Assembly: GCF_000018785.1 (NCBI RefSeq)
Contig: NC_010163.1
Location: 1,320,001-1,352,000, forward strand
Source of the DNA: Acholeplasma laidlawii PG-8A
GTDB taxonomy: Bacteria > Bacillota_I > Bacilli_A > Acholeplasmatales > Acholeplasmataceae
Length of the DNA stretch: 32,000 nucleotides
Direction: 5' to 3'
Shown: positions 1-32,000 of the stretch, one piece after another
How the letters are laid out: every line of letters begins with the position of its first letter
Position numbering within the stretch: the first letter of the stretch is position 1
Translations under genes and position numbers: made by a program
The notes under the pieces: model-generated
Database searches by the model: none
What the model was told of the DNA's origin: nothing
The model's input: the letters and a program-made list of their open reading frames with translations, nothing else

Positions 1-76
1 GCATCATATCTACAAATCCTGCAAGACCATCAAATGGTGAGTATTTGATAATACCTCTATCCGTATAAGGTCTCAT
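1..76 (-). CDS. YolD-like protein, N-terminal part only (gene runs off window start)
   Basis: The minus-strand ATG at 76..74 overlaps the TGA stop (75..73) of the upstream polymerase gene (ATGA coupling). The translation MRPYTDRGIIKYSPFDGLAGFVDMM resembles the DRG-x-IKW/Y-xPF signature of YolD-family partners of Gram-positive UmuC-like polymerases. Confidence 0.5.
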   Translation of the reverse strand, partial: MRPYTDRGIIKYSPFDGLAGFVDMM

Positions 77-1353
77 GCTTTGTGACGCCCAATAAATGTA
101 TTATGTTTAATAATCGTGGATTCTTTATTAAGTGCAGTTGCTCGGTTTACTGCATTCTTGCCAAACTTCTCTTTAATCTCATCCATAGCAGACATCAAAT
201 TATATTCACGGTCGATGCTTTCTGCATCTTCAAAGATTGAATACTGATAAGTGGTAGATTCTGTTAAACCACCAAGAGAAACTTCTACTGTTCTTATTGG
301 AAATCCATCATACTTATTTTTGAAGATATTTAGGCATGTTTCAAAGATTTGATCGACTGATGATGTTGGTTGGTCGAATGTGATTTGTTGATGTAATCCT
401 CCACCAATATCAGCATTATAACCTATACCAAAATGAATGACTCTACATCTTTTTTTATTGAGTCTTAATCTTCTTGATACTTCATCAACCATCTCTTGGA
501 TGATGGTTAATACTTCCTCACCATTATAATCATGAAACAGCACTTGACTCATCCCATAGGATTTGTTTTGATAGCGGAGTTTACCTTTATCTTGAATTAG
601 TGCATTATCAATGCCATGTGCATGATACCAAAGTTGTTGACCCATCACACCAAATCTATCTTGTAGAGCATCAACATTATAAGCTGCAAGGTCTCCTATT
701 GACCATATACCAAGTTTATTAAGATTAATTTCCATACGTGGTCCAATACCCCACATTTTAGATAGTGGTTCTACTGGCCATAATCTATCCGGTATATCTT
801 TATAAGACCATTTTGCTATCGAATCCTTTTGTTTCTTGGAATCTATATCCATGGATAGTTTTGCCATAAGTATATTAGGTCCTATACCAACAGATACTGG
901 TAAGTGCGGTTCATCAGTTATCTTTTTAATGATTTCTTTTGTTAGTTGAAGTTCTGTTTTATTGTAGAGTTTTAAATACCCTGTTAAATCTAAGAATGCT
1001 TCGTCTATGGAGTAAACATACAAATCATCTTCTGATACAAAAATCAAATAGATCTCAATAACCTTCATGGTGTACTCCATATAGGTTTTCATTCTTGACA
1101 TTGCATAAATGGTACCTTCTTTTAGATTATCTGGAATATCAAAGATTCTGATACGACCTGGAACTTCCATACTCTTTAAATACGGTGATACAGCCAGACA
1201 CAATGCATCTTTACCGCGAGAACGATCTGCAACCACTAGTGGTGTAGTAAAAGGGTCTAATCCCCTTAAAACGTATTCTACAGAAGCATAAAAAAACTTA
1301 AAGTCGATACATATAATATTTCTATGAACTTGTAAGTGTTGTAAATCTTCCAC
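73..1353 (-). CDS. Y-family DNA polymerase (UmuC/YqjW/UvrX-like translesion polymerase)
   Basis: 426-aa ORF. The N-terminal IICIDFKFFYASVE and SIDEAFLDLT motifs carry the catalytic Asp/Glu of the ImpB/MucB/SamB (Y-family) polymerases. Overall similarity is to the Bacillus YqjW/UvrX type. Confidence 0.9.
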   Translation of the reverse strand: MEDLQHLQVHRNIICIDFKFFYASVEYVLRGLDPFTTPLVVADRSRGKDALCLAVSPYLKSMEVPGRIRIFDIPDNLKEGTIYAMSRMKTYMEYTMKVIEIYLIFVSEDDLYVYSIDEAFLDLTGYLKLYNKTELQLTKEIIKKITDEPHLPVSVGIGPNILMAKLSMDIDSKKQKDSIAKWSYKDIPDRLWPVEPLSKMWGIGPRMEINLNKLGIWSIGDLAAYNVDALQDRFGVMGQQLWYHAHGIDNALIQDKGKLRYQNKSYGMSQVLFHDYNGEEVLTIIQEMVDEVSRRLRLNKKRCRVIHFGIGYNADIGGGLHQQITFDQPTSSVDQIFETCLNIFKNKYDGFPIRTVEVSLGGLTESTTYQYSIFEDAESIDREYNLMSAMDEIKEKFGKNAVNRATALNKESTIIKHNTFIGRHKA

Positions 1354-1367
1354 ACATTCTTAAAACC

Positions 1368-2189
1368 TCAATTCTTGTTATTGTTATCAGTCATTAATTT
1401 AATTAGCTTTACATTCTTTAGAGTTTCTTCTATTGAATCCCAACAGTTTAACACCATATTTTCTTTACTCTTTTTTTCAAAGTTATATATTTTACTTAAG
1501 GCATTTATTTCTTGTTTAAATCTAATTCTTATAACATCTATAGAGGTAGTAAGAAATACTTCTTTCTGAATGGCAACTGGTTCTCCATCCATTATTCTTA
1601 TCTTCATCATTTTCATAATATTAGCTAGAATTGATGTATAGTCACTAAGGAAAACAATCGCTTGAATCAAATATTCAAAACTGACTTTGTTATCGTACTC
1701 GAAATTATGATCAACATGACTATAATTTTTATCACGCATATATTTAAAATGATTGATTTCAATAGAGTTTTTTTCCCTCCATTCCATAAACAAATCAAAA
1801 TGATTTTTGAGCTTATTCAGATCAATATTTGTTTGAAATATGGATATAAACTCTTTACCTTTGTCAGATACATCTTTGTAAAAGTGATTCACAAATCCAG
1901 TTATAGAACTATCACCTTTAATATCGAGTAAATTGTTCAACTCAATAAACATATATGATTCATAAATAAATGCTTTATGTCTTAATGGATATAACACATA
2001 ATTTTCACTAATGTTTTGAACTCTAAGATGTTGAAAGAATATATTTACTGTATACCAGGACACTAAACTTTCAAACAACACATCAATGCGATGTTCTATT
2101 TCATTAAAAACATTAATCCATTTCTTTTCTTCAGAGGATGCATTAGGATTAAATTCATTAAATAATCTGTTTGCTATTTTCTTTATCAT
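1368..2189 (-). CDS. Hypothetical protein with HEPN-like R-x5-H motif (Abi-type putative RNase)
   Basis: 273-aa ORF with a GGAGAGGAA RBS upstream. It looks mostly helical, and YMRDKNYSHVDH fits the R[ND]K-x(2-3)-H pattern of Abi-associated HEPN families (AbiU2/AbiV/MAE_28990-like). The family could not be assigned by eye. Confidence 0.45.
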   Translation of the reverse strand: MIKKIANRLFNEFNPNASSEEKKWINVFNEIEHRIDVLFESLVSWYTVNIFFQHLRVQNISENYVLYPLRHKAFIYESYMFIELNNLLDIKGDSSITGFVNHFYKDVSDKGKEFISIFQTNIDLNKLKNHFDLFMEWREKNSIEINHFKYMRDKNYSHVDHNFEYDNKVSFEYLIQAIVFLSDYTSILANIMKMMKIRIMDGEPVAIQKEVFLTTSIDVIRIRFKQEINALSKIYNFEKKSKENMVLNCWDSIEETLKNVKLIKLMTDNNNKN

Positions 2190-2234
2190 GTTTATTCCTC
2201 TCCGTGCATCTGCAAGAATTAGATTTTAATTGTC

Positions 2235-2672
2235 TCAATACCTGTCCAAATCCTTATAGTAATTCTTTATATGTGCTTGCCACGTTTTATTGGTATCAAG
2301 ATTATATTTATCGTATAAGTGTTTATTAAGTTTATTCAGTATGGTAAAAACTTCTTCTGAAGTGGCAATGAATCTAATCTCTTGATCTTCTTTTTTTACT
2401 GCATGAGCAATGGAATTTCTTAGTTCTCGAAGCCTTAACCAATCTGCTTCTTGCAATCCATCTCTTTGTTTCGCTTCATATAGTTCACGAGCACATATAA
2501 TAGATAAATGCATCATGCTCATGGGGACATCAATGTATGCGGGATGTTTAATTCTAAATTCACTCACTGAATCTTTTGTTTTTTTATGCTTTTTCTCAAC
2601 TTTATTATTGTAGTAGTTTAGCAACAATGTGGCAGTTAAATAATTCAGTTCAAGAGATGTAGGTGTACTCAT
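2235..2672 (-). CDS. HEPN domain protein (R-x4-H motif)
   Basis: 145-aa ORF. LRELRNSIAHA is a textbook HEPN RNxxxH active-site motif in a small helical protein. A GAGGAA RBS lies 9 nt upstream. Confidence 0.6.
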   Translation of the reverse strand: MSTPTSLELNYLTATLLLNYYNNKVEKKHKKTKDSVSEFRIKHPAYIDVPMSMMHLSIICARELYEAKQRDGLQEADWLRLRELRNSIAHAVKKEDQEIRFIATSEEVFTILNKLNKHLYDKYNLDTNKTWQAHIKNYYKDLDRY

Positions 2673-2833
2673 TTCTCTTGTTCCTCAACAGTTTTCTTTA
2701 ATTTTTCACGAAAATCAAACTTATTATCTATATTGTAAAAGATAAGCGTTTCAAATCTATTAACTAAACTTTCATTGATCAAATTCTTCTTGCATAAATC
2801 AATAGCGTTTCCTATTAAACTCTTCCATTTCAA
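2669..2833 (-). CDS. Possible 54-aa ORF (TTG start) translationally coupled to the HEPN gene
   Basis: Below the ORF-track size cutoff. The frame is open from TTG at 2833 (AAAGGA RBS 9 nt upstream) to a TGA that overlaps the HEPN ATG (ATGA at 2672..2669). Translation: MKWKSLIGNAIDLCKKNLINESLVNRFETLIFYNIDNKFDFREKLKKTVEEQEK. There is no in-frame ATG, so the call is weak. Confidence 0.3.
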   Translation of the reverse strand: MKWKSLIGNAIDLCKKNLINESLVNRFETLIFYNIDNKFDFREKLKKTVEEQEK

Positions 2834-2838
2834 TTATA

Positions 2839-4284
2839 CTAATCCTTTAATAGTATTGAAACTGCATTATATCCTATGAAAAAATCTATCTCTAATACAA
2901 GGATATTATCAACTAAACTCATATTTTCAGAAACTTCAAAAACTAAATTGAATTCATAAATACCTGGTTCTTTGATTTCCAAATCTATCCATGAATAATC
3001 ATTAATCGGTCTTAAACTGGCAAAATCAATAAAACCATAATATTTACTAATATCCTTATTAATATATGTGTTTTCTAAATGAAAATCGTTGTCATTATCA
3101 AGAGTATGATTTTTACCTTCAGTTTTTAATATACTAACATTAAGAATTAGATACTTGCTACCTTGAGGAGCGATTAAATGATTTTCTGAGTCGTTTTTAT
3201 TCAGCGTAGTTGCCTCATTTGAAAAACTCGCATTGGTAATCTTTATGGTATACACACCGTTTTCTAATATAGTATCTTCATTTATATTTATATATTCATC
3301 AAGAGGTACAAGTTCCTGATAATTTGCATACACAGTATAAACCAATTCATTCTCTGATGCATAAAAATATAAATCTCTGATTTTTGTTTCTGGGCTATCT
3401 TTTACACTTGACCAGTATAGAAATTGATAACCTTCTTTATAAGGTGTTGCAGTAGGCAATTCTTCAATTTGTCCTTTAGAAATGTTTATATCTATAATTT
3501 CTGATGAAGTTCCACCGTTGAAATCAAAATGAACATTATAATCATGAAGATTAGGACGTAAGATTAGAAAAACATTTTGTTCAATTCTATCCCAAGTATC
3601 AATTGAAAGCACCATTACTTGGGTAGAATTCAAAAATTCATCTGTTAAGAGAAAAGATAATTCAATGAATGAAGAAACACCATTATTTCTATATGGTTCA
3701 AATGTCTCAAATTGATTTGGATCACCTTTGATCACTTTATTTTTATTGCTAACTGCATTCTCAATACTACCTGTTATGTAATCCTCAGCAAAGCCAAGAG
3801 TTTCTTCAATGACATTAATGTCTCCTCCTATTGCACCAGATAACATAGCAGAAAAAGTAGCATTTGCCAATGCTTCCATAAAAATAGACATATTTGAGCG
3901 GGCATACATATCAACCAACCTTAATTCAAAATATTCAGATTTAATATCTTGTTGATTTACATTGATATCAGTATTCCATTGTTCAACTCTTATACTTAAA
4001 TTAAGCATATATTTTTCATCTTCTGTTTCAACAGCATTGATGCCAACCACCTTCATGAAAATTTCATCTGCAAAAACAAATTCTTCATATAAAAAGTTGT
4101 TGTTTTCATCATATTCCTCAACCAGTGGAGGATTATTTGTTGGTGGATTTTGATTAGTTATTGAGTTGTATATTGCTATACCAACTATTGCTAATATTAT
4201 GACTCCAAAAAGAATCCTTATAGACATTGGAATCTTTATTGTGATTAATTCTACAAACTTTTGTATGCCTTCTAAAAATTTCAT
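2839..4284 (-). CDS. Membrane-anchored surface protein with a Listeria-Bacteroides (InlB B-type) repeat and a DUF4352-like C-terminus
   Basis: 481-aa ORF with an AGGAGAG RBS. It has one N-terminal TM helix (ILFGVIILAIVGIAIY). HFDFNGGTSS...PYKEGYQFLYWS matches the FD-NGG...GY-F-GW repeat. The C-terminal GSKYLILNVSILKTEG...F-L region resembles DUF4352. Confidence 0.7.
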   Translation of the reverse strand: MKFLEGIQKFVELITIKIPMSIRILFGVIILAIVGIAIYNSITNQNPPTNNPPLVEEYDENNNFLYEEFVFADEIFMKVVGINAVETEDEKYMLNLSIRVEQWNTDINVNQQDIKSEYFELRLVDMYARSNMSIFMEALANATFSAMLSGAIGGDINVIEETLGFAEDYITGSIENAVSNKNKVIKGDPNQFETFEPYRNNGVSSFIELSFLLTDEFLNSTQVMVLSIDTWDRIEQNVFLILRPNLHDYNVHFDFNGGTSSEIIDINISKGQIEELPTATPYKEGYQFLYWSSVKDSPETKIRDLYFYASENELVYTVYANYQELVPLDEYININEDTILENGVYTIKITNASFSNEATTLNKNDSENHLIAPQGSKYLILNVSILKTEGKNHTLDNDNDFHLENTYINKDISKYYGFIDFASLRPINDYSWIDLEIKEPGIYEFNLVFEVSENMSLVDNILVLEIDFFIGYNAVSILLKD

Positions 4285-4332
4285 TTTCTCTCCTAATGTT
4301 AAACTACTTGCAATAGTTCACTTTATAAACCC

Positions 4333-4341
4333 ATTCTACCA
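4333..4341 (-). promoter_or_regulatory. Extended -10 promoter element (TGgTAGAAT) for the 481-aa gene
   Basis: The minus strand reads TGGTAGAAT about 49 nt upstream of the ATG at 4284, immediately after the hsdR terminator. The -35 element is weak. Confidence 0.35.
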
Positions 4342-4386
4342 TAAAAGAAAAGCCGTTAACATACTTGTTTATGATGTTATCGGCTT
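4342..4386 (-). terminator. Rho-independent terminator of the hsd operon
   Basis: Minus-strand hairpin AAGCCGATAACAT / ATGTTAACGGCTT (13 bp, 1 mismatch) followed by TTCTTTTAT, 71 nt downstream of the hsdR stop. Confidence 0.7.
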
Positions 4387-4457
4387 ACTGTATCTGTTTT
4401 ACATTTGTTGATAGATTTTTGCATAATAATTTCTTTTAGAGTTAATCGCTAATATTA

Positions 4458-7451
4458 TTATTTTCTAAGCTTTTTATAAAGTTCTTTAGCCATTGCATCC
4501 ATTACTCTTTCGTAAAAGGATGTGTCTGTAAATAATTTTTCAAATGACTCGTGATTTTCTGTAAATAATCTTAAGGCTATATCCTTGAATTTATCAGGAA
4601 ATAAACTCTTAATGAACATTTCTGGATTATTTTCTTTTGCGTATTGAGCATATTTTTTAACTTCTGGATCATTCATGAACATCTCAAAGATACCAGAAAT
4701 AATGACTTTATCACTATCAGTGAATTGTCCCATATATTGCTCATTAACCTTATCAATGATACTTTGAAGAGTGTCTTTAGATTTAGGTTTTCTTTTTGCA
4801 TCTACTGATTGCTCAGGTTTTAAATCAACTGATGTTTTTTCTAGTTCTATGCTTCCTTTATATGTCTCTTTAAGTTTGGCAAACTCTAGATTAATCTTGT
4901 CATCAATACTAATTTTTTCTGCAGTATCTTTAGGTAATAGATTGATTAGATAAGAAATGAACATAAACTCTTTAAAGAGTTCTTTATCATTAATTCTTAC
5001 GATTTGGGTGATATATGAATAGGCATGATTGAATTTTCTTAATAGATCCCTATATTCATATTTTTGTTTTTCATCCAACTCAAGATACTGATCTATGACA
5101 GGTTTTAGTATACTTGTTACACGGCCAAGTGCTTTATCGTCTTGTTTCTTTGCTGCATCTATTTTGATTTTGGCAAAAAGATCCACATCTTGATCGTTAT
5201 ATAGCATATAACTGTGTATCTTAGTTCTTAAATCATAGACACGATTATAATCTGTTTGGCCATCTAAATAGGTTGTTTCAAAGAATGGTTGGAATGACTT
5301 TTTCATGTCTTCATGCGTGTTTACAAAATCCATGACAAAAGTGTCTACCTTACCTGGATATACGCGATTCATTCTAGAAAGCGTTTGAACAGCATTCACA
5401 CCATGAAGTTTTTTATCAACATACATGGAATGTAGTAACGGTTCATCAAATCCTGTTTGATATTTATTTGCAACCACTAAGATATTGAATTTATCGCTTC
5501 TAAATGCTTTTCTGAGTTTCTTATCAGAATTAATATAATGACCTTCACTATCAATATTCATTTCAGCTTCTCTATATGATTTACCATCTAGCTTAACCTC
5601 TCCAGAAAATGCAACAAGTACCCCAATATTTGAAGTTATATCTGGATTATCTTTAATGTATTCTTGAATTGCATGATAATATCGGACAGCATTATGCCTT
5701 GAGTCAGCAACAACCATCGCTTTCGCTTTACCATCAATTCTAAATTGACCATTGTTTAAGAAGTTGTCCATAATAAGTTCGGTTTTCTTGTGAATGGTAA
5801 ACCCATGTTCTTTATAATAGCGAACTAAGACTCTCTTAGCTTGTCCTTCGATAACTTCAGGATTGTCTCTTGTTGTTCTAACTATCTTAAATTGATCTTG
5901 AAGTGTTGTATAGTATTTTAAGACATCTAAAATAAATCCTTCTTCAATGGCTTGTCTCATAGAGTAAACATGAAATGGTTCATGTTTTCCAGTGGATGGA
6001 TTTCTTCTGCCAAAAAGTTCAATTGTCTTATTTTTAGGCGTTGCAGTGAATGCAAAGAAAGATTGATTACTGTGTTGTCCTTGGGCTAATACTTCTGCAA
6101 CAAGTTCATCCGTATCATCGACTTCATCTTCTTCGATACCTTCCATCTCTGCATACTCTTTAATTGCAACTTTCTTATCAATCAGTGCCCTTCTTAAGGT
6201 CTTAGCACTTGCACCAGTTTGACCTTGATGCGCTTCATCCACGATAATCGCAAACTTTCTACCTTCCATTTCATCGAAATCTTTATAGGCAAACAAGAAT
6301 TTTTGAATGGTACAAATAATAATACGTTTCTTATCGTTAATTGCTTCCGTAAGGCCTCTTGAACGCTTTTTATCATCAATTGCTTCAACTAATCCAGCTC
6401 TATGCTCAAAGCCGTTAATCGTATCTTGTAGTTGTGAATCAAGTACTACACGGTCAGTAACAATGATAACTGAATCAAATATTGGTTTATCATCTATATC
6501 ATGGACAGATGCCAATCTATATGCAATCCAAGCGATAGAATTTGATTTACCGGATCCCGCACTATGTTCAATTAAATATTTTTGACCTACACCATTATCT
6601 TTAACGTCCGATAATACTTTCTTAACGACATCATACTGATGATATCTAGGAAATATTATTTTCTTTGAGTCTTTAGGATTAGAAATAAAACGATGAAGTA
6701 TGTCTATGATGGAATTTTTAGATAGTACATCTTCCCATAGATATGATGTGGTATAACCATAAGGGTTTTGCGGATTACCAGCGCCACCACTGACACCAGA
6801 ACCATTAGATCCTTGATTGAAAGGTAAGAAATGTGTATCAGCACCTTTAAGTTCTGTCGTCATCCATGTTTCATATAGGTCTACAGCAAAATAAACCAAT
6901 ATTCTATGATTGAATCTGAATATCAGTTCTTTTGGATCGCGATTGTAACGCCATTGGTGCATCGCATTTCTATAATCTTGTCCCTTTAATTGGTTTTTAA
7001 GTTCGATTGCAATAAAAGGAATACCATTAATGGATAGGACCATATCAATCGTATTGTTATTGAAAGGTGAATATGCAAATTGTCTTGTTACACCTAATAT
7101 GTTACCTTCATAACGTTCAACCAAAGTTGGATTCAACTCTGATTCAGGTTTAAAGAAACAGATAAAAAGGTCTATCCCCATATCTTTTATGCCATTTCTT
7201 AATACATGAAGAAGCCCGTGATGACTAATAGAATCTTCTAGTCTGCGATATAGTTTATTAGGTGCTTCATCACCATAATACTTTTCATATCGTTCCCATG
7301 ATTTACTTTGAGTCTTTTTAATAAACTCTACAAGGATATCTAGATAAATACCTTTTGATACATCATATCCTTGCATAGAAAGTTTTCTATACTCTTGATT
7401 AATCAAATGAGACTCTATATCCTCTTCAAACCTTTTTTCATTATCTTTCAT
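4458..7451 (-). CDS. hsdR: Type I restriction enzyme R subunit (HsdR)
   Basis: 997-aa ORF with a helicase Walker A motif (HSAGSGKSNS), a DEAH box (IIVDEAHQGQ), an N-terminal nuclease-type region and the typical C-terminal helical domain. It is the last gene after hsdM/hsdS. Confidence 0.95.
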   Translation of the reverse strand: MKDNEKRFEEDIESHLINQEYRKLSMQGYDVSKGIYLDILVEFIKKTQSKSWERYEKYYGDEAPNKLYRRLEDSISHHGLLHVLRNGIKDMGIDLFICFFKPESELNPTLVERYEGNILGVTRQFAYSPFNNNTIDMVLSINGIPFIAIELKNQLKGQDYRNAMHQWRYNRDPKELIFRFNHRILVYFAVDLYETWMTTELKGADTHFLPFNQGSNGSGVSGGAGNPQNPYGYTTSYLWEDVLSKNSIIDILHRFISNPKDSKKIIFPRYHQYDVVKKVLSDVKDNGVGQKYLIEHSAGSGKSNSIAWIAYRLASVHDIDDKPIFDSVIIVTDRVVLDSQLQDTINGFEHRAGLVEAIDDKKRSRGLTEAINDKKRIIICTIQKFLFAYKDFDEMEGRKFAIIVDEAHQGQTGASAKTLRRALIDKKVAIKEYAEMEGIEEDEVDDTDELVAEVLAQGQHSNQSFFAFTATPKNKTIELFGRRNPSTGKHEPFHVYSMRQAIEEGFILDVLKYYTTLQDQFKIVRTTRDNPEVIEGQAKRVLVRYYKEHGFTIHKKTELIMDNFLNNGQFRIDGKAKAMVVADSRHNAVRYYHAIQEYIKDNPDITSNIGVLVAFSGEVKLDGKSYREAEMNIDSEGHYINSDKKLRKAFRSDKFNILVVANKYQTGFDEPLLHSMYVDKKLHGVNAVQTLSRMNRVYPGKVDTFVMDFVNTHEDMKKSFQPFFETTYLDGQTDYNRVYDLRTKIHSYMLYNDQDVDLFAKIKIDAAKKQDDKALGRVTSILKPVIDQYLELDEKQKYEYRDLLRKFNHAYSYITQIVRINDKELFKEFMFISYLINLLPKDTAEKISIDDKINLEFAKLKETYKGSIELEKTSVDLKPEQSVDAKRKPKSKDTLQSIIDKVNEQYMGQFTDSDKVIISGIFEMFMNDPEVKKYAQYAKENNPEMFIKSLFPDKFKDIALRLFTENHESFEKLFTDTSFYERVMDAMAKELYKKLRK

Positions 7452-7455
7452 AGAT

Positions 7456-7878
7456 TCACCCCTTTAAAGTGTTTCTTTTCTTTACTAAAAATAATATTGT
7501 GAAAATCGTAATGATAGTTATCCCTAAAATACTCCAAGAAATTATGATGATATGTTCTTGTAAAAACATAATGAGTGCACTCAATGCAAATCCAATCATC
7601 GTTGAAACTACAAAATAAACATATTTCATTGCATCTGAATTAAATAGTCCGATTGAATTAAATATAATCCCAACCAAAGCATAAGACAGTATGAATGTCA
7701 GTGATTTAACAATGATTTCAATTGATGGAGATAATCCAAAATCAGTTAAACTTAATTGAAATATCCATAGAGTCAGTTTAATGAATTCACTAGTCAAATC
7801 TAGTAGGACCGAGAATACTCCAGTAGCAATTAGTATCAATAATATAATTCCACCAATCATTGACCTTACATCTCTCAT
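7456..7878 (-). CDS. Small integral membrane protein (about 4 TM helices) embedded in the Type I R-M operon
   Basis: 140-aa ORF with four roughly 20-aa hydrophobic segments. Its ATG directly abuts the hsdS stop codon, and its TGA lies 4 nt before the hsdR ATG. The hsdR RBS (AAGGGGTGA) lies in its last codons. Confidence 0.75.
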   Translation of the reverse strand: MRDVRSMIGGIILLILIATGVFSVLLDLTSEFIKLTLWIFQLSLTDFGLSPSIEIIVKSLTFILSYALVGIIFNSIGLFNSDAMKYVYFVVSTMIGFALSALIMFLQEHIIIISWSILGITIITIFTILFLVKKRNTLKG

Positions 7879-9198
7879 TTATGAAACTTCTTTCTTTCCT
7901 GTTACGTATTCGTAGATGAGGGATTTTTTATAATTATACAGTTCATCTATTTTTTTATTTTTTAGTTCAATAAGTTCATCAAGCCTTAAAACTTTATTGT
8001 CTAAATACTTAATTATTTTATTTTGATCATCTATAGGGGGTAATACAAACCTTAAGCCTCTTATAATTGTCATTGAAATATTCGGTTGTGCAGTAGCCTT
8101 TAAGTATTGATCTTTTTCGAAATTTGCTGCATTACTCATCAAGTAATATAACAAATATCTTAATGATATTCTATCTTCATGTGACTTTAAAATTTCAATT
8201 TTCGCCACATTTGGTGCTAATTGATGCAGTTTTTCTTCATTAAAAATAGCAACTTCGCCTACACCTGCTCCAATAAAAGTCATCAATATACATGGCTTAT
8301 CTAAATTAGATCTTACCAATTTTCTGGCAGTATCATTATTTATATATCCAGTAAAATCTTTAATAAATTTATCGTTTTTTATATTTTGAGCTCTAACAAT
8401 CGGAATATCATCAAATTCATTTATGTTCTTACTAAGAATCTCAGTAAATTCAAAACCAGCTAGTTTAGTTACAAATGTATGCCGAGAAATTAATGATACA
8501 TCATAATTTTTAGGGATTAATCCTATCCATTTGACATTACTATCTTTAAATTCTACATTTGGGTTTAAACCTTTAGTAACAACCTCACTAATAAGTGATT
8601 GCTTGTACTCTTTGAGTTTTTCGATTTGTTGCTTTTGATTATCTATCAATTTATTAATTATCAATGTTTTATTGCCTACATATAAGCTTATTCTAATTTG
8701 ATTATTTAACTCAGGGATAATCAAAGGTAAATTATTAACTATATCTGCATTTAAATTACTTTGGGTTGTTCCATTAGAAAAGTAGAAAATATTTTCTTTA
8801 GCTATCATAAGAAGAAATTTCAAGTAGTTTTTATCAATAGAAATTCCCATTTTAGGTATTAATGCTAAAATTGCTTGGCTAATTGTAGCCTTTGTTTTCA
8901 ACTCAGAAACCGAACCTAAAGATGCATAAATAGAGTACAAGATTGTTCCTGATTTAAGAATTTTTAAGTTTTTGTTTTTAATTCCTTTATCAGTCAGCTT
9001 TTTAGTCGTGTCAGTTATATACTCTGTATTAGTCATGTCAGATATGTTGACAAAACAAACACCTTCTTCTGCATAGTTACTATCTACTGATGATAAAGGA
9101 GTTCCACCGCTATATAGTTCATAAAAATGCTTGATTTTCATTTTCTTCCAGTTATCCGGAACGACACCATAAATATAATTTACATCATTCATTTCCAA
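7879..9198 (-). CDS. hsdS: Type I restriction enzyme specificity subunit (HsdS), two TRDs
   Basis: 439-aa ORF with two variable regions separated by a conserved helical spacer (KLIDNQKQQIEKLKEYKQSLISEVVTKG), repeated at the C-terminus (ELKNKKIDELYNYKKSLIYEYVTGK). It overlaps the hsdM end by 14 nt. Confidence 0.9.
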   Translation of the reverse strand: MEMNDVNYIYGVVPDNWKKMKIKHFYELYSGGTPLSSVDSNYAEEGVCFVNISDMTNTEYITDTTKKLTDKGIKNKNLKILKSGTILYSIYASLGSVSELKTKATISQAILALIPKMGISIDKNYLKFLLMIAKENIFYFSNGTTQSNLNADIVNNLPLIIPELNNQIRISLYVGNKTLIINKLIDNQKQQIEKLKEYKQSLISEVVTKGLNPNVEFKDSNVKWIGLIPKNYDVSLISRHTFVTKLAGFEFTEILSKNINEFDDIPIVRAQNIKNDKFIKDFTGYINNDTARKLVRSNLDKPCILMTFIGAGVGEVAIFNEEKLHQLAPNVAKIEILKSHEDRISLRYLLYYLMSNAANFEKDQYLKATAQPNISMTIIRGLRFVLPPIDDQNKIIKYLDNKVLRLDELIELKNKKIDELYNYKKSLIYEYVTGKKEVS

Positions 9199-10966
9199 AT
9201 AACTCCTTCATCAGTTGTGTCTCTTCTTCTTCAAGTTGTTTAATCTCAGCGAATATATCTGAGGAGGCCTTTGGAGGAATAAACTTATAAAACAGTCTTG
9301 TAAATGGTATTTCATAACCGACTTTGTCTTTGCTTCGATCCATCCAAGCTGATGAATTATAAGGTAATACATTATCTTTAAAGAAAGCTTCGATATTTTC
9401 TTGTAATGGTACCAATTCAGTATCACGTTTCTTAGAGTCTGCTTGAAGTTTTCCTTTTTTAAGAATTGGTTTACCATTTTCATCTGTAATTGGTGATTCA
9501 ACAGTTACTTTTGTGTACCCAAAGAAATCATTATCAAAGATTTTTGATTCAACAACTAAGTCATTTTCTTCATATTTTACTTCTTTGAAATCTAAATAGG
9601 CTTTAGTAATTAAGTCAATTGATGTATCATCTAGGTCAACACGCTTCTTACCAATGTTTTTTCTTCTTTTCACATAGCAATTAGAAGCATCAATGAGTTG
9701 AATTTTTCCTAATCGTTCTTTATTTTTATTTTTAGAAACTATCCAAACATATGTTGATATACCAGTATTGTAGAAAAGGTCAGTTGGTAATTGAATAATT
9801 GCTTCTAACAAATCACTTTCAATTAAGTATTTTCTAATTTCACTCGGACCACTACCAGCATCTCCAGTAAAGAGTGAAGACCCGTTTTGAATGATTGCCA
9901 TTCTACCAGAACCTTCTTTTAATTTCTTTACACCATTAAGTAGGAAGAGCATTTGTCCATCACTAATTGCAGGCAACCCTGGTCCAAATCTGCCATCATA
10001 ACCTAATTTAGCATATTCTTGTTTGACTTGTTTTTCTTCAAGCTTCCAATCAATACCAAACGGTGGATTAGAAATGATATAGTCAAATTCATAATTTGAA
10101 AATTGATCGTCACTTAGTGTATCGCCAAACTTCATGTTTTGAGCGTTTCCACCTTTGATGAGCATATCGGCTTTTGCGATTGCATAGGTTTCTGGATTAA
10201 ACTCTTGACCAAATAGAGATAACTTTGAATCGAAGTTAATCTCTTTCATTTTCTCATCAAGACAACCTAACATCTGTGATGTTCCCATAGCCATGTCATA
10301 TGCAGTTTTAACGACACCATTTTGTTTAATATGTTCTTTTTCGTTTGCAACTAATAACTCAGCCATCAAATAAATGATGTCTCTTGAAGTAAAGTGAGCC
10401 CCTGCTTGTTCATCATAGGATTCAGAGAACTTACGGATAAGTTCTTCAAAAATATAGCCCATGTCCATGGAGGTGATTTTATCCGGATGCATATCAGCTT
10501 TCTTAGAATTAAACTCCTGTATAACAACATAAAGGACATTCCCTTTATGCATTGTTTCTAGGACTTGTTCAAATTTAAAGTTGGAAATAATATCTTTTAC
10601 GTTATCAGAGAATCCTTTTAAGTATGTATCAAAATTAGATGCGATGTTATCTGGATCAGCTAAAAGGTTTTCAAATGTAAATGGGCTAACATTATAAAAG
10701 TCATATCCAGTAGTTTTGCATATTAATCCATCTTTAATTGCATCAATCGTTTTTTGTTCATTTAATTTCTTATTGAGTGATAAAACTTCCTGTTTCGTTT
10801 CTTTTAAAGCGTCATCAAATCTTTTTAGTACCGTCATCGGTAAGATAACCTTACCGTACTCATGTGGCTTAAATAATCCAACAAGATGATTAGCGATTGC
10901 CCAAATTAGATTTGCTTTCTCTTGAATATTGGTTGTAGTTAATTTACCTATCTCTGCAGTTGTCAT
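9185..10966 (-). CDS. hsdM: Type I restriction enzyme methyltransferase subunit (HsdM)
   Basis: 593-aa ORF with a canonical N6-adenine MTase motif IV (IISNPPFGIDW), an HsdM_N-like N-terminus (NLIWAIANHL..) and the downstream GRMAIIQNGSSLF / IIQLPTDLFYNTGI motifs. Confidence 0.95.
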   Translation of the reverse strand: MTTAEIGKLTTTNIQEKANLIWAIANHLVGLFKPHEYGKVILPMTVLKRFDDALKETKQEVLSLNKKLNEQKTIDAIKDGLICKTTGYDFYNVSPFTFENLLADPDNIASNFDTYLKGFSDNVKDIISNFKFEQVLETMHKGNVLYVVIQEFNSKKADMHPDKITSMDMGYIFEELIRKFSESYDEQAGAHFTSRDIIYLMAELLVANEKEHIKQNGVVKTAYDMAMGTSQMLGCLDEKMKEINFDSKLSLFGQEFNPETYAIAKADMLIKGGNAQNMKFGDTLSDDQFSNYEFDYIISNPPFGIDWKLEEKQVKQEYAKLGYDGRFGPGLPAISDGQMLFLLNGVKKLKEGSGRMAIIQNGSSLFTGDAGSGPSEIRKYLIESDLLEAIIQLPTDLFYNTGISTYVWIVSKNKNKERLGKIQLIDASNCYVKRRKNIGKKRVDLDDTSIDLITKAYLDFKEVKYEENDLVVESKIFDNDFFGYTKVTVESPITDENGKPILKKGKLQADSKKRDTELVPLQENIEAFFKDNVLPYNSSAWMDRSKDKVGYEIPFTRLFYKFIPPKASSDIFAEIKQLEEEETQLMKELFGNE

Positions 10967-11024
10967 ATTATCTCTTCTTTCTTATTTCATTAGCAATACA
11001 AAAATCGATCTTCATATTAAAAAA

Positions 11025-11033
11025 ATTATAACA
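11025..11033 (-). promoter_or_regulatory. Possible extended -10 promoter (TGtTATAAT) for hsdM
   Basis: The minus strand reads TGTTATAAT about 59 nt upstream of the hsdM ATG. No clear -35 element. Confidence 0.35.
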
Positions 11034-11056
11034 TATTTTAGCAACTTTTAACTTTG

Positions 11057-11073
11057 ATTGTTTATTAAACAAT
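11057..11073. repeat. Perfect palindrome ATTGTTTA-T-TAAACAAT in the hsdM upstream region
   Basis: 8-bp arms with a 1-nt centre, read directly. It lies about 24-40 nt upstream of the putative -10 element. Confidence 0.6.
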
Positions 11074-11108
11074 ATCATTCTTCCATTTTTATAAAACCTA
11101 TTAATAGT

Positions 11109-11630
11109 CTAATATTCATCTAAAGCATCGAAATAGCGTGTTGATATAATGGCTTTTTCGAAGTTTGTTTTAGTAATTTTTAATTTGTTATTTGCTTCTA
11201 AAAATTGTACACGTGGATACTCTGATGGATTACTTTTTATTGTAGCTATAAGACTAGAATTATCACCCATACCTGTTTGACTATGCGGAATAGGTCCAAT
11301 TAGTAGATCTGAATACTTTGTTGAAAACCTAAGTGTATCAACCGGGTATCTCTTGAGTTCTGAATAGTCATCAATAAACTCAACATTATTTAGATTAATA
11401 TCTAGTCTAGTTAATACTCCTTGGAAGTCCTTTTTCTTTCCCGCTAATGATCCAAATACTAGGATTTTCATTAGTCTCGTGTTTACAGAAATGCTTGTTT
11501 CCTCAAATACAATACCATATCGTTCTAAAATCTCTTCAATTAATCCATCTTCATTAGCACGGTCAACTTCACTTGATATTTTTCTAATAATTTTTTGTTT
11601 TATCTCGGATAACTGCTTTGCATTATACAC
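11109..11630 (-). CDS. Uncharacterised 173-aa protein coupled to the M-S fusion gene
   Basis: The GTG start overlaps the upstream TAG stop by 1 nt (TAGTG), with a strong AGAGGAGG RBS 10 nt upstream. It has a helical N-terminus followed by an alpha/beta region (KILVFGS...YSDLLIGPIPHS) that loosely resembles DUF2325. An LD-x14-ELK pattern could alternatively be a PD-(D/E)xK nuclease core. Neither assignment is secure. Confidence 0.6.
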   Translation of the reverse strand: MYNAKQLSEIKQKIIRKISSEVDRANEDGLIEEILERYGIVFEETSISVNTRLMKILVFGSLAGKKKDFQGVLTRLDINLNNVEFIDDYSELKRYPVDTLRFSTKYSDLLIGPIPHSQTGMGDNSSLIATIKSNPSEYPRVQFLEANNKLKITKTNFEKAIISTRYFDALDEY

Positions 11631-13309
11631 TAAGATAGTACCTCCTCTATTTCTTCATAATAGAAGTTTTTGAGTTCGTCTTCTATCTTTAGGATTTCTG
11701 CCTTAAGTGCCATTAAAGAAGATAGTTTTCTATTATATTTTTTAGATATATTATATTGAACATCTAGTTGAGGTAGTGGGATAATTATATTCGAAAGTTC
11801 TGTAGCGTTAATTGTAATTATCGATATACCTTTTTGAATACTCTTTAATAATAATTGTCCTTGATCTGATTCTAAGAAAACCTTAAGAAATGTTGGATTC
11901 AATTTACTCTTGTCAACACGAGCAATGATCATACCACCAGTTACAATAATTTTATCCTTTGGTTCAAAATCGATGACTGCTATTTTAACCTTAGATGATT
12001 TGCTTGTTATAATGACATCCTCATATTCCAAAGCAAATTTATCTAACTTACCATCTTTATTATCGATATTTTGTAGATTTGATTCATCAATGAGTCCGTC
12101 TTGTATATCACTAGATGTAAGCAATTTATAACCTGTATTTTCATCAGTTAATGCTTCTTGAAAGTTTCTAACTGTGTATTGTGAGCCTGTAAAAACATGT
12201 GCAACCTCACTCAATTTAACACCATTTATTGGTGAATCTATTGTTAATAGTGCTGTCGAAGGAATCCAATTAGATAAATCTGTTAATTCTGAAATATCTT
12301 TTTTAGCTACATCATTTCCATAATAGAAATCTATTATTTGTTTTACATCTACTTTAATAGGTCCATTAAACTTTCTTTTTGATGAGAACATACTCGCATC
12401 AAATAGACGAACATTCTTATTATTTTTACTAAAGATAAGTAAGAATAACTTGATCGATGTATTATCGACAATTCCTTGTGGTAACTCAATGATACCTTCA
12501 AGCATGCCACTCTTTAGTATTTCATTTCGATAGTCTCTATCAACTGCACTAAATAATGTACGACCAGTAACAAGCGCTACCGCTCTAGCGTCTTCACCTT
12601 TTAAATTGCTTAATAATTTATCAATAAATATCCATTCAACAGAGTTTCGAGTGGATAGAACAATATTTTTAAAAATAGAAATATAGTTTAGATCATTACC
12701 CATTAACTTCATACCTAAAGGTGGATAGACAAACCCTTTATTATAAGTTAGTTCGTATTTATCGGTTAGGATATTAGCATAGTTAATCTTACTCTTTACC
12801 GAAGAATCAAAGGTGAATATTTCTAGTACCATCTTAGAAAGTGCATGTTGATTATAGTTAATTTCCACACCATATAAAGCAGACAACTCAATTGAACGTT
12901 CCTGAGCTAAATTCAATGTACCAATTAAAAAACCACCTAATCCACTACCTAAATCAAAAAGTGAATCACCATTTGATAGTTCAAGTAACTCTGAAGCTAA
13001 TGCTAACAGATTATCATTCGAATTATCCATAAATCTCTGTTTTATAAATAGAGAACTAGAAACGAATCCTTTTATTTCATCGAAACTTAAGTCCAAAAAC
13101 ATATTTTCTAAATCAAATTTTAGGTCACTTGGTATTCTTTCTAATGATTCTCCAGCAATGTTAAGTAATTCTGTTTCATTTCCCGGTATTAAATCATTAC
13201 TATTGCAATAATCATATGCAAATGAAATAACAAATTCAACCACCATTTCTTCAGGCACACGTCCTCTGACTCTGTTTGCAAATTCCCATACTAAATTTTT
13301 ATTTTCCAT
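11630..13309 (-). CDS. HsdM-like N6-adenine methyltransferase fused to a single HsdS-type TRD, with non-canonical motif IV (YPPL)
   Basis: 559-aa ORF with SAM motif I (LFDLGSGLGGFLIG), motif II-like YGVEIN and the HsdM-type ARAVALVTGRTLFS / GIIELPQGI motifs. Where NPPF/Y is expected the sequence reads FVYPPLG. The C-terminal roughly 200 aa form one TRD plus an HsdS conserved helix (IIPLPQLDVQYNISKKYNRKLSSLMALKAEILKIEDEL). Confidence 0.8.
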   Translation of the reverse strand: MENKNLVWEFANRVRGRVPEEMVVEFVISFAYDYCNSNDLIPGNETELLNIAGESLERIPSDLKFDLENMFLDLSFDEIKGFVSSSLFIKQRFMDNSNDNLLALASELLELSNGDSLFDLGSGLGGFLIGTLNLAQERSIELSALYGVEINYNQHALSKMVLEIFTFDSSVKSKINYANILTDKYELTYNKGFVYPPLGMKLMGNDLNYISIFKNIVLSTRNSVEWIFIDKLLSNLKGEDARAVALVTGRTLFSAVDRDYRNEILKSGMLEGIIELPQGIVDNTSIKLFLLIFSKNNKNVRLFDASMFSSKRKFNGPIKVDVKQIIDFYYGNDVAKKDISELTDLSNWIPSTALLTIDSPINGVKLSEVAHVFTGSQYTVRNFQEALTDENTGYKLLTSSDIQDGLIDESNLQNIDNKDGKLDKFALEYEDVIITSKSSKVKIAVIDFEPKDKIIVTGGMIIARVDKSKLNPTFLKVFLESDQGQLLLKSIQKGISIITINATELSNIIIPLPQLDVQYNISKKYNRKLSSLMALKAEILKIEDELKNFYYEEIEEVLS

Positions 13310-13334
13310 AACTACCTCTCACTTTCATAATTTA

Positions 13335-13363
13335 AGTTTACACAAACGTAATTCAAAAGTCAA
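13335..13363 (-). promoter_or_regulatory. Sigma-70-type promoter of the M-S fusion operon
   Basis: The minus strand has TTGACT (13363..13358), a 17-nt spacer and TAAACT (13340..13335), followed by a GAGAGGTAG RBS and the ATG at 13309. Confidence 0.55.
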
Positions 13364-13411
13364 GCGCTTTTTTAAGTTTGTTAAAACGTAATGATAAATA
13401 GCGCCCGAAAT

Positions 13412-13444
13412 ACAAAAAAGGTCTGATACAAATTGTATCAAACC
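13412..13444 (-). terminator. Rho-independent terminator of the tRNA cluster
   Basis: Minus-strand hairpin GGTTTGATACA-ATT-TGTATCAGACC followed by TTTTTTGT, just downstream of tRNA-Leu. Confidence 0.7.
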
Positions 13445-13458
13445 ATTTCAATTCAATA

Positions 13459-13543
13459 TGGTGCGGGTGACAGGACTTGAACCTGCATGCCGTAAAGCGC
13501 TAGATCCTAAGTCTAGTGCGTCTGCCAATTTCGCCACACCCGC
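13459..13543 (-). tRNA. tRNA-Leu (anticodon UAG), type II with a long variable arm, CCA encoded
   Basis: Hand-folded. Acceptor GCGGGTG/CACCCGC plus A-CCA; anticodon stem CTAGA/TCTAG with loop CTTAGGA; T-loop TTCAAGT. Confidence 0.85.
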
Positions 13544-13570
13544 ATGGATAGTGGACTTTCTTTATAAAAA

Positions 13571-13645
13571 TGGCAGGCCCAGCAGGATTTGAACCTACGA
13601 GTGACGGAGTCAAAGTCCGTTGCCTTACCGCTTGGCTATGGGCCT
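13571..13645 (-). tRNA. tRNA-Gln (anticodon UUG), CCA encoded
   Basis: Hand-folded. Acceptor AGGCCCA/TGGGCCT plus G-CCA; anticodon stem ACGGA/TCCGT with loop CTTTGAC; T-loop TTCAAAT. Confidence 0.85.
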
Positions 13646-13668
13646 ACATTTTATTTAATTCGCAATTA

Positions 13669-13745
13669 TGGGGCGGCCGAGGGGAATTGAACCCCCGAGT
13701 GTCGGCGCCACAAGCCGATGCGTTAACCACTTCGCCACAACCGCC
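13669..13745 (-). tRNA. tRNA-His (anticodon GUG) with genomically encoded G-1, CCA encoded
   Basis: Hand-folded. G-1 followed by acceptor GCGGTTG/CGGCCGC plus C-CCA; anticodon stem TCGGC/GCCGA with loop TTGTGGC; T-loop TTCAATT. Confidence 0.85.
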
Positions 13746-13763
13746 ATACTTTGCGCAAGTATT

Positions 13764-13791
13764 ATTATACCAACTTATTTTATTTTGTAAA
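13764..13791 (-). promoter_or_regulatory. Promoter of the tRNA-His/Gln/Leu cluster
   Basis: The minus strand has TTTACA, a 16-nt spacer ending in TGg, and TATAAT, about 18 nt upstream of the tRNA-His 5' end. Confidence 0.6.
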
Positions 13792-13874
13792 GTTAAAATT
13801 TCGGAAAAATAAGTTTTTTATATCCTTTACAAGATATATTTGATATTATATAAAAGAAAGGAAGTAATTGCAAG

Positions 13875-14927
13875 ATGAAATGGATTGGAAGAATACTATA
13901 TATTTTATTTGTTTTAATCGTAATTGGCTTTATTGAACTAATCGGTGGCGGTGTACAAGGTATCCGTGTATCAGAGTATATCTACAATAATGTAACAAAA
14001 AACGCTATAGATAATGAAAATTACGATATGTTTGAGGGTTTAGGCCACTTAAACGCTGTTTCAAACACTTACTACTCAAAAGATCAAATTAAAACATTAG
14101 ATGGTCAAAACTTCTATGATACGACTACAGAATCAATTGATGAAAAATATCAAGTAAAACTTGGTATGTACCCACATGCAGTAGTCCACAAAAACCCACA
14201 ATTTGATTTATACAGTGATGGCTTCTTTGTTTTACTTGAAGATTTTTCAGATGATGTTGCATATTATAGTTTAGAAGTTACTGCATACTATGCACAAGAC
14301 CCTGAGAAAAAACAAATTGTTTTAAAAGATAAAAATTATTTAAATATCTATTCTGACATAAGAGCATCAAACGCAAATAGAGCATCATTTAGAGTAGCTC
14401 TAATTGCTAATAATAGTTTTGCAAATCACATTTTAGAAACAAACAAAGATTATACCTTCCCAGAAGGATATAACTTTGAATACCACATTCAAGCAATCGA
14501 TGTGTTTGCAACAATCATTGATCCTGAAAAACCAGATACTCCAGAACGTGTACATGTCTACAGAATTACTGATGGTACTACCTTCGCTTCTGGTACACCA
14601 ATGGTAACTCATACGAACCTTAACCTAGCACCTGAAAACTATAACTTCTCAAGAGGAATGAATGGTGTAGAACCAACAGCTGATAATAACCCACACAACT
14701 TAGTGCTTGATTATCACCCAGCAGACTTATCACCATATAACTTTGCTTACTGGATTGTATATTCAATCTACTTCTTATTATTTGTTGTAGTACCTTACTT
14801 CTGGTTTGTTCATAAATATGTTATGAAAGCTATTAGAAAAAATAAGGCCGATGATGAGCCAAAAGGCAAAATAAGAAAACCACAACCTCAACTATTTAGT
14901 GACGTTGAACCTAAGAGCGATAAATAA
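13875..14927 (+). CDS. Hypothetical membrane protein (N- and C-terminal TM helices, large extracytoplasmic middle)
   Basis: 350-aa ORF with an N-terminal TM helix (ILYILFVLIVIGFIELIGG), a C-terminal TM helix (WIVYSIYFLLFVVVPYFWFV) and a basic tail. No recognisable enzyme motif. Confidence 0.75.
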   Translation: MKWIGRILYILFVLIVIGFIELIGGGVQGIRVSEYIYNNVTKNAIDNENYDMFEGLGHLNAVSNTYYSKDQIKTLDGQNFYDTTTESIDEKYQVKLGMYPHAVVHKNPQFDLYSDGFFVLLEDFSDDVAYYSLEVTAYYAQDPEKKQIVLKDKNYLNIYSDIRASNANRASFRVALIANNSFANHILETNKDYTFPEGYNFEYHIQAIDVFATIIDPEKPDTPERVHVYRITDGTTFASGTPMVTHTNLNLAPENYNFSRGMNGVEPTADNNPHNLVLDYHPADLSPYNFAYWIVYSIYFLLFVVVPYFWFVHKYVMKAIRKNKADDEPKGKIRKPQPQLFSDVEPKSDK

Positions 14928-14942
14928 TCGCTCTTTTTTTTA
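14915..14942 (+). terminator. Rho-independent terminator
   Basis: GAGCGAT-AAATA-ATCGCTC followed by T9. The stop codon lies in the loop. Confidence 0.8.
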
Positions 14943-14953
14943 TTTTTCCATTA

Positions 14954-15000
14954 AATATGATGTAAACATATGCGATGCAACCAAAAGTTTACATCATATT
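14954..15000. promoter_or_regulatory. Perfect 14-bp inverted repeat (AATATGATGTAAAC ... GTTTACATCATATT), a candidate operator upstream of the XRE gene
   Basis: Arms at 14954..14967 and 14987..15000 with a 19-nt spacer, about 70 nt upstream of the ATG at 15070. Confidence 0.4.
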
Positions 15001-15069
15001 ACCTTAAAGTTGGTGGTATTGATATTTAGATTTGCTAAAATATAAGTAACATTTATTAGGAGGATTCAT

Positions 15070-15765
15070 ATGACTACAGGTCAAAGACTTGCAAAACTAA
15101 GAAAAGATCACAATTATACTCAAGAGGAGTTAGGTGAGTTACTAGATGTATCTAGACAATCTATATCCAAATGGGAATCTGATCAAGCATTTCCAGAAAC
15201 ACAAAAATTAATAGAGTTATCCAAACTCTATCAGACTTCAGTAGATTATCTACTTGGCAATGAAAACGAACATACACAATCCAATATAGGTGATTCTACT
15301 CATACCAATGAACCATTTAAAATGACACCTAAGTTATTTACAATGATTTGGGGTGTCACATATTTTGTAGTGATGTTACTTCTATATGCAGTACCCATAT
15401 TAAAAGTTACAATCACTACAGATCCGTTCTTTGGTAACATTGGTTTTACACTCAATATCACCAGTTATGACTTACTTAAAAACGGACCTGGTGATTACGG
15501 CAACTTCTTAGTATATTTGGGTTTGTTTGCTTTAATTGCATTTACTGCACTATCTGTCTTTATCTTTTTTACAAATCATCAAAGACTTTATAAGATACGC
15601 CGAATTATCTCAATCACTGAAGTAATTATATGGGCTATATTTACAGTATCCTTTATAGAAAGTATTCAATTAGGGATCATATTTATTATCTTACTTACTA
15701 TAATTAACCTAATATTACTATTTAAAGTCAAAAATAATCTAATTTCTACACCTATAAGCGCTTAA
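15070..15765 (+). CDS. XRE-family HTH protein with a multi-pass membrane C-terminal domain
   Basis: The N-terminal sequence QRLAKLRKDHNYTQEELGELLDVSRQSISKWESDQAFPETQKLIELSKLYQTSVDYLLG is a classic HTH_3 (Cro/C1) domain. The C-terminal half has about 4 hydrophobic helices. An AGGAGGA RBS is present. Confidence 0.85.
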   Translation: MTTGQRLAKLRKDHNYTQEELGELLDVSRQSISKWESDQAFPETQKLIELSKLYQTSVDYLLGNENEHTQSNIGDSTHTNEPFKMTPKLFTMIWGVTYFVVMLLLYAVPILKVTITTDPFFGNIGFTLNITSYDLLKNGPGDYGNFLVYLGLFALIAFTALSVFIFFTNHQRLYKIRRIISITEVIIWAIFTVSFIESIQLGIIFIILLTIINLILLFKVKNNLISTPISA

Positions 15766-15792
15766 TAACAGCCTAAAACACCATAATTTAAT

Positions 15793-15847
15793 AAAATTAA
15801 GTTTTCAATGATATGATTTGTTCATTTTCAATTGAAAACTTAATTTT
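15793..15847 (+). terminator. Long hairpin (17-bp perfect stem, 21-nt loop) downstream of the XRE gene, a probable terminator
   Basis: AAAATTAAGTTTTCAAT ... ATTGAAAACTTAATTTT. The 3' arm ends in TTTT and contains the -35 element of the tRNA-Trp promoter. Confidence 0.45.
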
Positions 15848-15860
15848 GTTATGCTATACT
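15832..15860 (+). promoter_or_regulatory. Sigma-70-type promoter of tRNA-Trp
   Basis: TTGAAA, a 17-nt spacer and TATACT, ending 14 nt before the tRNA 5' end. Confidence 0.65.
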
Positions 15861-15874
15861 AATAAGGCGTGAAC

Positions 15875-15949
15875 GGGGGCATGGTGTCAACGGTAGCACA
15901 CAGGTCTCCAAAACCTTTAGTGTGGGTTCGAATCCTGCTGCCCTCGCCA
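15875..15949 (+). tRNA. tRNA-Trp (anticodon CCA), CCA end encoded
   Basis: Hand-folded. Acceptor GGGGGCA/TGCCCTC plus G-CCA; anticodon stem CAGGT/ACCTT with loop CTCCAAA; T-loop TTCGAAT. Confidence 0.85.
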
Positions 15950-15962
15950 TCTAATAATAAGC

Positions 15963-15991
15963 AATGTTGCATACGATGCAGCATTTTTTTT
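15963..15991 (+). terminator. Rho-independent terminator after tRNA-Trp
   Basis: AATGTTGCAT-ACG-ATGCAGCATT (one G:U pair) followed by a T8 run. Confidence 0.8.
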
Positions 15992-16054
15992 ATACACTCG
16001 ACTATAATTGCTCTTCTTGCAATAATAGTCTAATTAGGTTTTTAGTCTAAATCA

Positions 16055-16063
16055 TGCTATAAT
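16055..16063 (+). promoter_or_regulatory. Extended -10 promoter (TGcTATAAT) of the mgtA leader
   Basis: Read directly, 25 nt upstream of the leader ORF start. Confidence 0.5.
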
Positions 16064-16087
16064 GAAAAAAGAAAGAGGTGAACAACT

Positions 16088-16171
16088 ATGGAAGATTCTC
16101 AGAGTAGGTATTACAAAGTGCATAATTTCAATAAATACGGCTTAATTAAGCAAGAGAATTTTTATGGTTGA
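16088..16171 (+). CDS. Candidate 27-aa leader peptide upstream of mgtA
   Basis: An AAAGAGGTGA RBS lies 7 nt before the ATG. Translation: MEDSQSRYYKVHNFNKYGLIKQENFYG, ending in TGA. The ORF lies between a promoter and an intrinsic terminator that precede mgtA. Confidence 0.4.
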   Translation: MEDSQSRYYKVHNFNKYGLIKQENFYG

Positions 16172-16198
16172 AAACTATATCTTTTTCTATGTTTAATT

Positions 16199-16221
16199 AA
16201 CGCCTAGAGGGCGTTTTTTTT
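16199..16221 (+). terminator. Leader (attenuator) terminator upstream of mgtA
   Basis: AACGCC(T)-AGA-(G)GGCGTT followed by T8, 30 nt before the mgtA ATG. Confidence 0.65.
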
Positions 16222-16250
16222 ATGCCCAAACATTAAGGGAGGTTTTAAAC

Positions 16251-18887
16251 ATGAAAAAAGAAAAAACATTTAACACAGTAAACACGACTTCTAGTTTAGA
16301 AGATAAGTTAATACAAAACGCACACATAGATAAACAATCTCTATTTAACAAATACAACACAAGTCAAAACGGGCTTTCAACTGATGAAAGTATATTAAGA
16401 TTTGAAACATACGGGAAAAATGTTATCACATCTAAACAAAAGGATTCTAAATTTAGAAGACTACTCTCATCTATTGTAAATCCATTTAACTTGATATTGA
16501 TTGCTATTGCAATTATTACTTTCTTAACAGATGTTATTTTTGTAAAGGGTAACCCTGATTTTTTAACTGTTATTATTATCTTTATACTCGTAACAGTATC
16601 TAGTTCTATTTCATTTATGCAAAGCGAGAAATCCCGTAATGCAGTTGAAGAACTCACAAATCTTGTAACAAACAATTCAAATATACTGCGAGATGGAAAA
16701 TGGATAGAAATACCTATTGAAAATATAGTACCTGGAGATATCATAAAACTAGCTGCAGGTGATATGATACCTGCAGATATTAGATTTCTAACTACAAAGG
16801 ATACCTTTGTTGCACAATCTGCACTAACAGGGGAATCACACCCTGTTGAAAAATTTAGTAACATAAGTTCAAAAGATATAGACATTATCACCGATTTAGA
16901 TAACATTGGCTTTATGGGATCTAATATATTAAGTGGCAGTGCAACTGCACTTGTCATCTCAACAGGTAATCACACCTACTTTGGATCTATGGCAAAAACA
17001 TTATCTGGTGATAATGCCACAAAGAGTTTTGAACGAGGCGTTTCTTCAATTAGTAGACTTTTAATAAGCTTAACTCTTATAATGGTACCCATGGTGTTTT
17101 TAATTAACGGAATTATTAAACAAGACTGGCTTCAATCATTAATGTTTGCTATTAGTATAGCAGTTGGATTAACACCTGAAATGTTGCCTGTTATCATGAC
17201 AACAACACTTGCTAAGGGTGCTGTTAGCATGTCAAAACATAAAGTCGTTGTGAAAAATCTTGGGACTATCCAAACATTTGGTGAAATGGACATCTTATGT
17301 ACAGACAAGACAGGAACATTAACAGAAGATAAAATCGTATTAGAAAAATATATGAATCTTCACGGTGAAGATGATGATAGAGTGCTTCGTCATGCTTTCT
17401 TAAACAGTTATTTTCAAACTGGACTTAAAAATCTAATTGACCTTGCGATTATAAACCGTGCTACAAAAAAAGATCTAAAACCATTGACTACACGCTATGA
17501 AAAAATAGATGAAATTCCATTTGATTTTTCACGAAGAAGAATGAGTGTAGTATTAATTGATAAAGATAATAAACGTCAACTTATCACCAAAGGTGCAGTT
17601 GAAGAGATGCTTGAAATTTCTAAATTTGTTGAAATCAATGGCCAAGTATTAGAATTAACTGATGCATATAAGAAATTTGCAATGGCTACATATGAAAAAT
17701 ACAACAAAGAAGGCTTAAGAATTATTGCAGTTGCACAAAAAAATGAAGTTCCAAAAGAACATATCTTTAGTGTAAAAGATGAATCTAATATGGTACTAAT
17801 TGGTTTTGTAGGGTTTTTAGATCCACCTAAAAAAAGTGCTTCTATTGCGATTAACAAACTTAGAGATCACGGAGTTAGAACAATCGTTCTAACTGGTGAT
17901 AGCGAAGGTGTTACAGCAAAAGTTTGTAAAGAAATCGGAATTAGCATTGATCATATAATTTCAGGTAATGAAGTTGATTCACTAAGTGATCAAGATTTAA
18001 AAGAAAAACTTAAAATATGTAACATATTTGCAAAATTATCACCTAATCAAAAACAAAGAATTGTGAAGTTATTACAAGAAGAGGGACATACAGTCGGATT
18101 TTTAGGTGATGGTATTAATGATGCTCCAGCACTTCACCAAGCTGATGTTGGTATTTCAGTAGATTCTGCTGTTGATATTGCAAAAGAAACTGCAGATATC
18201 GTACTACTAGAAAAAGATTTAGTAGTACTAGAAGAAGGCGTTCTTGAAGGTAGAAAAACTTTTGGTAATATTATGAAATATATCAAAATGGCTACCAGTG
18301 GAAATTTCGGTAACATGATATCTGTAATTGTTGCAAGTATATTTCTTCCATTCTTACCTATGCTACCAGTCCAACTCTTGGCACAAAACTTACTCAATGA
18401 TTTTTCACAAGTAGGTATGGCTTTTGACAACGTTGATAAGGAATATATCTATAAACCCCATAAATGGAATTCAAAAAGTGTATTAAGATTTACTTTAGTT
18501 ATGGGACCACTAAGTTCTATTTTCGATATCTTATGCTTTTCTATCCTATGGTGGGTAATCGGAACCAACACTGTACAAATGGCACCATTATTCCAAGCTG
18601 GATGGTTTGTATTTGGGACAGTCTCACAAATCTTAGTTATTTATGTAATTAGAACTCAAAAGTTATCCATTATTGAAAGTAGACCATCTAAAATATTATT
18701 TATCTCAACTTTATTTGTGGCATTAATTGCTATAGTTATAGGATTTACTGACATTGGTGTAGCAATTGATATTGACAGACTTCCTATAAGTTTTATATTA
18801 TGGTTATCTATATTATCATTAGCATATATGATAAGTGCTGAACTTGTCAAAAAGATATATCTAAGAAGGTATAACGAATGGATCTAA
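16251..18887 (+). CDS. mgtA: Magnesium-importing P-type ATPase
   Basis: 878-aa ORF with the phosphorylation motif CTDKTGTLT, the hinge GDGINDAPAL, TGES, and length and topology typical of MgtA/MgtB. A GGGAGG RBS is present. Confidence 0.9.
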   Translation: MKKEKTFNTVNTTSSLEDKLIQNAHIDKQSLFNKYNTSQNGLSTDESILRFETYGKNVITSKQKDSKFRRLLSSIVNPFNLILIAIAIITFLTDVIFVKGNPDFLTVIIIFILVTVSSSISFMQSEKSRNAVEELTNLVTNNSNILRDGKWIEIPIENIVPGDIIKLAAGDMIPADIRFLTTKDTFVAQSALTGESHPVEKFSNISSKDIDIITDLDNIGFMGSNILSGSATALVISTGNHTYFGSMAKTLSGDNATKSFERGVSSISRLLISLTLIMVPMVFLINGIIKQDWLQSLMFAISIAVGLTPEMLPVIMTTTLAKGAVSMSKHKVVVKNLGTIQTFGEMDILCTDKTGTLTEDKIVLEKYMNLHGEDDDRVLRHAFLNSYFQTGLKNLIDLAIINRATKKDLKPLTTRYEKIDEIPFDFSRRRMSVVLIDKDNKRQLITKGAVEEMLEISKFVEINGQVLELTDAYKKFAMATYEKYNKEGLRIIAVAQKNEVPKEHIFSVKDESNMVLIGFVGFLDPPKKSASIAINKLRDHGVRTIVLTGDSEGVTAKVCKEIGISIDHIISGNEVDSLSDQDLKEKLKICNIFAKLSPNQKQRIVKLLQEEGHTVGFLGDGINDAPALHQADVGISVDSAVDIAKETADIVLLEKDLVVLEEGVLEGRKTFGNIMKYIKMATSGNFGNMISVIVASIFLPFLPMLPVQLLAQNLLNDFSQVGMAFDNVDKEYIYKPHKWNSKSVLRFTLVMGPLSSIFDILCFSILWWVIGTNTVQMAPLFQAGWFVFGTVSQILVIYVIRTQKLSIIESRPSKILFISTLFVALIAIVIGFTDIGVAIDIDRLPISFILWLSILSLAYMISAELVKKIYLRRYNEWI

Positions 18888-18931
18888 GAGTTAATAAGAT
18901 TTGAATTAAATTTTACTTTTCATCAACAATA

Positions 18932-18973
18932 AATACTGTGACTTATGAAGTATTAAAGTCACAGTATTTTTTT
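18932..18973 (+). terminator. Rho-independent terminator of mgtA
   Basis: AATACTGTGACTT ... AAGTCACAGTATT followed by a T run. Confidence 0.8.
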
Positions 18974-19099
18974 ATACCCCTTGAAAAGTGTAATTATTTA
19001 TATAATTTGAATAAATCTTTCATATTTATTCATATTTTCTATAGATGTTGTAAAATAACAATGAAAACGTATACACTTATGAATAAGGATGATGATTTA

Positions 19100-21043
19100 A
19101 TGAAAAAAATACTATTAATGTTACTCACCACTTTAATTTCTATATATTTGGTAGCTTGTATACCAAAAGCACAAGCCTTTGACGTCTTATTTGACGTAAA
19201 TGGAGGCTTTTGGCATAAAGATGAACTTGCTACCACACGCCCAGATGCAACTGTCACAATCAGGGATTTTGATAACTATTTAGGGGATAATACAAACTTT
19301 ACTCTGTTTTCTCCTACTGATATAGGTTTAAGATGGCATTATAAAATATTTATACAATATAATGCTGATTTAGAAACCTATGTAGTTGTTTATAGCGATC
19401 CTTATACTGCTTCTGTTGATCGCCTAGATTTACCAGATTATGACTACATCATCGGAGTGCATTACCATAATTCTGTTATCGAATCTGACCCAGTATTTAT
19501 AAATCTATTTACAGATGGTGTGGGAACTCCACTCATCTTTAATAAAGATATTACAGTACCTCAAGAAAGTGTTGAGTTTAAAGTATATCCTAAAAATCCG
19601 GATGCTAGTAGTTTTAAATTACTATCAGATGAGATTAATGAACTACCAACCCCTGTAAGACCTGATTTTGATTTTAAAGGTTGGTATGTCGAAGATAACC
19701 TTATTACAAAAGCTAAAGATATTAAATTAAAGTCAGGTGATACCATGACAACACTTACTGCACACTGGGAAAGTTACTCCCTTGAATCCTTAGAAGCTTT
19801 ACTTGATAATCTAATTCCTGATCATGTAACAGATAGTTTAGCACTACCAGTTACATATAGTGGTTATACTTTAACTTGGGAAACTTCACATCCATTAGTA
19901 ATTAGCACGACTGGTAAATTCCATGCAGCCTATGAACCTACTACTGTCACATTAACTGCACATATTACATCATTAGACAATACAACAGTCATTCGTACCT
20001 TTAATGTCACAGTACCTAACAAGAAACCTTTAACACTTCCAATAGCATCTAGCTATATTTGGAGAAACTACGCACTTGTAGATGAGCGTTTCTTCCAAAC
20101 ACTTGATATCATTAATACCGCATTTATAACAGCAGATGCAAATGGTAACTTCTCTGGCACTGCTCAATTAAGTGATATTGAAACTTATATACTACCTAAA
20201 TCAAAAATTTATAACAACTGGGTTGTCTTTTCTGTAGCACCAGAATCTAGATGGTCTGAAATTGCTATGAGTGCTACAAAAATAGAAAACTTTGCTAATA
20301 ACATCGTAGACATCATCAATACCTATGGTTTTGATGGTGTAGATATTGACTGGGAAACACCAAGATCTGGTGAAGAAGTTAGATATTCCAATATGATGAA
20401 AGTGATTTATGAAAAGGTTAAAGCCAATAACCCAAATCACTTAGTAACTACTGCAATTACTGGTGGTCGCTGGCAACCACCAATGTATAACTTAACTGTC
20501 TCAAATCAGTATCTAGATTTCATTAACGTCATGACCTATTCAATGTCAAGTTCAGGTGGCAGTTATCAAAATGCACTACACCCAAGAAGCGGTGTACATA
20601 ATACAGAATTTAATGCAGGTCGTACACCTGCAACTGCAACAATTTCAGAATCAGTACCAATATTTAATGGTTATGGTGTGCCAAACTCTAAATTAATCTT
20701 TGGCTTAGCTTTTTATGGTGTACGTCAACAAAGAACATATAATACTTCAACAAATACTTGGTCAAATTGGACTGCAACATCCCCAAGTGTCTTCTTCCCT
20801 GAAATTCAATCAAGCTATTTAAACAATCCTGACTACTTATACTTCTTTGATAATGAAGCAGGTGTACCTTACCTTGTTAAAAAAGATGGCACCATCTTTA
20901 TTAGCTATGATAATGAACGTTCAATCAGACTCAAATCAGAGTATGTGATTGAACATGGTTTAGGTGGTTTAATGTTTTGGGAATATGGTGCAGACACCTC
21001 TGGAACACTACTTCAACAAATGCGTACTAGCCTAAATAAATAA
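19100..21043 (+). CDS. Lipoprotein with Listeria-Bacteroides repeats and a GH18 (chitinase-like) catalytic domain
   Basis: The preferred start is the ATG at 19100 (AAGGA RBS), giving the signal peptide MKKILLMLLTTLISIYLVAC with a lipobox. The track ORF start at 18938 lies inside the mgtA terminator. FDVNGG and DFDFKGWY repeats are present, and the GH18 DxxDxDxE motif is intact (FDGVDIDWE). Confidence 0.85.
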   Translation: MKKILLMLLTTLISIYLVACIPKAQAFDVLFDVNGGFWHKDELATTRPDATVTIRDFDNYLGDNTNFTLFSPTDIGLRWHYKIFIQYNADLETYVVVYSDPYTASVDRLDLPDYDYIIGVHYHNSVIESDPVFINLFTDGVGTPLIFNKDITVPQESVEFKVYPKNPDASSFKLLSDEINELPTPVRPDFDFKGWYVEDNLITKAKDIKLKSGDTMTTLTAHWESYSLESLEALLDNLIPDHVTDSLALPVTYSGYTLTWETSHPLVISTTGKFHAAYEPTTVTLTAHITSLDNTTVIRTFNVTVPNKKPLTLPIASSYIWRNYALVDERFFQTLDIINTAFITADANGNFSGTAQLSDIETYILPKSKIYNNWVVFSVAPESRWSEIAMSATKIENFANNIVDIINTYGFDGVDIDWETPRSGEEVRYSNMMKVIYEKVKANNPNHLVTTAITGGRWQPPMYNLTVSNQYLDFINVMTYSMSSSGGSYQNALHPRSGVHNTEFNAGRTPATATISESVPIFNGYGVPNSKLIFGLAFYGVRQQRTYNTSTNTWSNWTATSPSVFFPEIQSSYLNNPDYLYFFDNEAGVPYLVKKDGTIFISYDNERSIRLKSEYVIEHGLGGLMFWEYGADTSGTLLQQMRTSLNK

Positions 21044-21053
21044 GAAATAATCC

Positions 21054-21088
21054 ATCCCTTTTTCCCTATATGAAAAAGGGATTTTCTT
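21054..21088 (+). terminator. Rho-independent terminator
   Basis: ATCCCTTTTT-CCCTATATG-AAAAAGGGAT followed by TTTTCTT. Confidence 0.75.
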
Positions 21089-21213
21089 ACGTCATTTTTA
21101 CACAAAAATTTATTATTGTAAAAAATGAATTATATGTGTATACATTTCTAAAAAAAGATATATAATAATTAATCGAATCAAATATTAAAAATAAAAAATG
21201 GAGGACTCCTGAT

Positions 21214-22335
21214 TTGAATCATAACGTGCTCATAGAGTTATCACACGTTGAAAAGAAATTTGAAGACGATCTCATCGTTAATGACTTAAGTCTTAAAATA
21301 TATGAAAATGAGTTTGTTACACTACTTGGCCCATCTGGCTGTGGTAAAACAACAACACTTCGTATGATTGGCGGATTTGAAAAACCTGATAAGGGGCATA
21401 TAATAATAAATGGTAAAATATTTAATGATTTACCACCTTATGCCAGACCAATAAATACTGTATTCCAAAAATATGCATTGTTTCCACATTTAAATGTGTT
21501 TGATAACGTTGCTTTTGGATTAAAAAATAGGAACACAAAATATTTGTTGAAGTTCTTTAACATCGATTCATCCTTGTCAAAAAAAGAACAATCAAACTTG
21601 ATTCAAACAGGCATCGAAAAAGCAGTCAAAGAAGCTCTAGCTTTAGTTAAGTTAGGCGGCTTTGAAAATAGAAAAATCACTCAAATGAGTGGTGGACAAC
21701 AACAACGTGTTGCACTTGCTAGAGCACTTGTCAACAAACCTCAAATTCTTCTACTTGATGAACCACTTGCAGCACTTGACTTAAAACTACGTCAAAACAT
21801 GCAATATGAACTTAAAGAGATGCAAAGAAAATTAGGTATTACCTTTATCTTTGTAACCCATGACCAAGAAGAAGCTATGACAATGAGCGATAGAATTGTT
21901 GTCATGAAAGATGGCGTCATCCAACAACTTGACACCCCTAAACAAATTTATAATGAGCCGGTAAATCGCTATGTAGCTACTTTTATTGGTGAATCAAACA
22001 TCATTGATGGTGTATATAAGTCAAATAAAACAGTTACATTCTTAGGTGTAGATTTTGAGTGTGGACCTTATCCATTTAAAGATAACGAAAAAGTTGATGT
22101 CGTCATTAGACCTGAAGACTTTGACGTTGTAAGTTTAGATCAAGCTAAACTTACAGGTACTGTTGTATCTTCTATCTTTAAAGGTGTGCATAATGAATTA
22201 GACGTTATGGTAGGAGATTATAAGTTAATGGTAAACACCTACGAGACATATCAAGCAGGTGATACCATTGGATTAAAAATAGATCCTTATGAAATCCACT
22301 TAATGCCGGTATCAAATAATGAAGAAACCATTTAG
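21214..22335 (+). CDS. potA: Spermidine/putrescine ABC transporter ATP-binding protein
   Basis: TTG start with a GGAGG RBS 9 nt upstream. It has Walker A (GPSGCGKTT), the signature LSGGQQQRV-like motif (MSGGQQQRVALARAL), Walker B (LLLDEP) and a C-terminal TOBE-like domain. It is followed by potBCD. Confidence 0.9.
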   Translation: MNHNVLIELSHVEKKFEDDLIVNDLSLKIYENEFVTLLGPSGCGKTTTLRMIGGFEKPDKGHIIINGKIFNDLPPYARPINTVFQKYALFPHLNVFDNVAFGLKNRNTKYLLKFFNIDSSLSKKEQSNLIQTGIEKAVKEALALVKLGGFENRKITQMSGGQQQRVALARALVNKPQILLLDEPLAALDLKLRQNMQYELKEMQRKLGITFIFVTHDQEEAMTMSDRIVVMKDGVIQQLDTPKQIYNEPVNRYVATFIGESNIIDGVYKSNKTVTFLGVDFECGPYPFKDNEKVDVVIRPEDFDVVSLDQAKLTGTVVSSIFKGVHNELDVMVGDYKLMVNTYETYQAGDTIGLKIDPYEIHLMPVSNNEETI

Positions 22336-23158
22336 TCGACTATCCACACCATATATTGTATGGTTATTTATATTAGCACTTATCCCGATTGTTGTGATGT
22401 TATTTTTATCTGTTACAACAACTCAAGGTTTAAGTTTAGATGGTCTAACATTTAATTCATCCTTTTACCAAGCATTCTTTGAAAGATCTATTACTACTGC
22501 ATTCTTTAACTCAATCTATTATGCAATACTTACAACAGTTATTTCTCTACTATTAGGTTATTTAGTTGCATATACTGTATTTAGATCTAAGTTTAAAAAC
22601 AAGTTCTTAGTACTTGCAATCTTTATCTTACCAATGTGGTCTAACCTTCTACTTAGAACAGAATCTCTTGGTAACTTAATGAATGAAAACAACTTGATTA
22701 CAGATATCTTATCTAAACTATTAAATACTAATGTAAGTTTTCCAGTGATCAAAGGTAGTGGCTTAGCTGTCGTGATTGGTTTAGTCTTAACTTATCTACC
22801 ATTTATGATCTTACCAATTTACACAGCTTTAGAAAAAATTGATTATAGTTTAGAAGAAGCTGCACTAGACTTAGGTCTTACTGACCTACAAAAGTTTATG
22901 AAAGTTGTACTTCCACTTTCATTAAAAGGTGTTGCTACTGGTTCTATTCTAGTATTCTTACCTGCAATGAGTGGCTTTGCTATTCCAGAAATATTAGGTT
23001 CTGGTAATATCTTATTAATTGGTAACATTATTGAACAATCCTTTAGATATATGGACTACAACTTAGGTTCCCTATTATCTATTATGGTCTTACTCATTAT
23101 CTTCTTAGGTATCTTTGTCGTAGCTAAGGTTGATAAGGAAGGAGAGATGCTTCTATGA
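22319..23158 (+). CDS. potB: Spermidine/putrescine ABC transporter permease
   Basis: 279-aa multi-pass membrane protein with an EAA-type loop (LEEAALDLG). It overlaps the potA end. Confidence 0.85.
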   Translation: MKKPFSRLSTPYIVWLFILALIPIVVMLFLSVTTTQGLSLDGLTFNSSFYQAFFERSITTAFFNSIYYAILTTVISLLLGYLVAYTVFRSKFKNKFLVLAIFILPMWSNLLLRTESLGNLMNENNLITDILSKLLNTNVSFPVIKGSGLAVVIGLVLTYLPFMILPIYTALEKIDYSLEEAALDLGLTDLQKFMKVVLPLSLKGVATGSILVFLPAMSGFAIPEILGSGNILLIGNIIEQSFRYMDYNLGSLLSIMVLLIIFLGIFVVAKVDKEGEMLL

Positions 23159-24018
23159 CGCACTATCCAAAAGCAACCCTTGAATCCTACGGATACAAGG
23201 ATTATAAGAAAACTAAAAAGTTTTTTACAGTTTTAAGAAAAGTATTTGTTGTAGTGATTGTTGTATCTTTATATATACCCATTTTAATGTTACTACTTCA
23301 ATCTGTAAACAGTAGCCCAAACATCAATGAATTTGGTCACTTCACATTAGACTGGTATACAAATATGTTTGATGTAAGAAGTTTAAAGAATGCAATTATT
23401 AATACCTTATTAACCAGTGTGATATCCACACTGCTTGCAACAGTGATTGCAACCTTTATGGCAGTAGGTATTTATGCACTACCTAAACAAATACGTCAAC
23501 GTGTTATGTTATTAAATAACATTCCAATATTAAATGCGGATATTGTTACAGGTATATCACTGATGCTTATCTTCTCACTATTATTACCACTATTTCCTTA
23601 TATTTTTGGTCCAGTAACACTCATCATGGCCCATTTATTCTTCACGATTCCTTATGTCGTATTAAGTATCTTACCAAAGCTAAAAGAAATGGATACTAAC
23701 CTTATGGATGCTGCACTAGATTTAGGGATTAAACCTTACAAAGCATTAATTAAAGTGATCGTACCAGCAATTAGTGCCGGAATATTTTCAGGTATGTTAC
23801 TTGCTCTTACTATGAGTATTGATGACTTTGTTATTAGTTACTATACAACCGGCAATGGCTTTGATAACCTATCTATTTGGATTTACGGTAGTATCGGACG
23901 TAAGAGCTTAACACCTTCTGTATATGCCTTTTCTACATTGCTTACATTAATGACTTTATTAAGTCTTACACTCTATCAAGTGTTTATTAAAAAAGATAAA
24001 AAAGGTAAAATAAAATGA
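23155..24018 (+). CDS. potC: Spermidine/putrescine ABC transporter permease
   Basis: 287-aa permease with an EAA-type loop (LMDAALDLG). ATGA overlap with potB. Confidence 0.85.
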   Translation: MTHYPKATLESYGYKDYKKTKKFFTVLRKVFVVVIVVSLYIPILMLLLQSVNSSPNINEFGHFTLDWYTNMFDVRSLKNAIINTLLTSVISTLLATVIATFMAVGIYALPKQIRQRVMLLNNIPILNADIVTGISLMLIFSLLLPLFPYIFGPVTLIMAHLFFTIPYVVLSILPKLKEMDTNLMDAALDLGIKPYKALIKVIVPAISAGIFSGMLLALTMSIDDFVISYYTTGNGFDNLSIWIYGSIGRKSLTPSVYAFSTLLTLMTLLSLTLYQVFIKKDKKGKIK

Positions 24019-25154
24019 AAAAGTTATATATATTACTTGCATCAGTACTTACCATTTTTATTCTAAATGGTTGTACGATAAACAATAAATTATTAATCCT
24101 TAACTGGGGTGAATATATCAACGATGATCTTGTCTTATTATTTGAAGAGACATATGGTGTTGAAGTATCCATCTCAATTGCAGATAGTAACGAACTATTC
24201 TATTCTAAAATCAAATCTGGTACAACAGCATATGACTTAGTACTACCAGGAGATTACATGGTAGAAAAATTAATCAAAGAAGATTTGATTCAACAAATCC
24301 AATTTGATAAACTCTCTAACTATGACCCAGTAAATAACCCTTATATGCATGGTCTACAAAGTCTAATGGCTACCATGTCTGAAGGTAGTGAAAATTATTT
24401 TGTACCATACTTTTGGGGGACATTTGGACTTATGTATAACAACCGAGTTCCCGGCTTAAAAGAAGCCTTAGAAACACATGGTTGGAATGCTTACTTCGAA
24501 CCCAATTTAAGACCTACAAAACGTGTTGGTATGTATGATGTTGCACAATATGCTTATGCATCCAGTTTACTATACTTAGGACTAGATCCAAACGCACTAC
24601 CTGATACAACACCAGATGGTTTTAGTAAAACACACTTAGAACTATCTAGACAAGCACTCAATCAAGCAGAGTTTACTGTATTTGCTGATGATGCGTTAAA
24701 AAAGGATATACAAGCTAACAACTTAGACTTAGCATTTGTTTGGACAGGAGACTTCCTTGATATGCTTTATGTGGATTTAGATGAAGGTCTAGATTATGAC
24801 CAAAAAACATATGACATTTACATACCTGACCAAACGATGGCTTTTGTAGATTCATTTGTTATTCCTAAAAAATCAAGACACGTAGATTTAGCTCATGAGT
24901 TCATCAACTTCTTCTTAAATCCTGACAATGCCTATGAAAATGCTAGTGTTGTAGGGTACTCCACACCGCTTGCGAATGTATATGATCGTATTGCAAACTA
25001 TACAGGTGATGATGTTTGGTTAACCAATTGGTCTAGAGCTTATAGTGATTACTACCCAAATACAGAAAACTTTAAAGGTATTCCTTATGCAAGTTTTAAT
25101 CAAACGATTATGGCTCAACTACTCTTAATGTTTAACGACGTTAAAACAAATTAA
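24015..25154 (+). CDS. potD: Spermidine/putrescine-binding lipoprotein
   Basis: Signal peptide with a lipobox (ILNGC) and PotD-type motifs (LNWGEYI, DSNE, YDLVLPGDYMV). ATGA overlap with potC. Confidence 0.85.
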   Translation: MKKLYILLASVLTIFILNGCTINNKLLILNWGEYINDDLVLLFEETYGVEVSISIADSNELFYSKIKSGTTAYDLVLPGDYMVEKLIKEDLIQQIQFDKLSNYDPVNNPYMHGLQSLMATMSEGSENYFVPYFWGTFGLMYNNRVPGLKEALETHGWNAYFEPNLRPTKRVGMYDVAQYAYASSLLYLGLDPNALPDTTPDGFSKTHLELSRQALNQAEFTVFADDALKKDIQANNLDLAFVWTGDFLDMLYVDLDEGLDYDQKTYDIYIPDQTMAFVDSFVIPKKSRHVDLAHEFINFFLNPDNAYENASVVGYSTPLANVYDRIANYTGDDVWLTNWSRAYSDYYPNTENFKGIPYASFNQTIMAQLLLMFNDVKTN

Positions 25155-25159
25155 AAATA

Positions 25160-25192
25160 ATACCAGTCACTTCAAAATGACTGGTATTTTTA
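25160..25192. terminator. Bidirectional terminator between potD and the convergent DUF1801-like gene
   Basis: ATACCAGTCA-CTTCAAAA-TGACTGGTAT flanked by an A run on the 5' side and a T run on the 3' side. Confidence 0.8.
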
Positions 25193-25193
25193 T

Positions 25194-25580
25194 TTATGTT
25201 GTAAGATTTGATTTTCTCCAATAAGTTTTATATCCGGCTTTATCCTTCATATTAAACTCAATAATTCTCTTAATTAAGTCAAGATCAATTATTTGATGCC
25301 ATTTGATTTTAAAAATAAAGTTTGTGGATAAATACTTTCTGTCTTTAATTTCTTTTTTAAACTCATCAATTGCTTTATATTCAGGGGCTACTGACAGATG
25401 CGCTTTAGCATGTGTAAAAGCAATAATAAATGTACCCTCATGAACAAAATGTGGTTGATTCCACGCTATTTTTGTATCTAGCATTGGGAAGGTAGCAATT
25501 ACCCAGTCTAGTAGATTTCTCATGATGGTTCGGTTTGAGTCATCTTTAATTGATTTTAAATATTCTTCAAATACATGCAT
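25194..25580 (-). CDS. DUF1801 / YdhG-like protein (often annotated as iron chaperone)
   Basis: 128-aa ORF. The pattern ...KIAWNQPHF..EGTFIIAF...AHLSVAPE...IIEFNMKDKA...YWRK matches my recollection of the Firmicute YdhG/DUF1801 family. Confidence 0.55.
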   Translation of the reverse strand: MHVFEEYLKSIKDDSNRTIMRNLLDWVIATFPMLDTKIAWNQPHFVHEGTFIIAFTHAKAHLSVAPEYKAIDEFKKEIKDRKYLSTNFIFKIKWHQIIDLDLIKRIIEFNMKDKAGYKTYWRKSNLTT

Positions 25581-25662
25581 CTAAAATACCCCTAACATAA
25601 ATAAAATTTATTCATATTATACGTATATGTCAAAAATTATGCAAGAAATTAACCTTATATAT

Positions 25663-25695
25663 AAAAGTAAGTTTGGATTTCCCAAACTTACTTTT
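25663..25695 (-). terminator. Terminator of the nrd cluster (symmetric hairpin)
   Basis: AAAAGTAAGTTTGG-ATTTC-CCAAACTTACTTTT, 1 nt downstream of the redoxin gene stop. Confidence 0.75.
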
Positions 25696-25696
25696 A

Positions 25697-25957
25697 TTAT
25701 TTTTTACCTACGTGTTTTTCTAAGAATGTCAGTACAGGTGATGGTTGTGTTCGCGTTAGAGCCTCACCATTTGCTATCATTGCTGGTAATGTAAGAATAC
25801 CATACTCAGCTGTCAGTCTATCAAACATTTCTTGGTTGTCTTCTTTGTTCACAATTGTGATATCTGGTTCATATTTGTTGTTTAAACCAAACTTTAGAAA
25901 CATCTTTAATTGTGCACATTGTGTACAATCGTTTTTTGTTAATAAGTAAACACTCAT
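25697..25957 (-). CDS. Glutaredoxin/NrdH-like small redoxin (CxxC)
   Basis: 86-aa ORF with a CTQC redox motif after the first beta strand (VYLLTKNDCTQC) and a cis-Pro-type TLP motif. Its ATG overlaps the nrdF TAA (TAATG). It lacks the WSGFRP motif of classical NrdH. Confidence 0.6.
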   Translation of the reverse strand: MSVYLLTKNDCTQCAQLKMFLKFGLNNKYEPDITIVNKEDNQEMFDRLTAEYGILTLPAMIANGEALTRTQPSPVLTFLEKHVGKK

Positions 25958-27066
25958 TATTTCTTCCCCCCAAAAGTAATAATTTTTTCTCTATCAAATA
26001 CAAAGTCTGAATCTTTTAACATTTCACTTTTCATCTTTTGATAACCATTACCCTTCATTGAGAAGTTATCCATCGTCTTTGTTTCAGTGTTTAAACCGTT
26101 TAAGACAACAGGGTTGACATCCTCTGGTTCAAAGTATGGATCAAAACCTAAGTTCATCAGTGCTTTATTAGCATTATATCTTACAAATATTTTTACATCA
26201 TGAGATAGTTCTACAGCATCGTAAATAGATTCAACTAACTCATTTTGTTCATGATAAAGTTCTAATAAGAAATCATGTACCCATTGGGTAAGTTGTTCTT
26301 GTAACTCATTAGAAAATGTTTCAAATACTTCTTGAGCAAGGCGTCCTACATATAAACCATGAATAGATTCATCTCTTAAAATAAGGTTGATGATTTCTCC
26401 TGCTTGCATGAGTTTACCTTGTCCATAAAAGAATAGTGGATAATAAAACCCTGAATAGAATAACCATGTTTCTAGGTAAACGGATGCTACCATCGCTTTA
26501 AACTGAGCGATGTTAAAATCCGTTTCACTATATCCTGGGTCATTTGATTCAAATTGCTTTAAGTAGTTATAACGATCTAGTTCTTTATAATAACCAACAA
26601 TTAAACTCATGATGTTTTGTAGATTTGTATGTTTTTCACCCCAATGGAATAATTCATCAATCTTTTGGTTAGACATATAAGTCATAAAGATATTAGAGTA
26701 ACTCTTAGCGTGTACCGCGTTTTCCATTGCACCCATAAAGTTTAATACAGCTTTTCTTTGGTGGAAGTGATCATCAAGAGACCTTGATACCACAGGCATA
26801 CCAATATCACCTTGGTGTGTATCTAAAAATGTTAGTACTAATAAGTTTTTAGCATATGCATCTTGAATGTTTTCCGGTAGTACACTCCAGACGTTTAAGT
26901 CTGGTTGTAGGGAAACGTCTTCAGGACGCCAAAACTGTGAAAGGTTTTGTTCGTAGAAGTGTTGTGTATAATCATCTTCTGGTTCATTCCAATTGGCACC
27001 TTCGTACTTCACGCGTTTAATTGGGTCTAGTTTAATTTTTGATTGTTTAGTTGCTTTTTTATCCAT
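25957..27066 (-). CDS. nrdF: Class Ib ribonucleotide reductase beta subunit
   Basis: Di-metal and tyrosyl-radical motifs are present (HAKSYS, RDESIHG, FYSGFYYP). The preferred start is the ATG at 27066 (AGGGGGA RBS, 11 nt after the nrdE stop) rather than the track start at 27105, which overlaps nrdE. Confidence 0.93.
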   Translation of the reverse strand: MDKKATKQSKIKLDPIKRVKYEGANWNEPEDDYTQHFYEQNLSQFWRPEDVSLQPDLNVWSVLPENIQDAYAKNLLVLTFLDTHQGDIGMPVVSRSLDDHFHQRKAVLNFMGAMENAVHAKSYSNIFMTYMSNQKIDELFHWGEKHTNLQNIMSLIVGYYKELDRYNYLKQFESNDPGYSETDFNIAQFKAMVASVYLETWLFYSGFYYPLFFYGQGKLMQAGEIINLILRDESIHGLYVGRLAQEVFETFSNELQEQLTQWVHDFLLELYHEQNELVESIYDAVELSHDVKIFVRYNANKALMNLGFDPYFEPEDVNPVVLNGLNTETKTMDNFSMKGNGYQKMKSEMLKDSDFVFDREKIITFGGKK

Positions 27067-27076
27067 CTTATCCCCC

Positions 27077-29179
27077 TTAGACTGCACAAGATTCACACTC
27101 TTCAATTTTTAATTTTTGAGTACGTGTGTAGTATAGTGTTTTGATACCTTGGTAGTGTGCATATAAGTAATATTTTTGTAGTTCTCTTGTTGTAATATCA
27201 GATGTAATACATAGTTCAAATGAAATACCTTGGTCTACGTGCTTTTGTGCAGTAGCAATCACATCAATTAAACGATATGTATCCATACGGTATGCTGTTT
27301 CATACATAAATGCTGCCTTTTCTACTGCTGGCATAGGGTAGTATGTTTTTGAGTTACCATAAGTTCTTTCTTCTACTAATTGTTTAATTGGTGTAAGTGA
27401 TGGTGTTGCACTCATCACATACCCAATTGAACCATTTGGTGCAACCGCTAAGCGGTGTGAGTTATATAAACCATGTGTCATGACATCTTCTTTAAGTTGT
27501 AGCCAATCATCATCAGTTGGTATATAAACGTTTTTAAATAGTTCCTTGACTTTGTCTGTTTTAGGTAGTATTTGACCACGTCCATCAAAGTAAGAACCAT
27601 CTGCATATTTAGACTTTTCAAAACGGTGGAACTTTTCACCAGTTTCTTTAGCTTTTTCCATAGAGTGTACTAAAGAATAATAGTTTACAATATTAAAGAA
27701 TACATCGATTAAATCAATATTCTCATCACTACCATACATAATATAGTTTTCAGCAATATAGCCGTGATGACCCATAATACCAAATCCAACAGATCTATTT
27801 AATCTGTTAGCTTTAGCAACAGCTGGTACGTGTTTGATATCTGTTTGATTTGAAACAGAGTTCATCACGTCCATTGCACCAAATACAGTTTCTTTAATGG
27901 TATTGTGTTTCATCATGTTACCCATATGACCACTTGCTAGGTTACACGAAATATCCATACCTATTTCATCGTTATTTGCACCATAATCACCATAGTGTGA
28001 AGTAATCGTTGGTTGCAAGATTTCTGTACATAGGTTTGAGAACTTCACAGGCATATCTAGTGGATTTGCCTTGTTAACGTTATCTGAAAACATAATATAA
28101 GGGTAACCCGACTCACCTTGTAGTTGAGCAATCATATCTAATATTTTTCTAGGGTTAACTTTACGTTTTCTAACCAATGGATTATCTGCTAAAATATCAT
28201 ACCAGTGATCCATATCAATAGAGATATCAGCAAAGTCTTTACCGTATTGTTCAAATACGGTATGTGGGTAGAATAACCACATATCTTTGTTATCTCTTGC
28301 TAGTTCCATAAATTTATCAGGAATAACGACACCCATTGATAATGTCTTAGCACGAATATCATCATCTGCATTTAATTTCTTAGTTGCTAAGAAATCTTCA
28401 ATGTCAGCATGAAATACGTTTAAGTACACTGCACCAGCACCAGTTCTTTGGCCCATTTGGTCCGCGTATCTAAAGTTGTTATCTAGTAGTTTTACAACCC
28501 CTACAACACCTTTAGAAACGTTAGGAATACCTTTAATAGCTTCACCTTTAGCGCGTAGGTTTGTCAGGTTAATACTTACACCACCACCGACTTTAGATAA
28601 CTGCATACTAAACTCAGATATTCTTGAAATATCATTTAAAGAGTCCCCTGCTTCAAGTAAGAAACAAGATACAAACTCACCGCGTTTAGATTTACCAGTA
28701 TTAAGTAGTGTTGGTGTTGCTGGTGTAAAGTCTTGACTAATTAATAATCTAATTAAGTTTCTTGCTTTATCAAAATCACCATTCGCGTGATATAGTGCAT
28801 TCACTGCTAATCTATCTTCATAACGTTCTAGATAGTTTTTACCCGTACGATCTTTTAAGGCATAGTCATTATAGAACTTAAATGCACCCATATAGGTAGG
28901 GAATCTAAATTTAGCTGCATATGCGATGTCATAGATAGTTTGAATTTGTTCCATCGTATATTTTGCTAAAAACTCTTTTTCATAATAGTCATTTTCGACT
29001 AAGAACTCTAACTTTTCTTCTAATGAGTGAAAAAACTGGGTACGTTTATTCACCTCATTTAGAAAGTAGCTTTTAGCAGCTGCCTTATCTTTACTGATAT
29101 CTTTAATCTCACCATTTTCATCGGTGATTTGATTATTTAATACAACCCACTCAGGGATTACATCTCTTTTTTGATCCAT
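27077..29179 (-). CDS. nrdE: Class Ib ribonucleotide reductase alpha subunit
   Basis: 700-aa ORF with an NrdE-type N-terminus, an active-site NLCTEI motif, a C-terminal CxxC tail (CESCAV) and nrdI/nrdF neighbours. Confidence 0.95.
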   Translation of the reverse strand: MDQKRDVIPEWVVLNNQITDENGEIKDISKDKAAAKSYFLNEVNKRTQFFHSLEEKLEFLVENDYYEKEFLAKYTMEQIQTIYDIAYAAKFRFPTYMGAFKFYNDYALKDRTGKNYLERYEDRLAVNALYHANGDFDKARNLIRLLISQDFTPATPTLLNTGKSKRGEFVSCFLLEAGDSLNDISRISEFSMQLSKVGGGVSINLTNLRAKGEAIKGIPNVSKGVVGVVKLLDNNFRYADQMGQRTGAGAVYLNVFHADIEDFLATKKLNADDDIRAKTLSMGVVIPDKFMELARDNKDMWLFYPHTVFEQYGKDFADISIDMDHWYDILADNPLVRKRKVNPRKILDMIAQLQGESGYPYIMFSDNVNKANPLDMPVKFSNLCTEILQPTITSHYGDYGANNDEIGMDISCNLASGHMGNMMKHNTIKETVFGAMDVMNSVSNQTDIKHVPAVAKANRLNRSVGFGIMGHHGYIAENYIMYGSDENIDLIDVFFNIVNYYSLVHSMEKAKETGEKFHRFEKSKYADGSYFDGRGQILPKTDKVKELFKNVYIPTDDDWLQLKEDVMTHGLYNSHRLAVAPNGSIGYVMSATPSLTPIKQLVEERTYGNSKTYYPMPAVEKAAFMYETAYRMDTYRLIDVIATAQKHVDQGISFELCITSDITTRELQKYYLYAHYQGIKTLYYTRTQKLKIEECESCAV

Positions 29180-29554
29180 TCACTTACTCCTTTTTCCTTC
29201 TTGTTGTCTTAGTAGCCAGTTTTTAACTGTCTCTTTATCTGATTTAAATCCAGAACCTTCAAATTTTAATATAAGTGGAATTTTATACTGAGCCTCGATC
29301 TTATCTCCAGCTTTCCCATAGTTTTCACCCCAGTTTTTATTACCTGAGACGGCAACCCCAACTACATGATCTTTATAAGAATCTAAAAAGTTTTTTGTAG
29401 TTTCAGGAATTTGACCAAAATTAATACTTCTGGTCACCAAAAATAAATTATCTTTTGGCTCACCTTCATAAAGTTTTATATGAATGGCATCAAAGCCAAG
29501 ACTAGTGGCAAACCTTTTTGTTTGCCCTGTTAGACTATCAAATATGATGGTCAT
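29180..29554 (-). CDS. nrdI: NrdI flavodoxin-like protein
   Basis: The FDSLTGQTKRFA N-terminal FMN-binding loop and GNKNWGENY motif are present. The preferred start is the ATG at 29554 (GGAGGA 7 nt upstream) rather than the TTG at 29560. Its TGA stop abuts the nrdE ATG. Confidence 0.85.
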   Translation of the reverse strand: MTIIFDSLTGQTKRFATSLGFDAIHIKLYEGEPKDNLFLVTRSINFGQIPETTKNFLDSYKDHVVGVAVSGNKNWGENYGKAGDKIEAQYKIPLILKFEGSGFKSDKETVKNWLLRQQEGKRSK

Positions 29555-29570
29555 TAGCAATCCTCCTGTC

Positions 29571-30089
29571 TTATGAATCAGGAATAATTACAAGCTCCTG
29601 AGTCAGATTTGTTTTCTTTAAATCTATAATGCGTTGATTTGAACTACCACGCCACAATAGATTTAAATTTTTGAGTTGCTGTATAAACGGACCATCAATT
29701 AAAATATCTGCCTCTTTTAGAATTTCATGAATGAATGGACAATCCTTCTTCTTTAGTGTCTCATAGGTGTTACCACTATAGATATTGACATCTAAACCAT
29801 CTTCATGTGCCATTTTGATTAATTCTAATACAGGCTCTGGTTGTAAGAAGGGCTCTCCACCACTAATGGTTATGCCATGTAGTAGTGGATTTCTCTTCCA
29901 TTTTTTCCTAATCTCAGTGAGCTCAATGAGTTTACCTTCATCAAGTGCATGTGTTGATGGATTATGGCAACCAGGACATCTTAAATTGCAGCCTTGGGTA
30001 AATACAACAAATCTTAAACCAAATCCATCCACAATAGAATCACTAATGAAGTCATTTACGCGTAACTTAAGAGTGGAAGTGTTTGACAC
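29571..30089 (-). CDS. nrdG: Anaerobic ribonucleotide reductase activating protein (radical SAM)
   Basis: 172-aa ORF with a CNLRCPGCHN radical-SAM cluster motif. It overlaps the nrdD 3' end. Confidence 0.9.
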   Translation of the reverse strand: MSNTSTLKLRVNDFISDSIVDGFGLRFVVFTQGCNLRCPGCHNPSTHALDEGKLIELTEIRKKWKRNPLLHGITISGGEPFLQPEPVLELIKMAHEDGLDVNIYSGNTYETLKKKDCPFIHEILKEADILIDGPFIQQLKNLNLLWRGSSNQRIIDLKKTNLTQELVIIPDS

Positions 30090-32000
30090 GTTCTTCTACT
30101 TCCTTTTTCTTAGCGTTATTAAAGCGGTCTAATGTACCCACTAAATAACCTGTAATTCTTCTGATTCTATCAAATGGTGCATCTGGTGTTTCTTTTCGTC
30201 CACATTTCGGACATTCTTCATTAATAATACCAACGTATTTACATACGGGATCAAAATCTACTGGGTGGTTAATCGAACCATATCCAATACCTTTTTTAGC
30301 CATATATTTAATAATGGCTTCAAAAGCTGGAATGTTTTTAGCAGGATCTCCATCAAGTTCAATATAAGATATATGTCCACCATTTGTAAGTGCATGATAT
30401 GGTGCTTCAATATCTATCTTATGGAAAGCCTCAGTTGGATAATATACGGGTATATGGAATGAGTTGGTATAAAACTCATGATCAGTAATACCTTCTAAGA
30501 TACCAAAGCGCTTCTTATCCATTTGTACAAAGCGTCCGGATAATCCTTCAGCTGGAGTTGCGATTAAAGAGAAGTTTAATTTATATTGACGCGCTTTGGC
30601 ATCAATTCTATCTCTCATGTGTCCTATGATTTTTAAACCTAAGGCTTGTGATTTAGCATCTTCTCCGTGGTGTTTACCCGTTAATGCTTTTAAAGTTTCT
30701 GCAAGTCCAATAAATCCAATAGCTAACGAGCCATGTTTAATCACTTCTTCGATGGTATCATTGCGTCCTAATTTATCAGAATCTATCCATACTCCTTGTC
30801 CCATTAAGAATGGGAAGTTATATACATAAAGTTTCTTTTGGATATCAAAACGTTCTAAGAGTTGCTCAGTGACTAAATCAATAGTTTCATCTAATTGATT
30901 AAAAAACTGTGCCTCTGATTTAGAAGTTAGCGCTAGTCTAGGTAAGTTAATCGATGTAAAACTTAAATTACCACGCCCAGTTACAATTTCTTTGTTAGAA
31001 TCATGTATATTTGACATGACACGTGTACGACATCCCATATAAGCTATTTCTGTATCTGGATTACCTTCTTTATAAAATGCTTTATTAAAAGGTGCATCCA
31101 AGAACGAGAAGTTAGGGAATAATCTTTTAGCAGATGTTGCCATTGCTTTTTGGAATAAGTCGTAGTTAGGATCTCCTTGATTTAAGTTAACACCTTCTTT
31201 TAACTTAAATATTTGAATAGGAAATATTGGTGTTTCACCACTACCTAGTCCTCTAGTAGTTGCATCTAAGATAGATGAAACGACTAATCTACCTTCATGA
31301 GATGTATCTGTTCCATAGTTAATGGATGAGAATGGTACTTGAGCACCTGCACGTGAGTGCATGGTGTTTAAGTTATGTACTAAACTCTCCATTGCTTGTT
31401 CAGTATCTCTTGTTGTTTCTTTTAAAGCCTCTTTAGTCGTAAATAAAACGACTTTATGAGCGATATCATTATTACCTAGTACTTCGAGTAAATGCGGGTT
31501 AATTTCATCATTTAGAAGTCTTGGTTCAATACCTGTCTTACTTAAAATATCATTTAGAATGGTTTTAGCATCTAAATCAATTTGGAAGATATCAAGTGCT
31601 TTAGCTAGGTTGTTTCTAAAGTGTCTAACATAAGTCTTTTTAACACCGGTTGCCATATCATAATCAAATTTAGGTACAGATTGTCCACCGTGTTGATCAT
31701 TTTGATTTGACTGAATCGCAATACACGCAAGTGCTGCATATGTTTTGATATCTTGTGGTTCTCTTAAACTACCATGCCCAGTTTGGAATCCGTTTGTAAA
31801 TAGTTTAGTTAGGTCAATTTGACAACAAGTAAGTGTTAAGGTTAAGAAGTCTAAGTCATGGATATGAATAATACCTTCATCATGTGCTCTAGAGTGTCTA
31901 GGGTTTAAAACAAACATTCTGTTAAACTCTTTTGCACCTTCACTACCATACTTTAACATCGCACCCATTGGGGTGTCTCCGTTGACGTTTGCATTTTCTC
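30067..32000 (-). CDS. nrdD: Anaerobic (class III) ribonucleoside-triphosphate reductase, N-terminus outside the window
   Basis: A C-terminal glycyl-radical motif (RITGYLVG) and a Zn-ribbon (CPKCGR) are present, with strong NrdD-like sequence throughout. The reading frame stays open to the window edge. Confidence 0.93.
   Translation of the reverse strand, partial: ENANVNGDTPMGAMLKYGSEGAKEFNRMFVLNPRHSRAHDEGIIHIHDLDFLTLTLTCCQIDLTKLFTNGFQTGHGSLREPQDIKTYAALACIAIQSNQNDQHGGQSVPKFDYDMATGVKKTYVRHFRNNLAKALDIFQIDLDAKTILNDILSKTGIEPRLLNDEINPHLLEVLGNNDIAHKVVLFTTKEALKETTRDTEQAMESLVHNLNTMHSRAGAQVPFSSINYGTDTSHEGRLVVSSILDATTRGLGSGETPIFPIQIFKLKEGVNLNQGDPNYDLFQKAMATSAKRLFPNFSFLDAPFNKAFYKEGNPDTEIAYMGCRTRVMSNIHDSNKEIVTGRGNLSFTSINLPRLALTSKSEAQFFNQLDETIDLVTEQLLERFDIQKKLYVYNFPFLMGQGVWIDSDKLGRNDTIEEVIKHGSLAIGFIGLAETLKALTGKHHGEDAKSQALGLKIIGHMRDRIDAKARQYKLNFSLIATPAEGLSGRFVQMDKKRFGILEGITDHEFYTNSFHIPVYYPTEAFHKIDIEAPYHALTNGGHISYIELDGDPAKNIPAFEAIIKYMAKKGIGYGSINHPVDFDPVCKYVGIINEECPKCGRKETPDAPFDRIRRITGYLVGTLDRFNNAKKKEVEERVKHFHS

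Follow-up and report, generated by a model that had tools for sequence, protein, structure and literature searches.

The junction between hsdS and hsdR in a Type I restriction–modification (R-M) operon of Acholeplasma laidlawii PG-8A (NC_010163.1), read on the minus strand, is filled by a 140-amino-acid open reading frame (ORF), and this ORF is a genuine and conserved gene, whose product is a small membrane protein with four helices. The product is a member of a hitherto unnamed family linked to defence islands, and anti-phage defence loci carry the genes of this family as portable cargo. Our preferred reading, which we hold tentatively and rate at somewhat less than an even chance, is that the membrane protein represents largely self-contained, membrane-level defence cargo lodged in the hsdS–hsdR slot, and not an HsdR-specific subunit. 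The analysis covered a window of 32,000 nucleotides (positions 1,320,001 to 1,352,000 of the contig), within which the relevant features, in window coordinates, are:

4458–7451, minus strand: hsdR, 997-amino-acid Type I restriction/helicase/nuclease subunit (Pfam HSDR_N, SWI2_SNF2, ResIII and T1R_D3-like; PADLOC REase_I)
7456–7878, minus strand: membrane-protein gene (ORF and translation, hydropathy, AF2 model, homologues, dN/dS and conservation profile)
7459–7465, minus strand: hsdR Shine–Dalgarno element AAAGGGG, inside the final sense codons of the ORF (read from the sequence)
7879–9198, minus strand: hsdS, specificity subunit with two target-recognition domains (Pfam Methylase_S twice; PADLOC Specificity_I, E about 1e-69)
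9185–10966, minus strand: hsdM, Type I N6-adenine methyltransferase subunit (Pfam HsdM_N and N6_Mtase; PADLOC MTase_I PDLC03029, E = 6e-230)

The presence together of HsdM, HsdS and HsdR (the last combining a PD-(D/E)XK N-terminus with an SF2 motor), recognized by Pfam and PADLOC, identifies the host operon as a Type I R-M system. Its hsdR gene is present and intact, and the encoded protein matches TIGR00348 (an NCBIfam hsdR subfamily) below the curated cut-off. The 3′ end of hsdM overlaps the start of hsdS by 14 nt. The hsdS stop codon (TAA, 7881–7879) is followed directly by the ATG of the ORF (7878–7876), which ends in TGA (7458–7456); four nucleotides (ATCT, 7455–7452) then precede the hsdR ATG (7451–7449). 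The hsdR Shine–Dalgarno element (7465–7459) falls within the L-K-G-stop end of the ORF. A preliminary description of this DNA had given the ORF a length of 140 residues, a start codon abutting the hsdS stop and a TGA 4 nt before the hsdR ATG, all of which proved correct on re-reading, and its placement of the hsdR ribosome-binding site inside the last codons was confirmed. The same junction geometry is common to seven other cassettes (L001, L002, L007, L009, L011, L012 and L019), where AAAGGGG, AAAGGAG or TAAGGA lies in the last codons and is followed by the stop, 4 nt and the hsdR ATG. The membrane-protein ATG abuts the hsdS stop in these cassettes, with a gap of 1 nt in L011.

Promoter-like sites in the hsd operon were rarer than in shuffled sequence in a promoter scan, and a terminator scan of the coding strand from hsdM through the end of hsdR found none. 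The membrane-protein gene has no room for a promoter of its own and is therefore expressed from the hsd transcript; the junction layout thus supports the earlier claim that it is necessarily co-transcribed with the hsd genes. The accompanying suggestion of probable co-translation holds as far as position goes: to judge from the sequence, the gene is positioned for translational coupling with both hsdS and hsdR, through its start codon abutting the hsdS stop and through the hsdR Shine–Dalgarno element within the ORF.

Four observations show that the ORF is not a chance reading frame: a 100% identical protein is on record from A. laidlawii, the window protein has 82 close homologues, the junction geometry is shared, and dN/dS lies between 0.12 and 0.25 across lineages with saturated synonymous sites (dS up to 1.2–2.2). 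Kyte–Doolittle analysis gave four hydrophobic peaks (at about residues 7–26, 55–76, 86–106 and 110–132), and an AF2 model built on 66 sequences contains helices at residues 2–19, 21–44, 51–76, 82–108 and 110–139, which together bear out the four segments of roughly 20 residues noted at the outset. The model is good locally (pLDDT 91.8, with a pTM of only 0.58); an earlier one from a shallow alignment of close homologues was poor (pLDDT 73) and fused TM3 and TM4 into one helix. The predicted topology, which rests on hydropathy, charge distribution, the AF2 model and the basic N- and C-tails found across the family, comprises four membrane helices, cytoplasmic N and C termini and an amphipathic helix (residues 27–44) on the outer face. 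A conservation profile located the conserved core in TM2, cytoplasmic loop 77–85 and TM3, together with W38. Small or polar residues are conserved within this TM2/loop/TM3 hairpin (T61, S65, Y66, G70 and S92), and the most conserved loop, 77–85 (G-x-F-N-S-x-x-M), lies on the predicted cytoplasmic side. A Foldseek comparison of the AF2 model (pTM 0.58) with BFVD returned a best E-value of 0.89.

An exhaustive profile search recovered about 93 clusters of similar small proteins, nearly all of 125–150 residues, with named records from Acholeplasma, Paracholeplasma, Mariniplasma and Bacilli MAGs (low-GC bacteria). The second round of a word-indexed protein search returned mostly the close clade again. 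Our working definition of the family comprises a length of 125–150 residues, four membrane helices, both ends in the cytoplasm and a set of motifs: W-L-F in the amphipathic helix, K/R-x-x-T-F-x-x-S-Y-x-L-V-G-x-I-F in TM2, G-x-F-N-S-x-x-M in the loop, Y-F-x-x-S-T in TM3, an acidic residue at the TM3/TM4 turn and a basic C-tail. Three alignments and the conservation profile place the window protein within this definition. It matched no family in Pfam, NCBIfam, PHROGs or PADLOC, in agreement with the earlier remark that it carries no enzyme motif, and 66 diverse members produced only scattered chance membrane-helix matches against Pfam and PADLOC. The membrane effectors and sensors in PADLOC (CBASS 2TM/4TM, SLATT, KwaA, ZorA/B and others) likewise gave no match to the window protein; one or two of the 66 members had marginal matches to the ‘2TM effector’ models (E = 0.0026 or weaker). 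No description of the gene was found in the literature on hsdS–hsdR membrane proteins or on Acholeplasma Type I R-M.

Neither the window protein nor the distant member P0094 had a tblastn match among 50,697 phage records and 72,556 plasmids, so a phage or plasmid origin is not supported; in IMG/VR only two contigs carry the family. A borderline member, P0173 (E = 9e-4), has a C-terminal Zn_ribbon_Top1 domain on the predicted cytoplasmic side, and the C-terminal extensions of P0083 and P0085 matched nothing in Pfam or the PDB. Identification as a phage holin was rejected: only two of the 66 members show a match, at E about 0.05, to Phage_holin_3_6, there is no PHROG match, the best BFVD hit is the one at E = 0.89, and a lysin gene is absent from every neighbourhood examined.

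Recognizable defence genes lie within one or two genes of the family member in 12 of about 14 distinct neighbourhoods; this is a small sample, of about 14 lineages, for which hsd-linked members were in part the starting point. Seven of the neighbourhoods have Type I (or Type I-like) R-M genes, representing at least five kinds of HsdR; the remaining ones include Type II R-M, AbiH, an Nhi/AbiO-like helicase, PDC-M33, Druantia-like genes and DarTG. The preliminary description had taken a scatter of homologues through unrelated contexts as a result that would count against it. Instead, the gene order hsdM–hsdS–TM–hsdR (where TM is the family's membrane-protein gene) was found in all eight close-clade loci examined, and distant members are located between hsdS and hsdR, after hsdR or beside other defence systems, so that its proposal survives on this point. 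The flanks of the close-clade loci differ, with AbiH, GmrSD, AAA_15 or Druantia-like genes.

Among the distant members (20–50% identity), hsdS–TM–hsdR occurs with a different HsdR family, of the EcoR124_C type; two or more HsdR families share this insertion, its 4-nt geometry included. Other placements are directly after hsdR (hsdR–TM) and in the order R+MS–TM. Further arrangements are a Type I locus followed by an integrase, TM and DarT1/NADAR; Type II methyltransferases and a PD-(D/E)XK-like gene, then TM; AbiH–TM–DUF2779; PDC-M33ABC–TM; TM–DruB/DruD-like; and an Nhi/AbiO-like helicase followed by TM. A single conserved cassette lineage was rejected as the sole source of the hsd linkage, since distant members are linked to at least four other kinds of HsdR. 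Some family members stand apart from any R-M system, and in one lineage, adjacent to a V-ATPase operon, the sole partners are an HTH gene and a protease. Several loci contain integrases, recombinases or phage genes, and in some members (L025, L028 and L003) intergenic gaps of 60–340 nt lie on one or both sides of the gene.

The membrane protein and HsdR do not co-diverge, as comparison of their sequences indicates: membrane proteins that are 79% identical adjoin unrelated restriction subunits, and HsdR proteins that are 67% identical carry membrane proteins only 24% identical. An identical protein, P0195, is encoded downstream of four different defence cargoes. Its constant partners are arranged as 82aa–TM–YpsA(SLOG)–T5orf172, with the 82aa gene missing where R+MS lies upstream. 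In A. laidlawii strain 8195, hsdR carries a nonsense mutation (E794*) and the membrane-protein gene is intact. The preliminary description had further suggested that the protein is controlled by the R-M complex. A co-transcribed, hsd-embedded gene is indeed what we find, and Ronin supplies an experimental precedent; control specifically by R-M is weakened by the lack of co-divergence, by the four cargoes in front of P0195 and the members apart from R-M, and by the intact gene beside hsdR E794*.

The Type I cassette itself is clearly mobile, and its HsdS is hypervariable (28–39% identity) as compared with HsdR (89–98%). Purifying selection on the membrane-protein gene has persisted while the cassette passed from genus to genus. 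Among the closest plasmid relatives of this HsdR, hsdS is joined directly to hsdR in E. faecium, with the slot empty, and in Selenomonas pSRC6, whose HsdR is 47% identical to that of the window, the slot is filled by RhuM. The hsdS–hsdR junction therefore behaves as a cargo slot that is empty or holds another accessory gene in related cassettes.

Because the family travels with many anti-phage systems, its members are probably a membrane-level defence add-on and not an enzyme subunit. Under our preferred reading of self-contained cargo, the protein would act at the membrane as a second layer of defence, with no specific recognition by any one HsdR. It might conceivably assemble into small oligomers that serve as a channel or leak, or bar the entry of DNA, in a role akin to those of lambda RexB, Ronin RonA or the superinfection-exclusion proteins. 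What it would then gain from its position is to be expressed, steadily and at a low level, and inherited along with DNA-degrading systems, hsdR above all. Certain observations sit less easily with fully autonomous cargo. The recurrence of S–TM–R in at least two HsdR families, with roughly half of the contexts being Type I, suggests a tighter tie to Type I systems; the most conserved loop (77–85), being cytoplasmic, would suit contact with a cytoplasmic partner; and the constant SLOG-like (YpsA) and T5orf172 neighbours in one lineage raise the possibility that the membrane protein is there the effector of a multi-gene system.

The protein might alternatively be a guarded abortive-infection effector on the pattern of Ronin or PrrC, that is, a toxic depolarizer held by HsdMS or R2M2S1 and freed by an Ocr- or ArdA-like block, with death or growth arrest as the outcome. 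We consider this unlikely, although it has true precedents in RonA (lethal alone, suppressed by HsdMS and triggered by Ocr and ArdA) and in PrrC, embedded in the EcoprrI hsd locus. The embedding of the gene in an operon layout suited to coupling, conserved over dS above 1, and its S–TM–R position in a second HsdR family would be expected of a guarded protein, but the lack of co-divergence with HsdR and the presence of close relatives beside unrelated systems would not. The conserved loop is on the cytoplasmic side, which would suit contact with a guard, yet the protein exposes only some 20 residues on that side, so that there is little for an inhibitor to hold. The identical protein P0195 also occurs without any R-M system upstream, and a constitutively toxic protein without its cognate inhibitor should not be tolerated in the position it has in L025, L028 and L003, with 60–340-nt gaps on one or both sides. 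The gene is intact beside the nonsense-mutated hsdR, although HsdMS could still restrain its product there. There is, finally, no similarity to RonA (61 residues, one membrane helix) and no PADLOC match.

There is a small chance that the family is instead a portable, partner-independent membrane module serving many DNA-targeting systems, either by coupling them to the site of DNA entry or as a shared membrane kill-switch; the systems that might use it, at the same small chance, are Type I R-M (several families), Type II R-M, Druantia-like, Nhi-like, PDC-M33 and DarTG.

The chance seems slight that the protein is a membrane localizer or sensor, placing or activating HsdR, the Druantia helicase or the Nhi-like helicase-nuclease at the membrane where DNA enters (the logic of KwaA and ZorAB) and perhaps keeping HsdR off the cell's own chromosome. 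E. coli Type I enzymes reportedly associate with the cytoplasmic membrane, which would fit such a role, as would the DNA-acting nature of nearly all neighbouring systems, the position of the gene upstream or downstream of hsdR in several HsdR families and the DNA-binding Zn_ribbon_Top1 domain on the predicted cytoplasmic side of the weak member (E = 9e-4). Kiwa offers a precedent in a small four-helix membrane sensor that signals to a DNA-binding partner (PMC11785009), but the window protein has no similarity to KwaA or ZorA/B. Specific docking on five HsdR families (about 21–29% identity), PDC-M33, AbiH and Type II systems is implausible, given so little soluble surface and partners so unlike one another, and co-divergence is again lacking.

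That the gene is a hitch-hiker with no role in defence (a small transporter or flippase subunit, a mobile-element maintenance factor or a conserved gene that flanks an integration hotspot), its proximity to defence genes being due solely to shared mobile elements, is decidedly improbable. The P0195 lineage, where the gene and its downstream partners form the constant flank of a variable hotspot, does have this appearance, but three arrangements embed the gene inside the hsd operon, which a hotspot flank cannot explain. The integrases, recombinases or phage genes at several loci and the lineage beside the V-ATPase operon point the same way as P0195; purifying selection maintained while the cassette crosses genera, and defence genes in 12 of about 14 neighbourhoods, argue otherwise.

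A restriction-alleviation regulator, at work while the cassette establishes itself or following DNA damage, which through co-translation with HsdR would sequester or delay it so that the mobile cassette could enter an unmethylated host or switch specificity without killing it, is very improbable: the mobility of the cassette, its hypervariable HsdS, a position immediately before or after hsdR and the Type IC and ID families, which are not known to have the ClpXP alleviation route (so that another mechanism is needed), are in its favour, but it leaves unexplained the members beside AbiH, PDC-M33, Druantia-like, Nhi-like or DarTG genes, shares the partner-specificity problem of a tether, and is at odds with the closest HsdR relatives, which manage without the gene.

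Type I R-M is a textbook three-gene system, and the hsd-embedded accessory genes for PrrC and RonA each brought to light a second line of immunity, abortive in kind, with which the cell senses phage anti-restriction. What is new here is an unannotated membrane-protein family, absent from Pfam, NCBIfam, PHROGs and PADLOC, that has been placed repeatedly and independently beside hsdR and beside defence systems of six or more other kinds. An effector or entry barrier would be a new defence gene missed by current defence-finding tools, and a generic membrane adaptor would change the view of how restriction is spatially organized. A portable module, if that is what it is, would count as a general fourth component in some Type I systems and would open a new class of defence accessories; its importance might be greatest in the Mollicutes, which lack a wall and have the membrane as their only barrier. 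The gene is directly testable, being short and belonging to a culturable species with known phages and a natural hsdR-null strain.

Superinfection-exclusion proteins (such as T4 Imm and lactococcal Sie2009) are membrane proteins of small size that lack an enzyme domain and act alone at DNA entry; they are phage or prophage genes, carried as add-ons on mobile elements. The window protein resembles them in size, in membrane location and in having no enzyme domain, but its family is without a phage or plasmid tblastn match or a PHROG match and is present on only two IMG/VR contigs. Lambda RexB, the membrane effector of an abortive-infection pair, is likewise about 144 residues long (its coding sequence is 435 nt including the stop codon) and has four membrane helices with no soluble domain. 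The RexB- and CBASS-like four-helix precedent offered earlier is apt in size and helix number for RexB, but homology was rejected (hhalign of the 66-sequence profile with lambda RexB, probability 0.36%, E = 0.16; no Pfam match for the window protein or the 66 members), and there is no PADLOC effector match. The window gene also differs in having hsdS and hsdR as neighbours in place of a RexA-like partner, and its family is chromosomal or island cargo and not part of a prophage immunity region.

In Kiwa, the small four-helix protein KwaA senses phage-induced membrane change and signals to a DNA-binding partner (PMC11785009). KwaA and ZorAB thus share with the window protein the encoding of a small multi-helix membrane protein beside a DNA-acting defence protein, but PADLOC found no KwaA, ZorA or ZorB match and no KwaB (DUF4868) or ZorC/D partner is present; the partners of the window family are many and unrelated. 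Accessory genes between Type I subunit genes are known from the PrrC anticodon nuclease in the EcoprrI hsd locus (PMC12707154), from rloA/rloB in Campylobacter jejuni hsd loci (PMC2928727) and from RhuM. Unlike the window protein, their products are soluble, with unrelated folds and no membrane protein among them, PrrC being an ABC-ATPase-like tRNA nuclease.

In the Ronin system of E. coli ECOR55, the 61-residue membrane protein RonA is linked to hsdS and hsdM and acts as a cell-death effector, lethal alone, suppressed by HsdMS and triggered by Ocr and ArdA; Ronin loci have no hsdR, and a non-coding region upstream is required (bioRxiv 10.1101/2023.04.06.535777). PADLOC detected no relationship to RonA, although PADLOC-DB v2.0.0 dates from 2023 and may omit it. 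RonA has one predicted helix as opposed to four in the 140-residue window protein, whose gene lies inside a complete system with hsdR and has relatives away from hsd genes as well. Ronin is nonetheless alike in being a small membrane protein genetically tied to Type I hsd genes, and is the closest functional precedent for the idea put forward in the preliminary description.

The 140-aa open reading frame is located between hsdS and hsdR on the minus strand, where hsdM, hsdS, the ORF and hsdR follow one another consecutively. The three hsd genes are identified unambiguously:

9185–10966, minus strand: hsdM (Pfam and PADLOC)
7879–9198, minus strand: hsdS (Pfam and PADLOC), TAA at 7881–7879
7456–7878, minus strand: membrane protein ORF (140 aa), ATG at 7878–7876, TGA at 7458–7456
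7465–7459, minus strand: hsdR Shine–Dalgarno sequence (AAAGGGG), within the final codons of the ORF
4458–7451, minus strand: hsdR (Pfam and PADLOC), ATG at 7451–7449

The junctions are as the preliminary description had read them: the ATG of the ORF directly abuts the hsdS stop, its TGA lies 4 nt ahead of the hsdR ATG, and the hsdR ribosome-binding site overlaps its final codons (so that the C-terminal K-G/E of the protein is partly constrained at the nucleotide level). A scan of the operon found no internal terminator, and there is no intergenic space for a promoter; the gene is therefore co-transcribed with the hsd genes, as had been proposed, and translational coupling is likely. The same geometry was observed in related loci L001, L002, L007, L009, L011, L012 and L019, in which the ATG directly follows the hsdS stop (at a distance of 1 nt in L011), the Shine–Dalgarno sequence lies in the final codons, and the stop is followed by 4 nt and the hsdR ATG.

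Immediately upstream of hsdM is a gene for a 559-aa single-chain protein comprising N6_Mtase and one Methylase_S (11630–13309, minus strand), followed by a 173-aa ORF without family match (11109–11630, minus strand) that starts on the last base of its stop (a 1-nt overlap). This pair, also present beside the hsd cassettes of Paracholeplasma brassicae (L001) and A. laidlawii 8195 (L010), may represent a second module for modification or restriction, of an unusual kind. The R-M island is bordered by a tRNA cluster (Leu-TAG, Gln-TTG, His-GTG; 13459–13744, minus strand), with tRNA-Trp (15875–15949, plus strand) 2 kb beyond; integration hotspots typically have such a placement. A cI-like HTH_3 gene is found at 15070–15765. 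A 145-aa ORF downstream of the operon (2235–2672, minus strand) has no Pfam family. CARF-HEPN models of PADLOC match it weakly with their C-terminal end (E = 3.6e-4), and it could be a small gene with a defence role or a HEPN-like fragment.

The ORF is a real gene. A protein with 100% identity is on record for Acholeplasma laidlawii, the species of the window. It has 82 close homologues, nearly all exactly 140 aa in length, and comparison with seven other cassettes (Nei–Gojobori) gave dN/dS values of 0.12–0.25, with dS up to ∼2; the corresponding values for hsdR and hsdM were 0.02–0.05. The protein evolves ∼4 times faster than HsdR (61–94% identity where HsdR is 89–98% identical) and, though faster-evolving, is clearly constrained.

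The four hydrophobic segments previously noted were recovered at residues ∼7–26, 55–76, 86–106 and 110–132, with a moderately hydrophobic, amphipathic stretch at residues 27–44. Basic residues are concentrated at the N-terminus, in the loop at 80–85 and in the C-terminal tail, and acidic residues at 27–54 and 108; this distribution, kept family-wide, predicts a topology with both ends inside. The protein has no match in Pfam, NCBIfam, PHROGs or PADLOC. An exhaustive profile search over 1.84 billion representatives produced a family of 93 clusters, 68 of which reached E ≤ 1e-10, almost all 125–150 aa, and 66 diverse members displayed no consistent Pfam or PADLOC match. The AF2 model generated from the 66-sequence alignment (pLDDT 91.8, pTM 0.58) contains helices at residues 2–19, 21–44 (with a kink at the conserved G20), 51–76, 82–108 and 110–139; Foldseek searches with it returned nothing significant in PDB or BFVD.

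The conserved core comprises TM2, the cytoplasmic loop at 77–85 and TM3 (including K/R58, T61, F62, S65, Y66, V69, G70, F73, G77, F79, M84, Y88 and S92). Conservation extends to W38 of the amphipathic helix and to an acidic residue where TM3 turns into TM4; TM1, TM4 and both tails are variable. The small and polar conserved residues in two transmembrane helices could reflect closely packed helices or a polar pathway. In rare fusions the membrane module is joined to a C-terminal soluble domain, which in P0173 is a Topo-I-type DNA-binding zinc ribbon and in P0083 (228 aa) and P0085 (281 aa) had no Pfam or PDB match.

The association with hsd genes drawn in the preliminary description extends to homologues, rather than dissolving into unrelated contexts: the close clade (≥59% identity) carries hsdM (593 aa), hsdS, the membrane protein (140 aa) and hsdR (997 aa) in all eight loci examined, and most distant neighbourhoods are defence-linked. 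The close-clade loci come from P. brassicae, A. manati, A. laidlawii 8195, a Mariniplasma MAG, two Bacilli MAGs and metagenome contigs. Their flanks differ (AbiH, GmrSD, AAA_15, DUF4357 or Druantia-like genes), indicating that the four genes travel together as one cassette. The neighbourhoods of distant members (20–50% identity; MP, membrane protein) are as follows:

L032–L035: hsdM, 238-aa ORF, hsdS, MP, hsdR (1031 aa, EcoR124_C type); integrase-flanked island with AbiEii; 4-nt gap to hsdR as in the window
L015: hsdS, 223-aa ORF, MP, hsdR (1034 aa, EcoR124_C type)
L020: hsdM, hsdS, hsdR (1056 aa, T1RH-like_C type), MP, T5orf172
L022, L023: hsdR (1038 aa), MP; 1-nt gap
L026, L036: HsdR-like (853 aa, HSDR_N_2), M+S fusion, MP
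L025: hsdR, hsdM, hsdS, inverted ORF, integrase, MP, DarT1, NADAR
L017: Dam-type and N6_N4 methyltransferases, PDDEXK_11-like gene (weak, below the Pfam cut-off), MP
L016: AbiH, MP (overlapping), DUF2779; adjoining two m5C methyltransferases
L024, L030: PDC-M33A/B/C, MP
L027: methyltransferase, MP, DruB/DruD-like genes
L028: Nhi/AbiO-like SLFN helicase, MP
L029: large serine recombinase, MP
L003–L006: V-ATPase operon, gap, MP, HTH_3, 87-aa ORF, SDH_protease; no recognisable defence context

Recognisable defence genes lie within one or two genes of the membrane protein in 12 of ∼14 distinct neighbourhoods, and Type I (or Type I-like) R-M genes, with at least five kinds of HsdR, in seven. Sequenced phages and plasmids are essentially free of the family, which was found on only two IMG/VR contigs.

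The proteins of L003–L006 (8001–10399) are the most divergent close-clade relatives (146 aa, 46–48% identity) and lie outside hsd loci, with an alternative set of partners: the gene overlaps the downstream HTH_3 gene, and the adjoining ATPase operon is of V-type. A Druantia-like set (DruB- and DruD-like PADLOC matches, then a very large helicase) is located directly after the membrane protein gene in L027 (6002–11691) and, in P. brassicae, immediately behind the hsd cassette (11775–16423); its four proteins are 32–64% identical between the two loci, and the genes called at both include no DruA.

Four lines of evidence favour a reading as portable cargo rather than as a co-evolving subunit. First, divergence of the membrane protein and HsdR is decoupled: the membrane proteins of L020 and L036 are 79% identical and their restriction subunits unrelated, L015 and L032 share 67% identity in HsdR and only 24% in the membrane protein, and the window and L032 share 39% in the membrane protein and 22% in HsdR. 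Second, P0195, identical in each case, lies downstream of four systems: R+MS, a HaeIII-type R-M with ThsB-TIR, AbiTii and an ABC-ATPase cluster. Its constant downstream partners are YpsA (SLOG-like) and T5orf172 genes (L020 has the latter and lacks YpsA), and an 82-aa gene lies just upstream except where the upstream system is R+MS. Third, among the closest plasmid relatives of the window's HsdR, hsdS and hsdR are joined directly in E. faecium (51% identity) and separated by a RhuM gene in Selenomonas pSRC6 (47%; L043, 3821–4825), so that the hsdS–hsdR junction is an accessory-gene slot and looks like a general one for cargo. Accessory genes in hsd loci are already known from PrrC (PMC12707154) and rloA/rloB (PMC2928727). 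Fourth, A. laidlawii 8195 (NZ_CP126461.2) carries a GAA-to-TAA nonsense mutation at hsdR codon 794 (10807–10809), removing ∼204 C-terminal residues, and an intact membrane protein gene, which is therefore tolerated beside a defective HsdR; this strain is thus a natural hsdR-null background. Against pure autonomy, the gene is positioned exactly between hsdS and hsdR in two HsdR families, approximately half of its contexts are Type I, and the best-conserved loop is on the cytoplasmic side.

Several further features were observed at these loci. The end of hsdM and the start of hsdS in strain 8195 differ from those of the window, and RhuM genes also occur near the membrane protein in L016. In L036–L041 (gut and other metagenome contigs) the 82-aa gene, membrane protein, YpsA (191 aa) and T5orf172 (228 aa) form a module downstream of a variable slot, occupied in L036 and L037 by the two-gene R+MS system (both genes only fragments in L037; 82-aa gene absent) and elsewhere by the HaeIII-type R-M with two ThsB-TIR genes, AbiTii beside IS66, or the ABC-ATPase cluster. 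The arrangement could be a hotspot for defence genes whose flank is conserved; alternatively, it could be a system of several genes, so far undescribed, that combines a membrane effector with a SLOG sensor.

These data establish a conserved membrane protein that is obligatorily co-expressed with HsdS and HsdR and whose family is tied to defence islands. The earlier proposal of a membrane-permeabilising effector or tether controlled by the R-M complex receives partial support: the link to defence is strong, and the putative control specific to R-M is somewhat weakened by the decoupling from HsdR. We tentatively prefer a self-contained, membrane-acting layer that would ride on constitutively expressed, DNA-degrading defence operons, and that might act either as a small oligomeric channel or leak, or by blocking the entry of DNA. 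That same decoupling counts against an effector held by HsdMS and freed by anti-restriction proteins, in the manner of Ronin or PrrC; the Ronin precedent (bioRxiv 10.1101/2023.04.06.535777) makes such an arrangement concrete, and we consider it possible, if rather unlikely. A membrane localiser or sensor akin to KwaA (PMC11785009 for Kiwa) or ZorAB seems doubtful. A passenger without link to defence, set beside the neighbourhoods described here, is improbable, and a regulator of restriction during establishment more improbable still.

The family matters since current defence-annotation tools are blind to it, and since its repeated recruitment beside hsdR suggests an undescribed functional synergy. 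Its nearest counterparts in function are of two sorts: accessory genes that lie within hsd loci (RonA, PrrC, the rlo genes, RhuM), and membrane proteins that serve defence systems as small components with four helices (RexB, KwaA). The protein belongs to none of these families: such sequence and structure comparisons for membership as were feasible all came out negative, including that with lambda RexB, named earlier as an analogue in size and topology, to which no relationship was detectable. The defining architecture of Ronin (61 aa, a single helix, hsdR lacking) is unlike that of the locus described here. The general concept of a membrane accessory of hsd or defence loci has precedents, and the protein described here, which would be such an accessory to a Type I R-M system or a defence locus, represents a new family.

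Follow-up and report, generated by a model that had tools for sequence, protein, structure and literature searches.

Regulator modules that lie upstream of diverse immune operons form an established class, represented by CapW/BrxR, CapH+CapP and CapK+CapS (PMC13373217). What is known about the regulation of bacterial immune operons covers a few regulator families only, nearly all of which were studied in Proteobacteria. The Cap-type controllers (PMC13373217) and, reportedly, RptR are one- or two-gene modules found directly upstream of many defence operons, a trait shared by the gene pair from Acholeplasma laidlawii PG-8A that we describe here, which directly precedes immune operons of diverse kinds and is transcribed in the same direction. 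In the Cap-type controllers, a repressor acts at palindromic promoter sites and a partner conveys the signal (PMC13373217); the pair has clade-specific palindromes by the −35 and −10 elements that would be the counterparts of such sites. Unlike CapW/BrxR, CapH/CapP and CapK/CapS, to which it has no homology, the pair has as its presumed DNA binder a fusion of Type I methyltransferase and specificity parts, and Pfam scans of the two proteins report neither a WYL or HTH domain nor a peptidase, kinase or STAS domain. The taxa differ as well, since the pair occurs in Mollicutes and gut Firmicutes.

A second point of comparison is Ronin, which consists of HsdS, HsdM and RonA. Like the pair, it combines a Type I methyltransferase core that lacks HsdR with a tightly linked small protein; it functions independently of methylation chemistry and is linked to R-M or BREX loci (bioRxiv 10.1101/2023.04.06.535777). 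The HsdM of Ronin, however, keeps the NPPF motif and is separate from HsdS, whereas the corresponding parts of the pair are fused and the motif reads YPPL. RonA is a membrane peptide of 61 aa for which one transmembrane helix is predicted and whose gene lies upstream, whereas the small protein of the pair is a soluble α/β protein of 173 aa encoded downstream. Ronin also differs from the pair in that the latter has conserved promoter palindromes and counts CRISPR-Cas among its neighbours.

Single-TRD architectures are known as well. An engineered M–½S fusion of the Staphylococcus aureus CC398 Type I enzyme dimerizes and recognizes the palindrome ACC-N5-GGT (PMC6158711). As in natural half-S systems (AhdI and the Vibrio vulnificus 'intact MTase', 7EEW), HsdM is fused or bound to an S protein with one TRD, and the dimer reads a palindrome. 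All of these are active methyltransferases that have a canonical motif IV and work with a nuclease; by contrast, the catalytic residues are missing from the A. laidlawii fusion, whose TRD is conserved instead of variable. Esub1 of Streptococcus pyogenes (SpyM3_0890; PDB 8VSQ/8VSR) is a half-HsdS homodimer without R-M partners, for which its authors proposed a role as a transcription factor and whose DNA cleft is blocked by a phage protein. Esub1 has neither a methyltransferase domain nor a conserved small partner; the pair has both. Pseudo-methyltransferases of the METTL14 type retain the MT-A70/N6-MTase fold with a degenerate motif IV (EPPL) and are kept as nucleic-acid-binding scaffolds, but METTL14 differs from the fusion as proposed here: it is eukaryotic, binds RNA, forms a heterodimer with an active enzyme and is not known to act as a transcription factor. 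A literature search returned nothing relevant on an M–S pseudo-enzyme acting as a regulator or on the A. laidlawii methylome. For the pair, we propose, with a probability of roughly 0.55, that a domesticated pseudo-methyltransferase dimer acts as a repressor of the promoter from which it is transcribed and governs the neighbouring immune operon, the small protein being its partner.

Organization of the locus

The window, meaning the whole stretch of DNA that was analysed, comprises 32,000 nt of the A. laidlawii PG-8A genome (GCF_000018785.1; NC_010163.1, positions 1,320,001-1,352,000). Coordinates below are those of the window, and all features described lie on the minus strand. A cluster of tRNA-His, tRNA-Gln and tRNA-Leu genes (13459..13744), located with ARAGORN, lies directly upstream of the pair and marks the upstream edge of the island. 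It is followed by a terminator-like hairpin (13420..13444) with an 11-bp stem and then TTTTTTGT, which is predicted to end the tRNA transcript and to insulate the promoter of the pair. The fusion gene (11630..13309; 559 aa, ATG start) overlaps the gene of the 173-aa partner (11109..11630), whose GTG start shares the sequence TAGTG with the TAG stop of the fusion and is preceded, 10 nt upstream, by the ribosome-binding site AGAGGAGG (11641-11648). Both ORFs, their overlap and this site are as the first-pass annotation described them, and so is a promoter of the pair's own, TTGACT-17-TAAACT at 13363-13335. The two genes are no chance ORFs, as the numbers of their homologues (given below) show.

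On the 3' side of the pair and on the same strand lies a complete Type I R-M operon (4458..10966), made up of hsdM with a canonical NPPF (9185-10966), hsdS with two TRDs (7879-9198), a 140-aa gene (orf140; 7456-7878) and hsdR (4458-7451). A complete Type I system had been reported to adjoin the pair, and we add only the small correction that the pair precedes the Type I genes in the direction of transcription; this operon is presumed to be the cargo of the control module. Between the 173-aa gene and hsdM is a spacer of 142 nt (10967..11108). As it contains promoter-like hexamers and no terminator-like hairpin, both an independent hsdM promoter and read-through from the pair are possible.

A methyltransferase fold with a degenerate motif IV

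The 559-aa protein comprises a helical N-domain, a methyltransferase fold, a TRD (residues ~361-514) and a C-terminal coiled-coil helix (515-558). Pfam assigns residues 102-359 to N6_Mtase (7e-20; 71.9 bits against a cut-off of 20.4) and residues 364-524 to Methylase_S (1e-4; 23 bits against a cut-off of 22), and the Type I specificity models of PADLOC (Specificity_I) match down to 3e-19. An AF2 model (pLDDT 86.8) displays the single TRD and the long HsdS-like helix, residues 515-558, that had been read from the letters alone; by contrast, an HsdS specificity subunit has two TRDs per chain. In structure, this model resembles Type I M subunits, CamA and M.TaqI, and its best match is the V. vulnificus 'intact MTase' chain crystallized with Ocr (7EEW, E = 3e-21). 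For the TRD and helix, the closest solved sequence relative in a profile search is Esub1 (E = 1.7e-15).

Motif I (FDLGSGLGGF) is intact, as previously noted for the SAM site, and so is motif II (GVEIN); D119, G123 and G125 are invariant across 69 sequences. With phmmer, the segment fvYPPLgmk aligns with vsNPPYsvk of EcoR124 HsdM, so that YPPL (residues 195-198) occupies the position of motif IV. It is the sole xPPx in the protein, and a scan of all 559 residues for [DNS]P[PA][YFW] returned none. The initial description was thus accurate in naming an HsdM–half-HsdS fusion whose motif IV is non-canonical and which has no alternative xPP[YFW], and the alignment places no canonical NPPY elsewhere in the chain. 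The family numbers at least 211 homologues. In essentially all of ~120 of them, with identities of 40-94%, the motif IV column reads [FY]PP[LFI], a family-wide state rather than local decay. More distant clades have SSPM, HMPF, NYPI, EFPW or DYPR at this position, and a single clade, L106, keeps the canonical NPPF. The distant clades nevertheless retain the glycines of motif I and the acidic residue of motif II. The catalytic tetrad is thus unconstrained, but the fold and the SAM site are kept.

Conservation is distributed unevenly along the fusion, with mean pairwise identities of 69% in the TRD, 57% in the methyltransferase domain and 40% in the N-terminal domain, and the TRD is the best-conserved part in distant clades too. 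In real HsdS proteins, TRDs vary between relatives; in the fusion, the TRD is what varies least. Such hyper-conservation fits a constant ligand. The earlier idea of a pseudo-methyltransferase used for recognition holds up.

The 173-residue partner

The pairing first seen in the window recurs across genomes: in every testable locus, the 173-aa gene follows the fusion gene, to which it is obligatorily coupled. The family of the small protein comprises 840 cluster representatives at 50% identity. Among 116 members, K55, G60, G64, S107, D108, G112, P113, P115, H116, S126 and K151 are kept in at least 113, with G60, S107, D108 and G112 invariant, and the N-terminal helix carries the conserved lysines K13, K17 and K37. 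In the AF2 model, this long helix precedes a flavodoxin/receiver-like α/β domain with a parallel four-stranded sheet.

Searches of Pfam, NCBIfam, PADLOC and PHROGs with the 173-aa protein gave no meaningful match, the sole family hit being MetOD2, whose 18 bits fall short of the cut-off of 30.6. A PDB sequence search returned nothing, and tblastn against plasmids and phages gave no match. Foldseek found no significant neighbour of the model in PDB and BFVD; the generic matches to receiver, flavodoxin and Elp456-like folds (E ≥ 7e-3, TM ≤ 0.4) were set aside. To judge from these searches, the protein represents a new family. It lacks a membrane helix, matches no toxin or nuclease family and shows no homology to RonA, and neither the AF2 model nor the fold search reveals an HTH, RHH or other known DNA-binding fold. 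Longer proteins that contain the small-protein domain (P0313, P0387 and P0304) occur in other contexts, without the fusion, and offer no functional clue.

Two family assignments had been floated for this protein, and both were rejected. The likeness to DUF2325 (PF10087) is a resemblance at the level of pattern: Pfam scans report this family neither for the protein itself nor for the family, with 0 of 116 members matching at E ≤ 1. A PD-(D/E)xK nuclease would require a D…(D/E)xK core, which is not conserved (104 of 116 homologues have Gly in place of D77, and E91 is variable), and the parallel, flavodoxin-like sheet is not an αβββαβ fold; the spacing in the motif given as LD-x14-ELK is, moreover, actually 13 residues. 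The proposal of an AhdI-like methyltransferase with a small nuclease fares no better, given unconserved nuclease residues, a flavodoxin/receiver-like fold and the absence of the catalytic motif, and the 'nuclease hybrid' reading is not supported.

Palindromes at the promoter of the pair

In most promoters of the pair, two or three copies of a 20-bp palindrome, TTAnGTTT-N4-AAACTTAA (derived as a position weight matrix), surround the −35 and −10 elements. In the window, a distal putative operator, TTAcGTTTTAACAAACTTAA (13372..13391; core GTTT-N4-AAAC at 13376-13387), lies upstream of the −35 hexamer, and a proximal one, TTAcGTTTGTGTAAACTTAA (13332..13351; core 13336-13347), lies 40 bp from the first. 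The −35 hexamer TTGACT (13358..13363) is situated between the two, and the −10 hexamer TAAACT (13335-13340) is supplied by the 3' arm of the proximal putative operator. The 4-bp spacer of the palindrome is shorter than in characterized Type I sites, a point against the mechanism proposed below.

The same arrangement is widespread in the family. GTTT-N4-AAAC is present at least twice, and placed as in the window, in 66 of 73 unique promoters; 64 of these 66 have a TTGAC-like −35 between the sites. In 33 promoters, the proximal site begins exactly 10 nt past the −35, and its arm therefore forms the −10. Across 75 loci, the 280-bp promoter segments contain 149 sites, that is, 7.1 per kb versus 0.061 per kb elsewhere, an enrichment of 116-fold. 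For the first set of loci, the palindrome was found in 16 of 17, compared with a maximum of 6 in shuffles. Divergent clades have different palindromes at equivalent positions, namely GGTTA-N4-TAACC (L108 and L110), ATTCTT-N4-AAGAAT (L022) and TAATCT-N6-AGATTA, present twice (L102). Apart from the pair, no genes are conserved across all loci. No systematic operator precedes the cargo genes, with 5 sites between 0 and 1200 nt past the small gene in the 75 loci.

A 5' leader of immune operons

Among 59 non-redundant loci with at least 4 kb available downstream, 52 (88%) have a Type I R-M system directly downstream of the pair and on the same strand. The association is polar: where both flanks are available, Type I genes lie downstream in 27 loci versus upstream in 1. 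These systems vary in family and gene order, and the exceptions carry CRISPR-Cas I-C, GmrSD, AIPR, a Cap4-nuclease/TIR combination or a Dam/AIPR cluster in the same position. The pair is thus the 5' leader of several kinds of immune operon, beyond Type I R-M. The gap between the pair and hsdM can be as short as 19-24 nt, and a terminator-like hairpin is absent from 60 of 68 gaps. By taxonomy, the family belongs to Mollicutes and gut Firmicutes. The first-pass annotation had passed over the family-wide state of motif IV, the conserved promoter palindromes, the TRD as the best-conserved region and the role as leader of varied immune operons.

Discussion

Because its own promoter contains matching palindromes, the fusion is most likely a DNA-binding switch for immune genes and not an enzyme. 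The family-wide [FY]PP[LFI], the conserved TRD, the palindromes and the 5' leader position together argue for a transcriptional control module, rather than or beside the sensor/effector pair suggested at first. In the mechanism that we favour, the 559-aa protein derives from the core of a Type I methyltransferase, with HsdM and half an HsdS joined in one chain; it has lost the (D/N/S)PP(Y/F/W) tetrad and kept the SAM pocket, a single TRD and the dimerization helix. A homodimer of the fusion would put two identical TRDs on display, and these would read the 20-bp palindrome upstream of the −35 and over the −10. Binding of the dimer would repress transcription of the pair and, given read-through, also that of the defence genes that follow it (hsdM-hsdS-orf140-hsdR in the window). 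The 173-aa α/β protein would most likely modulate the repressor as a sensor, co-repressor or anti-repressor, and SAM may assist DNA binding as a cofactor. In this scheme, the Type I genes would come under control through the assumed read-through, since hsdM has promoter-like sequences of its own and no operator precedes the cargo. The operator binder could also be the small protein or the complex, and clade L106, with its NPPF, might be an active enzyme.

If this mechanism is true, it adds a large, previously unannotated regulator family whose DNA-reading part was recycled from a Type I methyltransferase, and it provides a testable operator–protein pair of known sequence. It would also be a natural case of a half-HsdS dimer turned transcription factor, an idea so far only speculative in the literature on R-M evolution (PMC6158711). 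Thousands of database entries named 'N-6 DNA methylase' that probably do not methylate would be explained, and methylome and defence surveys would be warned against counting such entries as R-M methyltransferases.

Operators alone cannot distinguish a regulator from an autoregulated defence pair, because modules resembling toxin–antitoxin systems typically autorepress at promoter palindromes. The main rival is a decoy/effector pair of the Ronin or PrrC kind, which we consider possible at considerably lower odds than transcriptional control. Here, the dead M–½S dimer would mimic the Type I core and keep the 173-aa protein inactive; DNA mimics such as Ocr and ArdA would bind the decoy and free the small protein as a growth-arresting effector, and the palindromes would serve autoregulation in the manner of toxin–antitoxin modules. 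Ronin itself is a precedent, being an HsdM and HsdS with a small effector that is triggered by Ocr, ArdA or Aop1 and does not need methyltransferase catalysis (bioRxiv 10.1101/2023.04.06.535777). The adjoining Type I R-M systems at 88% of loci, the co-crystallization of the top structural neighbour with Ocr and the gene overlap reminiscent of a toxin–antitoxin pair point the same way, and the strictly conserved pocket of the small protein (G60, S107, D108 and G112; P113, P115, H116 and K151) could be catalytic. However, the small protein is devoid of a membrane helix, of any toxin or nuclease family match and of homology to RonA, and a stand-alone guard would not require the strictly 5', co-directional placement (27 versus 1). 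A Type I decoy also makes less sense before CRISPR-Cas I-C, GmrSD and AIPR operons, and a decoy for DNA mimics needs no hyper-conserved TRD matched to a promoter palindrome.

Decoy and transcriptional control might also be combined. The dead M–½S dimer could sit on the operator as a transcriptional decoy that mimics the Type I methyltransferase core and is pulled off by the phage factors that also disable R-M systems (DNA mimics such as Ocr and ArdA, or SAM lyases that destroy SAM). Anti-restriction would thereby derepress the adjacent Type I R-M, CRISPR-Cas I-C, GmrSD or AIPR operon, and the 173-aa protein would tune the response or carry it out. We offer this only tentatively, as a rather improbable elaboration; if true, it would be the first transcription factor built from an R-M enzyme and the first immune regulator to sense counter-defence directly.

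A reading in which a regulator other than the fusion binds the operator, either the small protein or a host factor, and the fusion does other work such as binding modified or foreign DNA or SAM, seems unlikely to us, despite the conserved lysines K13, K17 and K37 of the N-terminal helix and a 20-bp operator that exceeds the usual pair of Type I half-sites. Half-S dimers are known to read palindromes (PMC6158711). The TRD is a dedicated DNA-reading domain and the most conserved segment of the fusion, whereas the small protein shows no HTH, RHH or other known DNA-binding fold.

Last, the fusion might be active as an m6A methyltransferase, an orphan or a second one, despite its unusual motif IV, or it might be the methyltransferase of an AhdI-like system that works with a small nuclease. 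This reading can draw on the intact motifs I and II and on the NPPF of one distant clade, but is very improbable. Phe or Tyr takes the place of the N/D/S residue across the family, the tetrad varies freely in other clades, and Asn substitutions in the NPPF of EcoKI reportedly abolish activity (a finding ascribed to Willcock et al. in 1994). The proposed nuclease residues are unconserved in a fold that is not PD-(D/E)xK, and the TRD shows none of the diversification of R-M specificity domains.

Organization of the locus and the fusion protein

On the minus strand of the window, a tRNA-His/Gln/Leu cluster (13459–13744) is followed by a terminator-like hairpin, the pair's promoter, the ORF for the 559-aa HsdM–half-HsdS fusion (11630–13309) and the ORF for the 173-aa partner (11109–11630), whose GTG start overlaps the TAG stop of the fusion and is preceded by AGAGGAGG. 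A spacer of 142 nt separates the small-protein gene from a complete Type I operon consisting of hsdM with NPPF, hsdS with two TRDs, a 140-aa gene and hsdR; promoter-like hexamers in front of hsdM are its own. The window comes from Acholeplasma laidlawii; strain 8195 of this species (locus L006) encodes a 96%-identical pair.

The 559-aa protein matches N6_Mtase (7e-20), Methylase_S and the PADLOC Type I specificity models (3e-19). In phmmer alignments its YPPL falls exactly on the NPPY of EcoR124 HsdM, and a search of the protein for another motif IV candidate found none. The AF2 model (pLDDT 86.8) comprises a helical N-domain, a methyltransferase fold, a single TRD and a C-terminal helix of 44 residues. 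Among known structures it most resembles the V. vulnificus 'intact MTase' chain from a crystal with Ocr (7EEW); CamA, PacII, M.TaqI and further Type I M subunits rank next. Domain matches, alignment and model layout thus bear out the degenerate fusion described in the first-pass annotation.

The degenerate motif is moreover a property of the family. About 120 full-length homologues (40–94% identity) carry [FY]PP[LFI] at motif IV while keeping motif I (D-x-G-S-G-x-G) and motif II (G-x-E-I-N), and more distant fusions, reached via the partner gene, read SSPM, HMPF, NYPI, EFPW or DYPR. Canonical NPPF is retained in one distant clade, L106 (fusion at 2573–4294), where the partner gene and GGTTT-N4-AAACC operators are also present and a Type I operon lies 19 nt downstream; this clade may represent the active ancestral state. 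The catalytic tetrad has therefore been free to vary with fold and SAM site retained, as is characteristic of a pseudo-enzyme that descends from an active one.

No other part of the fusion is as conserved as the TRD, whose mean pairwise identity is 69%, compared with 57% for the methyltransferase domain and 40% for the N-domain; this is the reverse of genuine HsdS. Between the two A. laidlawii strains, the canonical HsdS proteins (L006, 12112–13359; window, 7879–9198) match at only E = 6e-45 beside the near-identical pair, which indicates TRD exchange. The hsdR gene of L006 is apparently split (ORFs 13787–16168 and 16274–16780).

The partner protein

In all 20 loci that allowed the test, the fusion is followed by an ORF of about 175 aa homologous to the partner (phmmer E 1e-35 to 1e-109). 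In the reverse direction, the fusion lies immediately upstream in 92 of 105 loci found with the small protein; the other 13 comprise 11 contig-end cuts, a fragmented fusion gene (L093) and a 357-aa variant of the small protein in another context (L025). Clustering at 50% gives 840 representatives of the small-protein family; most members have 170–180 aa, and there is no sequence match in Pfam, NCBIfam, PADLOC, PHROG or PDB. The pair is a large two-gene family, so far unannotated.

In the AF2 model of the small protein (pLDDT 87.8), a long helix at the N terminus precedes an α/β domain with four parallel strands; structural searches returned generic receiver or flavodoxin-like folds only, below significance. 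G60, S107, D108 and G112 are invariant in 116 members, and 113 or more share K55, G64, P113, P115, H116, S126 and K151; these residues gather at strand ends, suggesting a ligand or active-site pocket. Of the initial interpretation, the degenerate fusion with its coupled partner stands; the suggestion of a nuclease core or of a DUF2325 resemblance in the partner is not supported, since the residues of the proposed PD-(D/E)xK core are not conserved among homologues and DUF2325 was not detected.

The α/β domain also forms the C-terminal part of longer proteins (287–420 aa) encoded without a fusion (L112, 4082–7263; L114, 5298–6864; L025, 8001–9074). One resides in a Type III R-M/helicase island, where it follows an uncharacterised 640-aa gene, and another adjoins a class I SAM methyltransferase and a metallophosphatase.

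Palindromes in the pair's promoter

In the window, the pair's minus-strand promoter contains two palindromes, 40 bp apart with TTGACT between them: a distal GTTTTAACAAAC (13387–13376) and a proximal GTTTGTGTAAAC (13347–13336) that contributes the −10 hexamer TAAACT. Perfect GTTT-N4-AAAC sites, at least two per promoter, are found in 66 of 73 unique promoters. Such sites number 7.1 per kb within promoter windows versus 0.061 per kb elsewhere (116-fold). The −35 lies between the palindromes in 64 of the 66, and in 33 of those promoters the proximal palindrome begins exactly 10 nt past it. A position weight matrix yields the 20-bp palindrome TTAnGTTT-N4-AAACTTAA, the N4 spacer of which is shorter than the spacers of characterised Type I targets. 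Divergent clades have other palindromes at equivalent positions: GGTTA-N4-TAACC, ATTCTT-N4-AAGAAT and TAATCT-N6-AGATTA (twice). Because the pair is the sole gene content common to all loci, it almost certainly encodes the reader of these palindromes. No operators were found systematically in front of cargo genes (75 loci, 0–1,200 nt after the small-protein gene).

The pair as a leader of immune operons

Immune operons have the pair as a polar 5′ leader. Type I R-M genes come straight after it, on the same strand, in 52 of the 59 non-redundant loci that extend at least 4 kb downstream. Where both flanks are available, 27 loci have them downstream versus 1 upstream. The Type I systems that the pair leads vary in family and gene order (M-S-R and R-M-S). 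In four loci of a divergent clade (L098, L100, L101 and L105; for example L098, 188–9284), which have identical GTTTATAAAAAC operators, the pair directly precedes not Type I R-M but a complete CRISPR-Cas I-C operon (Cas3, Cas5d, Csd1, Cas7, Cas4). Other exceptions are GmrSD, AIPR, a Cap4-nuclease/TIR cluster and a Dam/AIPR cluster. In some loci the gap between pair and hsdM shrinks to 19–24 nt, and a terminator-like hairpin is absent from 60 of 68 gaps.

Individual loci show rearrangement. In L040 (7824–10210), a 104-aa remnant of the HsdR C terminus and then a split GmrSD (Type IV) gene follow the pair, suggesting that cargo was replaced behind a retained control module. L005 (17734–21196), like L004, has extra inverted hsdS copies and fragments, together with a Phage_integrase gene, past the Type I operon that the pair leads, in what looks like a phase-variable hsdS shufflon.

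A proposed mechanism and its alternatives

The best explanation for the pair is that it represents a novel type of controller of immune operons, built on a Type I methyltransferase/specificity fusion that is catalytically dead. The closest sequence relative of the fusion's TRD is Esub1, a half-HsdS homodimer already suspected to be a transcription factor, and an engineered M–½S fusion forms a dimer that reads a palindrome (PMC6158711). On these grounds we propose that the 559-aa protein acts as a pseudo-methyltransferase homodimer and would read the palindromic operators with its two TRDs. Covering the −10 and the spacer or 5′-UTR, the dimer would repress its own promoter and, through read-through, the downstream immune operon; we infer binding, dimerisation, repression and read-through from sequence patterns. 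Type I methyltransferases require SAM for specific DNA binding. In the fusion the SAM pocket, which is retained, may be required for the same purpose, and could also tie repression to the level of SAM. The small protein is an obligatory partner, with sensor, co-repressor, anti-repressor and effector as candidate roles. Functionally, the pair is placed beside CapW/BrxR, CapH+CapP and CapK+CapS, 'controllers of adjacent pathways' (PMC13373217), but shares no homology with them. As the operator sequence is known, the controller claim is directly testable.

A plausible alternative follows Ronin, in which HsdMS restrains a small effector until Ocr or ArdA frees it (bioRxiv 10.1101/2023.04.06.535777): the fusion would be a decoy holding the partner until released by either protein. 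The mostly Type I neighbours and the toxin–antitoxin-like gene overlap and autoregulation agree with such a decoy; it accounts less well for a position strictly on the 5′ side, for cargos other than Type I, for the TRD–operator match and for a partner that lacks any toxin signature. The two schemes could also combine, with DNA-mimic anti-restriction proteins, or a loss of SAM, titrating the repressor off DNA. An active methyltransferase, or a methyltransferase–nuclease hybrid with the partner, is unlikely given the family-wide degeneracy of motif IV and the lack of conservation of the proposed nuclease residues.

Other features of the window

A Y-family (ImpB/MucB) DNA polymerase gene (73–1353, minus strand) lies a few kb past hsdR, beyond a surface-repeat protein and two genes without Pfam hits. 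An 80-aa ORF (13570–13812, plus strand) overlaps three tRNA genes on the other strand and is almost certainly spurious. The 140-aa gene between hsdS and hsdR (7456–7878, minus strand), whose product has no match in Pfam, NCBIfam or PHROG, has same-position homologues in L006 (1.8e-73) and in L013, a locus with another Type I family (6e-7), and may serve Type I operons as a PrrC-style accessory.
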